A stretch of DNA of 64,000 nucleotides from an uncultured Gemmatimonadales bacterium (GCA_963798845.1 CAWCUS010000006.1:256001-320000); one strand, 5' to 3'; counted from the stretch's first letter, positions 1 through 64,000 are shown. Numbers and translations are program-made. The notes: generated from the letters alone by a model not told the origin.

Positions 1-1262
1 CCGGGCATCCCGAAGCCCATGAGCAGCGCGGGCGCCTCCAGCACCTGCTCGAACTCCGGCACGATCGGGATCGACCCCCCTTCACCCGCGTAGGCGACGT
101 CGGCGCCCCACGCTTTCTCCATCGCCCGCTCCGCCGCGGTGTACAGCTCGCTCCCGAGCGTGGCTCGCCATGGATGGCCCCCGTGCAGCGCCCGCACCTC
201 CACGGTCACGCCCTGTGGTGCGACCGCCTCAATGTGGCGCCGTACCACCTCCTCGATCCGCTTCGGGTCCTGGTCCGGCACGAGGCGGAAGCTGATCTTC
301 GCCATGGCCGCGGCCGGGAGCACGGTCTTGGCCCCTTCCCCCGTGTACCCGCTCAGCAGCCCGTTGACCTCGACGGTCGGGCGGATCCACAGGCGCTCCG
401 GCGTGCTGTAGCCCGCCTCGCCCACCTCCTCCGTGCCCGTATCGGCGCGGAAGCCTGCGTGGTCGAACGGGACGTCCGCCAGCTTCGCCCGGTAGTCGTC
501 CATGGCCAGCACGTCATCGTAGAAGCCGGGGATGGTGGCGTGCCATTCACCGTCGTGCATGGAGGCGATGATCCTCGCCAGCGCCGTGGCCGGGTTGACC
601 ACCGCACCCCCGTAGCTGCCGCTGTGCAGGTCGGTCCTGGGGCCGTGGACATGGACCTCGAGATAGGTGAGCCCGCGCAGCGATGTGCCGATGGTGGGCA
701 CGTCCTCCGCCACCATCGTGGTGTCGCTGATCACCACGTAGTCGCACGCCAGGCGCTCCTTGTGCGCCTTGATGAAGGGCATGAGGTTCTCACTCCCGAC
801 TTCCTCCTCGCCCTCCGCAATGACCACCACGTTCACCGGCAGCGATCCGTTCACCTCCATGTGCGCCTCGATCGCCTTCACGTGGAGGAAGAGCTGGCCC
901 TTGTCGTCCACCGCGCCACGTGCGTAGATCCGACCATCGCGCTCCTCGGGTTCGAACGGCGGCGACGTCCACTCGTCCAGCGGCTCGGGCGGCTGGACGT
1001 CGTAATGACCGTAGATCAGGACGGTGGGCGCGCCGTCAGCCGCGCCCCGGTACTCGCCCACGACGATGGGGAAGCCGTCCGTAGGCTCGATGGAGGTCTC
1101 CAGCCCCGCGTCGCGCATCCGGTCGGAGAGCCACTCGGCGGCTTTCGTCATGTCGCCGGCGTGCTCCGATTTGGCGCTGATGCTCGGGATGCGGAGGAAT
1201 GCGTCCAGCTCCTCGCGGAAGCGGGACATGTTCTGGTCGATGTACTCGTGGACGTCCGCCAT
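1..1262 (-). CDS. M20/M25/M40 family metallopeptidase (dipeptidase), runs off the left window edge
   Basis: Absent from the ORF track because there is no stop in the window. Manual translation from ATG 1262 gives MADVHEYIDQNMSRFREELDAFLRIPSISAK, with motifs YGHYDVQP, ARGAVDDKGQ and EGEEE. Confidence 0.92.
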   Translation of the reverse strand, partial: MADVHEYIDQNMSRFREELDAFLRIPSISAKSEHAGDMTKAAEWLSDRMRDAGLETSIEPTDGFPIVVGEYRGAADGAPTVLIYGHYDVQPPEPLDEWTSPPFEPEERDGRIYARGAVDDKGQLFLHVKAIEAHMEVNGSLPVNVVVIAEGEEEVGSENLMPFIKAHKERLACDYVVISDTTMVAEDVPTIGTSLRGLTYLEVHVHGPRTDLHSGSYGGAVVNPATALARIIASMHDGEWHATIPGFYDDVLAMDDYRAKLADVPFDHAGFRADTGTEEVGEAGYSTPERLWIRPTVEVNGLLSGYTGEGAKTVLPAAAMAKISFRLVPDQDPKRIEEVVRRHIEAVAPQGVTVEVRALHGGHPWRATLGSELYTAAERAMEKAWGADVAYAGEGGSIPIVPEFEQVLEAPALLMGFGMP

Positions 1263-1369
1263 GGCTGTGCTCCGGTTGGGTTCCTGACCTGCGGCGGATG
1301 TAGCGCGAACGGACCCCCTCGGCAAGCGAAGCGGCGCTCGATCGCCTTCTCGTCGGCCGGCCGCCGATC

Positions 1370-2407
1370 CTAGCTCGGGTCCGGGGCCGGGAGCGTGGAG
1401 CTCAGCGTGTGCCAGTACAGGTGCACGGAGTCCGGCTCCCGCTCCATGAGCGTCAGCAGCGCGGCCGCGGTCTTGGCCGTGTACGTGGGGTCGAGCCCGA
1501 TGCTGCGCTCCGCGAACCACGCCGTGGCCCGCTCTCCCGCGTCCGTGGGGTGGCCGTAGCCCGGACCGAACCAGTCGTCCACCAGCTCGACGCCCGCCAT
1601 CACTTCATCCACGCCCGGCACAGCAGCGCCCCCACCCTCGAGCAGGCGGAGCCCTCCCTCCACCAGTGCGCGCAGCCGGCCCGGGTTCGCCACCGTGCCG
1701 GGGACGATGCGGACGCCGGTGATACGGCGGGCCGGCGCGGGGAGTCCGACGGCCGGAGCCAGCGCGCAGCCGATCGCCAGCCCGGACAGCGTGCCCAGGG
1801 TTCCCGCGGCGACGGTGATCCGGTCGGCCCGTGGGGCAACGCCGTCATCCACCTGCTCGGCCAGCTCCAGCGCGGCGCCCACGTGGCCGAGCACGCCCAG
1901 CGGACTGGAGCCGCCGCCTGGAATCACGTACGGGTGGTCTCGCCGTCGGCGCAGGCGCGCCGCGACTTCGGCGAACGGCAGGGTGGCCCAGCTGGAGCAG
2001 CGACGGACCTCGTCCGCCCACGCCCGGTTGAGCGCCGCGATCTCCCGCGTGTGCGGCGTGTCCGGCTGCGGGAAGACGACGAGCGTGGTGGGGAGCCCGG
2101 CGCGGCGGCCGTGGACGGCCGTCGCCAGGCAGTGGTGCGAGGCTTCCACTCCCGTGGTGATGAGGCGCCCATGCCCTTCCGACCTGGCCGCGGCCAGCAG
2201 GTACTCCAGCTTTCGGACTTTGTTGCCGCCGTACAGCGCGCTGGATCGATCGTCGCGCTTCACCCACAGCTCGCCGATGAAGCCGCCCGGGACGTCCGCA
2301 ACGCGCTCCACCGGCGTGGGCCAATCCCCCAGGCGGAGCCATGGGATCTTCCCCTCCAGCGCGGGCAGCGCTCGGAAGAGCGGGTTCGGTGATGGGACGT
2401 CGCGCAT
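1370..2407 (-). CDS. PLP-dependent D-cysteine desulfhydrase / ACC deaminase family protein
   Basis: Motifs PTP, VKRDD, YGGNKVRKLEY, IPGGGSSPLG and LDPTYTAK. Start moved to MRDVPS (ATG 2407), which has TACCTT 6 nt upstream. Confidence 0.88.
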   Translation of the reverse strand: MRDVPSPNPLFRALPALEGKIPWLRLGDWPTPVERVADVPGGFIGELWVKRDDRSSALYGGNKVRKLEYLLAAARSEGHGRLITTGVEASHHCLATAVHGRRAGLPTTLVVFPQPDTPHTREIAALNRAWADEVRRCSSWATLPFAEVAARLRRRRDHPYVIPGGGSSPLGVLGHVGAALELAEQVDDGVAPRADRITVAAGTLGTLSGLAIGCALAPAVGLPAPARRITGVRIVPGTVANPGRLRALVEGGLRLLEGGGAAVPGVDEVMAGVELVDDWFGPGYGHPTDAGERATAWFAERSIGLDPTYTAKTAAALLTLMEREPDSVHLYWHTLSSTLPAPDPS

Positions 2408-2466
2408 TCCGGCAAGGTAACAGCCGGGCTGGCGCGCGCGCTCCCCTCGCCGCATGCTGACCGGCC

Positions 2467-3827
2467 ATGGTCCGATCACCGCGGGACCCGACTGCCGCAG
2501 GGACGCGCTGGCGCGCTCTGCTCTCGGGAAACGTGCTCTGGCTGAGCATCGCGTCGTTCCTCAACGACGCCTCGAGCGAGATGATCTTCCCGCTCCTGCC
2601 TGCGTTCCTCGTCGGCACTCTCGGGGCGAGCGCCGTGTTCCTCGGCCTCGTGGAAGGGGTGGCGGAGACCACGGCGTCGTTCGTCAAGCTGGCGGGCGGC
2701 TGGGCGTCCGACCGCCTGCGACGACGGCGTCCGCTCGTCGCCTGGGGATACGGCATCGCAGCAGCCACCCGCCCCCTCATGGCTGCCGCCGCCCACCCGT
2801 GGCACGTGCTTTCGATCCGCTTCGCCGACCGGGTGGGGAAGGGCGTCCGCACCGCACCCCGCGACGCACTGCTCGCCGACTCGGTCCCGGCCGACCGCCG
2901 CGGCCGCGCTTTCGGGATCCACCGCGCCGCCGACCACGCCGGGGCGGTGGTCGGGCCGCTCCTCGCCTCCGGCCTCCTCCTGCTCTGGCCCGGCCGGCTG
3001 CGGCTCGTGTTCCTCCTGGCCGCCGTCCCCGCCGCCCTGGCCGTCGGCATCATCGCGCTGCGTGTCCGCGAGATCCTGCCACCAGGGACAGCTGCCGCGT
3101 CACGGCGAGGAGGTGCGAGCGGCGGAGCGGACGCGCCGGCGAAGCGGACGCGGCCGGCGAAGCGGACGCGGCCGGCGGAACGCAGCCGGCGAGCACATTG
3201 TCGCCTGGTGCGCCCGGCGGATCGAGCGCGACCGGACCGGGAAACGCCCCGGATGCCGACGCCGCCCCGGCGAGTCTGGGACGCGGCTTCGTCGCCTACC
3301 TGGCGGTCCTGGTGCTGTTCACGCTCGGGAACGCATCCGACGCGTTCCTGCTGCTCCGCGCGCAGTCGCTCGGCGTGAGCCTGGCGCTGATCCCGATCCT
3401 CTGGGGCGCGTTCCACGTCAGCAAGATGGTGTGGAATCTGGTGGGTGGGGGACTCGCCGACCGGATCGGGCCGGTCCCGGGAATCGTGGCCGGCTGGATC
3501 GTCTACGCGGCCAGCTATGCCGGCTTCGCCCTGGCGACCCGACCGTGGCACGCCTGGGCCCTGTTCGGCGTCTACGGTCTCTTCTACGGTCTCACCGAGC
3601 CGACGGAGAAGGCGCTCGTGGCCGGGCTGGCCCCTTCGTCCGCTCGCGCCAGGGCGTTCGGCGCCTACCACTTCGCGATCGGCATCGCCGCCCTCCCCGC
3701 CAGCCTCCTGTTCGGCGCCGTCTGGGAACTGTGGAGCCCCGCCGTCGCGTTCCTGCTGGGCGCCGCGCTCGCGATCCTGGCGGCGCTCCTCCTGCCGTTG
3801 GCGGTCCGTCAGGCGGAGAGGACTTAG
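2467..3827 (+). pseudogene. MFS transporter split by an apparent 1-bp deletion near 3135 (true frameshift or sequencing error)
   Basis: The N-half (NDASSEMIFPLLP, DRVGKGVRTAPRDAL, RGRAFG) is in ORF 2467..3378. The C-half (FTLGNASDAFLLL, GGLADRIG, EPTEKALV) is in ORF 2454..3827. The frame switch falls in an 18-bp repeat. Confidence 0.85.
3126..3177 (+). repeat. 18-bp tandem repeat (agcggacgcggccggcga) x3; the first copy lacks one G
   Basis: Read directly. In the C-half frame it encodes EADAAG units. Confidence 0.85.
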
Positions 3828-3884
3828 GATTCGGCCTACCGGTTGGTCGGCGTCGTGCCGCCCCGCCTCTCCCACCCGGCCGCC

Positions 3885-4721
3885 TCACGCATCCTCGCCA
3901 CTCCCTGCTGGCCCGCTCTCGCCATCCTCAACCTTCAAACCGCGGGCGCCCGAACGCGGGCGCGGATCCGCCCGCTCGACGGCTTTCCAGGTCCTCGCGG
4001 CAATGGCCCGGATCAGCTCCGCCTCGCGTTCATCGACCCCGGCGCGGCGCACGATCGCGCGGAGCGTCCGCAGCACGGCCTCCGGGTTCTTCCCGCCCCG
4101 GTAGAAGTTGATGGACTGAAGGTGCCGGTCGACGTGCTCGAACACGCCGGCGAGGTGTGCTGTTGTGGCGGGCGCCGCGTCGCGGCGAGGCCGGGGCAGC
4201 GGCTTGTCGCTGCCGGGGCCGGCCAGCCAGAGCTCGTAGCAGACGAGCAGCGCCGCCTGTGCAAGGTTCAGCGACGGCCGCTCGGGGTCGGTCGGCACGG
4301 TCCAGATGCGGTCGCAGCGGTCGAGCTGCTCGTTCGTCAGGCCGATGTCCTCGCGCCCGAATACGACGACGACGGGGCCGCGGCCGGTGCCGGCGAGACG
4401 CAGGATGTCATCGACGCCGTCGCGCGGGTGCTCCCACGCGTGCCGCATCGCCCTGCGCCGCGCGGTCGTGCCCACCACTTCCACCGCGTCGGCCGTGGCC
4501 TCTTCGAGCGTGTCGAAAAACTCGGCCCGGTCGCGCACGATCTCGGACCCGTGGGCGATCCCCTCGATCCGGTACTCATCCCATTCCACCGGATTCACGA
4601 GCCGGAGCCGGCGCAGCCCCGTGTTCATCATGGCGCGGATGGTACCGGCGATGTTGACCCGGTCCTGCGGCTCGTTCAGGACGACGACGACGTTTTCCTG
4701 CAGCAGCTCTCGCTTTTCCAT
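3885..4721 (-). CDS. trmJ: TrmJ/LasT-family SPOUT RNA methyltransferase
   Basis: Motifs VVLNEPQDRVNIAGTIRAMMNTG, VVGTTARRR, VFGREDIGLTNEQL and SLNLAQA. Confidence 0.85.
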   Translation of the reverse strand: MEKRELLQENVVVVLNEPQDRVNIAGTIRAMMNTGLRRLRLVNPVEWDEYRIEGIAHGSEIVRDRAEFFDTLEEATADAVEVVGTTARRRAMRHAWEHPRDGVDDILRLAGTGRGPVVVVFGREDIGLTNEQLDRCDRIWTVPTDPERPSLNLAQAALLVCYELWLAGPGSDKPLPRPRRDAAPATTAHLAGVFEHVDRHLQSINFYRGGKNPEAVLRTLRAIVRRAGVDEREAELIRAIAARTWKAVERADPRPRSGARGLKVEDGESGPAGSGEDA

Positions 4722-4767
4722 GGCGGGTAAGTTAGCAGGTTGCGGGCGGCTGCTGCTCCGCTACCCC

Positions 4768-6060
4768 TTATCCCGCCGGCGGACCGGTCGTCGCCTCCAC
4801 CTCCACCTCCACGCCCAGCAGCTCGATCTCCGTGGCCGTTTGCCACACCTGGAGGACCGGGAACCGGGAGGCGAACCACGCGAGGGCGCCGATGAGCAAC
4901 CCGAGCATGGCCACCGCCGCGCCTGCTTCGGGGAGCCCGAAGAGGAGCTGGGGGGCGTCGGGGTAGAGCGTCGGGTACACCAGGATGTATCGCTCGAGCC
5001 AGAGGCCAAAGAGGCTCACGAACGCCACCAGGGCGAGCACCACCGGCCTCTTCTTCGCCTGCACGCCGAGCAGGCTGAAGAAGGGGAGCACGAACAGGAA
5101 CAGGCCGATGACGATGGAGAGCGGGCGGTACGGCGCGCCGAGCCGGTGCACCAGGAAGCTCTGCTCGTTCGGCAGCTTTCCGTACCAGATCACGATGTAC
5201 TGGGACCAGAAGAGATAGGCCCAGAAGATGGAGAACGCGAAGAAGAGCTTCCCCAGGTCGTGCAGGTTCGCGCCCTCAATGTATTCCTCGAGCCCGAGCC
5301 GCCACCGGTACAGCACCGCCGCCACGGCGGTCGCCGCAATCCCTCCCAGGAACGCGGCCATGAAGACGTACGGCCCGATGAGCGTGCTCAGCCATTCCGG
5401 GTCGAGCGACATGACGAAATCGATGGCGACGAAGCTGAACGCCAGCGCGTACACCAGCGCCATCGCCGGCGCCAGCCGGCTCAATCGCCGCTGCGCCCGC
5501 TCTTCCTCCAGCTCCTGGCCGTTCCACCCGCGGGTCAGGCGGTCGAAGCCACCCCAGCCGGCGTCGCGCGCCAGTCCGGCGTCCGGGCGGAGCTGCCAGT
5601 AGACGAACACGAGGGAGAGGATCATCAGCGCGCCCAGCGACACCACGTGCCGGGCCCAGAGGAACGGCATGTTCAGGTACGCCGCCTTCGCCCCGACGTC
5701 CTCGTGGAGCCACGGGAACAGGTGCGGCGCCCCCCAGATCAGGATGGGCGGGAGCAGCAGGATGTAGGCGATGGGGAGGAACGCGCTGAACGACGCCGAG
5801 ATCCGGCGGATCGGGCGGGACCACACGCCGCGGGTCATCGCGACCACGGCGGCCAGGATGACGGCGCCCTGGGCGATGCCCGCGAAGAAGATCCAGTTGT
5901 AGGTGTAGGCGCGCCAACCCCGATCGGCATCGGCGGACAGGCCGATCGCCCACCCAATGGCGCCGGCGAGGAACAGCACGGCCGCGGCCGCATAGAGCGG
6001 CCCTGGCCGCTCCACTCGCCGGAGCGGGTATTCCTTCAGCTCCCCAATGTCTTGCGCCAT
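4768..6060 (-). CDS. actF: Alternative Complex III membrane subunit F (NrfD-like)
   Basis: About 10 TM segments. Motifs DFVMSLDPEWLST, HDLGKLFFAFSIFWAYLFWSQYIVIWYG and WLERY. Last gene of the act operon. Confidence 0.88.
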   Translation of the reverse strand: MAQDIGELKEYPLRRVERPGPLYAAAAVLFLAGAIGWAIGLSADADRGWRAYTYNWIFFAGIAQGAVILAAVVAMTRGVWSRPIRRISASFSAFLPIAYILLLPPILIWGAPHLFPWLHEDVGAKAAYLNMPFLWARHVVSLGALMILSLVFVYWQLRPDAGLARDAGWGGFDRLTRGWNGQELEEERAQRRLSRLAPAMALVYALAFSFVAIDFVMSLDPEWLSTLIGPYVFMAAFLGGIAATAVAAVLYRWRLGLEEYIEGANLHDLGKLFFAFSIFWAYLFWSQYIVIWYGKLPNEQSFLVHRLGAPYRPLSIVIGLFLFVLPFFSLLGVQAKKRPVVLALVAFVSLFGLWLERYILVYPTLYPDAPQLLFGLPEAGAAVAMLGLLIGALAWFASRFPVLQVWQTATEIELLGVEVEVEATTGPPAG

Positions 6061-6061
6061 G

Positions 6062-6712
6062 CTACTCCTGCCCCTGCGATGTCGTGTCCGCCCCGGCCTG
6101 CGTCCCCGGGGCTCCGGGCTCCGGCGGCATGACGAGGCCCGGGAGCTGGACCGGGATCGGGTCGTTCCCCTGCTGGAGGTACCGGACGTAGTTCACCACT
6201 GCCCAGCGCCTCGACGGCGGGATCCTGTCGTAGCTCGGCATGAGCCCGCGGCCCAGACGGATCATGCCGTACATGTAGCCGTCCGTCCGGTTGACCGTCG
6301 TCGGCAGCATCAGGTTCGTCGCCAGCGGGAACTTCCCCGGGGCCACGATCGGTCCGTTCCCCACGCCGGTCGCTCCGTGGCACACGGCACAATTCGTCAT
6401 GAACGTCTCGGCCCCCACCTTCAGCACGTCGTCCGTCATTGCGAGCGGGTTGGTCATGGTGTCCCCCCACGCCCGAATGCCGGCGTCTGTCGCCTCGACC
6501 GGCGGCTCCCACTTCTCGCCCGGACCGGCCACGGGCACCGAGTTCGGCGGCGCCGGCCGCGGCGCTTCGTACGGGTCGAAGAAGGGCGCCTCGTGCATGA
6601 AGTCCAGGAAGGGAACCGACGCCATGGCGTTTTCGATCCGCGTGCACCCGCCGATCACCAGCGTGGCTGCCGCCACACCGGCCAGCAGCGCCGCCCGCAC
6701 CTCACGACGCAT
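6062..6712 (-). CDS. actE: Alternative Complex III monoheme cytochrome c lipoprotein subunit E
   Basis: Lipobox-like IGGC, one CAVCH heme motif and a distal Met (GLMPSY). Start at MRREVR (ATG 6712). Confidence 0.85.
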   Translation of the reverse strand: MRREVRAALLAGVAAATLVIGGCTRIENAMASVPFLDFMHEAPFFDPYEAPRPAPPNSVPVAGPGEKWEPPVEATDAGIRAWGDTMTNPLAMTDDVLKVGAETFMTNCAVCHGATGVGNGPIVAPGKFPLATNLMLPTTVNRTDGYMYGMIRLGRGLMPSYDRIPPSRRWAVVNYVRYLQQGNDPIPVQLPGLVMPPEPGAPGTQAGADTTSQGQE

Positions 6713-7229
6713 GGCTACTCCCTTCATCCCACGGCTGCACTTCCGCCGCGCCGCTCGTTTCCAGGATCCCCCTGGCCTCCGCGCCCCGCCCGTCGGGCGC
6801 GTCCACGAGCACCCCGAACTGACCGGCGGAAAACGTGGGGTCGTACGCGATCCCCCGCCCGGGTGCACCCAGCCGCGCGTTGATGAACAATCCCACCACC
6901 GTCGCCAGGGCGCCGAACAGGATCGTGAGCTCGAACCCGATCACGACGAACGCCGGCAGCGCGATGATTGCCTTGCCGCCCGTGATCAGCGGCCAGTCCA
7001 GCGACGTCCAGATGGCCAGCGCGAACCCCGAGGCCGCCCCCGTGAGCCCGCCCACCAGCGTGTACAGCCGCACCGGGCTCTGCGGCCGATGGAGCGCGTG
7101 CTCGAGGTCGTGCTGCGGCAGCGGCGAATAGCTTTCCACGTCGGTGAGCCCGGCGTCGCGCAGCGCCTGGATTGCAGCCGTCGCCGCGTCCACCTCCGGG
7201 AACACGCCCAGGTACCGTCCGCCTGCCAT
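6702..7229 (-). CDS. actD: Alternative Complex III subunit D (DUF3341)
   Basis: Motifs YSPLP, DWPLITGGK and FELTILFGAL. Sits between actC and actE. Confidence 0.88.
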   Translation of the reverse strand: MAGGRYLGVFPEVDAATAAIQALRDAGLTDVESYSPLPQHDLEHALHRPQSPVRLYTLVGGLTGAASGFALAIWTSLDWPLITGGKAIIALPAFVVIGFELTILFGALATVVGLFINARLGAPGRGIAYDPTFSAGQFGVLVDAPDGRGAEARGILETSGAAEVQPWDEGSSHAS

Positions 7230-8647
7230 TACTCGCCCTCCTCGGTGCGGGCGCCGGGCGCCAGCAGCTCACCCGCGTCCCGGCGGACCCGGCCGCGCCC
7301 TCGGCGCCGGGGCGCCGGGAGCACTTCCTTGAGCTCCGCCACGGACACGGGCGGCAGCACGCGCATGAAGAGCAGGAACCACATGAAGAACCAGCCGAAG
7401 CTCCCCACCATGATCCCCATCTCGACCCAGCTGGGCTTGTACACGTTCCACTGCCACGGCTCGTACTCGTGGCCCAGGCTGGTCACGATGATCACGAAGC
7501 GCTCGAACCACATCCCGATGTTCACGAAGATGGTCAGGGTGAACAGCGCCGGGATGCTCGTCCGCACCTTCTTGAACCAGAGCACCTGCGGAATCACCGA
7601 GTTGCACAGCACCATGATGGACGCAGCCCACCAGTAGTTCGTGATCAGCCCGGCGATGATGTACTGACCCTCCTGGTGCGGAGGCTCTCCGCTGTACCAG
7701 ACCATGAACACTTCCGCCGCGTAGGCGTACGTGACGATCAGCCCCGTCAGCAGGATCAGCTTCGACATGGCGTCGAAGTGCTTGTCGGTGAAATAGTGCT
7801 CCAGGCCGAAGATCTTCCGGATCGGGATCAGCAGCGTGATCACCATGGCGATGCCGCTGAAGATGGCCCCAGCCACGAAGTAGGGCGCGAAGATCGTCGA
7901 GTGCCACCCGGGGACGATGCTCATGGCGAAGTCCCACGAAACGACGCTGTGCACCGAGAGCACCAGCGGCGTGGCGAGCGCGGCCAGGTACAGGTATGCG
8001 CGGTTGAAGTGCAGCCACTGCCGACCGCTCCCGTGCCAGCCGAAGCTCAGCGCCGTGTACAGCTTCTTCCGCCACGGCACCGTGGTCGAGTCCCGGGCCG
8101 CCGCGATGTCGGGAATCATCCCGATGAGGAAGAACGTGGCGCTCACAGTCAGGTACGTGCTGATCGCGAATACGTCCCAGACCAGCGGGCTGCGAAAGTT
8201 CGGCCAGATGGTGCGCTGGTTCGGGTACGGGATCAGCCAGTAGAAGACGAACGGTCGCCCCAGGTGGATGATGGGGAACAGCCCGGCCGTCATCACGGCG
8301 AATACCGTCATGGCCTCGGCCGCGCGATAGATCGACTGCCGCCAGCGCGCTCGGAACAGGAACAGGATCGCGGAGATGAGCGTCCCCGAGTGCGCGATGC
8401 CGACCCAGAAGACGAACGTGGTGATGTAGACCCCCCACCCGATGGGGTTCATCAGCCCGCTCATGCCGATCCCGAGATACAGCTGCGTGAAGAAGCTGAA
8501 CGCCAGCAGCCCCACCGCCGCGACAGCGAACGCCAGCAGGATGAAGTAGGTCCGCCCGGGACGGCTCAGGATCTTCAGGATGTCACGGTTGACGTCCGTA
8601 TAGCGCTCGACCCCGGGGTGGGTCTCGGAGCGAGTGACTTTCGGCAT
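7229..8647 (-). CDS. actC: Alternative Complex III quinol-binding subunit C (NrfD/PsrC family)
   Basis: Motifs WGVYITTFVFWVGIAHSGTLISAIL, NFRSPLVWD and SVHSVVSWDFA. Start MPKVTR at 8647 overlaps the actB stop. Confidence 0.93.
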   Translation of the reverse strand: MPKVTRSETHPGVERYTDVNRDILKILSRPGRTYFILLAFAVAAVGLLAFSFFTQLYLGIGMSGLMNPIGWGVYITTFVFWVGIAHSGTLISAILFLFRARWRQSIYRAAEAMTVFAVMTAGLFPIIHLGRPFVFYWLIPYPNQRTIWPNFRSPLVWDVFAISTYLTVSATFFLIGMIPDIAAARDSTTVPWRKKLYTALSFGWHGSGRQWLHFNRAYLYLAALATPLVLSVHSVVSWDFAMSIVPGWHSTIFAPYFVAGAIFSGIAMVITLLIPIRKIFGLEHYFTDKHFDAMSKLILLTGLIVTYAYAAEVFMVWYSGEPPHQEGQYIIAGLITNYWWAASIMVLCNSVIPQVLWFKKVRTSIPALFTLTIFVNIGMWFERFVIIVTSLGHEYEPWQWNVYKPSWVEMGIMVGSFGWFFMWFLLFMRVLPPVSVAELKEVLPAPRRRGRGRVRRDAGELLAPGARTEEGE

Positions 8648-11600
8648 CAGTCCTCCGCTCCTTCCACCGCGTCCTCCACAACGGGCTGCAGGTAGATGAT
8701 CGCCGATTGCGTGTTCAGCTCGTCGAACACGCGGAATCCGCGTCCGGACAGCGCCACCTGGACCACCCGTGAGCTCCGGTCCTTCATGTCGCCGAAGACA
8801 ATGGCGTTTCCCGGGCAGGTCTGGGCGCACGCCGGAACGATCTCGCCGTCGCGCACCACGCGGCCGTCCACCCTCGCCCTCCGCTCCGTCTCACGGATCC
8901 GCTGCACGCAGAACGTGCACTTCTCCATGATCCCCTTCTCCCGAACGGCCACGTCCGGGTTCAGCTGCCAGTTGAGCGGCTCCGGCCACTCGTAGCTGAA
9001 GAAGTTGAAGTAGCGGACCTTGTACGGGCAGTTGTTGGCGCAGTACCGCGTTCCCACGCAGCGGTTGTAGACCTGCCCGTTCAGCCCGTCCGGCGTGTGG
9101 TACGACGCGTACACCGGGCACACCGGCTCGCACGGCGCGTTGCCGCACTGCTGGCAGAGCATGGGGAGGAACTGGGTCCTCCGGGCGGCGCCGTCGTCGT
9201 CCAGCTCGAAGTACCGCTCGATCCGCATCCACTGGATCAGACGTCCCTGCGCCACCAGCTCCGGCCCTACCATCCCGATGTTGTTCTCCGCCTGGCACGC
9301 CGTCTGGCAGGCGCTGCACCCGATGCAACGCTCCAGGTCGATGGTCATGCCCCAGCGAGGCACGGCCTCCGTGTACTCGCCGTAGTGCGTGCCCGGCGGC
9401 GGGTAGTCCTGGGGCGCCGCTCCCATCGGCAGCGGCGCGAATCCGCCGGAGCCCTGGAGCTGGCGCACCTCTTCCTCGAGCGGGTGCGCGCGCCGGTGCT
9501 CGCGCGTCGACGTGATCCCCTCCCCTTGCCCCGGAGCGGCGACGCCCGCACCCGCGCCGGCTTCCGTCCGTTCGGCCGGCGCGACTTCGTGTCCTGCGGC
9601 TCCGGCGATGGCGCCGGCCGCCGCGACCCTCGCACCGTCCGCCGCCACGGCCTCCTCTACCGTCATCTTCTCCAGGACATCCCGGCCGCTCTCGGTCCGC
9701 TGCGTCGACGAGAACGGCTGCCGCTCCCATCGGCCTGTGGGCGTCACCGTGGCTCGCGCCTGGATCCAGGCCAGCGTCCCGGACCGCTCGTCGTATGTGG
9801 GTCCGAGGAGCCGGATCGGATTCACGCCCCGGTCTTTGGCGTAGCGCCCGAAGTGCTCGTGCCCCTGCCCGAGCTGGATCGCTACGGTGTCCTCGCGGAT
9901 CCCCGGGTGCCGCCACACCGGCAGCTCCGCGCTCCCGTTCGCCGTCTCCACGGTCACGATGTGACCGTCATCGAGACCCAGCTCGTCCGCGGCCCGCGGG
10001 TGGATCTCCAGCACCGACCCCCAGGTGTGCTTGGTGACCGGGTCCGGCAGCTCCTGCAGCCACGGCCGGTTGGCCAGACGCCCGTCGTAGAAGCGGTAGG
10101 AGGGATAGACGACGAGCGCGAAGTCCCCCTCACCCGCCAGCGGCACCGCTTCGGTCCGCAGCCCCGCCATGCTACCCGGGATGCTCGCCTGGGTCGCCGC
10201 CGGAGACGCGTACTCCGACGTCACCACCACGCCGTCGCCGAGCGCCTTCGTCCACCAGTCGTCGAAGCCGCCGGGGCCCCCGGTGCGGACCTGCAGCCCG
10301 TGCCATCGCTCGCGCAGGTAGTCGTAGTAGGTGGTCGCCCGGGTAGTCAGCGGCGGGCCCGCACGCCGGGCCACGGAAAGCAGCACGTCCCCGGTCTGCT
10401 TCGTATCGAAGACCGGCGTCATGACCGGCTGGATCAGCGAGTGCACGCCCGGCCGCGGCTCGTAATCGCCCCACGCTTCGAGAAAATGGTGATCCGGAAG
10501 GACCACGTGGGCCCGCGCCGCCGTGTCGTCCAGCCACGGAGAGAACGATGCCAGCAGCGGGACCTGCGACAGCGCCGCTTCCACCCGCTCACGGTCCGGC
10601 AGGTCGTAGAGCGGGTTGGGGCCGTGCACCAGCAGGATCGACACCCGCCCGGCGGCCATCTCCTCCACCAGCCCGGCCAGGTCCCGATGCGACGCCACTC
10701 CGGCCTGCCCCGGGCCGAGGCGGACCGTTCGACCCACGTTGCCGGCTGCTTCGTTCAGCGCCGCCACCGCAGCCGCGAGCGTCGTGGCCGCCTCGCCCGT
10801 CGTCCCCACGCCGGGGCCGACGGCCAGCGACCGGCCCCCGTTCGCGAACGCCGCAGCGGCCGCCTCGATCCGCTCCAGCGGGACACCCGCCGCTTCCGCC
10901 GCTCGCGCCGGATCCACCCCGCCGAGCATGCCGCCCGCGCCGCCACCCGTGCGGCCCGCCACCAGCCGCGCCATCGCCAGCGCCACCAGGTGCTCCGTCC
11001 CGGCACGCGCCGGCAGCCATTCGTCCGCGTTGAGGTCCGTGAGCGCCTGGTGCGGCGTCACCGAGATCAGTCGTCCGCGCCGGCCGTTGGCGTAGGCGTG
11101 GCTCTCCACCCACCCCCGCGAGTAGTCCACCGGTGAGAGCCACGTCTCCAGGAAGTCGGCACCGAACGTCACCACGACATCCGCCCGCGAGAAGTCGTGG
11201 ATCGGGAGCGCGTCCTCCCCGTAGAGCGCCTGGTACGCCGCCCGGATCGGGCCGTGGGAGAACGCGTCGAACTTCACGCGCCGCACGCCCATCGCCCCGC
11301 ACCACTCGTCCAGGAGCGCGTCCATGCTCCCGGGCTCGGGCCGGGTCAGGAACACCGCCTCGCCCGCGGCCTCCTGGAGCGCATCGGCGAGCGACTGCTC
11401 GGCCCGGTCCCAGCTCACCCGCGTCCAGCGGTCCGCATCCCGGATCAGTGCCTGCGGCACCCGGTCCGGGTCGTACAGGCCGTGCAGCGACGCCTGTCCC
11501 CTCGAACACAGCTTGCCGTGCGAGATCGGCGACGCCGGGCTCCCTTCCGCCTTCACCGCCCGCCCCTCGCGCGTGCGCACCGTCATCCCGCACCCGGCCG

Positions 11601-11871
11601 GACACTCGCGGCACGTGGTCCGATACCACGTCGACATCCCCGGGACCACGTCCTCCTGCTGGATCACGTACGGCAGGAGCCGGTCCGGCGCGTCCGAGCA
11701 GCCCGTCAGCGCGGCGCCCGCGCTCGCCACGCCGAGCACCTTGAGGAAGTCCCGCCGCTCCATGCCCGCCTCGCGCACCGCGGCCGCCCCCGCTTCGGTC
11801 ATCGAAGGCAAATCGCCCCCACTTCCATTCGTCACGTCTGTCTGTCTGCTGCGGTCGAGTTTGGAGCGCAT
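8647..11871 (-). CDS. actB: Alternative Complex III subunit B (molybdopterin-oxidoreductase-like domain fused to an Fe-S domain), Tat lipoprotein
   Basis: RRDFLK Tat motif and LTGC lipobox. Cys motifs CIGCSACQTAC, CQQCGNAPCEPVCP, CVGTRYCANNCPY and EKCTFC. The exact start is uncertain. Confidence 0.92.
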   Translation of the reverse strand: MRSKLDRSRQTDVTNGSGGDLPSMTEAGAAAVREAGMERRDFLKVLGVASAGAALTGCSDAPDRLLPYVIQQEDVVPGMSTWYRTTCRECPAGCGMTVRTREGRAVKAEGSPASPISHGKLCSRGQASLHGLYDPDRVPQALIRDADRWTRVSWDRAEQSLADALQEAAGEAVFLTRPEPGSMDALLDEWCGAMGVRRVKFDAFSHGPIRAAYQALYGEDALPIHDFSRADVVVTFGADFLETWLSPVDYSRGWVESHAYANGRRGRLISVTPHQALTDLNADEWLPARAGTEHLVALAMARLVAGRTGGGAGGMLGGVDPARAAEAAGVPLERIEAAAAAFANGGRSLAVGPGVGTTGEAATTLAAAVAALNEAAGNVGRTVRLGPGQAGVASHRDLAGLVEEMAAGRVSILLVHGPNPLYDLPDRERVEAALSQVPLLASFSPWLDDTAARAHVVLPDHHFLEAWGDYEPRPGVHSLIQPVMTPVFDTKQTGDVLLSVARRAGPPLTTRATTYYDYLRERWHGLQVRTGGPGGFDDWWTKALGDGVVVTSEYASPAATQASIPGSMAGLRTEAVPLAGEGDFALVVYPSYRFYDGRLANRPWLQELPDPVTKHTWGSVLEIHPRAADELGLDDGHIVTVETANGSAELPVWRHPGIREDTVAIQLGQGHEHFGRYAKDRGVNPIRLLGPTYDERSGTLAWIQARATVTPTGRWERQPFSSTQRTESGRDVLEKMTVEEAVAADGARVAAAGAIAGAAGHEVAPAERTEAGAGAGVAAPGQGEGITSTREHRRAHPLEEEVRQLQGSGGFAPLPMGAAPQDYPPPGTHYGEYTEAVPRWGMTIDLERCIGCSACQTACQAENNIGMVGPELVAQGRLIQWMRIERYFELDDDGAARRTQFLPMLCQQCGNAPCEPVCPVYASYHTPDGLNGQVYNRCVGTRYCANNCPYKVRYFNFFSYEWPEPLNWQLNPDVAVREKGIMEKCTFCVQRIRETERRARVDGRVVRDGEIVPACAQTCPGNAIVFGDMKDRSSRVVQVALSGRGFRVFDELNTQSAIIYLQPVVEDAVEGAED

Positions 11872-11878
11872 CGGGGCG

Positions 11879-12397
11879 TCAGTAGTGGCAGACGAAGCAA
11901 TCCGTGCGCACCCCCCGCTCCCGATGGCACTTCAGACACCACCCCATCCGCAGATCCTGCTGCTTCACGATCGTCGTCATCGCCTGGACCTGACCATGGC
12001 AGTCCTGGCACTCCAGGCTGTCCGCGTTCACGTGCACGTAGTGCGGAAAATGCACGTGGTCCGGAAGATCGTGGATCCGCACCCACGGAATGGGCTTCTT
12101 CGCGTTCCAGTACGCCGTCAGGATACGCACGCCCGGACTGTCCGCGGCAACCATCGGTACGCCGCCGGGGATGTGACACCCGGCGCACACCGACACCGGC
12201 GGTATTCCCGCGTCCACCGAGCGGTCCGCCGAGAAGTGGCAGTAAAGGCAGGGTATGTTGTTCTGGCCCGAGTGGATGTCGTGCGGGAACGGGATCGGCT
12301 GCTGAGCCTCATCGCCTCCCGTGAATGCCACGCCCGCCACCGCTCCGGCCGCAAGCAGCACCACGATCCCGACAGCTATGAGCGTCCCTCGTCCCAT
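11879..12397 (-). CDS. actA: Alternative Complex III pentaheme cytochrome c subunit A
   Basis: N-terminal TM anchor and five CxxCH motifs (CLYCH, CAGCH, CQDCH, CLKCH, CFVCH), plus QPIPFPH. Confidence 0.92.
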   Translation of the reverse strand: MGRGTLIAVGIVVLLAAGAVAGVAFTGGDEAQQPIPFPHDIHSGQNNIPCLYCHFSADRSVDAGIPPVSVCAGCHIPGGVPMVAADSPGVRILTAYWNAKKPIPWVRIHDLPDHVHFPHYVHVNADSLECQDCHGQVQAMTTIVKQQDLRMGWCLKCHRERGVRTDCFVCHY

Positions 12398-12639
12398 CCA
12401 CGATCCCCGTGAGGCGGCCCGATGTAGTAGGCCCGATTACAGCCTGCCGGCAATTTCCCCACCGGCTGGAGAGGCGGCAATATTGACACCGTGTTTTCCC
12501 CCACGCAACCCCGCTCCCCACCCGACACAACCGCTCTGCGAACTCTGCTGTCACGCCGCGCCAGCCCGACGCGTTAGATTCAAGGGCGACGGCACGCCGC
12601 CCCGGCTGGAAGAGAATCTCCCCCGCGTCTGGAGGCATC

Positions 12640-13131
12640 ATGGCAGGATCGACGGTCCGTGCTTCGCCCCACCGTCCCCGCTTGCGCACGGCGGCTGCGC
12701 CGCTGTGCGTGGTCCTGGCGATCGGTGCGAGCGCGTGCGGTGGATCGTGGCACGCCACCCCCGCCGCGGAGCTGGAGGGGAACGGGATCACGAACTCGGG
12801 CGGCGCCACCGTGATCACGGCGGAGGAGCTCCATACCGCGAGCGGGTCGGTCCTGCGGGCGCTGATGGGCAAGGTCCCGAACATGAAGGTGGAGTTCATC
12901 GGCACGGACCGGTGTCCGGCGATTGCGCTCCGCCGCGCGAAGGACTTTCACGGCTTCAACTTCCCCGACGTCTACCTCGACGGCACGCGGGCGACGAACA
13001 CGTGCATTCTCGACAATCTCCCTGCGGCCGAGCTGGACCGGGTGGAGATCTATCCCCAGGGCTTCACGGTCCGCCCCGGTTACGGGACGAGCACGCACGG
13101 GCTGATTCTCCTTTTCAGTCGGACAGCGTAG
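12640..13131 (+). CDS. Small lipoprotein resembling a stand-alone TonB-dependent receptor plug domain
   Basis: SD ggagg before the ATG and lipobox ASAC. Plug-like motifs VITAEEL, VYLDG, LDRVEIY and YG...GLILL. No beta-barrel. Confidence 0.7.
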   Translation: MAGSTVRASPHRPRLRTAAAPLCVVLAIGASACGGSWHATPAAELEGNGITNSGGATVITAEELHTASGSVLRALMGKVPNMKVEFIGTDRCPAIALRRAKDFHGFNFPDVYLDGTRATNTCILDNLPAAELDRVEIYPQGFTVRPGYGTSTHGLILLFSRTA

Positions 13132-13164
13132 CGGGCGCGAGAACGCGCCGCACCCTCTTCCCGA

Positions 13165-13204
13165 GAAACCGAAACCGCCCCCCGGCGCATGGCCAGGGGG
13201 CGGT
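13165..13204 (-). terminator. Intrinsic terminator after susD (may act in both directions)
   Basis: Minus strand has a 12-bp stem, accgccccctgg / ccggggggcggt with one G-U pair, followed by ttcggtttctc. Lies between convergent genes. Confidence 0.7.
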
Positions 13205-13232
13205 CGATCAGCGGATCAGCGCTGCCCGAACG

Positions 13233-14870
13233 TCAGCAGCCGCCTCCCGGGTAGGGCGACGGATCCCACCAGACGGTCCCGCAATAATTCCCGTCGGTGT
13301 TCTGCTCGGAGATCGCCGCCTGGAGGTTGCCGTTGTTGAGCGACTGTTCCAGGCTGGGATACGGAATCCGACCAGGGATGAACTGGATCGTAGCATCCTC
13401 GGAAGGAACGATCTCGTCGGGGTAGCCGGTCCTCCGGTACTCGGAGTAGGCCTCCCACGGCATGGTGTAAAGCGCCAGCCACTTCTGGTCGATGATCTTC
13501 TCCAGGTCCGTGGTGGCGTTGCCCGTCAGGGCTACTGTCGGCTGCGCCAGGTAGGCGTCCTGGACGGCCGTGCCCAGGTCCACCGGTGCGTCCGTGGAGG
13601 CGACGGTGACGCCGTTCCACAGCTCGAACGCCTGGCGGATCCCCGCCTCGTAGTAGTCGGCCGCGCTGCCGCCGACGCTCCACCCGTTGAGGGCGGCCTC
13701 GGCCAGCAGGAAATTGACTTCCGCCGCGGTCATGATGTACTGCGGCGTGGCCGGGTCGGCTCGGAAGTGCCGACCGATCCGGGAGATGAGCGACAGCTTG
13801 GGCACGCTCCCGTTGGCGATGCCGTTCCGCTCACCGCGATACACGAACCCGTTGTACGTGACCTGGCAGGGCAGCTGCCCCGCGCCACCGCACCACGAAG
13901 CCGTGAAATCGGTGGTCTGGTCGGACGCCGGATTGGCGTACACCTCGATGCGCGGATCGTTGTACATGTCGAGGATGCCCACCAGCGTGTTGCTGACCGC
14001 GTGGTCATCCCGCGACCCACCGCCGCCCAGCGAGCCGGCAGCGTTCTCGTAGTAAGGGTTCTGATAAGGAGGCGAAGCCTGGTACACCAGCCCCGCGTTG
14101 TCATCGTTCGTGAGGATCAGCGGCTGACTGGCCACCGCCTCGACGATGCTGCGCGCGCCCGCCGGGTCCACGTCCGACATCCGCATGGCGAGCCGGAGCC
14201 GGAGCGAGTTCGCGAACTTGATCCACTGGCTCATGTCGCCGCCGTAGAACAGGTCCGCGTCCGAGAACGACCCGGCGCCCGGATTCATCATCCCGACCGC
14301 CGTCTGCAGCTCGTTCAGCAGCTGCCCGTACAGCTCCTGCTGCGGGTCGTACACCGGCGTCGTGATCGGCTCCTCCGCATCCGCCTGAAGCGCTTGCGAG
14401 TAGGGGATGTCCCCGTACAGGTCGGTCAGGATCGAAGCCGTGTACGCCTTCCCGACCATGCCCATGGCTGACTGATTGTCGCCCTTGGCCTGGTCGCCTT
14501 CCTCGGCGGTCTGCTGTCCCTTCTTGATGACCACCGCCCAGTCCTTCAGCGGACCGGCGTACACCCCGTTCCAGAGGTTGTTGATGATGGCATCACGCAG
14601 CTCGTACTGGTCCTCTTCCGTGTACTGGATCTTTGCCCAGTGCTGCACGAAGATGCCGGTCATCTCCAGCGTGATCCAGGTGTTCTGGCCCCCGAACTCC
14701 ACCGTCTGCTGGATCGCGTTCGGCAGCAGGTACTGCGCCGGCACGTCCGTCGGTGCGTTCGGGTTGTCGTTGACGTCCGCCAGCCCCTTGTCGCAGGCGC
14801 CCGTGCTGAGCGCCACGCCAAGGATCGCTGCGGCCGTTATCGTATACCGTTTCATGTTCATCCTCGTCAT
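13233..14870 (-). CDS. SusD/RagB family outer-membrane nutrient-binding lipoprotein
   Basis: Lipobox TGAC, then NDNPN, TDLYGDIPYSQA, WIKFANSLRLR, QKWLAL and EYRRTGYP. The start may be MKRYTI. Confidence 0.92.
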   Translation of the reverse strand: MTRMNMKRYTITAAAILGVALSTGACDKGLADVNDNPNAPTDVPAQYLLPNAIQQTVEFGGQNTWITLEMTGIFVQHWAKIQYTEEDQYELRDAIINNLWNGVYAGPLKDWAVVIKKGQQTAEEGDQAKGDNQSAMGMVGKAYTASILTDLYGDIPYSQALQADAEEPITTPVYDPQQELYGQLLNELQTAVGMMNPGAGSFSDADLFYGGDMSQWIKFANSLRLRLAMRMSDVDPAGARSIVEAVASQPLILTNDDNAGLVYQASPPYQNPYYENAAGSLGGGGSRDDHAVSNTLVGILDMYNDPRIEVYANPASDQTTDFTASWCGGAGQLPCQVTYNGFVYRGERNGIANGSVPKLSLISRIGRHFRADPATPQYIMTAAEVNFLLAEAALNGWSVGGSAADYYEAGIRQAFELWNGVTVASTDAPVDLGTAVQDAYLAQPTVALTGNATTDLEKIIDQKWLALYTMPWEAYSEYRRTGYPDEIVPSEDATIQFIPGRIPYPSLEQSLNNGNLQAAISEQNTDGNYCGTVWWDPSPYPGGGC

Positions 14871-14879
14871 CGGGTGCCG

Positions 14880-17800
14880 TTACGGCCGCACGGTCACGGT
14901 GAAGCCGATGCTCCGAGCCGTTGGGAACTGACCGAACTCGAGGCCCTGGACGTTGCCCGCGCTGAACGCGGTCTCCGGGTCGATGTTCGGCATGTCCGTC
15001 CACAGCGCCAGGTTTCGGCCGATCAGGGCGATGTCCGCCGAGCCGAAGCCCAGCTTGGTCACCCACGAATTCGGCAGCCGGACGCCCAGCTTCAGCTCGC
15101 GCAGCTTGACGTAGCTGGCGTCGTGGATATAAGGCTCATGGCCCGGATACGACCCCTCGAAGTAGTCCTGCGGGCACGCGGCCACCGCGTTTGCACCCGA
15201 GTTGTCCACCAGGTTGCCGTTCGCGTCGTAGTACGCCGAGTGGGGTACGACGATGCCCGGATCACACGGGCCGTTCTCACGTCCCAGGAGCGAGCCCTCG
15301 AGCACACCCGAGTACTCGCCGAACATGTTCGTCACGCTGTACACGTCACCGCCGTGCTGCATGTCGAACAGGACGCTGAGGTCGAAGCTCTTGTACGTGA
15401 ACCGGTTCAGCAGGCCGCCCGTCCAGTCCGGGTTGTAGTTGCCCAGCACCCGACGGTGCGCCGCGTCCTGCAGCGGCACGCCGCTCCCCGCGCTGACGAT
15501 CACACGTCCCTCGGGGTCGCCCACGCCGTCACCATCCAGGTCCTCGCGCAGCAGCGGAGTCCCGAACAGCGCACCGTACGGCTCGCCTTTCCGTGCCTCG
15601 ACGTTGAGCCCCCAGTACGTCCCGAGAACCAGCGTCTGCAGGTCGCCGTACAGGTCCACGACCTCGGAGTTGTTCTTGGCCCAGTTCACGGTCATGTCCC
15701 AGCGGAGCCCGTTCGGCTGCTTCACCGGCGTGAGGTTGGCCAGCAGCTCGTAGCCCCAGTTCCGGACCTCACCGGCGTTCAGCACCTGGTTGCGGTAGCC
15801 GCTCGTCGCCGAGATCTGGACCGGCATGATCTGGTTGATGGTCGTGTTGTCGTAGTACGTCAGCACGAAACCGACGCGCTCGTTGAGGAACCCGAGGTCC
15901 GTCCCCACCTCCCAAGCCGTGGTCTCCTCGGGCTTCAGCGTGGCGTTCGGCAGCGTGTTCGGCACCGAGAACAGCGGCAGGCCCCCGAACGGGTCGTTCG
16001 AGGTGAACGTGGCCAGCAGCTGGTACGGATCGGCGTCGTTGCCCACCCGCGTCCAGCTCGCCCGCAGCTTCCCGGAGGACAGCAGGCTGCTCTCGATCCC
16101 GAACGCGTCCGTGAAGACGAATGCGCCGGAAACCGACGGGTAGAAGTACGAGTTGTTGGCTTCCGGCAGCGTGCTCGACCAGTCGTTCCGGCCGGTCACG
16201 TCCAGGTTCAGGTAGTTCCGGAAGTTCAGCGTGGCCGCGCCGTAGAGGCTGTTGACCCGCTTCTTCTGGATGACGTCGTTCGTGCTCGGCGTGACGCCGG
16301 CATTGTCGAGCGTGTAGATGCCGGGGACCACCAGCTCCGACGCGCCATAGTTGGACAGGTGATACTCCTGATCCCGGCGGTTGCCGCCTGCGTTCACCGT
16401 CAGCGACAGGTCCGACGTGAGGTTCCGCGTGCCGGTGACCAGGAAGTCCGTGTTCGTCTCACGGTTGAAGATCTCGTCGTGCGCGAAGGCGCCACGCGGG
16501 TTCTCGCCGCCGTACGTGCCCCACGCGTAGTTGCGCTGACGGGACTCCTGGTACCAGTCCGTGCCGGAGCGCACCGTTGCGGTGAGCCAGTCCGTGAAGT
16601 CGTAGCTCAGCAGCGCGTGCCCGAGCACGTGGTCCGTCACGGCGTCGTTCGTGTTCTCGTACGCCTCGACATACGGATTGTCGTGGTACGAGTAGTTCCA
16701 GTTGTAGTAGTCGTTGCCCAGCACGCAGCCGGGACGCGTATCGCCCGCCACGCACTTGTAGTTGGACAGGGAGGCCACGTCGACCTGCCGACCGAACCAG
16801 ATGAACTGCTGCATCACGTTCGTGCCGGTGTAGCCCGTCGCTGGCAGGTTCGCCACGTCGTTCTTCATGTAGTCGATGGCACCCTCGGCCCGCATCCGGT
16901 CGGTGACATCCAGCCCGCCGGCCAGTGAGGCGCCGAGCCGATTGATCTCGTTGTTCGGGTACATGCCGTTCTGCTGCATGTTGGTCACGGATAGACGCAC
17001 GTTGCTCCGCTCGTCGCTGCGCGCGATCGCCACGTTCGTGTTCACCGTCACACCCGTCTCGAAGAAGTCACGGACGTTGTTCGGGTGCGGGCACCACGGC
17101 TGGTTCTTCCCGCTGAACTGGTCCACCAGCGTGTCACAGCTCAGCGCCGGGCCCCAGCTCTCGTCCATGCCGTCCGCCACGCCGCCCCAGTTGCCGTCCA
17201 CCCATTCGAACTGGCCGCTCGAGCCCTGGCCGTACTTGTTCTGGTAGTCCGGCAGGCGCAGCGGCGTGTCGAACATGGTCGACACGGTGGCGCTGATCCC
17301 GAGACCGGCACCGTGATAGCCCTTCTTCGTCGTGATGACCACGGCGCCGTTCGCGGCCCGCGAGCCATAGAGCGCAGCGGCGTTCGGGCCCTTCAGCACC
17401 GAGATCGACTCGATGTTGTTCGGATCGAGGTCGCCCGCACGGTTGGCGTAATTGTAGCCGCCACCCGTCGCGTTGCTGCTGCCGTTGTTCGAACTCGAGC
17501 TGTTGTCGATCGGGATGCCATCGACCACGAACAGCGGCTGGTTGTTGCCGTTGATCGAGCTCGCGCCGCGGATCACGATGCGCGACGCGCCGCCCGGGCC
17601 GGCCGTGTTCGTGATGTGCACCCCCGCCACGTTGCCGTGCAGGGCGTCCACCACGTTCAGCTTCGGCACTTCCGAAATCTGCTCCGCGCTCACGTCCTGC
17701 ACGGAGTAGCCGAGGCTGCGCTTCTCGCGCTGAATCCCCAGCGCCGTCACCGTGATGCCTTCGAGGCCGATCGCTTCACGGCTCATCGTCACGTTGACCA

Positions 17801-18074
17801 CCGGACCGGTGATCTCGCGCTCCATCGTGCGATAACCGAGATAGCTGAAGACCAGCTCGCCGGAACCCGCGGGGACGCGAACGGCGAAATTGCCGTTCCC
17901 GTCTGACAGCGTGCCTACCGTGGTACCCTTCACCACGATCTGCACGCCCGCGAGCGGCTGCCCCGAGTCCTCGGCCGTCACCTGGCCGGTCACCCGGTTT
18001 TCCTGGGCGCTCAGCCACGTCGGCACTGCGAGCAGTGCCGCGATGGCGAGAGTCCGCCGCAGCTTGGAATACAT
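14880..18074 (-). CDS. SusC/RagA family TonB-dependent outer-membrane transporter
   Basis: N-terminal carboxypeptidase-regulatory-like domain, plug motifs PLFVVDG and LKGPNAAALYGSRAANG, then RNDWSSTL and YFYPSVS. Start MYSKLRR has SD ggagga. Confidence 0.95.
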   Translation of the reverse strand: MYSKLRRTLAIAALLAVPTWLSAQENRVTGQVTAEDSGQPLAGVQIVVKGTTVGTLSDGNGNFAVRVPAGSGELVFSYLGYRTMEREITGPVVNVTMSREAIGLEGITVTALGIQREKRSLGYSVQDVSAEQISEVPKLNVVDALHGNVAGVHITNTAGPGGASRIVIRGASSINGNNQPLFVVDGIPIDNSSSSNNGSSNATGGGYNYANRAGDLDPNNIESISVLKGPNAAALYGSRAANGAVVITTKKGYHGAGLGISATVSTMFDTPLRLPDYQNKYGQGSSGQFEWVDGNWGGVADGMDESWGPALSCDTLVDQFSGKNQPWCPHPNNVRDFFETGVTVNTNVAIARSDERSNVRLSVTNMQQNGMYPNNEINRLGASLAGGLDVTDRMRAEGAIDYMKNDVANLPATGYTGTNVMQQFIWFGRQVDVASLSNYKCVAGDTRPGCVLGNDYYNWNYSYHDNPYVEAYENTNDAVTDHVLGHALLSYDFTDWLTATVRSGTDWYQESRQRNYAWGTYGGENPRGAFAHDEIFNRETNTDFLVTGTRNLTSDLSLTVNAGGNRRDQEYHLSNYGASELVVPGIYTLDNAGVTPSTNDVIQKKRVNSLYGAATLNFRNYLNLDVTGRNDWSSTLPEANNSYFYPSVSGAFVFTDAFGIESSLLSSGKLRASWTRVGNDADPYQLLATFTSNDPFGGLPLFSVPNTLPNATLKPEETTAWEVGTDLGFLNERVGFVLTYYDNTTINQIMPVQISATSGYRNQVLNAGEVRNWGYELLANLTPVKQPNGLRWDMTVNWAKNNSEVVDLYGDLQTLVLGTYWGLNVEARKGEPYGALFGTPLLREDLDGDGVGDPEGRVIVSAGSGVPLQDAAHRRVLGNYNPDWTGGLLNRFTYKSFDLSVLFDMQHGGDVYSVTNMFGEYSGVLEGSLLGRENGPCDPGIVVPHSAYYDANGNLVDNSGANAVAACPQDYFEGSYPGHEPYIHDASYVKLRELKLGVRLPNSWVTKLGFGSADIALIGRNLALWTDMPNIDPETAFSAGNVQGLEFGQFPTARSIGFTVTVRP

Positions 18075-18383
18075 AAGTCCTCCAGGGAAAGGAAACTCGT
18101 TTGGAGAGGCGGCTTCTGCTTCCGACTCCTGCGGGAGACCCCGACTCCCGGCGATCGAATCGTCGACACGCGCCGCCCCGGGCGGTCTCGATTCGGATTC
18201 CGGACGCCACCGGCAATGCCTCCGGGTGCGGGTGTTCGGTGGGACACCCTTCGGTCGCCCGCTCCTGCAGTGGCAGCTGCTCGTGGAACGGTGTCGGCGC
18301 GGTTCCTTTGGGGAGGCTCGATCGAGATCGAGCCCTTTCAACATGGGGTTTGGTAGCGCTCCGGCCCTGGCGACCTCCTTGCT

Positions 18384-19730
18384 CTAGAGCCTGTGGCCCG
18401 GTCCGGGCCCGATGTCGAGGCGTGCCAATGCACGCCCGGGTCGTTCAACACGGGAGTTAAGCCGCCGCACGCTCGAAGTCAAGGCCCTGATGAGATTTCC
18501 GGGCTCGTCGTCCCGGGGCTGCGGAGGCTGCCTGCGCTCCTCCACCGGCAGCGCCGATCCGACAGCCACACCGGGCCAGCCCCATAGCAGCAGAGCGGCG
18601 ACCAGCGGTGGCCCGGCGACGGCGGCCAGCGCCGGCGCCGGGCGCGCCAGCGGGCGGGCGGACGCCCCGTGGGGAAGGACCAGCAGCAGCAGCACCAGGG
18701 CGACGGCGACGCCGCCGAGCAGCCACCCCGCGGCGATGCTCCCGGCCGCCAGCGGTGCCCCGGGGGCGGACGACAGCCGGTACGCGCCCGCGACTCCCAC
18801 GAAGAGTGCGAGCCCCAGGCTGGTCGCCGCTCCCGACCTCCGCCCGCGCGCGGGCTCCAGCACCCGTCCGATCAGCGAAAGCGCCGCTGCATGGCCTGCG
18901 GCGAGCGCCGCCGCCCCGGCCCAGCCGGCGCCGCCCGAGAGCAGACCGGCGGCCACGACCCCGGCGAGCCCCACCGCCACCCATCTCCTGCCGGCGGTAC
19001 CGGGCCAGCCCAGCAGACCCGCCAGGGCGACGCCGCCGCCCACCGCCACCGTCATGGCCGAGAACGCGAACGGCGCCCCCGAACGGGCGACCACGGCCGC
19101 AGGGGCGCCGAGCACATAGAGGTCGAGGAAGAGGATCAGGCCGAGCGCCAGTGCCCCCCGGCGCCTCACCCCGCCCGCCCGGCGCTCGAGGCCACGGACG
19201 CCGGCGGGCGGGTCGACCGCGCGGGCGCTCGCGCCGGCGAGCGCGAGCAGCATGAGCGAAAGCGCCACCTGCGCCGGCACCCATCCGGGTGTCAGCGATA
19301 CGTCGGCCCCACCGCCCGCCACCCGGAGCAGCCCGTCAGCGACCAGCCCCGTCGCGGCCCCGGCCGCGACGCCCCGTGCGTCCAGCCGGCCGACACCCCA
19401 GGCGAGGAACAGCCCTGCGAATGCGAGCACGAGCGCGGATCCGCCCAGTCTCGTGGCCACATCGGGGTGCGACATCGGGAGCCGGAAGATCGCGACCCCG
19501 GCCGCGCTCACGGCGACCGCGCCCCCGCGTTCCAGCCATCGGCGCAGAGGGAGCAGCGGCACGAGAAGCGCCAGCAGCGGCGTCACGGCGAGAAGAAGGC
19601 GCCATGGCGATAAGGGGGGAGCCGCGGCGTCGCCCGCGACGTCGAGGAGGGAGGGGAAGAAGGCGCGCTGCGCTTCCGCGAGAAAAAGGAACACGAGCGC
19701 CGCCACGGCGAACGATCGGACCGCGCGCAC
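18384..19730 (-). CDS. Hypothetical polytopic membrane protein
   Basis: More than 10 hydrophobic segments. Starts 17 nt after the kinase stop. Confidence 0.7.
   Translation of the reverse strand: MRAVRSFAVAALVFLFLAEAQRAFFPSLLDVAGDAAAPPLSPWRLLLAVTPLLALLVPLLPLRRWLERGGAVAVSAAGVAIFRLPMSHPDVATRLGGSALVLAFAGLFLAWGVGRLDARGVAAGAATGLVADGLLRVAGGGADVSLTPGWVPAQVALSLMLLALAGASARAVDPPAGVRGLERRAGGVRRRGALALGLILFLDLYVLGAPAAVVARSGAPFAFSAMTVAVGGGVALAGLLGWPGTAGRRWVAVGLAGVVAAGLLSGGAGWAGAAALAAGHAAALSLIGRVLEPARGRRSGAATSLGLALFVGVAGAYRLSSAPGAPLAAGSIAAGWLLGGVAVALVLLLLVLPHGASARPLARPAPALAAVAGPPLVAALLLWGWPGVAVGSALPVEERRQPPQPRDDEPGNLIRALTSSVRRLNSRVERPGRALARLDIGPGPGHRL
18454..18482 (-). promoter_or_regulatory. Possible sigma70-type promoter for susCD
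   Basis: Minus strand TTGACT-17 nt-TAACTC in an AT-richer patch. The -10 match is imperfect. Confidence 0.35.
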
Positions 19731-19747
19731 CGGGTCGGCCGGCCCGG

Positions 19748-21904
19748 TCAGTCGGCCGGGGTTGCGGTCTTCCCTCCGCGGCCTTCCGCCCCCGCGGCGG
19801 CCCGAGGGGCGAGCGCCCGCTTCACCGGCTCACCCCGGGTTCCGGGGTTCAGGCGTACGGGCAGCTCCACCGTGAACCGCGTGCCTTTCCCGTAGGTGCT
19901 CTCCACGGTGATCCCACCCCCGAGCAGGGCGATGAGCTTGCGCGTGATGGACAGGCCCAGCCCCGTCCCGCCGTACTCGCGCGTTGGAGTCTGGTCCACC
20001 TGCCGGAAGTCGTCGAAGATCGCCTCCAGGTCCTTCTCCTTGATCCCGATGCCCGTGTCCTCCACGACGATCCGGACCCGCTCTGCAGCCGCCTGGTTCA
20101 CGATCACGGTCACGTGCCCCCGGGCCGTGAACTTGATGGCGTTCGACAGCAGGTTGAGGAGGATCTGCTTCACCTTCGTGCGGTCGGTGAACAGCGTCGT
20201 CAGCCCGGTATCGCCCTCGACCGTGAACGCCAGCCCCTTCTCCCGCACCAGCGGCTCCACCGCCTCGGAAAGCTCGCCCAGCATCTGCCGCAGCGACACT
20301 TCCTCCAGGTACACCGGCATCTTCCCGGCTTCGATCTTCGACAGATCCAGGATGTCGTTGATCAGGTCCAGCAGGTGCTGCGACGCGGTGTTGATCTTGT
20401 CCAGCCCGCTCCGCTGCTTGTCGGTGAGCTCACCGTAGATCTCCTCGCGCATGAGCGAGGTGTAGCCCAGCACGGCGTTGATCGGCGTGCGCAGCTCATG
20501 GCTCATGCTGGCGAGGAACTCGCTCTTCAGCCGCGACGCCCTCTCCAGCTCCTGGCTCTGCCACTCCAGGCGCCGGTTGCGCTCCTCCAGCTCCAGGGTC
20601 GCGGTGCGGACCCGGTCCTCCAGCCCTTCGTTGAGCTCCCGCAGCTCACGGGCGAGGCGCTCGTTCTCGACGACCTGGGCCAGATCGTGAATGACGCTCA
20701 CGATGGCGGACGGCTCGCCGCGGGCGTTCAGGATCTTGCTGCTCACCACCTCCACCGGGAACTCGGACCCCCGTTCCGGCTCGTGCAGCTCGAACTTGGC
20801 CACCCGCCTCGCCTCCGGCTGCAACAGGAAGTCGCTGATCAGGCTCGTGAACTTCGTGTCGTTCGCCCGGACGGCGCGCCGGCGAGCCGAATCCGCACCG
20901 GCCGCGGCGGGGGCCTCGAACAGGCGCTCCGCCTCCCGGTTCATCAGGATGATGTTCGACCGCTCATCCGTGACCAGGATCGGGTCGCCCACGTTCTCCA
21001 GAGTAGCATTCAGCCGCTCCCACTCCTCGCGAACCCGCTCCTCGGCGACCCGCGACCGCCGGAACTGCGTCTCGAGCTCCGTGAGCGCTCGCTTCAGGTC
21101 GGTGATGTCGCGCAGGATCGACAGCACGCTACCCTGCGGCCCGGTTTCGGGAACCGGCGTCGGCAGCACCTCGAACAGGAGGTCGGAGCCGTCGCCCGGG
21201 TCCACCAGGTTGAGCTCCCGCGGCTGCCCCTGGTGCGCGCTGATCACCAGCTGCGTCAGCATGGAGCTGAACAGGAGGTTGTTCAGCTGCACCGCCCTGC
21301 GGCGCCCTTCGTTGTCCGACGGAGAGGTCGAGAAGAGCTGATCGGCACGGTCGTTGGCAAGCACGATGTTGTTCCTGCCATCCGTCAGCACCACCGGGTC
21401 CGGCAGGCTGTTCACGATGCTCGTGAGCATCTCCCGCTCCCGCGACGACCGGTCCGCCCGGCGCTGCAGATCCCGCACCGCCCGAGTCTTCTCCAGGATC
21501 GGCAGGTAGCGCCCGAATACGTCTTCGATCGCCGCCAGCGCCTTCCGGTCCACCCCGTACTCCAGCACGACCGCCCCCCATGCCGCCTCGCCCCGCTCGC
21601 ACAGGGGGAGCACCTGGAGATCCGCCGTGTCCTCGGCAAGCGCCGGGATCCGCGCCTGTTCCCCGCTGCGCAGCGCGTCCCCCAGCGGCGAGTCCTCATG
21701 CGACGCCGCCTCTCGCACTCGCCTCTGCAGGCGCTCCGGCAGACCCATGCCTACGACATCGTACCGCCCCCCTTCACTGTAGACCACCAGCCCGCCGCCC
21801 AGCTGGCTCGCGCCCAGCGCGCGCTCCAGGACCAGGGAGAGCGCCTCGGCCGGCCCCTCGGAGCGGGCCAGACGTTCACTGAGCTCGGATGTGGCGATTT
21901 CCAT
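19748..21904 (-). CDS. Soluble sensor histidine kinase (GAF-like N-terminus, two PAS-like domains, HisKA, HATPase)
   Basis: H-box FLASMSHELRTPINA, N-box QILLNLLSNAIKFT, G-boxes DTGIGI and GGTGLGL. PAS-like repeats LPDPVVLTD and VGDPILVTD. No TM segment and no receiver domain. Confidence 0.93.
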   Translation of the reverse strand: MEIATSELSERLARSEGPAEALSLVLERALGASQLGGGLVVYSEGGRYDVVGMGLPERLQRRVREAASHEDSPLGDALRSGEQARIPALAEDTADLQVLPLCERGEAAWGAVVLEYGVDRKALAAIEDVFGRYLPILEKTRAVRDLQRRADRSSREREMLTSIVNSLPDPVVLTDGRNNIVLANDRADQLFSTSPSDNEGRRRAVQLNNLLFSSMLTQLVISAHQGQPRELNLVDPGDGSDLLFEVLPTPVPETGPQGSVLSILRDITDLKRALTELETQFRRSRVAEERVREEWERLNATLENVGDPILVTDERSNIILMNREAERLFEAPAAAGADSARRRAVRANDTKFTSLISDFLLQPEARRVAKFELHEPERGSEFPVEVVSSKILNARGEPSAIVSVIHDLAQVVENERLARELRELNEGLEDRVRTATLELEERNRRLEWQSQELERASRLKSEFLASMSHELRTPINAVLGYTSLMREEIYGELTDKQRSGLDKINTASQHLLDLINDILDLSKIEAGKMPVYLEEVSLRQMLGELSEAVEPLVREKGLAFTVEGDTGLTTLFTDRTKVKQILLNLLSNAIKFTARGHVTVIVNQAAAERVRIVVEDTGIGIKEKDLEAIFDDFRQVDQTPTREYGGTGLGLSITRKLIALLGGGITVESTYGKGTRFTVELPVRLNPGTRGEPVKRALAPRAAAGAEGRGGKTATPAD

Positions 21905-21918
21905 GACAACGGCGGGCC

Positions 21919-22218
21919 CTACTCCACCTGCTCGAGCCGGCGTCGCAGTTCCAGGTTTTCGGCTCGCATCCGCTCCAGCTCCGTCTGCTCGCCACTGGTG
22001 AGCGCCTGGGGGCGGGCGACGGTGGGGAGGACCCCGACGGCCTCAGCGTACTTCAGGTATGTGTCGATCGCCGCGACCACGATCCTGGCTTCCACGGTGA
22101 CCAGATCGATCCCGACGAGCGAGACGCGGACGTAGGCGTCGATGACGATGCCCTTGTCCAGGACCCGATCGAGGACGTCGATGAGGCTGGTTCCAGCGGG
22201 AGCCCTTTCAACCGCCAT
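21919..22218 (-). CDS. gvpA: Gas vesicle structural protein GvpA with C-terminal coiled-coil extension
   Basis: [52 protein letters not shown]. Confidence 0.93.
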
Positions 22219-22556
22219 TATTGCCCCTCTCCGGAGTGGGGGAATGCGTCCTTCCGCAACTGCTGACGCTCCAGTGTCTGCAATCTTCGTGACAGGTCAT
22301 CCAGCTTGTGGGCAAGCGTGCCATCGCCGCTGGCGTGTGTGGACAGCCTCGGGTCGGTCTTCCACCAGTCCATGCCGATCTCCTCGGCCTTGTCCAGGGA
22401 GCACACGAGGAGGCGGATCTGGATGGTGAGCAGCTCGACGTCGGCGAGGCGGATGCGGATGTCGCCGGCGATCATGAGCCCCTTGTCCAGGACGCGGTCG
22501 AGCACATCGACCAGGCCCTGAGAGCGCTGCGGCCCCAATTCGTAGTGCTCCGCCAA
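22218..22556 (-). CDS. gvpJ: Gas vesicle protein GvpJ (GvpA family)
   Basis: [54 protein letters not shown] start. Confidence 0.88.
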
Positions 22557-22577
22557 TTGGACCTTTCCCGGTTGCGG

Positions 22578-22937
22578 TCAGACCAGTCGGCCCAGCGGAC
22601 CGAGGTCGATGTTCAGATCCTCTTTCGCGATCCCGAAGGCTGCGCGGATATCGTCCAGTCGCTCTTCCAGCCGCATGAGTGCGAGGCCGAGCCGCTCCGC
22701 CTCCTCGTCCGACAACGATCCCCCTTCCAACCGGCGCACGGCCTGGTGCTCCAGCATCTGCCGTATGAATTCGACGAGCGTGAGGACCAGCTTGCCCACG
22801 CCTGCCTCGATGTCGTCGGGCGATGCGTCGAGGCGTGACGGGAGACGCGGCGCCACCTCGCGGAGCTCGGCGGCGAGGCGCTCGAGCTCGGCGACGTGCG
22901 CGCCTCCAGCATGCTCCACCCGCTCGTCACAGCTCAT
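22578..22937 (-). CDS. gvpK: Gas vesicle protein GvpK
   Basis: GKLVLTLVEFIRQMLEHQAVRR...ERLGLALMRL...DLNIDLGPLG. The ATG at 22937 overlaps the upstream stop (ATGA). Confidence 0.92.
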   Translation of the reverse strand: MSCDERVEHAGGAHVAELERLAAELREVAPRLPSRLDASPDDIEAGVGKLVLTLVEFIRQMLEHQAVRRLEGGSLSDEEAERLGLALMRLEERLDDIRAAFGIAKEDLNIDLGPLGRLV

Positions 22938-23614
22938 ACAGCGAACCCGTAGGGCGGCCAGGGACCCGAAAATAGGAATCGGAGCTCCGGGTGCTGCGAA
23001 GGGAACTGCCGAATCCGCCGCTGGTAGGTGCCAGTATCGTGCCGGTCTACCAGGTGAGCGACGGAAGCCAGCGTGGAATCGCCGCCCGGGTCGACCCGCT
23101 GGTCCCTGGCGAGCGGCCCCAACCACGCGCGCATGGCCTCCGCCATATCGGCGCCCTGCCGTGCGCGTGCCCGCTCCGCTCGCCCGCGCCGGGAGAGGCC
23201 TTCGAGGTACGCCTTTCCGCTGCTTCGGTCGGGCTCGGCGGCGGCTGCGGCGGGGTCGAGGATGCGAGTCCCGAACTCGACGGCTCCCAGCACGTGTCGC
23301 AGCGACAGCTCCAGCGGAGCACGCCGCGCTGCAATCAATGCTTCCAGGGCCGACCAGCAGTCGAACCACTGACCGAATCGCATCGGAAGGGGCGTCCGGG
23401 ACCGGGTGGCGGCTCCGAGCACGGCGTTGTGGGTCCGGAGTGCCTCGAGAGAGGGGTGCGGCGCCCCGCGGCTCTCGGAAACCCAGGCAGTGAAGCCCTG
23501 CACGGGGACGGAGCGCACCGGAGCGCCGGCCAGTCCTGTGACGGCAGAAGGCTCGGGATGGTCGGCGGCGCCGAGGCAGTATAGGTAGACGGCACCGGCC
23601 AGCCGCGTCCTCAT
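22934..23614 (-). CDS. GvpL/GvpF family gas vesicle protein
   Basis: Motifs YLYCL, HNAVL, LPMRFG, GKAYL and SGPWPPYGF. Confidence 0.88.
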   Translation of the reverse strand: MRTRLAGAVYLYCLGAADHPEPSAVTGLAGAPVRSVPVQGFTAWVSESRGAPHPSLEALRTHNAVLGAATRSRTPLPMRFGQWFDCWSALEALIAARRAPLELSLRHVLGAVEFGTRILDPAAAAAEPDRSSGKAYLEGLSRRGRAERARARQGADMAEAMRAWLGPLARDQRVDPGGDSTLASVAHLVDRHDTGTYQRRIRQFPSQHPELRFLFSGPWPPYGFAV

Positions 23615-23874
23615 CCGGCGACGTCTTCTCCCGCGGGTCCGGCGGGGGACCGCGCACCGTTCCGCTCCCCTGCCAGCAGCGGCAGCCCGCCGCTTCTCCG
23701 CTCCAGCGCTTCCACCCCGCTCAGCAGGAGCCTCAGCTCCAGGTAGATCAGGTCGATCCCGGCCACGCCGATGGTGACGTCACCGCGCAGCACGACGCCA
23801 CGGTCCAGGACACGATCGACCAGCTCCACCAGGCGCAGCCGCTCGTCTGCTTCGAGCGGGGCGTCCTCACGCAC
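23611..23874 (-). CDS. GvpS/GvpM-like gas vesicle protein (GvpA family)
   Basis: LVELVDRVLDRGVVLRGDVTIGVAGIDLIYLELRLLL. Confidence 0.85.
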   Translation of the reverse strand: MREDAPLEADERLRLVELVDRVLDRGVVLRGDVTIGVAGIDLIYLELRLLLSGVEALERRSGGLPLLAGERNGARSPAGPAGEDVAG

Positions 23875-24652
23875 CGGGCGCCTCCAGGAAGCGGTACGGC
23901 GCCCAGGGGCCGGTGACGTCGACCGTCAGTCCGAGCGACTTCGCCCGCTCCGTCTCCTTGCGTGCGCGGTCGCGGAACGCCGCCTCCCGGCCGCGAGCCA
24001 CCAGGAAGGCCGCACTCGCCAGCACGGGCGCTGTCGACGGCGGCACGACGTGGCGCGCGTCCTCGGCCAGCCGCTCGAGTGAAGCCACCAGCTCCTGCGC
24101 GAGCCGCCGTGCGGCGGCTCGTCCCTCCCGCCTCGCCACGTCCGCGCGCTTCTTCCGCAGGAGGAACTGCTTCCCCGGCTTGGCCGCCTCGATCTCCTCG
24201 TCGAGGGCGGCTACCTCGTCCGAGATTTCCGCCAGGTGCCGATCCAGGGCCTCCGCGTCGTAGCCGACCTTCATGTCCCACTCGCGGGTGTCGGAAAACC
24301 GCTCGAGCTCGCGCTCGATCCGTCCCGCGTCGCGAGCGGCGGCTTCCAGGAGCTTCGCCTGGGAGCTGAAGAGGTTCACCACCCGGGACGGGAGGATCGA
24401 AGCGTGATCCACGAACCACGCGACGGTCTCCTCGTGGTGCAGCCCCAGCTCCGCCATCCACTCCACGTCGGCGCAGTGCCGCTCCAACCGCTCGCCCGTG
24501 AACTCCTCGGGGTCCACCCGCGAGATCACGGCACGGAAGGGCAGCCGGTCCGCGCCCGTCAGCTCCACCTCCGTGTCGCCGACGCCGAGCAGCCCGCCCG
24601 TGGGGAGCCTCGCCTCCGTGGGGACGAAGCCGTACAGGTAGATTGGGCTCAT
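23867..24652 (-). CDS. GvpL/GvpF family gas vesicle protein
   Basis: Motifs IYLYGFV, HEETV, EWDMKV, PGKQFL and TGPWAPYRF. Confidence 0.88.
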   Translation of the reverse strand: MSPIYLYGFVPTEARLPTGGLLGVGDTEVELTGADRLPFRAVISRVDPEEFTGERLERHCADVEWMAELGLHHEETVAWFVDHASILPSRVVNLFSSQAKLLEAAARDAGRIERELERFSDTREWDMKVGYDAEALDRHLAEISDEVAALDEEIEAAKPGKQFLLRKKRADVARREGRAAARRLAQELVASLERLAEDARHVVPPSTAPVLASAAFLVARGREAAFRDRARKETERAKSLGLTVDVTGPWAPYRFLEAPGA

Positions 24653-24704
24653 CCGACCCCCGTCCCGCGGGCCTCGCGCACGCCCGCACGCACGCCATTA
24701 CCCG

Positions 24705-25115
24705 TCATCCGTCATCGAATCCGAGCCTGAGGTCCACTTCGGCATCCCGGGCCGTGGCGACGTCGGGCGCCTCCTGTTCCTCGACCGTTTCCTGCTCCGC
24801 CTCCGCCGACGCTTCCGCCGACCCGCCAGCCCCTACCACGCGAACGGGTCCGCCCGACGTCGGCATCCCGTACTGCTGGCGCCACGCCCGGACCTCACGC
24901 AACCTCCGCATGAGCTCCGCCTCCGCGGCCGCGTACGTCTCCTCGTCCACCTCCCCCAGCTCCAGCGCCATCTGCAACTCCATCAGCTCCCGCTTCACAG
25001 CCAGGTCGTCCGTCAGGTCGGTGCGCACGGCCTCCTGCACCTTCTCCAGGGAGAAGCGAGTCAGGAACGACGGCCCCGTCACAGGCCAGAAGAGCAGGTG
25101 CTTGAAGAGCCCCAC
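24705..25115 (-). CDS. gvpG: Gas vesicle protein GvpG with acidic tail
   Basis: LLFWPVTG...ELMELQMALELGEVDEETYAAAEAELMRRL. Confidence 0.85.
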   Translation of the reverse strand: MGLFKHLLFWPVTGPSFLTRFSLEKVQEAVRTDLTDDLAVKRELMELQMALELGEVDEETYAAAEAELMRRLREVRAWRQQYGMPTSGGPVRVVGAGGSAEASAEAEQETVEEQEAPDVATARDAEVDLRLGFDDG

Positions 25116-25116
25116 G

Positions 25117-25932
25117 TCAGGTCCCGGCGCGCTCGAGCTTGAGCTTGATGTTCACGAAGTTGTACGGCGGCCAGGGGCCGGTGTACTTGAACGACAGCAA
25201 CTCCTCGTATTTCCGTGAGAGCGACTTCACAGCCTCGTCGAACTCCTCTTCCCTGGTCCGGACCACGAGGTAGGCGGCGTTGAGGATCATGCGATCGCCA
25301 ATCGGCTTGTTCGACCGGCTCGCGATGGCGAACGGCTTCAGCGACTGGTGGACATCCATCACGTAGCCGTTCGCCGCCTCCTCCAACCCGCTCTCCACAA
25401 GTCGCCCCAGCTGCATGCGGGCAAAATACGTCGAGCTCTGCTCGTTCTCGGTGATCTCCCGCTTCAGCCGGTGGATCTCCTCGTCCTCCTCTTCCAGGCG
25501 GCGCGCGACCTGGTCCCGGTCCCACAGGACCTTCAGGCCGAATTCGATCTTGTCCCGCATCTTGTCGAGCACGTCGTCGAACGCGCGGTACGTCGATTTG
25601 AGCAGCTCAACGATGTCGTCATGCGTCCGGAAGATGGTCCCGAACGACATCGGGATGACGGTGAACTCGCGCATCACAGACTCGTTCACCAGCTCGTGCG
25701 CCAGCACGTTCTCCCGCGTGGGATCGTAGATCCGGATCGGCGTGTCGCTCACCACCGCGGCGAGGTCCTGGAAATGCACGGTGTAAACGCGGCTCGAATC
25801 GCCCCCGATGCCGATCGCGCCGAAGTCCCGGGGTTCGCTCGTCTTGATGATGCAGTAGACGTACTTCCCTTCATCGGTGGCGGGATTCCGGTCGCCACCG
25901 ACCGGGTCGTACGGATGTCCGTCGTCTGGCAT
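25117..25932 (-). CDS. gvpF: Gas vesicle protein GvpF (GvpL/F family), first gene of the operon
   Basis: Motifs GKYVYCII, LAAVVSD, AHELVNE, VIPMSFGT, IEFGLKV and YTGPWPPYNFV. Start at MPDDGH (ATG 25932); the longer track ORF is run-on. Confidence 0.9.
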   Translation of the reverse strand: MPDDGHPYDPVGGDRNPATDEGKYVYCIIKTSEPRDFGAIGIGGDSSRVYTVHFQDLAAVVSDTPIRIYDPTRENVLAHELVNESVMREFTVIPMSFGTIFRTHDDIVELLKSTYRAFDDVLDKMRDKIEFGLKVLWDRDQVARRLEEEDEEIHRLKREITENEQSSTYFARMQLGRLVESGLEEAANGYVMDVHQSLKPFAIASRSNKPIGDRMILNAAYLVVRTREEEFDEAVKSLSRKYEELLSFKYTGPWPPYNFVNIKLKLERAGT

Positions 25933-26034
25933 GGCTGCGCCCGATTCGGAGCTGAGAAGTTGCCTTTTCACCCGAGCGGAAGTCACACAGGAGCCGGCGC
26001 CGCTCGGCTCGGGGTCGCGCTGGCGCCGTGTTGA

Positions 26035-26050
26035 TGCCAGCTTCGTGCCG
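26035..26050 (-). promoter_or_regulatory. Putative sigma54 (-24/-12) promoter of the gvp operon
   Basis: Minus strand CGGCACGAAGCTGGCA, which is GG-N10-GC with a GGCACG core, about 100 nt upstream of gvpF. Confidence 0.6.
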
Positions 26051-26201
26051 GACCCGCGACGCCGCCGTCCGGGCAAGCGCCGCCCCCGCGGTCCGCTGCG
26101 GCTCCGGTGTTCTGAACCGGCGCGCCCCTTGCGGTGCGCCCGGGCGAGGTCGGTCGAGAGCCGGGCGGCTCGGCATGCCCAGATACAGTGACCACAGACC
26201 C

Positions 26202-27113
26202 ATGTTGCGCACGTACGTCGTTCTCCTCGCGCTGGCGCTGCCGGCAGTGGCCTGCTCCCCGGTGCGAACCAAGGTACCGGAGAAGCCCGCTGCGGCGGCC
26301 CGGCTCGATCGCGGGCTCGCGGCCCTGAGCGAGCACCGATACCCGGACGCCTTCCAGGACCTGGCCTGGGTGTACGCCCACTGCCCTGGCCATGTGGCCG
26401 GATACCGTGCGGCCAGCGCCATGGCCGCACTGGAGCTGGACCCGCGCAACCCTGTGGGCCGACCGGCGGTCGGCACGGAGCTGCTGGGCGGGCTCCTCCG
26501 GTCCCCGGGAGTCCCCGCGTGGGAGCGGCCCCTCTCGGAGACCGGCTACCTGCTGGCCCTCGCCCTCGGCGCACCACCCGCACCGCAACCCGACGCCGGA
26601 ATGGCGGGACGCCCGGAGCAGCCGACCTCCGACCTGCCGGCGGGCGAGCCGGCGCAGAGGCCCGGCGGCCAGCACCCGCCCAGCGAGCCCGAGCCGGACA
26701 GCGGGCTCGTCCGCCCGGTCGCGCCGGACAGCGGGCTCGTCCGCCCCGTCGCGCCGGACACCGGCCTCGCTCGGCCGGCGGTTCAGGACAGCGCCACTCT
26801 CGCCGCACCCGGCGACACCGCGCCCGCCTCCGTCCGCGTGAGCGACGTCGGTCGCGTGAGCGACGTCGGTCGCGCGAGCGACGTCGGGGCCGGGCCCATC
26901 GCGGAGCCCGTGGAAGGGTGCGGCGAAGCGATCAGCGCGGAGGGATGGTCATCTCCACCGCTCCCCCGCCTTCCGGGTCCATCGCTGGCCGCGCTCGTGG
27001 CGCAGGTGGAAGCGCGCCGGGACACGCTCGCCGAGCAGCTGCGCATCACGCAGATGCAGCTCGACTCGGTTCGGGGCGAGCTCGAGCGCATTCGCAAGAC
27101 GCTGAAGCCATAG
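26202..27113 (+). CDS. Hypothetical lipoprotein with helical N-domain, Pro-rich repeat linker and C-terminal coiled coil
   Basis: Signal peptide with lipobox AVAC. C-terminus LAEQLRITQMQLDSVRGELERIRKTLKP. Ends 4 nt before the kinase. Confidence 0.75.
   Translation: MLRTYVVLLALALPAVACSPVRTKVPEKPAAAARLDRGLAALSEHRYPDAFQDLAWVYAHCPGHVAGYRAASAMAALELDPRNPVGRPAVGTELLGGLLRSPGVPAWERPLSETGYLLALALGAPPAPQPDAGMAGRPEQPTSDLPAGEPAQRPGGQHPPSEPEPDSGLVRPVAPDSGLVRPVAPDTGLARPAVQDSATLAAPGDTAPASVRVSDVGRVSDVGRASDVGAGPIAEPVEGCGEAISAEGWSSPPLPRLPGPSLAALVAQVEARRDTLAEQLRITQMQLDSVRGELERIRKTLKP
26693..26782 (+). repeat. 30-bp coding tandem repeat x3 (PDSGLVRPVA)
   Basis: gccggacagcgggctcgtccgcc(c/g)gtcgc twice, then a degenerate third copy. 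Confidence 0.85.
26835..26888 (+). repeat. 18-bp coding tandem repeat x3 (RVSDVG)
   Basis: cgcgtgagcgacgtcggt twice, then cgcgcgagcgacgtcggg. Confidence 0.85.
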
Positions 27114-27117
27114 CTCC

Positions 27118-28569
27118 ATGACCGTTCGGGCCCGGCTCCTCGTCACCATCAGCGGGATCATCCTCCTCCTGGTCCTCCCCGCCCTCTACGGCATCACGCA
27201 GCTCCGTCGGGTCCGGGCCATCGCGGAGGGGCTGGAGGAGGTGCATGCCGACGACGTCCTCACGCTCGGCAACCTGCGCGAGGAGTTCGCCGAGCTCGAC
27301 CGTCTCCTGCGCAGCTACGTGGTCGAGCCTGCCGCCGAGTACCGCCAGTCGGCGGAGACGGATATCGCGGCTGCCCGGGGCAACCTGCGCCGCCTGTCCC
27401 GGTCCGGCCTGGACGGCGAGGTCTCCGTTTCTCGCGCCCAGCTCGATTCGCTCGCCACCGCCACCGCCCGCCTCGAGGAGCTCATGGGCAGCGACCGCCG
27501 CGACGAGGCCACGTCCTACCTGCTGAACGACGTACGCCCCCTCCTCGACGGGCTCCGGCACTCCCTCACGGCAGTGGCGAGCGCGCTGGACGAGCGTGGC
27601 AAACAGGCCGTGCAGGAGGCGCAGGTCGTGAGCGCCGCGGCGACGCGAACCACCATGCTCGTGGTCACGATCGCACTCTTCCTGACGATCATCCTCGGGC
27701 TCTGGACGACGGACGCCCTCTCGCGTCCGCTGCGGCGCCTTTCCGAGGCCACGGCCTCCGTCGCCGCCGGGGACTTCAAGGCGCCGCCGCACCTGGCCTA
27801 CGAGCGGTCGGACGAGATCGGCCATCTTTCCCGCTCCTTCGCGCTCATGACCGAGCAGCTGAGCGAGCTCGACCGTCTCAAGGCCGAGTTCGTCGGCCTC
27901 GCCACCCATGAGCTCAAGACACCGATCAACGTCATCATGGGGTACGCCGAGCTCATGGACGAAGGCGTCTACGGTGACCTGCCCGATCGGCAGCGGGAAG
28001 TCACCCGGCTCATCCACGAGCAGGCCCGCTCCCTTACCCGCCTGGTCAATCAGCTCCTCGACCTCTCCCGCTTCGAAGCCGGCGGGCTCAAGATGGAGCC
28101 CAATCCGATGGAGCTCGCCGGCCTTCTCACCGATGTCGAGGCTGCGTTCCGGGCGCTCGCCACACAGAAGCGCATCCAGTTCGATGTCCGCAGCGAGGAC
28201 TCCGCCCCGCACATCGTCAGCCTCGACCGCGACCGCATTCGCCATGAGGTCCTCGGAAACCTCCTCTCGAACGCGTTCAAGTTCACCGACACGGGCGGTG
28301 AGATCAGCCTGCGAGCATGGGGCGAGGACGGGAACGTCGGGCTGGAGGTGAGCGACACGGGTGCCGGGATCCCGCAGGATCAGCTGCAGCACGTGTTCGA
28401 CAAGTACTACCAGGTGGGCGCGGAGGCCAAGGCACAGGGGAGCGGCCTGGGGCTCGCCATCGCCAAACAGGTGGTGGAAGCCCACCACGGAACCATCTCC
28501 GCCACCAGCACCGTCGGACGAGGGACCACGTTCCGCATCACGCTTCCGGCCGGCTCGGCGGAGGGATGA
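27118..28569 (+). CDS. Membrane HAMP-domain sensor histidine kinase
   Basis: Two TM segments flanking a helical periplasmic domain. HAMP (RPLRRL...DEIGHL), then HELKTPIN, NLLSNAFKFT and GSGLGL. Confidence 0.93.
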   Translation: MTVRARLLVTISGIILLLVLPALYGITQLRRVRAIAEGLEEVHADDVLTLGNLREEFAELDRLLRSYVVEPAAEYRQSAETDIAAARGNLRRLSRSGLDGEVSVSRAQLDSLATATARLEELMGSDRRDEATSYLLNDVRPLLDGLRHSLTAVASALDERGKQAVQEAQVVSAAATRTTMLVVTIALFLTIILGLWTTDALSRPLRRLSEATASVAAGDFKAPPHLAYERSDEIGHLSRSFALMTEQLSELDRLKAEFVGLATHELKTPINVIMGYAELMDEGVYGDLPDRQREVTRLIHEQARSLTRLVNQLLDLSRFEAGGLKMEPNPMELAGLLTDVEAAFRALATQKRIQFDVRSEDSAPHIVSLDRDRIRHEVLGNLLSNAFKFTDTGGEISLRAWGEDGNVGLEVSDTGAGIPQDQLQHVFDKYYQVGAEAKAQGSGLGLAIAKQVVEAHHGTISATSTVGRGTTFRITLPAGSAEG

Positions 28570-29474
28570 CCCGGATCTGGGACGCCGTGATCGTCGGTGC
28601 CGGACCGGCAGGGCTCTCCGCCGCTCTCTGGCTCGGCCGCTACCGCCGGCGCACCCTCGTCATGGACGACCAGCGACCGAGAAACGCGGGCGCCTGGGCG
28701 GTCCATGGCTACCCCGGGCTCGAGGACCCGAATCCCGACACGCTGCGGCAGCGCCTGAGCGAGCAGGCGCGCCACGCCGGCGCCATGATCGAGCGCTGTC
28801 GCGCGACCGACATCGACGGCAGCCGCGACGACTTCGCCGTCCACCACGCCGATGGCGACGTCTCGCGTGCCCGCCGTCTCCTCCTCGCCTACGGCCGGAA
28901 AGACAGGGTTCCGGAGATTCCCGGCCTTGCGCCACTGCTCGGCAGCTCCGTCTTCCACTGCCCGGACTGCGACGGGCCCAGCGTCACCGACCTGCGCGTC
29001 GGCGTCCTCGGCCACGACCATGACGCGGCCGAGCTCGCCCTCTACCTCCTGACCTGGACTCCGCACGTGCGAATCCTCACCCACGGCCGCACGCCCGACC
29101 TGGAGCCGCGCGTCCTCCAGATCCTCCACGACCACGGCATCCCCGTTGACACCCCGATCATCCACAGCGCCGCAGGCCGCAATGGCCGACTCGACGAGCT
29201 CGAGACCGACGAAGGAAGCATCCCTCTCGACGCCCTCTTCTTCCACTGGGGCAGCGACCCCTCCGCCAGCCTCGCCGGGACCGTCTCCTGCGACTGCCGC
29301 TCTTCCGGCGACATCCTCGTCGACCCCGCCACCCTCGAGACCTCCGTCACGGGCGTCTACGCCGCCGGCGACATCATCGGAAGGCCCTATCTGGCCATCA
29401 GCGCCGCGGCCGAGGGCGTGCGCGCGGCGCTCGCCATCCACCGCTCGCTCCTCCCCCCCGAGTTCGAAATCTGA
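28566..29474 (+). CDS. Thioredoxin-reductase-like FAD-dependent oxidoreductase
   Basis: Motifs IVGAGPAGLSAA, HCPDCDG and ETSVTGVYAAGD. ATG 28566 overlaps the kinase stop. Confidence 0.88.
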   Translation: MTRIWDAVIVGAGPAGLSAALWLGRYRRRTLVMDDQRPRNAGAWAVHGYPGLEDPNPDTLRQRLSEQARHAGAMIERCRATDIDGSRDDFAVHHADGDVSRARRLLLAYGRKDRVPEIPGLAPLLGSSVFHCPDCDGPSVTDLRVGVLGHDHDAAELALYLLTWTPHVRILTHGRTPDLEPRVLQILHDHGIPVDTPIIHSAAGRNGRLDELETDEGSIPLDALFFHWGSDPSASLAGTVSCDCRSSGDILVDPATLETSVTGVYAAGDIIGRPYLAISAAAEGVRAALAIHRSLLPPEFEI

Positions 29475-29526
29475 GCCCCGCCCGCCCCGCTGGCGGGCCA
29501 CGGCGAAAGGACCCTACTTTCCTGGC

Positions 29527-29793
29527 ATGCGACACGATCCCCGAGGCCACCACCTGGCCACCATCAGTCACGACGGCCACTTCTGGGATGTCTACCTGGA
29601 GGTGGAGGAAGTCCAGGACCGCGGCGGACCGGTGCGCGGCCGCATCGCGTTCTCAGCCGCGGACGACCCCGCCACCGAGCCCGTCCGCACCGCGCCGATC
29701 TTCCTCGAAGACACCCCGCAGGAAGTGCTGGCCCGCGCCCGGGACTTCAAGACCCACCAGCTCGTGGCCCTGCTCCGCTCGTCGGTGCCCTAG
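29527..29793 (+). CDS. Hypothetical protein (88 aa)
   Basis: MRHDPRGHHLATISHDGHFWDVYLE..., with coding-like composition and TACTTT 6 nt upstream. Confidence 0.7.
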   Translation: MRHDPRGHHLATISHDGHFWDVYLEVEEVQDRGGPVRGRIAFSAADDPATEPVRTAPIFLEDTPQEVLARARDFKTHQLVALLRSSVP

Positions 29794-29803
29794 CCGCCGT
29801 CAC

Positions 29804-30538
29804 TCACCGCGAGCCCGCCACCGGCGCCGTCCCGAGCCACGCCTGCACCGACGCACGCCCCGCGCGCGCGAACACGTGCGAGGGATACTGCCGGCACGTA
29901 GGCGTATTCGTCCCGTGGACGCACCCGTTGTACCGCAGCAGAGCACGATCCACATCACCACGAGACTCCCGGAGGTACCGGGCGAACAACGTCGCACCCG
30001 CACATACGTTGGTCTCGATCTCCTCCAGGTCCGCACCGCACTCGGGAAAGCTGCCCCTGTGCACCGGCATCACCTGCATCAGCCCGATCGCGCCCACCGG
30101 GCTCCGCGCGACCGGGTCCAGCCACGGGTTCTCCACCAGCAGCACAGCCAGGAGCAGATGCGAGTCCAGCCCGAGACGGTTTGACTCCCGGACCAGCGAC
30201 ACCGCGATCCGCTGCCCCAGCTCAGGGTCCCCCCGGTAGCGGAGCAGCACGCGCTCGATCGGAGCCACCTGTGCGTCGTAGTATCGCCCCGCCTCCGACC
30301 ACGCCGCACGCACTCGCGCCACCCGCTTCTCCAGCACACGGACGCTCGGAGACACCGCTGCGGTCGCTCCACCGCCTTCGCCTCCCGAGTGCTCCCGCGT
30401 CGGCTCCGCCCCGGCCGCCGGAGCCCCGGCGTAGAAGGCGCCCACCAGCAGCCCCGTCCCGAGCAGCATCGCCAATGACGCTATCCGCCGACTTCGGCCG
30501 CGATAAAGGAAGATCGATTTGAGTAGATCAATGTACAT
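29804..30538 (-). CDS. Lytic transglycosylase (SLT domain) with N-terminal membrane anchor
   Basis: Catalytic Glu region LLAVLLVEN, then SPVGAIGLMQVMP, NVCAG and ALLRYNG. The start could be 30547. Confidence 0.88.
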   Translation of the reverse strand: MYIDLLKSIFLYRGRSRRIASLAMLLGTGLLVGAFYAGAPAAGAEPTREHSGGEGGGATAAVSPSVRVLEKRVARVRAAWSEAGRYYDAQVAPIERVLLRYRGDPELGQRIAVSLVRESNRLGLDSHLLLAVLLVENPWLDPVARSPVGAIGLMQVMPVHRGSFPECGADLEEIETNVCAGATLFARYLRESRGDVDRALLRYNGCVHGTNTPTCRQYPSHVFARAGRASVQAWLGTAPVAGSR

Positions 30539-30607
30539 TTCCACCACCTCGCTCGGGATGACTGCGGCATGCCCGAACCGCCGGGCGGACTCGTGCGCCG
30601 GGCGAGG

Positions 30608-30623
30608 TGCAAGCGGCGTACCT
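30608..30623 (-). promoter_or_regulatory. Putative sigma54 promoter of the SLT gene
   Basis: Minus strand AGGTACGCCGCTTGCA, which is GG-N10-GC with a TTGC -12 element. Confidence 0.6.
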
Positions 30624-30745
30624 CGAGAGCGTTTCCACGGGCCGCGAGCTTTGCGGAATGGCGCCGAATGCCTATATTTTGGTGTGGAATCATGGGCCTG
30701 CCGGGGGCCCGTTCATCTTTGGTACGGTTGGGAGGGACACCTCGA

Positions 30746-30946
30746 ATGGCGCTCTATCGGACGCTGTACTACGGGGACATGACGGTCGGCGTTGGGGGGA
30801 GGGTGACGATCCCCCAGGAGATCCGTGACGATCTGGGGATCGATGACGGAGACCTCATGACGGTCCGGGTGGAGGAGAGCCCGGATGGCACGCGCCAACT
30901 GGTAATGTGGCGTGCGAAGGAGCAGCCTGACGACACCGAAGAGTAG
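30746..30946 (+). CDS. AbrB/MazE/SpoVT family small DNA-binding protein
   Basis: MTVGVGGRVTIPQEIRDDLGIDDGDLMTVRVE. SD-like gggaggg upstream. Confidence 0.82.
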   Translation: MALYRTLYYGDMTVGVGGRVTIPQEIRDDLGIDDGDLMTVRVEESPDGTRQLVMWRAKEQPDDTEE

Positions 30947-30967
30947 CGGCGCACCGTGACCTGTTGA

Positions 30968-31008
30968 GCGCCCCGGCCTCTTGTTGAGGTCGGGGCGCCG
31001 TTATTTCT
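30968..31008 (+). terminator. Intrinsic terminator between convergent abrB-like and luxC-like genes
   Basis: gcgccccggcctc-ttgtt-gaggtcggggcgc followed by cgttatttct. Confidence 0.75.
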
Positions 31009-31011
31009 GCG

Positions 31012-32403
31012 TCAGTATTCCAGGTCGACCCAATGGAGCAGCTCGCGCAGTGCGCCGCGGCCGTCGTGGTGCCACTCGGGGGGCGGCCAGGGCAGGCGCT
31101 CGAAAGTGGTGATGCGGGTGGCACCGGCGCGGGCGAGGGCGTGGGCGATGTCGGGGTGTCGAGCGTCGGTCCCGGCGATGGCCACGGACTGGAGTCGATT
31201 TCCGACCGGCGCCAGCAGGTCGACGGCGTCCTGGAGGTGCTCGATCGGGTGGACGTAGACAAACCGGTTGAGGCATGAAGTCCGGAACACCGGCTCGGGG
31301 TCGTAAACCACGGTCCAGGAGGTTCCGCCTCCGGCGAACACCCTGACGCTTTCGCCGGCGTGACCCCGCATCTCGGCCGCGCCGCGCGCCTGGTGGATGG
31401 CGGAGGCCTCCCCCGCCGACACCGTTCCCCGGGGCAGCTCCTGCTCGATCGATTCCAGCGCGGCACCCAGCTCCTCGGCGAACGCGCGTGCCTCCTCGCC
31501 GCGGGCGTCCTCAACCCACAGGGCGTGGGGCGAGACGCAGCCGTGCTGATCGAAGGTGGCCACCGCGCGGGCCACGGCGCGGGCGAGGGCGGCGCTGTTC
31601 TTTCCCAGCGCGGCGTTGCCGATGAGCCCCACCGAGAGCCGGGGCCCGTGCACGACGAGGCGGTCGTGGGCGGGGGCTCTGGCGCGGAACGAGCTGACGA
31701 CCTCGTCTCCCCCGTAGACGACGACGACGTCCGCGGCCTGGAGCATGCGCCATTCCGCGTCCTCTGCCCCACCGGGCCAGTAGGTGACGGCGAGGGCGTC
31801 GGCGAGATCGGGGTCGACGGAGGCGAGCGCCCGGGCGAAGAGGACGGGGAGCACGGGCTCGCCGGACGCGAGCTTTCCGACCACGGGCGACTTGACGAGG
31901 AGGGAGCGCACCATGGAGGTGACGGCCACTCCCGGCACGTTTCCGGCGAACACGTGGAAACCCAGCCCGGGGCCATAGGCCCGCGTGTTCCGGCCGGGGC
32001 CGGCGGGGGTGAATGCGTCGAGGACCGTCGGATCCCCGAGCTCCGTCTCGAGCAGACGACGGAGGGGTGCCGAGCGCCATCCGGCGGCCATGCGCTCGAG
32101 CACCAGCACGGCCATACGCGGCGAATACCCGGTCGCCCGCGGAATCAGGCGCACCGCCTCCTCTCGCAGCGCATCGCCGCGATCCGTCAGGCGGGCGGCC
32201 GCGGCATCGATCGCTTTCACGATACTCAGCACGGGCCGGTGGACGAGGTCGCGGCCGGCCTGTCTCGCGGCCCGGACCGTTGCTTCCAGGAGATCCGGCG
32301 TGGGGTCGGGGTATGCGCACTCCAGGGTTCCCACTTCCAGCGAGCTCAGCGCCCCCGGCTCCACGCCGCGCGGCAGGCGAAACGCCCTGAAACTGTCGCT
32401 CAT
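31012..32403 (-). CDS. LuxC-like acyl-CoA reductase
   Basis: Motifs FHVFAGNVP, VVVYGGDE, FDQHGCVSP (catalytic Cys) and WHHDG. Start MSDSFR overlaps the luxE-like stop. Confidence 0.88.
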   Translation of the reverse strand: MSDSFRAFRLPRGVEPGALSSLEVGTLECAYPDPTPDLLEATVRAARQAGRDLVHRPVLSIVKAIDAAAARLTDRGDALREEAVRLIPRATGYSPRMAVLVLERMAAGWRSAPLRRLLETELGDPTVLDAFTPAGPGRNTRAYGPGLGFHVFAGNVPGVAVTSMVRSLLVKSPVVGKLASGEPVLPVLFARALASVDPDLADALAVTYWPGGAEDAEWRMLQAADVVVVYGGDEVVSSFRARAPAHDRLVVHGPRLSVGLIGNAALGKNSAALARAVARAVATFDQHGCVSPHALWVEDARGEEARAFAEELGAALESIEQELPRGTVSAGEASAIHQARGAAEMRGHAGESVRVFAGGGTSWTVVYDPEPVFRTSCLNRFVYVHPIEHLQDAVDLLAPVGNRLQSVAIAGTDARHPDIAHALARAGATRITTFERLPWPPPEWHHDGRGALRELLHWVDLEY

Positions 32404-33590
32404 CCGCCTCCTCCGAGCAGCAGATCCATGGCCAGAGAGCACCCCCGCGGCGTCGCCCCGGGCACCCTGCCCTCCAGAACGATCCCGGATTCGTCCACCC
32501 GGCCGAGGTCCTCCGTCTGCACCGCCAGCACGCTGCCGGCGTTGGCCAGGTCCACGTGGCGCAGCAGCCCCGTCTCGCCCGGCGGCAGCGGCGCGAGCGT
32601 CTCCGGGCTCACGGCCACGCTCCGCAGCCACGGCGGCCCGCGTTTGCGGATCGCCTCGTCCAGCCGACCTCCGCTCTCCCCGGACCCGAGGACCGCATCT
32701 CTCAGGCTGCGGTCGTAATACTGCGAGAGCAGCTCCGTCATGCCGTACTCGTTGACGCATGCGTGGGCCGGGAGGGCGAGCCGGTCGCGGTACGCCCTCC
32801 GCATCTCCACCGGGGAGACCCGGCGTCCGGCGCCCTTGTAGCCGCCGGTGTCCATGAGTCGCGACCCTTCCGGAAGGTCGAGCCGACGTCCGCCCTGCGC
32901 CAGCCTGTCGAGCCAGTGGATGTACGCGGACGTGGTCCCCAGCAGGAGCACAGGGCCTTCTCCCGTGCCACCCTTCACGCCGGCATCCTGTACGGCGCCG
33001 CCTTCCTCGCGGGACGGCGCCGGCCCACCCTCACCGTCGAGCGCGGCCTCGAGGGCGTCGAACTCCACGCCCGCCGCGTCGGCGTAGGCCGCGCTCCCGG
33101 GCCCGCCGAACGTTTCCAGGACGTCGGTGATCATGAACGCCAGCGAGGAGTCGGGGAGAACGTCCCGCGGCGGCATGAGGGAGAGAATTCGCGGGCGGAC
33201 GCCGTCCGGCAGGAGAAACGCCTCGAAGGTCGCACGGAGCGACGCCCGGTAGAGGCCGAGGTCCGGGACGTGGTGCTCGCCGCGGAGCTCGGGACCGCGC
33301 GTGGTGCCGCTGGTCCTGAACACCGCTTCCGCGGCGACGCCCGGCGCCGCAAGACGCAACGCCTTGAACGCGGCCGTGGGGACCGCGGGTATTTCGGTCC
33401 AGTGCTCCACGTCCCCGGGCGCCCGCCCGCGGGCACGGCAATACGCCGCGTACGGGGGCACCGCAGTGAAGCAGGAGAGGAACACCCTGAGCGCCAGCTC
33501 GTTGAAGGCTTCGTCGGCGAGCGGGGCGTCCACGCCCTGGAGGAACAACGCGGTCAGCTCGGCGGCGAGGGCCCGGTCAGGAGCGGGCAT
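32400..33590 (-). CDS. LuxE-like acyl-protein synthetase
   Basis: Motifs IPAVPTAAFK, FRTSGTT, DTGGYKG, NEYGMTELLSQ, QTEDLG and the C-terminal RGCS acyl-acceptor motif. Confidence 0.88.
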   Translation of the reverse strand: MPAPDRALAAELTALFLQGVDAPLADEAFNELALRVFLSCFTAVPPYAAYCRARGRAPGDVEHWTEIPAVPTAAFKALRLAAPGVAAEAVFRTSGTTRGPELRGEHHVPDLGLYRASLRATFEAFLLPDGVRPRILSLMPPRDVLPDSSLAFMITDVLETFGGPGSAAYADAAGVEFDALEAALDGEGGPAPSREEGGAVQDAGVKGGTGEGPVLLLGTTSAYIHWLDRLAQGGRRLDLPEGSRLMDTGGYKGAGRRVSPVEMRRAYRDRLALPAHACVNEYGMTELLSQYYDRSLRDAVLGSGESGGRLDEAIRKRGPPWLRSVAVSPETLAPLPPGETGLLRHVDLANAGSVLAVQTEDLGRVDESGIVLEGRVPGATPRGCSLAMDLLLGGGG

Positions 33591-33596
33591 GGGCCC

Positions 33597-35132
33597 TCAG
33601 CGGGGGCGGGCCTCGAAAAACTCCTCGACGGCCATGGCGAATGTGGCGCCCTCGACGGAGTAGCGTCCGGCCAGGGGGGCGAGGAGGGCGAGCGTGCGCT
33701 CCGCCATGGCGCGGTAGCTGCGCTCGCCCGTGCGTCGGTAAAGATCGAGGAGCAGGCGTGAGGCCACCGAGTTCTCCTCGAACGGACGGTCGCGGAAGCG
33801 CAGCGCGCCGAGCGCCGGGATGTCGCGGGGGTGATCGGCGAAGCCGCCGCTCTCCTCCCACAGCGTCCGTTCCATGCGGGCGACGATTCGCTCCGCCCGC
33901 GCGAGGGCCCCCGGATCGTCCGTGGCCGCGGCCACCGCCACGCATGCCCGGGCGCCATGCAGCATGTCGAGCAGCAGTCCCGACGGAGGGTCGCCGCCGG
34001 GCACGCGATAGTGCCGCAGCGATTCCCCCTCGGGGACCTCCTCTCCGAGCTGGTCGAAAAACGCGGACAGCGCCGCACGGGCGCGCTCGGTCCAGTCATC
34101 GCGCCCGAGCCGGCGGCCCGCGTCCGCCAGCGACGCGATCCACATGGCGCACGAGTCGGCGTACACCGTGTCGTCCACCGGGGGCGGCTCCAGCGCCGCG
34201 CGCTCTTCGGCCGGCGCGGCGTAGTAGTCGGGGTCGGCCGCCTGGCTGCCCACCCACAGGCCGTCCCGCGCCAGCGTCTGGTCGGCCCACGCCACGGTCC
34301 GCTCCGCGGCAGCCAGCCAGTCGTCCCGTTCGCGGGCGGCAGCGCCGAACGCGAACGCGCCCAGCGCGCGCGCATTGATCGAGAGCAGCTTCTCGGTCTG
34401 GGGGCGCGTCCAGTCCGGCTCCAGGGCGTAGTGGAAGAAGCCGCCCGCGGCCCGATCCTCGATCTCGCCCGCGATCATCCCGTCGAGCGTGCGCTCCGCG
34501 ATCAGCGCCCAGTCCGGGTTGTCCGCGCGCTCCCCCTGTGTGAACAGCAGCTCCACGGCCTCTGCGTGGATGAACTTCGGGGCGTCACCGAAGCCGCCGT
34601 TTCGGGTGTCGAACTGCTGTTCGGCGCCCATGAGGACGTCATCCGCCGGTTCCCGCCGGATGATGCCGATCGCGGGGCGCCGGGAGCGAGCGGCTTCCAT
34701 CGCTTTTCGCCGCCGGACAATCTCCTGCTCCAGCTCCGCGCGGCGGTCGCGCCAGCCGTCCAGCACGCCGCGAGCAACGCGCCGCATCTCCTGCGCGGAG
34801 ACGTACGTCCCGGACCAGAAGACCTCGCCCGTGGGCGCCAGGAACGCGCATGTCGGCCAGCCACCGGAGATGTATCGCTCCTGGATATGCGGGTTGCGGT
34901 CCGCGTCCACCCGCACCGGCACCACCTCCTCGTTCAGCAGGCGGATCACGCCCGGGTCGGAGAGGGTGGTCTCGTCCAGCTCCTGGCACGAACGGCACCA
35001 GCGGGTGGTGAGGATGAGAAGGAGCGGACGCTCCGACTTCGTCGCCTCCTCGAACGCCGCAGGCGTCCAGTGTCGCCAGTGGATCTCGGCAGCCCGGTTC
35101 GGTCTCGGTGAGAAGCGGAAAGGTTCGGCCAT
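33597..35132 (-). CDS. DUF255/YyaL family thioredoxin-domain protein
   Basis: Motifs IHWRHW, WCRSC, VDADRNP, GGWPT and GGFGDAPKF. Start at MAEPFRF. Confidence 0.85.
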   Translation of the reverse strand: MAEPFRFSPRPNRAAEIHWRHWTPAAFEEATKSERPLLLILTTRWCRSCQELDETTLSDPGVIRLLNEEVVPVRVDADRNPHIQERYISGGWPTCAFLAPTGEVFWSGTYVSAQEMRRVARGVLDGWRDRRAELEQEIVRRRKAMEAARSRRPAIGIIRREPADDVLMGAEQQFDTRNGGFGDAPKFIHAEAVELLFTQGERADNPDWALIAERTLDGMIAGEIEDRAAGGFFHYALEPDWTRPQTEKLLSINARALGAFAFGAAARERDDWLAAAERTVAWADQTLARDGLWVGSQAADPDYYAAPAEERAALEPPPVDDTVYADSCAMWIASLADAGRRLGRDDWTERARAALSAFFDQLGEEVPEGESLRHYRVPGGDPPSGLLLDMLHGARACVAVAAATDDPGALARAERIVARMERTLWEESGGFADHPRDIPALGALRFRDRPFEENSVASRLLLDLYRRTGERSYRAMAERTLALLAPLAGRYSVEGATFAMAVEEFFEARPR

Positions 35133-35175
35133 GGTGGCATGCACCATAAAGGAAAACGTGACGCCAGGCCAGCGC

Positions 35176-35790
35176 TCATGGGACGCGGAAGCGACCGCTC
35201 CTCGCTTCGTACCGCCGCGCAGGGAGATCAAGCACGCGGATGAGCAGCCGCTTGAGGCCCGTCCCCACGGCGCCCGGCACCGACCCCTCCCCCTGGACTG
35301 CGGGGCCAAGGTCGCCGCGGAGCCAGCGCTCCAGCTCGTCCAGGTCCGAAAGCGAAAGGGTCTCCACCTCGAGGAGGGCGATGTAGTAGTACCGTCCCCC
35401 TCGGTCGGGCACGAGCCGCGGACGGTACACCGTCTCCAGCGAGCCCCGCGCCGCTTCGAACGAGGGGTAGCTGGCCAGCGAATCGTCCCCTTCCTGCCCC
35501 GCCACGAACCGTCGGCCCAATGGCTCGTACGCCAGCACGGCGCTCCACGTCACGTCCCCGACCAGGTGGTCGAACAGCTGGTCGCGCCACAGCTCGAGCC
35601 TGAACTGAAGCCGGAGCGGCAGGCCGGAGCGCACCGCGCTCTCGAGCGCCTGGTCCCGCAGCACTCCCTGCATCACCACGCGCGGAGCGCGGTCCTCCAC
35701 GGAAACCGCCAGGGGAGCCTGGGCGGCGATGGGCACGACCCAGGCGAGGGCGGCCGCTGCAGCCGCGAAGACCGGGCCCCGGATGCTCAA
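35176..35790 (-). CDS. DUF4390-like secreted protein
   Basis: A TTG start overlaps the upstream stop and gives a signal peptide. ALESAVRSGLPLRLQFRLELWR resembles DUF4390. Confidence 0.6.
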   Translation of the reverse strand: MSIRGPVFAAAAAALAWVVPIAAQAPLAVSVEDRAPRVVMQGVLRDQALESAVRSGLPLRLQFRLELWRDQLFDHLVGDVTWSAVLAYEPLGRRFVAGQEGDDSLASYPSFEAARGSLETVYRPRLVPDRGGRYYYIALLEVETLSLSDLDELERWLRGDLGPAVQGEGSVPGAVGTGLKRLLIRVLDLPARRYEARSGRFRVP

Positions 35791-37472
35791 AGTCGTGGGC
35801 CGAGCCTGACGAAGAAGTTGACTCCGGTGTTCCCGCCGGAGAGGGGAACGGCGAGGTAGAAGCCCACCGGGCCCGCCCGGATCCCCAGGCCGGCGTCGTA
35901 GCGCAGGTCGGACGGGCCGGTGGCGACCCGGCGCCCCAGCGACTCCGCTTCGATCCACCCGCGCCCGGCGTCGGCGAAGAGCACCAGCTCGGGCGTGGTG
36001 AAGAGATCGAAGTCCAGCCCGAGCGACCGGCCGAGGGCAACTCCTGGGAAGAGTGCGAATCTCATCTCGGCTTGCAGGAGCACCGCGCGGTCGCACCCGT
36101 AGTAGGGGAAGTGCCCCTCCACCATCGCCCCGGCCGCACGAGCGCCGCAGTCGAACTGCAGCTGCCGGTATCCCGGCAGGGAGCCCTCGCCGCCCAGCGC
36201 GTGCTGTCGCTGCGGCGGGAGCGCGCCGTCGTCCGGCGACCCCGTGGCCAGCGCATGCAGCGCCAGCCGCGTCCGGGGACCGACCCGGTAGTAGCGGCGC
36301 GCGTCGATGGTGACGCTGGTGAACTCGGCGCCGAACGGCGTTTCCTCCAGAGCCGGCAGCGGGCCGACGACCCGGGGATCCACGGTGGTGTACTCGAGCT
36401 CCCCTTCCAGCCCCTGCTCCACCTCGACCCGGACGAGCCACCCGGTCGACGGATCGGCCCGGTCGTTGCGCGTGTCCCACTGGAGCCAGCCACGCACGCT
36501 GCGGAGCGACCCCTCGGCCATTTCCGGCTCGGGGCGCCAGTCCTCGTCGTTGCCGAGCAGCGCCCACGGCGTCCCGGGCTCGGTCGTCCCCTGCTCCTCG
36601 TCGCGGTACTCAACGCCCGCCTCGTACGGGCGCGTCCTCCCGACGAAGTGGAGGTAGGCGCTCCAACCCCGGCGGCCGTAATGGTCCCGGTAGTCCTCGT
36701 GGGTGACGAAGGTGGACAGCGAGTTCTCGAGATCGGTCAGGCCCCGGCGCTCGATCGGCTCGATCAGGTTGTAGGAGCTGAGCCCGAGCGCCATGCTGCG
36801 GTGCCCGCCGAGGTACTGCTCCACCAGGATCCGGTGGCCGAAGTCGTCGGGATGGATCCGGAATCCGTTCCGCGTACGGTAGATCGCGACGGCCTGCACC
36901 ACCGTCGGGTTGGAGCGGCCCAGCTCGAGCCGTGGCCCGAACGCGATCGGCAGCCCCTCGACCCGGTTGTACGACTCCTGCGCGGCCAGGATCAGGTCCA
37001 GCCGCCCGAACTCGGTGGACCACCCTCTGAGCCAAGACTGGCGCGCCGGGCCGAGCGCCACGAGTCGGCCGCTTTCCCGGCGGAAGCGGAGCACATCGCC
37101 ATAGCGGACCACGCCGCCCGCCACACTGGCGGTGTCCCCCGTGAGCTCGCCGCCCACCACGATGAGCGACCCCTCGATCCGCCCGCCCGGCAGCAGCACC
37201 GCGTCGCCGTTGATCACCACCACGTCACCCGCCACCACGCCGGCGACGGCGAAGGGGCCGCCCACGGAAGCCACGTCGCCCTGGACGGTGGCGCCCTCGG
37301 CCACCCGCGTCGGCCCCTCCACCCGCGTGGTCGTGGGCCGGTTGTAGAACGCGGCTACCTGACGGGCTGCCTGTTCGGTCAGGGGCCGGAGCTCCGGGGC
37401 GGGCTCCTGCGCGGAAAGCGGCAGCGCCCCCGCGAGCAGGGGGATGGCGAACCAGCTGATGTGTCTCACCAT
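35787..37472 (-). CDS. Omp85/BamA-TamA-like outer-membrane protein with N-terminal bactofilin-like beta-helix
   Basis: Signal peptide and repeats VQGDVASVGG, VAGDVVVING and IEGSLIVVGG. Then YNRVEGL, DTRND...PSTGW, LGGEGSLPGY, FADAG and GLGIR. Confidence 0.72.
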   Translation of the reverse strand: MVRHISWFAIPLLAGALPLSAQEPAPELRPLTEQAARQVAAFYNRPTTTRVEGPTRVAEGATVQGDVASVGGPFAVAGVVAGDVVVINGDAVLLPGGRIEGSLIVVGGELTGDTASVAGGVVRYGDVLRFRRESGRLVALGPARQSWLRGWSTEFGRLDLILAAQESYNRVEGLPIAFGPRLELGRSNPTVVQAVAIYRTRNGFRIHPDDFGHRILVEQYLGGHRSMALGLSSYNLIEPIERRGLTDLENSLSTFVTHEDYRDHYGRRGWSAYLHFVGRTRPYEAGVEYRDEEQGTTEPGTPWALLGNDEDWRPEPEMAEGSLRSVRGWLQWDTRNDRADPSTGWLVRVEVEQGLEGELEYTTVDPRVVGPLPALEETPFGAEFTSVTIDARRYYRVGPRTRLALHALATGSPDDGALPPQRQHALGGEGSLPGYRQLQFDCGARAAGAMVEGHFPYYGCDRAVLLQAEMRFALFPGVALGRSLGLDFDLFTTPELVLFADAGRGWIEAESLGRRVATGPSDLRYDAGLGIRAGPVGFYLAVPLSGGNTGVNFFVRLGPRL

Positions 37473-38779
37473 TCGATTCCCAGTCGTTTCATGCGTCGGT
37501 ACAGGTTGGCTCGGTCGGTTTCCAGCAGCCTTGCCGCTTCGGCCACGGTGCGGCCCGCCTGCAGCGCGGCTTCGATCTCCCTCAGCTCGAAAGCGTCCAG
37601 GCGCTCACTCAGACCGCCCCCCGCCAGCCCCGCGGTCGGGAACAGCTCCGTCACCTCCGCTGCGCCCACCGTGCTCCCTCCGTGCAGGATCGCGAGCCGC
37701 TCGCACACGTTCGCCAGCTCGCGCACGTTGCCGGGCCACGGATACCTCCCCAGCACGGCCATGGCGCTCGTGTCGAGCAGGGGCGGCTCCAGCCCCTCGC
37801 GCTGCCGCAGCCGCTGATGGATGCGAGCGACCAGGTCGCCCAGGTCGCCCGGTCGCTCCCGGAGCGGCGGGATGTGGATCGGCACCACGTTGAGGCGATA
37901 GAAGAGGTCGCTCCGGAACCCGCCGGCGTCGCGGGCATCCGCCAGGTCCCGGTTCGTCGCCGCGACCACCCGCACGTCCACCGCCAGGGTGCGGCTGGCT
38001 CCGACGCGTTGCACTTCGCCGCTCTCCAGCGCCCGCAGCAGCTTCGACTGTGCGTCGAGGCTCAGGTCGGCCACTTCGTCCAGGAACAGCGTGCCGCCAT
38101 CCGCCTGCTCGAACCGGCCCCGGCGCCGGCTCGTCGCACCCGTGAAGGACCCGCGCTCGTGCCCGAACATCTCGGACTCGACGAGGTCGCGCGGGATCGC
38201 CGCGCTGTTCACCCGGATGAACGGCCGGCGGCGTCGCGGCGAGAGGTGGTGGATCGCCGATGCCACCAGCTCCTTCCCGGTCCCGCTCTCGCCCGTGATC
38301 AGGACCCGTGCGTCCGTGGGCGCCGCCTGCCGCACCCGCTCGCGAACACGCTCCATCGCCGCGGACGCGCCCACGATGTCGTCCAGCGACACCGGAGCTG
38401 ACGTCCGCTCCCTTGCCCGCCGCAGCTCCACCGCCCCGCTCACGGTGGCCAGCACCGCTTCCGGGCCGAGCGGCTTCTCGATGAAGTGGAAGGCGCCCAG
38501 GCGAGTCGCCTCCACGGCATCCTGGAGGGTTGCGCGCCCGCTCATCATCACGACCGGGATGATCGGGCGGCGCTCAGTCAGCTGGCGCAGCGCGGCCAGC
38601 CCGTCCAGCCGGGGCATGGAGAGATCGAGCAGAACGACGTCCGGGTCCTCGGTGACAGCGCGCTCCACTCCCGCGGCGCCGTCCTCCGCCTCCGCAACCT
38701 CATAGCCCTCCGCTTCCAGGAGGCCGCGCAGCATCCTCCGGATGTTTGATTCGTCGTCGACGACGAGGATGGAGGGCAT
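37466..38779 (-). CDS. Sigma54-dependent response regulator (NtrX/NtrC family)
   Basis: Receiver domain, GESGTGKE, ESEMFGHERGSFTGA, LFLDEV, WPGNVREL and a Fis-type HTH. Confidence 0.95.
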   Translation of the reverse strand: MPSILVVDDESNIRRMLRGLLEAEGYEVAEAEDGAAGVERAVTEDPDVVLLDLSMPRLDGLAALRQLTERRPIIPVVMMSGRATLQDAVEATRLGAFHFIEKPLGPEAVLATVSGAVELRRARERTSAPVSLDDIVGASAAMERVRERVRQAAPTDARVLITGESGTGKELVASAIHHLSPRRRRPFIRVNSAAIPRDLVESEMFGHERGSFTGATSRRRGRFEQADGGTLFLDEVADLSLDAQSKLLRALESGEVQRVGASRTLAVDVRVVAATNRDLADARDAGGFRSDLFYRLNVVPIHIPPLRERPGDLGDLVARIHQRLRQREGLEPPLLDTSAMAVLGRYPWPGNVRELANVCERLAILHGGSTVGAAEVTELFPTAGLAGGGLSERLDAFELREIEAALQAGRTVAEAARLLETDRANLYRRMKRLGIEW

Positions 38780-38793
38780 GGGCGTCGATCAGG

Positions 38794-39510
38794 TCATTCC
38801 CGGCGGCCGGCCACCAGGTGCGCGTGCACCACCGTGCCCACCGCCGTCTGCTCGGTGGTCGCGCTCCGGCAGTACAGACGCGCTTCCGGGCCGTAGAACA
38901 GGCGCATCCCGTCGGACGCCGATGGCGCGGTCGCGGCGTCGCCGCAATCGAGAGCGTCGAAGAACCCGGGCGCCAGCATCAGGGCCACGCTGTCACCCAC
39001 GGCCGGCGATGGGACTGCCACGGCAATGACCACCGCCGCGGTAGGATCCACGTCCGTGGCCACGTATTCGAGGAGCTTGCCCACGATGGCGCGGGCGTGG
39101 CTGGCCTCGTCGACGCGGAAGGAAAGCAGGTCGAGGTAGCGATGGTCGGCGATGTCGTAGAGCGCGTCCAGCACGCGGTACGACCCGCCCGTGTACGTCA
39201 GGTCGATCACGGTGTCGCCCACTGGCTTCATCGCCAGGAACGCCAGCCCCACGTCGCCCGCCTGCGCGGGACCGCTCAGCGTCAGACCGGTCTCCCGTGC
39301 GACGCCCGCGTACCAGGTGCTGTCCGTGGGCCCGATCATGAACGCGGCCTTCGGCGACGCCTCCGCGAGCACAGCGGCCACCTCCCCGGCCGACGCACCC
39401 GCCCCCACCCGGACGGCGACGGTGGGAACGGAAATGTCCTTTGGCCCCCCCATGTTGGCAGAGCATCCGGCCAGCACCAGGCCGACGATGATCGGAAGCT
39501 GGGTTCTCAT
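38794..39510 (-). CDS. Hypothetical lipoprotein
   Basis: Lipobox LAGC. Its start overlaps the kinase stop. Confidence 0.75.
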   Translation of the reverse strand: MRTQLPIIVGLVLAGCSANMGGPKDISVPTVAVRVGAGASAGEVAAVLAEASPKAAFMIGPTDSTWYAGVARETGLTLSGPAQAGDVGLAFLAMKPVGDTVIDLTYTGGSYRVLDALYDIADHRYLDLLSFRVDEASHARAIVGKLLEYVATDVDPTAAVVIAVAVPSPAVGDSVALMLAPGFFDALDCGDAATAPSASDGMRLFYGPEARLYCRSATTEQTAVGTVVHAHLVAGRRE

Positions 39511-40820
39511 ACAGTTCTCTCCGTCTCCGCGGTGGCGGGCTCGGTGGCAGGGAGCCGCACCATCAGCTCCGCGCCGCGCTCGAGGTCGCGCGCGAAGACG
39601 TCGCCACCATCCGCGCGTACGGCCTGCCGGACGAGCGCCAGGCCAAGGCCGGTCCCGCGCTTTTTCGTCGTGAAGTCCGGCTCGAAGATCCGGTCTGCCT
39701 CACCCGCCGGCAACCCGGGTCCGGTATCCGCGATGCGAACGTCGAGCCACCGCCCTCCGCCCGATGTCCCGATCGCGACCGTGAGACGCGCTTCCGACGA
39801 CGCGTCCATCGCCTCCACGGCGTTCCGGATCAGGTTCCTGAAGGCGCGCACCAGGGCGTCGTAGTGGCCACGCACCAGAGGGAGGGCGTCCGGCGCCTCG
39901 ATCCGTACCTCCACCCGTTCCGGTACGTCCGTCTCCAGTAGCCCCGCGATGAGCTCATGCAGCGCCACGTCGGTCTTCGGACCCTCTGACGGACGGCCGA
40001 GCGCGCTGAACTGCGCCGCCAGCTCCTCCAGTCGGCCCACTTCCTCACCGATCACTTCCACGGCCTCCCGCAGCGATTCGTCCGTCTCCGACGCCCGCCG
40101 CAGCCGGTGCGCCGCCAGCCGCAGCGGCGTGAGCGGGTTCTTCATCTCGTGCGCCACTCGCCGCGCCATTTCCCCCCAGACGCGGACCCGCTCCGTGGCC
40201 AGCGCGCGGACCCGCGCGGCGGCGAGCCTGTCGCTGGCGTCGCGCAGCGCCCGATCCAGGAGCCTCACCTCCCGGACCGATCGCGTGGACGCCGGCGGCA
40301 GGGGCTCCTCGCGCCCCAGGTGCTCCGCCACCATGACGAGGTCCTGGATCGGCCGGGCCAGCTCGCGGGCCAGCCGGCGGCTCACCCACGCGGCCAGCGC
40401 CGTGAGCACCAGCGCCACGGCTATGGTGAGCCACGGAAGGGCGTGCTGGAAACGGTCGCCCAGGAACGCCCACCGGCGTGCCTGGGTGAGGGATTCGGAC
40501 AGGACCGCGCGGTGCGCCGCTGCGGCCGCCACCAGCGCGGAATCGTCGGAGGCGCTCGCCAGGTCCAGCACGTTACGGCCGGTGTGAGCCACGGCCTCCC
40601 ACGGACCCAGCACCCCCGTCACTCCGAGCGAAGTTCCCAGCGCATAGCCGCCAGCGGCCAGCAGCACCAGCGCGGGCACCACGGTAAGGGCGAGCACCCA
40701 CGTGAAGATCCGGCGCTCCAGCGTGCGCTCCCGGCGGAGCACGACCCGGCGGCCCGGCGGGGCCGGATCGCCGCTCGGGAAGGTAGGGTATCGAGAAGAG
40801 GGTGGCACGGTTCCGGCCAT
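39507..40820 (-). CDS. NtrY-like membrane sensor histidine kinase
   Basis: Two TM segments and a HAMP-like region. Motifs WGEMARRVAHEMKNPLTP, NLIRNA and FTTKKRGTGLGL. Start uncertain; GTG 40742 is an alternative. Confidence 0.9.
   Translation of the reverse strand: MAGTVPPSSRYPTFPSGDPAPPGRRVVLRRERTLERRIFTWVLALTVVPALVLLAAGGYALGTSLGVTGVLGPWEAVAHTGRNVLDLASASDDSALVAAAAAHRAVLSESLTQARRWAFLGDRFQHALPWLTIAVALVLTALAAWVSRRLARELARPIQDLVMVAEHLGREEPLPPASTRSVREVRLLDRALRDASDRLAAARVRALATERVRVWGEMARRVAHEMKNPLTPLRLAAHRLRRASETDESLREAVEVIGEEVGRLEELAAQFSALGRPSEGPKTDVALHELIAGLLETDVPERVEVRIEAPDALPLVRGHYDALVRAFRNLIRNAVEAMDASSEARLTVAIGTSGGGRWLDVRIADTGPGLPAGEADRIFEPDFTTKKRGTGLGLALVRQAVRADGGDVFARDLERGAELMVRLPATEPATAETERTV
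40803..40818 (+). promoter_or_regulatory. Possible sigma54 promoter for the ORF at 40880
   Basis: TGGCACGGTTCCGGC has a consensus -24 element and GG-N10-GC spacing, but a weak -12 element. Confidence 0.4.
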
Positions 40821-40879
40821 GGACTGCAACGTAGAGACGCGTTCGGGACCGATCAAGTCGCGCAGGAAAGGAGGAATTC

Positions 40880-41587
40880 GTGATCCTGCCCAATGTGCGC
40901 GCGTCGTTCGGACGGGCCGAGGCCGGCCTCATCACAGGCCTGCTCGCCGGCGAAGATGGCAAGGCACGCGATCGCCTCTCCGATCGGCTCAGGGACGAAG
41001 GCTTCGACGGGATCCTCGACGACCCCCGCACCCTCAATGCGGCCCTGACCGCCCGCACGGACATCGGGCAGCCGCTCCTCTTCTACCTGCTGGTGCGGCA
41101 CGCCCTCCTCGAGGCGGGCATCGACGACCGCACCCTCGCCGACTACATCGCCGCCGTCCTCATCTCCTTCGGCCACGAGGACCGCGCCCTTCGCATCGCC
41201 CACGGGGATGCGGACCGCTTTCTCTACCTGGTCGACCTGGTGGCCGCCGCCGACTCGCCGGACGGTCGCCGCCAGTTCCTCGTCCGGGCACACCTGGGCA
41301 ATTACGCGCTCTGGCTCAGCGGCATCTTCCCCGACTACGTCGCCGCCCGCGTCCAGCGACACGGCGCGCCGGGGCTCGACTATTTCGAGGCGATGGGCGC
41401 CAGCGGCTATCGCCTCGCCGCAGATACGGACCTTGCCGCCCGCCACGGGCTGACTCCCGTGCTCCGCACCGCCGCCGAGGCGTTCACCGATCTCCGCGTC
41501 GCGCTGAATCACATCTCGGATCGCTACCTGTTTCCGAACCCCGGCTCGGTCGAGCGCCTGCTCCGCCAGGTCGTCGATGGACCATGA
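40880..41587 (+). CDS. Hypothetical helical protein
   Basis: Strong SD aggagga and a GTG start. Contains HLGNYALWLSGIFPD and DYFEAMGASGY. Confidence 0.8.
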   Translation: MILPNVRASFGRAEAGLITGLLAGEDGKARDRLSDRLRDEGFDGILDDPRTLNAALTARTDIGQPLLFYLLVRHALLEAGIDDRTLADYIAAVLISFGHEDRALRIAHGDADRFLYLVDLVAAADSPDGRRQFLVRAHLGNYALWLSGIFPDYVAARVQRHGAPGLDYFEAMGASGYRLAADTDLAARHGLTPVLRTAAEAFTDLRVALNHISDRYLFPNPGSVERLLRQVVDGP

Positions 41588-41609
41588 GACGCGGCGACCG
41601 GGCGGGTCG

Positions 41610-43457
41610 CTAAACGGCGCGGCCGCTCGCCCCGTCCAGCCGACTGCCGCACTCGCCGCAGAACCGCCAGTGCGGACGAGCGCGCGCGCCGCAGGCGCAC
41701 CGCCGTGCGAGGTCACCACCGCACTGCGGGCAGAACAGGTGCTCCCGCGCGACGCGCGCCCCGCACGACCGGCACAGGCGGGCGTCGTCCGACAGCAGCG
41801 CCAGCAGTGGACGGATCTCCTCCAGAGTCGTCAGACCGGCTTCTACTTTCGCCCACGCGTTCACCGCGAGCGGCACCATTCCGGCGGCCATGGCCGCTTC
41901 CCGTACGGCGTCCGTGGGCGCGGCCTCCAGGATGAGCTCTCGCACGCGGGCGTCCACCTTGAGGAGCTCGAAGACGCCCACCCGGCCGTGATACCCGGTA
42001 CCATGGCACCGCTCGCACCCGACGGGGCGGGGGAGGTGCGGAGGCGTGGGGAGCCCGAGCTCGTGCAGCACATCCTCGGTTGCCGGGGCCGCGGTACAGC
42101 ACTCGGGACAGAGCCGCCGCACCAGCCGCTGTGCGAGCACCCCGACCAGGCCGCCCGCCACCAGGTAACGCGGCGCCCCCATCTCCACCAGTCGCGACAC
42201 CGCCCCGGGGGCGTCGATGGTGTGGAGCGTGGACAGCACCAGGTGCCCCGTCAGCGCTGCCGCCAGCCCGACCTCGGCGGTCTCCCGATCCCGCATCTCG
42301 CCCACCAGGATCGTGTCCGGGTCCTGCCGGAGCACGCTCCGGAGCGCCGCCGCGAACGTGAGGCCCGCCTTCGGGTGGACCTGCACCTGCGTGGTCCGCT
42401 CCACCCGGTACTCCACCGGATCCTCCAGCGCGATGAGGTTCCGGCCATCCCGGTCTTGCGACTCCAGGACCGCATACAGCGTCGTGGTCTTGCCACTCCC
42501 TGTCGGACCCGTCACCAGGAAGAGCCCGTGCTCCCGGTTCAGCGCGCCGGCCAGCGCCTGCCGCAGCGGGGGGTCCATGCCCAGGTGGTCGAGCGAGCGA
42601 CGTGCGCTCCGGGGATCGAGCAGCCGCAGCACCACCTTCTCCCCGTCCGCCGCCGGGAGCGTGCTCACCCGCACCCCCACGCGCTGCCCGTCCACCACGA
42701 TGGCGCTCCGCCCGTCCTGCGGACGCCGCTTCACGGCGATGTCGAGCCCGGCCATGATCTTGATCCGGGAGGTCACAGCCGAGGCCGACGAAGGCGGCAG
42801 CTCCAGCAGCGGCCGCAACACGCCGTCCACTCTCGCCCGCACCCGGATCCGATCGCTCGCCGGCTCAATGTGGATGTCGCTCGCACCTGCGCCCACGGCG
42901 CGGTCCAGCAGCAGGTTCACCAGCGCGACCACCGGCGGCGCCTCCGACGCCTGGCGGAGCACGTCGTCCCTTTCGTCCACCGTCGACGGCCCCTCGCCCG
43001 CGCCTTCGCCGAGACGGCGCAGCACAGTGCGCACGGCCTCCTCCCCGTACGCCTCCGCCAGGCCGCCACCCACCGCCGCCTCCGTCGCGACCACCGGCTC
43101 CACGCGACGCCCCGTCCGGAACTGGAGGTCGTCCACGGCCGCTCCGTTCAGCGGGTCGGCCATGGCCACCCTCAACACCCGGGTCGTCGCCGCCAGCGGC
43201 ACGATCCGGAGCCGCAGGGCCAGGGCGCGCGGCACGAGCGCGAGCGCCTCCGGCTCCGGCGCGAGCGGGGGCGACGCGTACGTCAGCCGGAGCTGCCGGG
43301 ACAGCGCCCGCGCCACCGCTTCCGGGTCCAGCCCCCGTCGGACCAGGATCGCACCGATCCGCTCGCGCGTCTCGCCCTGCTCCGCCAGCGCGGCTTCCAC
43401 CTCCGCCTCGCTCGCTTCGCCGCCCTCAACCAGGACTCGCCCCAACATGGTCGCCAT
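41610..43457 (-). CDS. GspE/PilB family secretion/pilus ATPase with C-terminal double zinc ribbon
   Basis: Motifs ASDIHIEP, RVDG, GPTGSGKTT, EDPVE, LRQDPD and GHLVLSTLH. MshEN-like LG motifs at the N-terminus. Tail has CRSC, CPQC, CAC and CGEC. Confidence 0.92.
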   Translation of the reverse strand: MATMLGRVLVEGGEASEAEVEAALAEQGETRERIGAILVRRGLDPEAVARALSRQLRLTYASPPLAPEPEALALVPRALALRLRIVPLAATTRVLRVAMADPLNGAAVDDLQFRTGRRVEPVVATEAAVGGGLAEAYGEEAVRTVLRRLGEGAGEGPSTVDERDDVLRQASEAPPVVALVNLLLDRAVGAGASDIHIEPASDRIRVRARVDGVLRPLLELPPSSASAVTSRIKIMAGLDIAVKRRPQDGRSAIVVDGQRVGVRVSTLPAADGEKVVLRLLDPRSARRSLDHLGMDPPLRQALAGALNREHGLFLVTGPTGSGKTTTLYAVLESQDRDGRNLIALEDPVEYRVERTTQVQVHPKAGLTFAAALRSVLRQDPDTILVGEMRDRETAEVGLAAALTGHLVLSTLHTIDAPGAVSRLVEMGAPRYLVAGGLVGVLAQRLVRRLCPECCTAAPATEDVLHELGLPTPPHLPRPVGCERCHGTGYHGRVGVFELLKVDARVRELILEAAPTDAVREAAMAAGMVPLAVNAWAKVEAGLTTLEEIRPLLALLSDDARLCRSCGARVAREHLFCPQCGGDLARRCACGARARPHWRFCGECGSRLDGASGRAV

Positions 43458-43551
43458 GCCGGATGGTGCGTTTGCCGGAGGGGCAGGGGAATGGCCGGTC
43501 GGGACACACTCGGCGCGTGACGGCGCGGTCGCCGCGCCCTACAATCCTCCC

Positions 43552-44439
43552 ATGATCGAGATCCAGGGGCTCGCAAAGCGCTATGGTCCCCGTGCCGCGC
43601 CGGTCCTCGCCCTGTCGGACGTCACGCTTTCGCTCGGCCCGGGCGTCTGGGCGGTGGTCGGTCCGAACGGCGCGGGCAAGACCACCCTCCTGGGGCTCGT
43701 GCTCGGCTTTCTCCACCCCACCAGCGGCGAGGTCCGCATCGACGGCGTGCGCCCGCGCCGCTATCTCCGGCGACGCGGCGCCGGCTACCTGCCCGAGCGA
43801 TTCAGTCTCCCACCCCAGTGGCCCACCCGCTCCGCCATCACTGCCCTCTCAGGCTTCGACGGGGGCGGCGCCCTGTCCCGGGCCGCCGACGCGCTCGCCC
43901 GCTTCGGTCTCGAGGAGCACGCGGACAAGCCGGTCGGTGCGCTCTCCCGCGGATTGAACCAGCGCCTCGGCCTGGCCCAGGCGCTGACCTCGCCCCACGA
44001 TCTGATCGTCCTCGACGAGCCGACCGAGGGGCTGGACCCGATCTGGCGCGTCCGCTTCCGCGACGTCGTCCACGAGCTCCGACGCCGCGGCGCCACAGTC
44101 CTCCTGGCAAGCCACGAGCTGATGGAGGTGGAACGCCTCGCGGACCACGTGATCCTGCTGGAAAACGGACGGGTCCGCGAGGTGATGGAGACACCGACGG
44201 CCTCGGGCCACAGCCCGCACCGCTACGCCATCGACCTGGTCGTACCCGGTGACGCGGTGGCCGCCGCCTTCCCTGGCGCACACCCGGCCGCGCGGCCGCT
44301 GGTTGTGGAGGTTGCCGACTCCGCGGACCTGTCGCAGCGGCTGGCCGCGCTCCTCCAGGGAGGTGCCATTGTCGCCTCCGTCACCCCCGTGACCGAAGGG
44401 CTGGAAGCGCGCGTCCGACGCACCCTGGGGGACGCGTGA
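43552..44439 (+). CDS. ABC transporter ATP-binding protein (ABC-2 exporter type)
   Basis: Motifs GPNGAGKTT, LSRGLNQR, LDEPTEGLDP and ASH. Start at MIEIQG. Confidence 0.92.
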   Translation: MIEIQGLAKRYGPRAAPVLALSDVTLSLGPGVWAVVGPNGAGKTTLLGLVLGFLHPTSGEVRIDGVRPRRYLRRRGAGYLPERFSLPPQWPTRSAITALSGFDGGGALSRAADALARFGLEEHADKPVGALSRGLNQRLGLAQALTSPHDLIVLDEPTEGLDPIWRVRFRDVVHELRRRGATVLLASHELMEVERLADHVILLENGRVREVMETPTASGHSPHRYAIDLVVPGDAVAAAFPGAHPAARPLVVEVADSADLSQRLAALLQGGAIVASVTPVTEGLEARVRRTLGDA

Positions 44440-45206
44440 GCGCCCTGCGTGCGGCGCTCCGCCTCGCCGGCCTCGACCTGCTGGCCCGGCGGCGCCGCAT
44501 CCTCGCGCTCCTGGCGTTCGCCGCCATCTTCCTCGCCGCCGCGGCCGCCGCCCACACGCTGGCCGCGGGTACGGGACGCGTGGACCTGGGCACACTGTAC
44601 CAGCTCGGCGGCTATCCGCTCATGTCCGGGCTGCTGGTGCTCGGCTGGCTCCTCGGCCGTTTTCCTCTCGCCGCCACGCTCGTGCTCATGAGCGGCGTCT
44701 TCTCGGGTGACCGCGAGAGCGGGCTCGCCCGCCTCCTCGCCACCCGGCCGGTGTCGCCATCGCTCCTCTACGGCCTTCGCTTTCTGGTGCTCACCGCGCT
44801 CGCCTTCGCCCTCAGCGCGTTCCTGATGCCCCTCTTCGACCTGATCATCCTCGGACAGTGGGCCGGCCCCGCCACCCTGGTCCTCATCACCGCCCACGTG
44901 CTGGTGTGGGGGGGGCTCACGGCGCTCCTCTCGGTGGTCACGAGCCTGGATGCCTGGCTCACGCTGCTGCTCGCGCTGGTGTCCATGGTCTGGGGCTCCC
45001 TCGGCAGCGCCGGACTGCTGCCCGTGGCGCATCCGATCGCCCAGGTCGTAGGATTCGTACTCCCGCCCCACGCGCAGCTGTTCGCCCTCGAAGGGGCTTT
45101 CGTGGACGTTCAGCCGATCCCGTGGCCGGCGTTCTGGTTCGCCGCCGGGTACGGCGCGGTCGCGCTGCTGCTGGCAGCCTTCTTCGTACGCCGGCGAGAG
45201 ATCTAG
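44436..45206 (+). CDS. ABC-2 type permease
   Basis: About 6 TM segments, DRESGLARLLATRPVS and C-terminal FVRRREI. Overlaps the ATPase stop. Confidence 0.85.
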   Translation: MSALRAALRLAGLDLLARRRRILALLAFAAIFLAAAAAAHTLAAGTGRVDLGTLYQLGGYPLMSGLLVLGWLLGRFPLAATLVLMSGVFSGDRESGLARLLATRPVSPSLLYGLRFLVLTALAFALSAFLMPLFDLIILGQWAGPATLVLITAHVLVWGGLTALLSVVTSLDAWLTLLLALVSMVWGSLGSAGLLPVAHPIAQVVGFVLPPHAQLFALEGAFVDVQPIPWPAFWFAAGYGAVALLLAAFFVRRREI

Positions 45207-45251
45207 GGAACGGGTCGGCGGAGGGACCGGGAAGAAGGACGGCCGCTGGGG

Positions 45252-46214
45252 TCATGGGTCCACGTCGCCCAGCACGGCCCGCAGCACCGCCCCGGCCACG
45301 TCCCGCAGGTCCCCGAGCGACGCGGCCAGCGCCCGGTGGTCCCGCCCGATCACCACGCCCAGCGCCGGATTCCGGGTGTGCGCCCGTCCCGTGTCTTCGA
45401 TGTTGCCGTGGTCGCTGACCACGAACACCGTGGCGTCCCGGGGCAGGTCGCCGACGACCCCCCCGAGGAAGGCGTCCAGCCGCTCCAGCGCGGCGACCGC
45501 TTCGCCCGGCTTCCCCCGGTGCCCGACCAGGTCCGTCGTGTAGTGGGCGAAGAGCGTCAGGTCGTGGGCAGCCACGATCCGGGCCAGGTGGGCCCCCGCT
45601 TCGGCCGCTGAAGGGAGGGGGAGCGATGTCCTCCCCAGGTGGCGGATCCAGCCTTCGTTGGTGATCTCGCTGGCCACGGCTTCGCCGGCAGCCAGAGCGG
45701 CCGTGTGGCGGGTGAGGGCGCGCGCCCCGAGGGCGGCCAGCGGCGGACCCGCGCGCAGCGGGCCGAGCCGTCGACTTGCCAGCAGCCGTGCCAGGGCGAC
45801 CTCGTCCCCGCCAGCCGCCTCATCCCTGTCCGCGCCGCCGAGCGCACGCCGGACCAGCTCCTCGGGGTACGCGTTGGCGAACGCTACCCGCCGCCCCCGC
45901 TCCCTCGCCACGGCCAGCATACTCCGCCCCGCCACCAGCGGGCGGAGTGCCGTCGGGACCCAGGGGCCATGGTGGCGGCCGAATCGGCGGACGGCGTCTT
46001 CGCCGGTGAGGAGCGTGGCGTGACCGGTCCCGCTCTGGGGCAGCCCGGGGACACCCAGCGTGGCGTCCACGCCCACGAGACTGGCCCGGGTGCCGTGGTA
46101 CGGGGCGGCCTCGGCCGCCGGGATGCGACCATCGAGGAGCGCTTCCAGCGTGGGTAGCCGGGCGGCCGTGAACGGGTTGGCGGATGTGGCCGGGCCCAGC
46201 CCCACGCCGTCCAC
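45252..46214 (-). CDS. Alkaline-phosphatase-superfamily metalloenzyme (iPGM/phosphopentomutase-like)
   Basis: Motifs DGVGLG, PQSGTG, DLVGH, SDHGNIED and HTRNP. The frame is open upstream (RALLLFV), so the true start is probably nearer 46290. Confidence 0.82.
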   Translation of the reverse strand: MDGVGLGPATSANPFTAARLPTLEALLDGRIPAAEAAPYHGTRASLVGVDATLGVPGLPQSGTGHATLLTGEDAVRRFGRHHGPWVPTALRPLVAGRSMLAVARERGRRVAFANAYPEELVRRALGGADRDEAAGGDEVALARLLASRRLGPLRAGPPLAALGARALTRHTAALAAGEAVASEITNEGWIRHLGRTSLPLPSAAEAGAHLARIVAAHDLTLFAHYTTDLVGHRGKPGEAVAALERLDAFLGGVVGDLPRDATVFVVSDHGNIEDTGRAHTRNPALGVVIGRDHRALAASLGDLRDVAGAVLRAVLGDVDP

Positions 46215-46288
46215 GAACAGGAGCAGCGCGCGGCCCGGCCCCGGGGGAGCGCCATCGTCGGCGACGCTCCGGCCCGGGGGCCGTGGCG

Positions 46289-49200
46289 TCAGCCTGCGTC
46301 CTCCGCTTCCGGCTCCTCCTCGGGGATCATGGTCCGCTGCACGGCTTCCATGTTGCGGGCCTGGAGGAGCTGGTTGAAGCGGGCGAGGTCCCGATCCAGG
46401 ATGCCGTTCAGCCGATCGAGCTGCTGGCCCAGCTCCCCGGAGAGCTGCTCGAAGACCTCGTGGCTCTGCTTCGTGGGGCGCCCCTCCGACCGCTGAACCA
46501 CGCCCAGGAGCGCCGCGAGCTTGTTGTTCAGCTTGATCGGGAAATTGAGCGGGTCCTGGTTGCTCCGGTTCCTGACCTGGTAGATCTCGCCCTCGACGTC
46601 GGCCATCGCCGCCAGCAGCTCGTTCCCCGTCGACTTCAGCTCCGCGTCATCCGGCTTCTCGTCGATCCGGGTCTGCACCTGGTTCCGGATCCCCCGGATC
46701 AGCCGCACGGCGTCGTTCGCCGCGCTTACGCGATCGCGGATCTGCATGCTGAACCGGAACTGCTCCGCCAGGTCCGCCGTCGTCACGTGCGGCAGCCGGG
46801 GATCGGGGAGGATCCGGAACGTCCGCGTCTGCGTCTTGCCGTCGGTCGTCAGGCGAACGGTGTACTCCCCGGGAGGCGCCACGGGACCGTAGCGCACCGA
46901 GCCCGCCCACAGGATGATCCCCGGGAACGTGGTGGCGCCAGGGAAGCGGAGCGACCACGTGAACGTGTTCATCCCCGCCTTCATCGGGGGCGACGACGGA
47001 CCGGCCGCGCGACGCGGCCCCTCCTCGTCTTCCTCCTCTTCCGCAGCCGGCTTCTTCTTCGTCGAGTCGGCGGGCGGCTCCCCCTTCCACGAGTCGATCA
47101 CCTTGCCGTCCGATTCCAGGATCGCGAGCTCCAGCGACTTCGGCGCCTTCTCCAGGTGGTAGGCCACCCGCAGCGGACCGCTCACCCCGACCACCGGGTC
47201 GTCCGGCTGGAAAAGGTGCACGGGGGCAGCGGCCACCTGCGGTGTGAGCTGCCGCAGCGGGGAGATGTCGTCCATGATCCAGAAGCCGCGGCCGTGCGTT
47301 GCGATCACCAGGTCGTTCCCCTGCACCATCAGGTCGGCCACCTGCGTCACGGGCAGGTTCCGCGACAGCGACTGCCAGCGCGCGCCGTCGTCCCAGCTCA
47401 CGTACACGCCCGTCTCCGTCCCCGCGAACAGCAGCCCCGGGCGCACCGGGTCCTCGCGAACCGCGCGCGTGAAGGCGCCCACCGGCATGCCCGCGGAGAT
47501 GTCGATCCACGTCTTGCCGCAGTCACTGGTTCGGTAGGCGTACGGCTTCTGGTCGCCCAGCAGATAACGGTTGGCCGCCACGTAGGCCCTGCACACGTCA
47601 TGAGGCGAAGCGTCGATCATGCTGATGCGGCTGAGCCGCGGCAGCTGCGGTGGCGTGATGTCCGTCCAGTGCGCGCCGCCATCGCGCGTGATGTGGACGA
47701 GACCGTCATCCGAGCCGGCCCAGAGCGTGAGCGAATCCTGCAGCGACGGCGCCAGCGTGAACACCGTGGCGAACGTCTCGACGCCGGTCTGGTCCTTCGT
47801 GATCGGCCCGCCGCTCGGGCCCATCGTGGCCGTGTCCGCCAGCGTCAGGTCCGGGCTGATCTGTTCCCAGCTCCGGCCCGCCGTGGTGGTCTTCCACACA
47901 TGTTGCGAGGTGGCGTACAGCACATCCGGGTTCTCCGGCGAGAACACGATCGGGAACGTCCACTGGAAACGCTCCGTGATGTCCTCCGACGAGTAGCCCA
48001 TCGGGTTGTCCGGCCACGGGTTCACCATGGAGCTGAGGCCGGTGTCCCGATCGTATCGCTCCAGGTACCCGCCGTAGCTGCCGCCGTACGTCACGGCCGG
48101 GTCCTCCGGATCCACCGCGATGTAGCCGCTCTCCCCGCCCGCCACGCGATAGAAGCTCTCCGGACCGCCGTCGCTCGGCATGCACAGCGTGCTGTTGTCC
48201 TGCTGTGCGCCGCACACGTGGTACGGGATGTCGCTCGTCGTGGTGACGTGGTAGATCTGCGCGGTCGAGATGTCCTGGTCCGTCCACGTCTCACCGCCGT
48301 TCACGCTCACGTTCGCGCCGCCGTCGTTGCCGTTGATCATCCGCTGGTCGTCGCCGGGCGCGATCCAAAGGTCGTGGTTGTCGCCGTGCGGCACCCGGAA
48401 GCGCGTCGGAAACGTCTTGCCCGCGTCCGTCGACTTGTAGAACGCCGTGTTCAGGACGTAGACCACGTCCTTCTCCTGCGGGTCGGCGTAGATGCGCGTG
48501 TAGTAGAATGCCCGCTGGCGCAGCTTCCGCTCGTCGTTCGTCTTCGTCCACGTGGCGCCGCCGTCGTCGCTGCGGAACACGCCGCCCTCCGCCGCCTCCA
48601 CGATGGCGTAGACGCGCTGGGCGTCCACGGGCGAAACGCTGACACCGATCTTGCCGAGCGGCCCCTCCGGCATCCCGGGGTTGTCGCTCAGCAGGTCCCA
48701 GGTCTTCCCGCCGTCCGTGGTCTTGTACAGACCGCTCCCCGGCCCGCCGCTCGACATCCCCCACGGCTTCCGCCACACCTGCCACATGGCGGCGTACGCA
48801 GTGCTGGGATCAGCCGGGTCGAGGCTGAGCTCCACCGCGCCAGTGCTGTCGTTGACGGCGAGCAGCTGATCCCACGTCTTTCCGCCGTCGGTGCTGCGAT
48901 ACACCCCCCGCTCCGTGTTCGCGTCGCCGTAGTGCCCCAGCGCCGCCACCCACACGTCGTCGCAGTCCTTCGGATCGATCCGGACCTTCGAGATGTTCCT
49001 CGACGCTTCCAGGCCGACGTGCGTCCACGTCTTTCCCGCGTCCGTGGTCCGGTACACGCCGTCGCCCGGCATCACGTTTCCCCGCAGGTCCGACTCCCCG
49101 GTGCCCATGTAGACCACGTCGGCGTTCGCCTCGCACACCGCCACCGCTCCCACGCTGGAGCTCTGGATCTGGCCGTCCGTCACCGGCCGCCACGTGGTCC

Positions 49201-49465
49201 CGCCATCCGTGGTCTTCCACACACCCCCGCCCGTGGCCCCGAAGTAGTACTCGTTCTCGCGCGCGTCGCTGCCCGCCACCGCGATGGACCGGCCGCCCCT
49301 GGCCGGGCCGAGGTTGCGCCAGCGGAACGGCTGGAGCATCTCGGCGGAATAGGCCGGCTTCGGCGCCGTTGTGCCTTGCGCCATGGTGCTTGCCGGCGCG
49401 CACGCGGAAACCGTCACGGCCATGAGGCCCGCGACGTACAGTGGGATACGGCGGCTTCGGCGCAT
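46289..49465 (-). CDS. VPS10/BNR-repeat secreted glycosyl-hydrolase-like lipoprotein
   Basis: Lipobox VSAC, WRNLGPARGGR, many xSxDGGxTW Asp-boxes, HGDNH and ATHGRGFW. Confidence 0.9.
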   Translation of the reverse strand: MRRSRRIPLYVAGLMAVTVSACAPASTMAQGTTAPKPAYSAEMLQPFRWRNLGPARGGRSIAVAGSDARENEYYFGATGGGVWKTTDGGTTWRPVTDGQIQSSSVGAVAVCEANADVVYMGTGESDLRGNVMPGDGVYRTTDAGKTWTHVGLEASRNISKVRIDPKDCDDVWVAALGHYGDANTERGVYRSTDGGKTWDQLLAVNDSTGAVELSLDPADPSTAYAAMWQVWRKPWGMSSGGPGSGLYKTTDGGKTWDLLSDNPGMPEGPLGKIGVSVSPVDAQRVYAIVEAAEGGVFRSDDGGATWTKTNDERKLRQRAFYYTRIYADPQEKDVVYVLNTAFYKSTDAGKTFPTRFRVPHGDNHDLWIAPGDDQRMINGNDGGANVSVNGGETWTDQDISTAQIYHVTTTSDIPYHVCGAQQDNSTLCMPSDGGPESFYRVAGGESGYIAVDPEDPAVTYGGSYGGYLERYDRDTGLSSMVNPWPDNPMGYSSEDITERFQWTFPIVFSPENPDVLYATSQHVWKTTTAGRSWEQISPDLTLADTATMGPSGGPITKDQTGVETFATVFTLAPSLQDSLTLWAGSDDGLVHITRDGGAHWTDITPPQLPRLSRISMIDASPHDVCRAYVAANRYLLGDQKPYAYRTSDCGKTWIDISAGMPVGAFTRAVREDPVRPGLLFAGTETGVYVSWDDGARWQSLSRNLPVTQVADLMVQGNDLVIATHGRGFWIMDDISPLRQLTPQVAAAPVHLFQPDDPVVGVSGPLRVAYHLEKAPKSLELAILESDGKVIDSWKGEPPADSTKKKPAAEEEEDEEGPRRAAGPSSPPMKAGMNTFTWSLRFPGATTFPGIILWAGSVRYGPVAPPGEYTVRLTTDGKTQTRTFRILPDPRLPHVTTADLAEQFRFSMQIRDRVSAANDAVRLIRGIRNQVQTRIDEKPDDAELKSTGNELLAAMADVEGEIYQVRNRSNQDPLNFPIKLNNKLAALLGVVQRSEGRPTKQSHEVFEQLSGELGQQLDRLNGILDRDLARFNQLLQARNMEAVQRTMIPEEEPEAEDAG

Positions 49466-49679
49466 CCTCGCCTTCCTCTCTGCAGGTGGTCGATGGGACG
49501 GGGAAGGCCGGTAGAGTGGCCGCAGCGGCTTGGCGGTGTCAAGCGGAGGCAGGGCGCCACCGCACCCCCACTTGCCTCATCCCCTCATCCGCGTCATCTC
49601 ACGATGCGCACCCGAACCCCCGCGCAACCCGGGGGTACACGTGCCCATCGGAGATCTACGAGCAGCGAGGAATGCGGAG

Positions 49680-50255
49680 ATGGTGGAGTTCACCGATAGA
49701 GCCCGCGAGATGGTCCTTCAGTACGCGGACGCCATGGACAGGCCCGCGGTCCGGATCGCGGTGCACGGCAGCCCCTTCGCGCCGCAGTACGAGTTCGCCC
49801 TGGTGGAGGACGGCGCCCGCCCGGAAGACGAAGTGATCCAGCTGGACGGCTTCCGTGTCCTGGTGGATCCGGACAGCGTGGAGAAGATCCGCGGCTCGAT
49901 CATCGAGTGGGTGGAGCAGGAGCAGCGGACCGGCTTCGAGGTTCGCAACCCGAACGTCCGCAGGCTCGGGGAGGTGGCGCCGGAAGGACCCATGGCGGAG
50001 CGGGTCCGCCACGTGCTGGAGACGCAGGTGAACCCCGGTGTCGCATCACACGGTGGGCGCATCTCGCTCGTCAATGTGGACGGAAACGATGTCTACCTCG
50101 AGCTCGGGGGCGGCTGCCAGGGGTGCGGCATGGCTCGCGTGACCCTGAAGCAGGGCGTCGAGCGCATGCTGCGCGAGGCGATCCCCGACATCGGCCAGGT
50201 CATCGACGCGACCGACCACGCCGCCGGGGCCAACCCGTACTACGCCCGGACTTGA
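49680..50255 (+). CDS. nfuA: NfuA-type Fe-S cluster carrier (degenerate A-type domain plus NifU C-terminal domain)
   Basis: N-domain without Cys. Then NPGVASHGG, GGGCQGC, TLKQGVE and TDHAAGANPYY. Confidence 0.88.
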   Translation: MVEFTDRAREMVLQYADAMDRPAVRIAVHGSPFAPQYEFALVEDGARPEDEVIQLDGFRVLVDPDSVEKIRGSIIEWVEQEQRTGFEVRNPNVRRLGEVAPEGPMAERVRHVLETQVNPGVASHGGRISLVNVDGNDVYLELGGGCQGCGMARVTLKQGVERMLREAIPDIGQVIDATDHAAGANPYYART

Positions 50256-50261
50256 GTCACC

Positions 50262-50302
50262 GCGCCCGGCCTCTGCCCGCCCGCGGCGGGCGGGGCCGGC
50301 GC
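50262..50302 (+). terminator. GC-rich hairpin after nfuA
   Basis: ccggcctctgcccgcc / ggcgggcggggccgg imperfect inverted repeat. No U tract. Confidence 0.35.
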
Positions 50303-50360
50303 GGGGCACGTCCGCACCACCGCTCCTCGTCCACGCACGTCCGCCGGCGACCCTGAGCCC

Positions 50361-51914
50361 ATGACGCCCACAGGCGGCTCGCTCGTGCAGTGGTTCCGGG
50401 AGCAGGAGCTGCTCCGCGGCCCCTTCCTCTTCGTCGACTACTGGGCCAACGTCCTCGGCCTCGACGGGATCATCCCGGACGAGCACATCGAGGGTGGGTA
50501 CGTGGATCCCCCCCTCTTCCGACTGGGCATCGACCGCCCCGACGTCGAGACACCCCGTCTCTGGTCCTATTACCTCCTCTTTCTCTTCGGCCCGTTCCTG
50601 TTCGCGTTCCGCTCCTTCCGGAGGCTCGGCCGATACCGCCTGCGCTTCGCGAGCCGCCGCGCGGCCGACGTGCAGGCGGCGCTGGCGCCGTTCCGGCTGC
50701 GGCTCGACCCCGCGCAGCCGCCGGCCGGACGCGGATCCGGCCTCGGCCCCGGGCCACGCTGCGACGTCAGCCTCGGCGAGACCGTCCTGGCCCGCGACCT
50801 CCTCGACCCCTACCGCGTCGCCGGCTTCAGCTCGCTCTTCTGGGCGGCCAACAAGCTCCCGGTGGCTTCGTTCTCGGGGCTCATGGTGGTGGGCGTGGCT
50901 GCCCCCGTGCTCCGCGCCACGCATCTCCTCGGTGTGACCGCTCACTACTGGATACCCGTGGGATTCCCGCTCCTGGTCCTGGTGCTGTACGGCCTCTTCC
51001 GGGAATGGGCCACGGCCATTCTCGGCGGCCTGCCGATCCTCATGGGGACCTTCCTGGTGGGCGTGCTGAACCCGTCCACCCCGACCGACTGGTCCGTGTT
51101 CTTCTGGGCGCTGGCCGGGATCTACGTCCTTTACCTGCTGGCGGACGCGTTCTTCCTTCCCCGCCCCGTCCCGCCGGTCCTCCTCCTCTACACCCGCACA
51201 GGCCCCGGGCGGCCATACAGCCGAACGCAGGACGAGCCGTGGTGGCTCGAGGGCGAGGCGTACTGGGTGTGGCGGTACCTCCTCCTCTCACCGGCGGAGG
51301 TCAACAAGTTCTGGGAGCGGGACTGGGAGCGCGTGGACCTGTGGATCCGCGCCGACGGTCCCGAGGCGGGGCGCCTCGAATGGGTCGTCACCGACCTCCA
51401 TTATCGCGAGCTATGGGTCCCGTACGAGAAGCTCGCGGATCCAGAGACCCTGGAGCGCCAGCGCGACAAGGCCGCGGCGGCAGTCCGCGGCGACGGGACG
51501 GGCATCTGGCTGGTGGAGGTGGACGCGGACCTGATCTTCCACTCGCCGGTGTTTCGCGCCGTGACGTTCCTTACGGACCGCGGCGGGGTTCCGGTGCGCG
51601 GCCTCACCCACGTGCTCCGCTCCCTCTGGAAGCGTGTGCGCGATGACGACGTCCGGGACCCGCTGCGCGCCCTCCGACGCATCCGCATGGAGGCCGGAGT
51701 GGACATCCTCGGCGATATCCCGGAGATCATCAGCCGGCGCGCCGAGCAGAGGATCCTCGCCGAGCCGTGGACGTACTGGCGCTATCCCCTCGGCGCGGCC
51801 CGCGCCCGCACACCCCGCGTCTACGAGCCGCTGCGGCCCCTGGCCCCGCCCGCCGCCGCAGACCCGGCGCTCCAGGTGAAGGCGCCCGCCACGACGGCGG
51901 TCGGAGGCGGATAG
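50361..51914 (+). CDS. Hypothetical membrane protein with Trp-rich C-terminal soluble domain
   Basis: 517-aa ORF with about 5 TM segments and coding-like composition. No family recognised. Confidence 0.78.
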   Translation: MTPTGGSLVQWFREQELLRGPFLFVDYWANVLGLDGIIPDEHIEGGYVDPPLFRLGIDRPDVETPRLWSYYLLFLFGPFLFAFRSFRRLGRYRLRFASRRAADVQAALAPFRLRLDPAQPPAGRGSGLGPGPRCDVSLGETVLARDLLDPYRVAGFSSLFWAANKLPVASFSGLMVVGVAAPVLRATHLLGVTAHYWIPVGFPLLVLVLYGLFREWATAILGGLPILMGTFLVGVLNPSTPTDWSVFFWALAGIYVLYLLADAFFLPRPVPPVLLLYTRTGPGRPYSRTQDEPWWLEGEAYWVWRYLLLSPAEVNKFWERDWERVDLWIRADGPEAGRLEWVVTDLHYRELWVPYEKLADPETLERQRDKAAAAVRGDGTGIWLVEVDADLIFHSPVFRAVTFLTDRGGVPVRGLTHVLRSLWKRVRDDDVRDPLRALRRIRMEAGVDILGDIPEIISRRAEQRILAEPWTYWRYPLGAARARTPRVYEPLRPLAPPAAADPALQVKAPATTAVGGG

Positions 51915-51981
51915 GGCCCGCCCTCCACCGGAGGCGACGGGTCCGGGCGCTCGGCTTGATCCGCGCTGAGCTCGGCGCCTT

Positions 51982-52743
51982 TCAGCGCGCCGCAGGAGAA
52001 GGCTCGTTCAGCCGCCGGTCGGGCGCCGCGATCTCCTCGATATGGAGCTTCAACCCCTCCGCTTCCAGGACGTGTCTCGCCACGTTGTAGACAGGGATCC
52101 CGGACGGCGTACGGCCCCGGTAGCTTCCGTGGTGCGCGTGCCCGTGCAGCACCACGTCGGCCCCCATCGTCTCGATCGGGTCCAGCAGCCTGGATGAGCC
52201 GAGGTACGCGAAGATCTGCTCCGGCTCCCCCTTCAGCGTCTCCGTGATCGGGGCGTAGTGCGTCAGGACCACTCGCTGCTCCGTCCGCAGCTCGCGCAAC
52301 CCTCGCTCGAGCTTCAGCGCTTCGTCCACTGCGCTCTGCACGAAGTCCTTGATCAGCCGCTCGCCGAAAGGGCCGAGCGCAGCCCGGCCGAACCCGCCCG
52401 CGAACCCCTTGACCCCCGTGAACCCAATGCCCTGGATCTCCACCGCGTTCCCGTCCAGCACGACCACGCCCGCATCCGCCAGGATGCTGCACAGCTCGGC
52501 CTCGGCCTCGGACTCGAAGTCGTGATTTCCCAGTACCGCAACGATCGGCATGTCGAGTCCGCGGAGCTCGTCCACGAACGCCGACATCTGCTCCGGCCGG
52601 CCGTGGGTGGTCAGGTCCCCGAGGAGGGCGAGGATGTCCGCGTCGCGGCGGCCCCGCTCGAACAGCTCCGCGAGCGAGCCTCGGGAGCGCTCGTCGTAAT
52701 GGAAGTCGCCGATCGCGGCCACCCGCACGGTCCGCTCAGCCAT
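51982..52743 (-). CDS. Calcineurin-like metallophosphoesterase
   Basis: Motifs GDFH, GDLT, GNHD, THY and HGHAH. Start MAERTV overlaps the upstream gene end. Confidence 0.92.
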   Translation of the reverse strand: MAERTVRVAAIGDFHYDERSRGSLAELFERGRRDADILALLGDLTTHGRPEQMSAFVDELRGLDMPIVAVLGNHDFESEAEAELCSILADAGVVVLDGNAVEIQGIGFTGVKGFAGGFGRAALGPFGERLIKDFVQSAVDEALKLERGLRELRTEQRVVLTHYAPITETLKGEPEQIFAYLGSSRLLDPIETMGADVVLHGHAHHGSYRGRTPSGIPVYNVARHVLEAEGLKLHIEEIAAPDRRLNEPSPAAR

Positions 52744-53644
52744 CCCACACTCCCGCGCTCCGGATCGCCTCCACAACGTCCTTCCGCTGCACGGCCGAGA
52801 CGTGGCGCAGCCGCTCGTCGGTGAACCCCCATTCGTTCACGTCAATGGCGAACGAGAAGCGCGACAGCATGGTCCCGCGGCACACCGGCTCGCGATCGGC
52901 GTCTTCAGCCGCGGGAGGCCAGCCTGGCGAGGTGCTTCCCCCGAACGCCTCCTCCTCCAGACGCCGCAGCGCTTCCCGCACCTTACCCGGGATCGCCGCC
53001 CCGTGATCGGGGTAGACGTAGTCGAAGAAGTGGAGCTGCGACGCCAGCAGTCGCCAGTGCGGACCCACCCGCTCCAGCAGCCGGTCCCAGGTCAGCTCGC
53101 TCCCGCGGTGCAGGATCAGGTGGACCACGTCCGCCATGTCGAAGCGGTGGCGCTCCCCTATGAACAGCCGGTGCCAGATCAGCTCCTCCGGCGGCGCGAT
53201 GCGGACCGGCGTGGCGGCTAGGATCGCAGGGCGGGAGTTCTCGTACCACGCACGGTCGATGAAACCGATCCCGTTCGCCATGCCGTAGATCAGGTCCACC
53301 TGCGCTCCCTTCAGCGCTTTGGCCAGCCAGTGGGCTTCCTCCAGCCGCGTTCGGAAGCCGCGCGCCTTCAGCGCTTCCGCCGCTTCCACCACGACGTGCG
53401 GCTCCATCAGCAGGTCGAGGTCCTTCGTCTCGCGGTAGATCCCGGTGTACGCATGGATCGCGTACAGGCCGCTCACCACGTACGGCACGCCCGCCCGGTT
53501 GAGCGTCTCCATCGCCTCGCGGTACACCTCCCGCTCCGCCTCGGGGATCCAGAACTCCCCGTGCGTGAGTGACTTCCGCTCGTCGGCGTTCAGGCGACGC
53601 GTGCCCTGCGGGATCGCTCCCGCCCCACCGGATGTCTCGGTCAT
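52736..53644 (-). CDS. Pol-beta-superfamily nucleotidyltransferase family protein
   Basis: GVPYVVSGLYA...TKDLDL (G..DxD), a third Asp in VDLIY, PEELIW and DMADV. Confidence 0.8.
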   Translation of the reverse strand: MTETSGGAGAIPQGTRRLNADERKSLTHGEFWIPEAEREVYREAMETLNRAGVPYVVSGLYAIHAYTGIYRETKDLDLLMEPHVVVEAAEALKARGFRTRLEEAHWLAKALKGAQVDLIYGMANGIGFIDRAWYENSRPAILAATPVRIAPPEELIWHRLFIGERHRFDMADVVHLILHRGSELTWDRLLERVGPHWRLLASQLHFFDYVYPDHGAAIPGKVREALRRLEEEAFGGSTSPGWPPAAEDADREPVCRGTMLSRFSFAIDVNEWGFTDERLRHVSAVQRKDVVEAIRSAGVWDG

Positions 53645-53657
53645 CGACCGTGCAGGG

Positions 53658-53673
53658 TGCAAGCGCCGTTCCC
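53658..53673 (-). promoter_or_regulatory. Putative sigma54 promoter of the NTase-phosphoesterase operon
   Basis: Minus strand GGGAACGGCGCTTGCA, which is GG-N10-GC with a TTGC -12 element. Confidence 0.55.
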
Positions 53674-53694
53674 GATTTTCACTATATTTCGGCC

Positions 53695-54096
53695 ATGCTC
53701 GCCCGCATCATCGCGCTTTTCGTCCTGCTCCCCATGGTGGAGCTCGCCCTCCTGATCCAGATCGGCGACTGGATCGGGCTCGGCCCGACCCTGCTCATCG
53801 TGATCGGCACCGGCGCACTCGGGGGTCTGCTCGCCCGCCGACAGGGACTCCGCGCCTGGCTCGCCATCCAGGGCGAGCTCCGCGAGCGCCGCGTCCCCGC
53901 GGGCGCCCTGCTCGACGGCCTGCTCATCCTGATCGGGGGCGTCTTCCTCCTGACGCCGGGCGTCCTCACCGACCTGCTCGGCCTCTCGCTCCTGGTCCCC
54001 GTCACGCGCGGCGCCATCAAGCGCACGCTCCGACGCCGCTTCGAGCGGGCTGTGCAGCGCGGCGAATCCGGCTTCACCGTTCTCTTCCTTCGCTGA
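53695..54096 (+). CDS. fxsA: FxsA family membrane protein
   Basis: Motifs PMVELALLIQIG, LARRQG and GGVFLLTPGVLTDLLG. Confidence 0.9.
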   Translation: MLARIIALFVLLPMVELALLIQIGDWIGLGPTLLIVIGTGALGGLLARRQGLRAWLAIQGELRERRVPAGALLDGLLILIGGVFLLTPGVLTDLLGLSLLVPVTRGAIKRTLRRRFERAVQRGESGFTVLFLR

Positions 54097-54123
54097 TCGG
54101 CGCCCGCACCGCCGCCGTCCGGC

Positions 54124-54153
54124 ACCGCCGCCGGACCCGGGCCCGGCGGCGGT
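54124..54153. terminator. Perfect 11-bp hairpin between convergent genes
   Basis: accgccgccgg-N8-ccggcggcggt. No U tract. Confidence 0.5.
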
Positions 54154-54159
54154 CCGACG

Positions 54160-55185
54160 CTACGCGTCCAGGTGCTTCCGCAGCCGTTCCGCGTACTCGC
54201 CGCCGGGGCCGTCTGCCGCCACGATCTCGATCGCTTCCGGGCCGCCCACGCCCACCCCCAGCTCCACCGCCCGCGCCATCTGCTCCTGCTCGAAGATGCC
54301 GCGGCTCATGATCGCCTGGTTCGACCCGAGCTCCTTCAGCACGGCCAGACCCACGGCGTCCACGGCCACCCGGTCGCTACCGGCCAGCACTACGTCGCCC
54401 CGCTTCAGCTCGCCGCTCGACGGGCCGCCATCCGTGAACGCCTCCACCCCGTCCAGCACGATCAGCTGCGGCCGATACCCCGTGTTCAGCTCGGCGATCA
54501 TCCGCCGCATGTCCTGGGAGCGGTGCATCTCCCGGCGGATCCGCTTGGGCGTGAGTCCCACGGACAGCTTCAGCGACATGGTGAACACGCCGCCGTACCC
54601 GTGGGTCTTCAGGCACGCCGTCGAAACATTGAATTCCGCATCCACCACGTGGCGCGGGAGCCAGAATCCGTCGCGCCAGTGCGTGCCCGCCGGCCCGAAC
54701 CGGACCCAGTCTCCGTCCGGGATCTCCTCGTAGTTGACCACCTCGAAGCGAAGGTCGCTCGCCATGTCGAACACGCCCTTCTGCTCCATCACCTCGCGCG
54801 TGTCCGGTGGCCCGCTCGACTCGCCGAGCGCTACGCTCCGGGCGCCCCGCTCGTGCATCTCCAGCACCAGCTGCGACAGCGTGTCCGGGTGAGTGGATCC
54901 GGGCGCCGGATCCGCCGTGTTGAAGTTCGGCTTGATGACGACGCGACGGCCGCTCACTCCGCTCAGGTCCAGGAGCTTCAGCGCCCGCGCCACCCCGTCC
55001 TTCCGGTCCGAGGTCCGCACCAGCGCCACGCGCGCCTTCGCCGGGCGGCGCACCGGACCGGAGTGGCTTGCGGTCCTCGTCCGGGACGATGCGGGGCCGT
55101 CGGCGAGGGAAGGCAGCACGGGCAGGGCTGCCAGCCCCAGCCCGGCCGCGCGGATGAATCCCCGGCGGTCGATGCGGTCGGACAT
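54160..55185 (-). CDS. DUF362 domain protein with Tat signal
   Basis: DRRGFI Tat motif, VVIKPN, STHP, LKTH, SLKLSVG and DRVAVD. Start at MSDRID. Confidence 0.88.
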   Translation of the reverse strand: MSDRIDRRGFIRAAGLGLAALPVLPSLADGPASSRTRTASHSGPVRRPAKARVALVRTSDRKDGVARALKLLDLSGVSGRRVVIKPNFNTADPAPGSTHPDTLSQLVLEMHERGARSVALGESSGPPDTREVMEQKGVFDMASDLRFEVVNYEEIPDGDWVRFGPAGTHWRDGFWLPRHVVDAEFNVSTACLKTHGYGGVFTMSLKLSVGLTPKRIRREMHRSQDMRRMIAELNTGYRPQLIVLDGVEAFTDGGPSSGELKRGDVVLAGSDRVAVDAVGLAVLKELGSNQAIMSRGIFEQEQMARAVELGVGVGGPEAIEIVAADGPGGEYAERLRKHLDA

Positions 55186-55227
55186 GGTGCCTCCACGACA
55201 GGGTGTCGTGCGGGCGGGGCCAGGCTC

Positions 55228-55257
55228 ATCATGGACCCGGCTTCGCTTTTCTGGCAA
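55228..55257 (-). promoter_or_regulatory. Possible sigma70 promoter of the DUF362 gene
   Basis: Minus strand TTGCCA-18 nt-CATGAT. Confidence 0.3.
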
Positions 55258-55486
55258 GAAGACCGTTTCAGGGCCGCTCTTGAGCGCGGACGACCGACGG
55301 TGACTCGCGCGCCGTCGTCACGCGCAGCGCGCCCGGCGGACGTCAGGGCGCCTTGCGCCCGGCCCCGACCTGCGTCCGGCACCCGGCCACAGGACGGCCG
55401 GTTGCGCCCCCCTCACGCGACGGCACACATTCTCCGTCCGCCGGTATCACGAGGTGAAGCCAGCCCCTGCCGCCAGGACACATCGC

Positions 55487-57547
55487 ATGGACTCCGACAT
55501 CCGCAGCATCCGCGTCAGCAAGCGCCCGGACACCCTTCGATTCGATGGGCGCGTCCTCTTCCTCGTGGACGACGCCGACCTGATCCGCCGGCAGCTCGAC
55601 GGCGAAGACCTGGAGCTCACGCCCGAGCTGCGCTCGATGCTCCGCGATCAGATCTCCACCGACGAGATCACCCCCGCTTACATCTGCTACTACTTCGACG
55701 AGACCCTCGGCGAGTTCCCCTACCTGGGGCTGCGGGCCGGCGGTGAGGCGCCCGTCACCCGGGGCAGCGTGAAGAAGGGCGGGTTCGTCTGCTCCGTGGC
55801 CGGCAAGCGGCGAGGCAAGGGGAGCTCCCGGGAGCAGTCGCCCTACGCGGAGATGATGGCGGGGATCCGCGTCGTCGTCGCGGAGAACATCGAGCGGATC
55901 TACAACGAGAACTGCCAGAACCTGGGCATCTTCACCTCCACCGACTTCTCTCTCATCGACCGCATCCGCGACGGGGAGGAGATCGCGCTCAGCGAGTTCA
56001 CCAATGGCGTGGACGCGATCACGCGGCAGATCATCGAGTACGGCGGCCTGTTCGAGTTCAACGTGGCGCGCCTCCAGGGGAAGGTGGAGATCCCGGCGCT
56101 CGAATCGCAGGAGCCGGACGCGACAGTGCGCCCCATGACCGTGGCCGAGAAGATCTTCGCACGGAACTGGGTGGTGGACGCTGCGGCCGGCGAGTACGGC
56201 GTCCCCTGGGTGAAGCCGGGCGACAGCGGGTTCGTTCGAACCGACTACCGCTTCAGCCACGAGTACGTCACGCCGATGGCCGCCATCTTCTTCGAGGAGA
56301 AGCTCGGCGCCGACGCCAGGGTGACGGACGCCTCCAGCATCATCATGTTCCGCGACCACCTGACCTATCTGCACGAGGTGATGCCGCAGGAGCGGGTGCA
56401 GCTCGGGCTCCTGGACGTCGCCCGGCAGCTGAAGGACAAGCAGCAGCAGTTCTCGGAGAAGCAGGGGATCAAGCTCTACGGCGAGCGGCTGGGCGCCCGG
56501 CTCGGCTCGGAAGCGATCTGCCACTCGAAGATGCTCGAGGAGTACGCCGAGCCCGGCCAGCTCATCGTCGGCACCGACTCCCACACCCCCCACTCCGGCG
56601 CCATCGGCGCCATCGCCTTCGGCGTGGGCACCACCGCGATCTTCAACTCCTGGATCACCAAGGACGTACGGGTCAGTGTGCCGCCGTCGTTCAGGGTGGT
56701 CATCCGGGGCACCAAACCGGACCACGTCACGGCCAAGGATTTCATGCTGGAGATCCTGCGCCATCCCTACGTCCGCGATGGCCTCGCCATCGGCCAGATC
56801 ATCGAGTATGCCGGCGAAGCCGTCGAGGCGCTCAGCATAGACGAGCGGGCCACGATGACCAACATGGCGGCGGAAGTGGGCGCCTTCACGGGGATCGTGG
56901 CGCCGGACGGGAGGGCGGTGGACTACCTCGTCGCCGAGCGGGGAATGGACCCGGCCGAGGCCGAGCGGCTGATCGATGGCCTCCGCTCCGACCCGGACGC
57001 CGAGTACGTGAAGGTGATCGAGCTGGATGCGTCCAGGATCCGGCCCATGGTGGCGCTCCCGGGAGACCCGGGCAACGGGCTATACATGGACGAGCTCGCC
57101 GACCAGCCGATCCGCATCGACGCCGCCTACGCCGGCTCCTGCACCGCGGGCAAGAAGGAGGACATGGACATGTACGCCCGCGTCCTGCGCTCGGCACGCG
57201 AGCAGGGCCTGGCGGTGGCGCCCGGCGTACGCATGTACATCCAGTGCGGCTCCCAGGAGGTGAAGGAGTACTGCAGGAAGCAGGGTTACCTCGACCTCTT
57301 CGAGGAGGTCGGCGCCCGCTTCATCGAGCCGGGCTGCGGCGCGTGCATCGCTGCCGGCCCCGGCACCAGCGCCTCCCCGGACGAGGTCACGATCTCGAGC
57401 CAGAACCGGAACTTCCCCGGCCGCTCCGGCCCGGGCCAGCTCTATCTGGCCTCTCCCTACGCCGTGGCCGCGTCCGCCATCGCGGGATACGTCACGGCGT
57501 GGGAGCCGGGGAAGCCGATCCGCCAGCTCGAGCCCGTGGGCAGCTGA
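55487..57547 (+). CDS. Aconitase/isopropylmalate-dehydratase family protein, swivel (LeuD-like) domain fused N-terminal to a LeuC-like domain
   Basis: Swivel motifs ISTDEITP and GKGSSREQSP. Large-subunit motifs GTDSHT, NMAAEVG, GSCTAG, PGCGAC and NRNFPGR. Confidence 0.9.
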   Translation: MDSDIRSIRVSKRPDTLRFDGRVLFLVDDADLIRRQLDGEDLELTPELRSMLRDQISTDEITPAYICYYFDETLGEFPYLGLRAGGEAPVTRGSVKKGGFVCSVAGKRRGKGSSREQSPYAEMMAGIRVVVAENIERIYNENCQNLGIFTSTDFSLIDRIRDGEEIALSEFTNGVDAITRQIIEYGGLFEFNVARLQGKVEIPALESQEPDATVRPMTVAEKIFARNWVVDAAAGEYGVPWVKPGDSGFVRTDYRFSHEYVTPMAAIFFEEKLGADARVTDASSIIMFRDHLTYLHEVMPQERVQLGLLDVARQLKDKQQQFSEKQGIKLYGERLGARLGSEAICHSKMLEEYAEPGQLIVGTDSHTPHSGAIGAIAFGVGTTAIFNSWITKDVRVSVPPSFRVVIRGTKPDHVTAKDFMLEILRHPYVRDGLAIGQIIEYAGEAVEALSIDERATMTNMAAEVGAFTGIVAPDGRAVDYLVAERGMDPAEAERLIDGLRSDPDAEYVKVIELDASRIRPMVALPGDPGNGLYMDELADQPIRIDAAYAGSCTAGKKEDMDMYARVLRSAREQGLAVAPGVRMYIQCGSQEVKEYCRKQGYLDLFEEVGARFIEPGCGACIAAGPGTSASPDEVTISSQNRNFPGRSGPGQLYLASPYAVAASAIAGYVTAWEPGKPIRQLEPVGS

Positions 57548-57624
57548 CCCATGCGGCGGTGCGGACCAACCGAACGGGGTCCTCATCCGGCCCACCCCCG
57601 CCCGCGGGCAGCGCGGACCAGGTC

Positions 57625-58353
57625 ATGGCTCGGGTAGCTCCCCCTCGGGCCACGCTGCCCGGAGGCCTCCGGGCAGCGCTCGCCTCCCTTGCCATGCTGG
57701 CGACGGGCGCGGGAAACGCCCCCGCCCAGACGCTCCGCGGCACCGTCTCCGACACCGAGGGCCACCCCCTCTCGGGCGCCGCCGTGATGCTCGTGGGCGA
57801 GCGCAGCGGCGTCATGCTCGATTCCGCCCGCGCCGATGCCCGGGGCGCTTTCGTCCTGAGCGCACCGGACCCCGGCAGCTACATCGTCCACGTGCACCTC
57901 GACGGGTGGGCGGACGTGCCCACGGACGCCGTCGAGATCGCGGCCGGCCAGACGCGCCAGGTCGACTTCCGCGTGCCGCTCATCGGCATGAGCGTGATCG
58001 CCGAGATCGGGGATCGGATCGCCGCCGACCCCGACCTCCAGCGGGACCTCCCCCAGCTCTGCGGCGAACCGATGCGCCCGTGGGAGGCCGGCCTCGTGGT
58101 GGGAGAGGTCCGGGATCGGGCGACGCGGGCCAGAGTGGCCGGCGCTCGCGTGTGGGCGGAGTCGTCGTCCGCCGACACCGTCCGCGCCACGATCACGAAC
58201 GGCCGCGGGACGTTCGTCTTGTGCAACATCCCCCGGGGGAGCGGCGTTCGGTTGCGGGCAGCGACAGTCGATGGCCGCGCAGATTCGGTCGACGTGGAGG
58301 TCAGGCCCGGAATGGTGAGCTGGTGCGATCTTCTCGTGAGGAAGCAGCCATGA
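57625..58353 (+). CDS. Secreted protein with two carboxypeptidase-regulatory-like domains
   Basis: Signal peptide, LRGTVSDTEGHPLSGAAV, and a second repeat VVGEVRDRATRARVAGARV. Confidence 0.75.
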   Translation: MARVAPPRATLPGGLRAALASLAMLATGAGNAPAQTLRGTVSDTEGHPLSGAAVMLVGERSGVMLDSARADARGAFVLSAPDPGSYIVHVHLDGWADVPTDAVEIAAGQTRQVDFRVPLIGMSVIAEIGDRIAADPDLQRDLPQLCGEPMRPWEAGLVVGEVRDRATRARVAGARVWAESSSADTVRATITNGRGTFVLCNIPRGSGVRLRAATVDGRADSVDVEVRPGMVSWCDLLVRKQP

Positions 58354-58829
58354 GCGTCCATCCCGGGGGAGAGGGCATGCCGGGTTCTTTGGAGGCCATC
58401 TGGATCAAGCGCTTCAAGCGCGGACCGATGGACGGCGCCACCGAGGCGCGACTGGTCGAGGACCGGGGCATTGTCGGGAACGCCAACCAGGGCGGCCGAC
58501 GGCAGGTCACGGTGATCCAGCGCGACACGTGGGATGACATGATGCGCGACCTGGGCGACCCCGGGCTCGACCCGTCCGTCCGCCGCGCCAATCTCCTCGT
58601 CGACGGCGTCGACCTGGCAGACTCTCGGGGCAAAGTGCTCGAGGTCGGCGCCGTCAGGATCCGGATTGTCGGCGAAACCCGCCCATGTGAACGCATGGAC
58701 GAGGCCTTCCCCGGCCTCCGTCACGCCATGTCCCGACCGTGGCGGGGGGGTGCCTACGGCACGGTGCTCCGGGGCGGCACGATCCGGGTCGGGGACGCCG
58801 CCCGGCTCGTGGACGAACTCCCGGAGTGA
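58350..58829 (+). CDS. MOSC domain protein
   Basis: Motifs RGIVGN, RQVTVI, RRANLLVDG, PCERM and GGTIRVGD. Confidence 0.88.
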   Translation: MSVHPGGEGMPGSLEAIWIKRFKRGPMDGATEARLVEDRGIVGNANQGGRRQVTVIQRDTWDDMMRDLGDPGLDPSVRRANLLVDGVDLADSRGKVLEVGAVRIRIVGETRPCERMDEAFPGLRHAMSRPWRGGAYGTVLRGGTIRVGDAARLVDELPE

Positions 58830-58922
58830 CCCGCGACGCCGCGGATGGGTTGGCGATCCGGCAGCCGCGCGCTACACTCCGAATCGAGAGAGGGGCCGCG
58901 CCCCGAATCCCGGAGAACCTCG

Positions 58923-59444
58923 ATGTCGCTGGTCCGCCGCATGATCCCGCTCGTCGCAGCAGTCGCCGCCCTCGCGCCCGCGGCTGGCCACGCACAGGCC
59001 AATCTCTTCAGCCGGGAACATGGCACGCGGGACTACCAGACCCAGCTCTACGAGGCCACGGTGCGCAAGGGGATGAACGCCACCCTGGCCGCCTGGCACG
59101 ACGCCTGGGAACGGGATGACCCGGACGCCATCGCCCGCCTCTACCTCGAAGACGCCACGGTGTTCACACCCGAGGGGACGGTCCAGGGCCGCGACGCGAT
59201 TGCCGCCTATTACCGCCGCATCCTCCCCGACCGCGCGGGGCTCCGCAGCTTCCCGCTCCACTTCAACGCCAGCGGGGTTCTCGCCTACACAGTGGAGCTG
59301 AATACCATGCACATTGGCACCGGCGACGATGAGCGCACGTGGGCGGAGCGGAACTTCCTGGTCCTGCGCCAGCAGTGGAACGACACGTGGCTCATCGAGT
59401 CCCAGCTCACGGCCGAGGTGCAGGGAGACGCTGCCGGGCACTGA
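58923..59444 (+). CDS. Secreted NTF2-like (SnoaL/DUF4440) protein
   Basis: Signal peptide (AHA-type site) and WHDAWERDDPDAIARLYLEDA...GRDAI. Confidence 0.78.
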   Translation: MSLVRRMIPLVAAVAALAPAAGHAQANLFSREHGTRDYQTQLYEATVRKGMNATLAAWHDAWERDDPDAIARLYLEDATVFTPEGTVQGRDAIAAYYRRILPDRAGLRSFPLHFNASGVLAYTVELNTMHIGTGDDERTWAERNFLVLRQQWNDTWLIESQLTAEVQGDAAGH

Positions 59445-59524
59445 ATCCGCGGACCACCCGGCCCCATTCCGGTGAGTTGAGTGTGGGGTGGTCATAGATC
59501 GCACCCGAGTCTACCTTTCGGGCC

Positions 59525-62260
59525 ATGCCATTCCGGAGGACCTTCCAGACCACCATTGTCGCCGCCGCCCTGCTGCTCCCGACCGGAGCCGCTCGGGCGC
59601 AGGCACCTTCCACCGACTACCAGGGCGCAACGGCCACGGGCCTCGCGCTGCGTCGGCTGGGCACCACTGCGCGTCTGCTCATGATCGGCGCGCACCCCGA
59701 CGATGAGAATACGGCACTGGTCGCGCCGCTCGCGCTGGGCCAGGGCGCGGATGTGGCTTACCTGTCGCTGACGCGCGGGGAAGGGGGGCAGAACGGCATC
59801 GGTCCGGAGCTGGGCACCGCGCTCGGCATTCTTCGCTCCGAGGAGCTGCTCGCCGCGCGCCGGCTCGACGGCGGTACGCAGCTGTTCAGCCGCGCCATCG
59901 ATTACGGCTATTCCAAGAGCGCTGAGGAGGCGTTCAGCCACTGGCCGCGCGATTCCCTGCTCGCGGACGTCGTGGCGGCCATCCGCCGCTATCGACCGGA
60001 CGTGGTCGTGTCCGTCTGGAGCGGCACTCCCCTCGACGGCCACGGCCAGCACCAGGCGTCCGGGATCGTCTCTCGCGAGGCCGTCCTCGCCGCAGGCGAC
60101 CCGTCCCGGTTCCCCGAGCAGATCGCAGCCGGGCTCCGGCCGTTCACCCCTCACCTCTTCTATCGCTCCGCCGGCTTCGGCGGGCCAGGCGACGTGGTGG
60201 AGGTGAACACCGGCACGCTGGACCCGCTCCTGGGCCGCTCGTACTACCAGGTGGCGATGGCCAGCCGCAGCCGCCACCGGAGCCAGGACCAGGGGAGCCG
60301 CCAGACCCCGGGACCGCGCCGCACCGCCGTGCAGCGCATCGACCCGTCGGCCCCCGTCCAGGTGGCCGAGGACCGGCGCTTCGGCCGCTACATGGAAGGG
60401 CCGCCGTCGAAGGACGTTTCCCTCTTCTCCGGCGTGGACACCCTCCTCTCGCAGCGGGCCCGCAGCGCGGCGGCCCGGGCGACGGGGGCCCGCGCCCGCG
60501 CCCTGGAGAACGCCGCGGACCTGCTCGCCGGTTACGAAGCCCTGGTCGACTCCGCCCGCTCGGCCTTCGACCCGCTTCGCCCCGGGCGCATCGTGCCGCC
60601 CCTTCTCGAGGCGACCCGCCGCCTGAGCGCGGCGCAGGCCGCCCTGCCCGACCCCGCGGACGGCGCAGCCACCTCCCGCAGCGACGGCGGCGACGCAGAC
60701 GTCCGCGAGATCCGCTTCCACCTGGACGGTGAGGTCGACGATCTCCGCGACGCCGTGCTGCGCGCCGCGGACGTGCGGCTGGACGCCGTCGCCGACCGCG
60801 AGAACGTGGTCCCGGGACAGACGTTCTCCCTGACATTGTCGGTCTGGAACGGCGGCGCCGACACGGTGAGCGCCCGCGTCGGGCCGCTCCTCCCTGCAGG
60901 CTGGAGCGCCGCCACGGGCACGGCCACGGATCACGGCGCGCCGCAAGCCGTGCTCGCGGTTGCACCCGGAGATCGAGCCGAGGCCAGCTTCCAGGTGACG
61001 GCGCCCGCGAACGCGGCCGTCACCACGCCCTACTACCTGGACCCGGCGCACCCGACCACCGGCGACTTCTATCGCTGGCCACCGGATCCCGCGATCTGGG
61101 GGCTCCCCTTCGCCCCCGACCCCGTGCGCGCGTCATTCGCTCTCGATCTGCGCGGCGCGGGTCCCCTCGCCTACCAGCGCGACGCGGCCATGATCGGCGT
61201 GGACCGGCGCAGCGGTGAATTCCGCCACCCGGTCAAGGTCGTCCCGGCCGTGTCCGTGGGCCTCGCCCCGGAGCTGGCCGTGTTCAGTCTGGACGCGCCG
61301 CGGAAGCTCCGCTTCACGACACGGCTCCGCTCCAACGCCGGTACGGATCTCCGTGGCTGGATCCGGCCGTCGGCTCCCGACGGCTGGCGGGTCAGCCCCG
61401 ACAGCGTCGCCGTGTCCCTGCCGTCCGGCGGCCCCGAGTTGTCCGCCACGTTCGAGATCACGCCGCCCACGGACGTGCCCGCCGGCGAGTACGATCTCGG
61501 CGTGGCCCTCGTCATGCCCGCCGACACGTTCGACCTCGGCTATGAGGTCATCGACTACCCGCACATCGAGCCGCACCACCTCTATCGGCCGTCCACCGCG
61601 CGCGTCCGCGCCCTCGACGTTCGCGTGGCCGATGTTCACGTCGGCTATGTCCCCGGCGCCGGTGACGACATACCCGATGCCCTCGACCAGCTGGGCGTTT
61701 CCTGGGAGCCCATCGACGCGGCCGCCCTGGCCGGCGGCGACCTCTCCCGCTTCGACGTCATCGTCACCGGCATACGCGCGTACGAGGTGAATGATGACCT
61801 CGTAGCCCACAACCAGCGGCTGCTGGACTGGGTCCGCGACGGCGGCACCCTCATCGTCCAGTACAACAAGTACCCGGCTCTCGCCCGCGACTACACGCCC
61901 TGGCCCGTCACCATAGCGCGCCCCCACGGACGCGTGACGAACCCGGCGGCGCCGGTCACCATCCTACAGCCCGACAATCCGGTCTTTACGACGCCCAACA
62001 GGATCGGGCCGGCCGACTGGCAGGGGTGGGTACAGGAGCGCGGCCTCTACTTCTGGGACACGTGGCAGGGGCCCTTCACGCCGCTCCTCGCCATGAGCGA
62101 TCCGGGCGAGGCGCCGCTCGAGGGCTCGCTTCTCGTCGCACCGCTGGGGAAGGGAACGTACGTCTACACGGCTCTGGCGTTCTTCCGGCAGCTCCCCGCC
62201 GGCGTGCCCGGCGCGTACCGGCTGTTCGCCAACATGCTGTCCCTGGGCGCGGAGCCGTGA
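59525..62260 (+). CDS. Large secreted PIG-L/LmbE family deacetylase with Ig-like (NEW3) and class I amidotransferase-like domains
   Basis: Motifs AHPDDE, TRGEGGQN, DGHGQH, SRHRSQ, GIRAY, WVQERGLYF and RQLPAGVPGAYRL. Confidence 0.9.
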   Translation: MPFRRTFQTTIVAAALLLPTGAARAQAPSTDYQGATATGLALRRLGTTARLLMIGAHPDDENTALVAPLALGQGADVAYLSLTRGEGGQNGIGPELGTALGILRSEELLAARRLDGGTQLFSRAIDYGYSKSAEEAFSHWPRDSLLADVVAAIRRYRPDVVVSVWSGTPLDGHGQHQASGIVSREAVLAAGDPSRFPEQIAAGLRPFTPHLFYRSAGFGGPGDVVEVNTGTLDPLLGRSYYQVAMASRSRHRSQDQGSRQTPGPRRTAVQRIDPSAPVQVAEDRRFGRYMEGPPSKDVSLFSGVDTLLSQRARSAAARATGARARALENAADLLAGYEALVDSARSAFDPLRPGRIVPPLLEATRRLSAAQAALPDPADGAATSRSDGGDADVREIRFHLDGEVDDLRDAVLRAADVRLDAVADRENVVPGQTFSLTLSVWNGGADTVSARVGPLLPAGWSAATGTATDHGAPQAVLAVAPGDRAEASFQVTAPANAAVTTPYYLDPAHPTTGDFYRWPPDPAIWGLPFAPDPVRASFALDLRGAGPLAYQRDAAMIGVDRRSGEFRHPVKVVPAVSVGLAPELAVFSLDAPRKLRFTTRLRSNAGTDLRGWIRPSAPDGWRVSPDSVAVSLPSGGPELSATFEITPPTDVPAGEYDLGVALVMPADTFDLGYEVIDYPHIEPHHLYRPSTARVRALDVRVADVHVGYVPGAGDDIPDALDQLGVSWEPIDAAALAGGDLSRFDVIVTGIRAYEVNDDLVAHNQRLLDWVRDGGTLIVQYNKYPALARDYTPWPVTIARPHGRVTNPAAPVTILQPDNPVFTTPNRIGPADWQGWVQERGLYFWDTWQGPFTPLLAMSDPGEAPLEGSLLVAPLGKGTYVYTALAFFRQLPAGVPGAYRLFANMLSLGAEP

Positions 62261-62355
62261 GCGGCCGCCGGGAGCCGCGCCCGCCGGGCGCCCCACGGGG
62301 CGACGGCGACCCCACGTCACCCGCCGGCCCACGGACGCCCCGACGCCCCCGCTCC

Positions 62356-62442
62356 ATGCGCGCCCTCTACATCCGCGTCCTTCTCGTCCAGGCCGTGACC
62401 CTTCTGGCGCTCTGGGCACTCCAGGCGGCGTTCGCCGGATGA
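62356..62442 (+). CDS. Small single-TM protein (28 aa, or 61 aa from GTG 62257)
   Basis: MRALYIRVLLVQAVTLLALWALQAAFAG, located between the deacetylase and the SSS transporter. Confidence 0.6.
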   Translation: MRALYIRVLLVQAVTLLALWALQAAFAG

Positions 62443-62456
62443 GCCGCCGATAGGCG

Positions 62457-64000
62457 ATGCACTGGATCGACTGGCTCATTGTCGCCGGCTACCTCGGCTA
62501 CGTCCTCTGGGACGGGCTCCGCCGCGCTCGCGGAACCGACGAGATCGAGGGCTACTTTCTCGCCAACCGCAGCCTCCCCTGGTGGGCGGTCGGGCTCAGC
62601 GTCATGGCCACGCAGCTCTCCGCCATCACCCTCGTGGGTACCACGGGGCAGGGGGCCACGGACGGGATGCGCTTCGTTCAGTTCTACTTCGGACTGCCGC
62701 TGGCCATGCTCATCCTGTCCTTCACGCTCGTCCCGTTCTTCCACCGCGCGAAGGTCTTCACGGCCTACGAGTATCTCGAAAAACGCTTCGACGGCCGCAC
62801 CCGCACGCTCACCAGCGCCCTCTTCCTCCTCTCCCGCGGGATGTCGGTCGGCGTGATCATCTCTGCCCCGGCGGTCATCCTCTCCTCCACGCTCGGCCTC
62901 GGACTGCCCCTGGCGGTGGTCGTCATCGGCGCGCCGGCCGTCCTCTACACCGTGTTCGGCGGCGTCCAGGCAGTCACATGGGTGGACGTGAAGCAGATGG
63001 TCCTCATCGTCTTCGGCCTCGGCGCCCTCCTCGTCGTCCTCTTCCTCGGCCTCCCCGGCGACGTCGGCGTCGGCAGCGCACTCCGCCTCGCCGGCACCAC
63101 GGGCAGGCTGCGCACCTTCGATTTCAGCTTCGACCTGCACGAAACCTACACGTTCTGGTCGGGGCTCATCGGCGGCACGTTCCTCATGCTCTCGTATTTC
63201 GGGACCGACCAGAGTCAGGTCCAGCGCTACCTCGCCGCCCGCTCGGTCGACGAGGCGCGCAGCTCCCTCCTCATGAGCGCCTACTGGAAGATCCCGCTCC
63301 AGGCCCTCGTCCTCCTGGTGGGCGTGATGGTGTTCGTTTTCTACCTTTTCAACCAGCCGCCACTCCTCTTCAACTCCGACCACGACGCCCGCGTCCGCGA
63401 AGCCGCCAGGTCCGAATACACGCAGCTCCAGCAGAGCTATGCAGACGCGTTCTCCCGCCGCCGCGACGCCGCCCTCGGCTTCGCCCGCGCCCGCGACGCC
63501 GGTCAGCCCAATGTCGCCCGCGCCGCCGCCACGGAGTTCCGCGACGACAACGGCCGGCTCCAGGAGATCCGCGCCGACGCGCTGAGCCTCGCCGAGCGCA
63601 CCACCGGCGAGAACCCCCGCGACGTGAACTACATCATCCCCGCATTCGTGCTCGGCGAGCTCCCGCCGGTCATCCCGGGCCTGTTCATCGCCGCCGTCCT
63701 GGCCGCGGCAATGTCCTCCATCGCCGCGGAGCTGAACTCCCTCTCCACCGCTACGGTCATCGACTTCTACAGGCGACTCGTCCGCACGTCCGCCTCGGAC
63801 GCCCATTACCTCGCCGTCTCGAAGCTCGCCACTGGAGTCTGGGGCGCCTTCGCCTGCGTCGTCGCGGTCTACGCCGTCGCCCTCGGGTCGCTCATCGAGG
63901 TGGTCAACCGCTTCGGATCGTTCTTCTACGGGTCCATCCTCGGAGTCTTCGTCCTCGCGCTGATCCCGCGCGCCCGCGCCCGGGGCGCCTTCATCGGCCT
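62457..64000 (+). CDS. Sodium:solute symporter (SSS), runs off the right window edge
   Basis: Absent from the ORF track. Manual translation gives MHWIDWLIV...[24 protein letters not shown]..., with [17 protein letters not shown] and AAAMSS. Confidence 0.93.

Follow-up and report, generated by a model that had tools for sequence, protein, structure and literature searches.

A Gemmatimonadota-type gas-vesicle gene cluster with a sensor histidine kinase gene as its fixed last member

The gvp genes described here lie in a 64,000-nucleotide stretch of DNA (the window) from an uncultured Gemmatimonadales bacterium. Their order, gvpF-G-L-S-L-K-J-A, is a Gemmatimonadota-specific type of cluster, of which a sensor histidine kinase (HK) gene is the fixed last member. 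With somewhat better than even confidence, we read the locus as a working gas-vesicle operon of this type together with a dedicated, co-transcribed regulatory kinase, where the vesicles, the signal, the partner of the kinase, the promoter and the co-transcription are what we infer.

Organization of the gvp-kinase cluster

The features of the cluster are listed below in the direction of reading.

26035-26050, minus strand: sigma-54-like -24/-12 element CGGCAC-N5-TGGCA, candidate promoter, some 103 nt before the start of gvpF1
25117-25932, minus strand: gvpF1, 271 aa, at the head of the operon (GvpL_GvpF, E 1.4e-77, over the full length)
24705-25115, minus strand: gvpG, 136 aa (Pfam GvpG, E 3e-15)
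23867-24652, minus strand: gvpL2, second GvpL/F-family gene, 261 aa (GvpL_GvpF, E 7e-43)
23611-23874, minus strand: gvpS/M-like small GvpA-family gene, 87 aa (Gas_vesicle, E 3e-15)
22934-23614, minus strand: gvpL3, third GvpL/F-family gene, 226 aa (GvpL_GvpF, E 1.6e-39)
22578-22937, minus strand: gvpK, 119 aa (Pfam GvpK, E 7e-33)
22218-22556, minus strand: gvpJ, 112 aa (Gas_vesicle, E 1e-15)
21919-22218, minus strand: gvpA, shell protein, 99 aa (Gas_vesicle, E 5e-16)
19748-21904, minus strand: soluble sensor histidine kinase (HK), 718 aa (Pfam PAS, PAS, HisKA, HATPase_c)
18384-19730, minus strand: polytopic membrane protein (MEM), 448 aa (from translation; family unassigned by Pfam)

Eight intact gvp genes occupy 21919-25932 on the minus strand, comprising three genes of the GvpA family, three of the GvpF/L family, gvpG and gvpK. 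Their Pfam matches are near-full-length (PF00741 three times, including gvpA, PF06386 three times, and PF05120 and PF05121 once each), and the accessory genes score above the curated cut-offs. Intergenic distances, negative where genes overlap, are 1 (F-G), 52 (G-L2), -8 (L2-S), -4 (S-L3), -4 (L3-K), 21 (K-J), -1 (J-A), 14 (A-HK), 17 (HK-MEM) and 39 nt (MEM-SusC), and no gap from gvpF1 to the membrane gene exceeds 52 nt; gvpK starts with the ATG at 22937, within its 4-nt overlap with the gvpL3 stop. A preliminary description, made from the sequence alone, had named the same eight families in the order F, G, L/F, S-like, L/F, K, J, A, with the kinase 14 nt after a single, last-placed gvpA and the membrane gene 17 nt after the kinase. 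Pfam supports all eight genes, both distances are exact, and gvpA is indeed single and last, as the three Gas_vesicle matches of the whole genome all fall within the cluster.

The membrane gene is possibly the final gene of the transcript. Its product gave no Pfam match and only unnamed clusters in an ESM Atlas search, and its relatives are limited to close kin (L039, L075, L076); the position beside the kinase given in the preliminary description stands, but its conservation does not reach beyond these kin. Position 26050, the end of the stretch first described, belongs to the upstream intergenic region, and no gene ends there. A search for sequencing runs that contain 18384-26050 listed no RNA run and four DNA runs, all from one study, with small shares (0.05-0.26) of it.

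The shell protein is canonical

In phmmer searches, residues 1-70 of GvpA matched two solved shell proteins, the A. flos-aquae GvpA (8GBS, E 3e-24) and the B. megaterium GvpB (7R1C, E 4e-22), with about 45 of the 70 residues (about 64%, counted from the alignment) identical to 8GBS. Judged by its sequence, this GvpA is a canonical shell protein, near the proven shell formers. The essential non-regulatory gvp genes of Serratia, in the relevant passages of PMC4982088, are three GvpA variants, three GvpF variants, GvpG and GvpK. As the cluster holds this essential set by family and an approximately 64% identical GvpA, a real gas-vesicle operon is the best reading. The earlier proposal of a Gvp scaffold or nanocompartment instead of vesicles found no direct support; the analysis revealed Serratia-essential families and a canonical shell protein instead.

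GvpN, GvpO and GvpC are not found in the source genome

The source genome (4.26 Mb in 6 contigs, 96.3% complete) was searched as a whole for the three families reported missing from the window. For the AAA+ ATPase GvpN (TIGR02640), listed as conserved across all gvp clusters in the part of PMC9501494 that deals with them, the best match scored 35 bits where the cut-off is 266.8, and similarly weak matches appeared in 13 of 14 control genomes; among 401 sampled Gemmatimonadota genomes, none had a GvpN match at E ≤ 1e-20. The GvpO profile (PF05800) had no match in the source genome, and both the GvpN and the GvpO search exceeded the cut-off in 2 of 2 known positive records. The GvpC repeat (PF01304) likewise had no match in the source genome, in a search that was run without a positive control and with silent controls, GvpC proteins being diverse. 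The reported absence of GvpN and GvpO extends from the window to the whole 96.3% complete genome, that of GvpC may do so as well, and the genome-wide profile search that had been proposed returned no gvpN or gvpO elsewhere.

These absences raise the alternative that the cluster, although conserved, forms no gas-filled vesicles because N, C and O are missing, and that it serves another role or none, which we consider quite unlikely. GvpO is given in PMC9501494 as essential in Halobacterium, and in S. coelicolor, which is without gvpN, vesicles were not seen according to the corresponding passage of PMC4982088; a similar argument has been made for S. coelicolor. Furthermore, a gene for a double ArsA ATPase of about 600 aa, placed behind gvpG and ahead of the gvpL/F gene that follows, is present in roughly half of the Gemmatimonadota relatives (in 11 of 27 loci as judged by spacing and in 30 of the 62 long loci, with Pfam confirmation). 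This gene is missing from the cluster in the window, and ArsA matches in the source genome are weak and lie outside the cluster. To our knowledge, the gvp cluster of CB03234-S is without gvpN. The CB03234-S case, as far as PMC7376271 presents it, nevertheless counts against a cryptic cluster, as do the gvpN mutants of other organisms that still form bicones (PMC4982088, PMC9501494, in the sections on gvpN) and the Anabaena and Bacillus megaterium clusters, which are without gvpO as listed in PMC9501494. The resemblance of GvpA to proven shell formers and the eight intact ORFs, kept across families of one class, argue in the same direction.

A candidate sigma-54 promoter

The sigma-54-like site at 26035-26050 carries two mismatches, a quality of match that the window contains at chance frequency (16 found, 16.5 expected). 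L075 and L077, the closest two relatives for which upstream DNA exists, both retain the block amid diverging flanks; in the closest relative, L075, the -12 GC of the element reads TC. Such sites are enriched among relatives: 31 of the 74 regions upstream of gvpF contain one scoring at least 8/11, where random pieces drawn from these loci would predict 5.2. The source genome carries rpoN and 18 strong sigma-54 activator genes. A scan of 13000-27300 for sigma-70 promoters and terminators gave 0 promoters and 4 terminator-like sites, compared with 4.1 expected. The promoter upstream of gvpF may be of the sigma-54 type, comparable to that of gvpA1 in Serratia, whose cluster encodes GvrA, GvrB and GvrC and whose gvpA1 promoter is described as sigma-54 in the regulatory part of PMC4982088; GvrA and GvrB would be the points of comparison.

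The kinase gene is fixed behind gvpA across the phylum

The gene neighborhoods of kinase relatives were surveyed, as the preliminary description had proposed, and the gvpA-kinase linkage was found to be conserved. The 401 Gemmatimonadota genomes included 28 that were gvpK-positive (G000 among them) and 373 that were gvpK-negative. HK lies directly behind gvpA in 27 of the 28 (26 of 27 when G000 is left out), and its sensor region finds matches in 27 of the 28 gvpK-positive compared with 7 of the 373 gvpK-negative genomes. Among the best 80 of 531 HK relatives, 64 loci had 1500 nt or more of DNA upstream and could be assessed, and HK follows gvpA in 62 of them, on the same strand and at an estimated median distance of 167 nt (range 15-253 nt). 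The relatives share ancestry and are not independent, so these linkage and co-occurrence counts overstate the support. As the pairing is nevertheless kept across the phylum, the kinase most likely controls these gas vesicles, as far as sequence comparison can indicate.

That the kinase is a mere conserved neighbor with an unrelated target, its position after gvpA being inherited gene order, appears very unlikely to us. Housekeeping genes are conserved neighbors as well (purA in 43 and glyS in 36 of the 62 loci), HK paralogues exist at a distance from gvp genes (G271:C5, G171:C142), and HK outlasts the loss of gvp genes in several lineages. Such a neighbor is, however, hard to reconcile with the 14-nt gap seen here, with the short same-strand distances in the 62 loci and with the co-occurrence of HK and gvpK. 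In addition, HK still adjoins gvpA in the rearranged cluster J-A-HK-F-L-J-L-K of G217, and in the two-gene loci, which lie elsewhere on the chromosome next to priA, gvpF is still its partner.

A soluble kinase with a tandem-PAS sensor region

HK is composed of a GAF-like N-domain, two PAS domains, HisKA (75.6 bits) and HATPase_c (107.4 bits, both by Pfam), with zero transmembrane segments, and its H-box SHELRTP is kept in the orthologues. By H-box, DHp and catalytic ATPase domain, its sequence is that of a classical HisKA-type kinase. A model of residues 1-450 (pLDDT 84) retrieved only tandem-PAS sensors in a fold search (DosP, PpsR, LOV-HK, FixL, NifL and MmoS), at 13-18% identity, a level from which the cofactor of HK cannot be inferred; the orthologue alignment contains no invariant His or Cys in the PAS cores.

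No cognate response regulator was found in the operon of the window or near the cluster in the 62 long relative loci. The NtrC-type activator nearest to the cluster in the window is encoded at 37466-38788. It was rejected as a gvp-dedicated partner, since 400 of the 401 genomes have an orthologue at about 56-72% identity, which shows that it is not specific to gvp.

Reduced loci and kinases without gvp genes

Several relatives retain only part of the cluster. In G188 (97% complete), gvpF-gvpA-HK represents the whole Gvp complement, with one Gas_vesicle match, one GvpL_GvpF match and no GvpK match in the genome, and the same arrangement recurs in a second MAG, L087. In L093 (with a 17-nt gap) and in L072, the locus is gvpF-HK. 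G218 contains an in-frame deletion scar fusing the GvpF N-terminus to HK. HK was kept after gvp loss in L067, L137 and L068, and it is intact in G168, G089, G106 and L137, where gvp genes are absent nearby or, where searched, genome-wide. In the tree, the gvp-less HKs are nested inside the gvp-linked ones, and the longer-separated HKs stand on long branches (L069, 1.41; L070/L071 stem, 1.46; L073, 2.24). Since several genomes have kept HK but lost gvp, the kinase may have other targets. The reduced loci keep the idea of a signaling scaffold alive.

These loci bear on an unlikely but more serious alternative, in which the kinase reads the Gvp assembly itself: GvpF and/or GvpA, or the vesicle surface, would bind the sensor domains, and build-up, collapse under pressure or turgor, or free GvpA/F levels would be translated into phosphorylation, making Gvp a sensor part and not only the target. 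What the reduced loci retain is exactly gvpF-gvpA-HK or gvpF-HK, and no gvp gene is more strongly conserved than gvpF1 (mean column identity 78% over 26 sequences), the other two L/F paralogues showing 24-47% identity. In Halobacterium, GvpF is the only accessory protein that binds GvpA, according to the interaction data in PMC9501494, and the placement of HK after the last structural gene with no adjacent regulator would also fit. Nevertheless, the reduced loci are equally explained as stages of operon decay, as illustrated by the deletion scar of G218, the intact HKs without gvp genes indicate that HK can exist without Gvp partners, and the full eight-gene set with its canonical GvpA argues for normal shells. 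A complex prediction of GvpF1 with HK residues 1-450, which scored 0.00 against a mark of 0.32 with controls not folded, speaks neither for nor against binding. The further claim that GvpF, GvpA and the kinase constitute a signaling unit of their own, with the GvpA/GvpF assembly or the vesicle surface as kinase input, is in our view distinctly improbable. If true, such a unit would report gas-vesicle integrity, turgor or hydrostatic pressure and could survive as gvpF-gvpA-HK or gvpF-HK after loss of the vesicle machinery, and gas-vesicle proteins would belong to a sensory device in addition to a buoyancy organelle.

A proposed role for the kinase

According to the operon-plus-regulatory-kinase reading that we prefer, the eight Gvp proteins would nucleate and build the GvpA shell and, without GvpN and GvpC, the product would probably be small or bicone-like vesicles. 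The soluble GAF-like/PAS/PAS kinase would detect a cytoplasmic cue, its fold class being that of oxygen, redox and light sensors, and would phosphorylate a response regulator encoded elsewhere, which as the partner of HK would set gvp transcription. Were the kinase co-transcribed with the gvp genes, as we suppose, this regulatory circuit would feed back on itself. Given that gvp-cluster kinases and gvpN-less clusters are in print, that GvpA is canonical and that the families are those essential in Serratia, an ordinary regulatory role is the simpler one.

Gas vesicles attract study both as organelles of buoyancy and for their use as acoustic reporter genes, and the cluster bears on the gene set they need and on their control in non-planktonic bacteria. 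With eight genes and no GvpN, GvpC or GvpO found, it is among the most compact natural gvp sets, and its canonical shell protein makes it a clean test of vesicle formation without GvpN. A kinase fixed behind gvpA across a largely uncultured phylum points to an unstudied one-gene control module, and the reduced loci offer a direct handle on Gvp proteins in signaling.

Comparison with known gas-vesicle systems

Searches of the literature on gas vesicles in Gemmatimonadota found, by title and abstract, no account of gvp genes and no vesicle sightings, and searches on gvpN with histidine kinases, or on soil gvp clusters with two-component systems, found nothing relevant.

The Halobacterium salinarum p-vac/pNRC100 clusters (gvpACNO / gvpDEFGHIJKLM) share A, F, G, J, K, L and M(S) with the cluster described here, families given as essential in Halobacterium in the survey part of PMC9501494. 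Regulation in Halobacterium relies on GvpD and GvpE, and N, O, C, H and I occur there as well; none of these is found here. Castillo and Saier 2010 (PMC2963123) reported, in the passages concerned, that gvp operons from four phyla contain arsA homologues, among them an acidobacterial arsA-gvp cluster that also has L/F, J, K and M. The ArsA of those clusters is a two-domain protein, whereas the cluster of the window is without ArsA and has a gvpG-gvpL2 gap of 52 nt; the arsA-gvp passages mention no kinase, whereas HK is present here.

Actinomycete clusters of the Streptomyces coelicolor type also come from non-planktonic bacteria and have the families F, G, J, L, S, K and A in common with the cluster described here. 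They are without gvpN and gvpC, of which gvpN and probably gvpC are missing here too. Their order, gvpOAFG-JLSK as listed in PMC9501494, begins with gvpO-gvpA and names no kinase, whereas here gvpA comes last, HK follows it and GvpO is not found. The GvpA of S. coelicolor is described as divergent in the passage of PMC4982088 cited above, in contrast to the canonical GvpA here.

The Serratia cluster, as far as PMC4982088 sets it out, has in common with ours three GvpA-family and three GvpF-family genes, GvpG, GvpK and a kinase gene inside the gvp cluster, and loss of its gvpN still allows small bicone vesicles to be made. Its gvp promoter is sigma-54, compared with a candidate sigma-54-like element here. 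Serratia also has GvpN, GvpC, GvpV and others, whereas N, C and V are not found here, and it encodes an NtrC-like activator, GvrA, and GvrC beside the kinase, whereas here no regulator lies in or near the cluster. The kinase described here is a GAF-like/PAS/PAS protein directly after gvpA, and its Serratia counterpart is GvrB, which we take to be NtrB-like. The caution in the preliminary description that kinases near gvp clusters might already be known in other lineages was justified: both a gvp-cluster kinase (Serratia GvrB, in the regulatory part of PMC4982088) and gvpN-less clusters (Streptomyces, in the passages cited) are already in print.

Gene organization of the putative gvp operon

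Genes in the window, which has a G+C content of about 70%, were called from third-position G+C and ORF structure. Twelve consecutive minus-strand genes, separated by intergenic gaps of at most 52 nt, run from gvpF1 through a SusD-like lipoprotein gene.

Genes of the minus-strand run, in order from gvpF1
25117-25932, minus: gvpF1
24705-25115, minus: gvpG
23867-24652, minus: second GvpL/F gene
23611-23874, minus: small GvpA-family gene (S/M-like)
22934-23614, minus: third GvpL/F gene
22578-22937, minus: gvpK
22218-22556, minus: gvpJ
21919-22218, minus: gvpA
19748-21904, minus: kinase, 718 aa, without a membrane segment; Pfam finds two PAS domains, HisKA and HATPase_c
18384-19730, minus: polytopic membrane ORF, 448 aa
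14880-18344, minus: SusC-like receptor
13233-14870, minus: SusD-like lipoprotein

All eight gvp genes gave near-full-length Pfam matches with scores far over the curated cut-offs, and by family they comprise three GvpA-family and three GvpF/L-family genes, GvpG and GvpK. The arrangement of gvp genes and kinase claimed in the preliminary description is borne out by Pfam and the gene calls, and its spacings of 14 nt from gvpA to the kinase and 17 nt from the kinase to the membrane gene are exact. The membrane ORF had no match in a Pfam search and no informative neighbour in an Atlas search; its product is lineage-specific and lies outside the conserved unit.

The SusC-like TonB-dependent receptor (CarboxypepD_reg, Plug and barrel domains) and SusD-like lipoprotein genes (13233-18344, minus) start 39 nt past the membrane gene. 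As the relative G380 has no such pair in the stretch that separates its kinase region from the cytochrome/molybdopterin genes, the two genes look like an insertion in the window's lineage. Upstream of gvpF1, a divergent gene (26200-27113, plus) seems to code for a lipoprotein-like product in which short peptides recur in tandem (three copies of VRPVAPDSGL, plus VSDVGR repeats). Next comes a gene for a HAMP histidine kinase (27118-28569), and only the closest relatives keep both genes beside the gvp cluster. Elsewhere in the window, the gene for a large, TAT-signal-bearing molybdopterin/4Fe-4S oxidoreductase adjoins a multihaem cytochrome c7-like gene (8647-12436, minus), genes which we take to resemble alternative complex III, and a LuxC-like acyl-CoA reductase (E 6e-80) is paired with a weak LuxE-like acyl-protein synthetase (31012-33596, minus).

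GvpN, GvpC and GvpO are not found in the source genome

The absence of GvpN, GvpC and GvpO noticed in the window extends to the whole source genome (4.26 Mb in 6 contigs, 96.3% complete), with the GvpC repeat search, which gave no match, having been run without a positive control. In a profile search for GvpN, the top match scored 35 bits, the cut-off being 266.8; it is a generic AAA+ signal, and 13 of the 14 controls, genomes that lack gas vesicles, give comparable matches to this model. The profile search for GvpO returned no match in the source genome. In two annotated records used as positive controls, Octadecabacter pOA238_160 and Halobacterium pNRC100, both the GvpN and the GvpO searches exceeded the cut-off. 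Thus GvpN and GvpO elsewhere in the genome, which the preliminary description had named as evidence against its reading, were looked for and are absent. The source genome contains only three Gas_vesicle-domain genes, all within this cluster. Among 401 sampled phylum genomes, with six first-look candidates scored per genome, GvpN (E<=1e-20) was found in none though GvpK was found in 28, which makes the missing GvpN a feature of this lineage's type of cluster rather than a hole in the assembly.

In roughly half of the relatives, gvpG and the following gvpL/F gene are separated by a gene for an ArsA-type ATPase of two domains and some 600 aa (judged by spacing, in 11 of 27 loci; examples at L039:6358-8175 and L057:12150-13868 among the related loci), with Pfam ArsA_ATPase matches at E 6e-61 and 2e-65. 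No such gene is present in the window's cluster, which is the leanest form, and elsewhere the source genome gives only weak ArsA-like matches.

The kinase is linked to gvpA across the phylum

Apart from the source genome, 27 genomes are gvpK-positive, two of them (G097 and G157) flagged unpublished; the window proteins were mapped onto the gvp neighbourhood of each. A kinase orthologue with 44-63% identity lies directly past gvpA in 26 of them, its ORF opening just past the gvpA stop in most relatives; in the exception, G040, a kinase of 36% identity lies upstream of gvpF. Even where the cluster order is rearranged (J-A-HK-F-L-J-L-K in G217, HK being the kinase), the gvpA-kinase adjacency is kept.

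In a reverse search, an alignment of 25 kinase sensor regions was run against a species-representative genome collection. Among the best 80 of 531 relatives, 79 passed the kinase filter and 64 had at least 1500 nt of upstream DNA. These 64 assessable loci carry gvpA immediately upstream on the same strand in 62 cases, 60 of which also contain gvpK; the two exceptions are a gvpF-kinase locus (L093) and one with no gvp gene (L137). The carriers are Gemmatimonadota MAGs (Longimicrobiales, Longimicrobiaceae, Gemmatimonadaceae, Gemmatimonadales), with one contig labelled Acidimicrobiaceae. Across the phylum sample, the sensor region (E<=1e-10) was detected in 27 of 28 gvpK-positive versus 7 of 373 gvpK-negative genomes; since related genomes are not independent, these linkage and co-occurrence counts are descriptive and not statistics. 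The survey of gvpA-kinase linkage proposed in the preliminary description therefore reveals a conserved arrangement, which is also what a dedicated regulator would show.

Clustering of the ORFs in 62 long loci recovered the kinase in 61, GvpF/L in 57, GvpA/J/S in 53, GvpG in 51 and GvpK in 32, the last count being limited by the ORF filter. It also gave purA (43), glyS (36), ArsA (30) and DUF456 (25), and no response regulator appeared as a conserved neighbour in these loci.

Reduced loci and kinases without gvp genes

We inspected the contexts of the seven gvpK-negative genomes with a sensor region and of unlinked kinase copies. Genome G188 (L066/L086; 97% complete) contains gvpF-gvpA-kinase and nothing else, with one Gas_vesicle match, one GvpL_GvpF match and no GvpK; the three genes are laid out alike in another MAG (L087). 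In G337, an extra gvpF-kinase pair adjoins priA (L072, G337:C9), besides a main gvp cluster that is without gvpF1 and has its own kinase copy; the gvpF-kinase pair of L093, with a gap of 17 nt, also lies beside priA. These reduced loci, together with a GvpF1 that is exceptionally conserved (mean column identity 78%), keep alive, at low probability, a sensing role for the Gvp proteins.

In G168, G089, G106, G273, G271:C5 and L137, the kinase has no gvp gene nearby. In G218 (L068, G218:C21), the kinase ORF (6319-8742, minus) opens with ~45 GvpF residues that run in frame into the kinase N-terminus, the scar of an in-frame deletion that took out the whole gvp cluster, which other members of the genus keep. 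Genome-wide, no Gas_vesicle-domain gene was found in G168, G089, G106 or G218. In a maximum-likelihood tree of 33 kinases, including one from an unpublished genome (G157), gvp-less kinases nest within gvp-linked groups, at least 4 changes of gvp label being needed. Two of them (L067 and L068) lie very near gvp-linked sisters, which indicates recent gvp loss, and the others sit on long branches with unsure placements (L069, 1.41; L070/L071 stem, 1.46; L073, 2.24). We read the tree and contexts as repeated loss of gvp genes, followed by short-term retention or rapid divergence of the kinase. Such a pattern is in keeping with a kinase that mainly serves gvp, and it also shows that the kinase is able to exist without Gvp proteins.

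Beyond the window, the source genome carries a fourth, stand-alone GvpL/F-family gene (221 aa; G000:C1:518425-519090, equivalent to L162:7425-8090, minus) that matches PF06386 in two pieces (72.8 and 51.7 bits) and lies directly upstream of priA, after deacetylase-like and peptidase-like genes. As weak GvpL/F matches also occur in G106, G218 and G168, genomes without Gas_vesicle-domain genes, this paralogue seems unrelated to vesicles.

Structure of the kinase sensor region

In an AlphaFold model of kinase residues 1-450, built from the alignment of sensor regions (mean pLDDT 84, pTM 0.45), a long helix joins an alpha/beta GAF-like domain (~1-115) to PAS1 (171-266), and a further helix connects PAS1 to PAS2 (309-407); the last modelled helix runs into the phospho-acceptor domain. 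Within each PAS domain there is a long, conserved, Arg- and Asn-rich helix; the consensus sequences are DSEGRRRAVEINNLLF and VRxNDTKFTxFISDF. Foldseek matched the model to the tandem-PAS sensors DosP, PpsR, LOV-HK, FixL, NifL and MmoS at 13-18% identity, proteins whose signals are oxygen, redox state and light. The alignment has no invariant His or Cys that would mark a haem or LOV site. On the Halobacterium plasmid pNRC100 (L164; NC_001869.1, locus 1-2692), the stretch just past gvpO contains a ParA-family gene along with a large one annotated "PAS domain S-box protein", a loose echo, in an archaeon, of a PAS sensor beside gvp genes.

A candidate sigma-54 promoter upstream of gvpF1

A candidate sigma-54-like site, CGGCACGAAGCTGGCA, is located at 26035-26050, ~103 nt upstream of the gvpF1 start and within the ~265-nt gap towards the divergent lipoprotein gene and HAMP kinase. 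Two-mismatch matches of this kind number 16 in the window versus 16.5 expected, so the site alone is not significant. The two nearest relatives for which upstream DNA exists share this block against diverged flanks, except that L075 has TC in place of the -12 GC. In the relatives, a site that keeps GG and GC and scores 8 or more out of 11 is present upstream of gvpF in 31 of 74 regions, versus 5.2 expected from random 300-nt pieces of the same loci and 9 on the reverse complement.

The source genome encodes rpoN and 18 strong sigma-54 activators. The activator gene within the window (37466-38788; REC, AAA+ and HTH_8 domains) was rejected as a gvp-specific regulator, having orthologues in 400 of 401 genomes. 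In Serratia, a kinase is described as acting through an NtrC-type activator on a sigma-54 promoter (PMC4982088), and by analogy a similar scheme is plausible for the window's operon.

Comparison with known gas vesicle systems

The preliminary description proposed that the Gvp proteins form a scaffold coupled to the kinase instead of flotation vesicles. The findings that would have counted against it were not made, GvpN and GvpO being absent genome-wide and the linkage conserved; but the gene set and GvpA argue for real shells, and we favour a gas vesicle operon with a dedicated regulatory kinase. Kinase and activator genes in gvp clusters (Serratia), gvpN-less actinomycete clusters and ArsA in gvp operons are already published. 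Our literature search, judged from the listings of freely searchable papers, found nothing on Gemmatimonadota gvp genes or on a PAS kinase kept in place after gvpA. To our knowledge, the gvp cluster of Streptomyces sp. CB03234-S lacks gvpN. According to a review, vesicles have been discovered in this strain (PMC7376271).

Other sources describe arsA homologues linked to gvp operons (PMC2963123), an S. coelicolor cluster with the order gvpOAFG-JLSK, and Anabaena and B. megaterium clusters with no gvpO among the genes listed there (PMC9501494). The same source counts GvpF, G, J, K, L, M and O as essential, and it states that Haloferax transformants without gvpN have tiny vesicles (PMC9501494). 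Small bicones are likewise reported to be still made by Serratia gvpN or gvpV mutants (PMC4982088). With GvpN and GvpC missing, small or bicone-like vesicles would be the expected product of the window's operon.

Over 70 residues, the window's GvpA can be aligned with that of A. flos-aquae (8GBS; E 3e-24, ~45 identical by hand count on the printed alignment) and also with B. megaterium GvpB (7R1C). It thus matches solved shell proteins, whereas S. coelicolor GvpA is described as divergent (PMC4982088). The same source reports that all three Serratia GvpA variants, A1, A2 (GvpS-like) and A3 (GvpJ-like), are essential, calls three GvpF variants essential, lists GvrA, GvrB and GvrC as essential too, and includes gvpG and gvpK mutants among the complementation analyses in its supporting figure legends (PMC4982088). 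The family make-up of the Serratia gvp genes reported as essential equals the window's set, and this likeness, together with the match of GvpA to solved shells, makes it likely that the window's gvp genes would form a shell.
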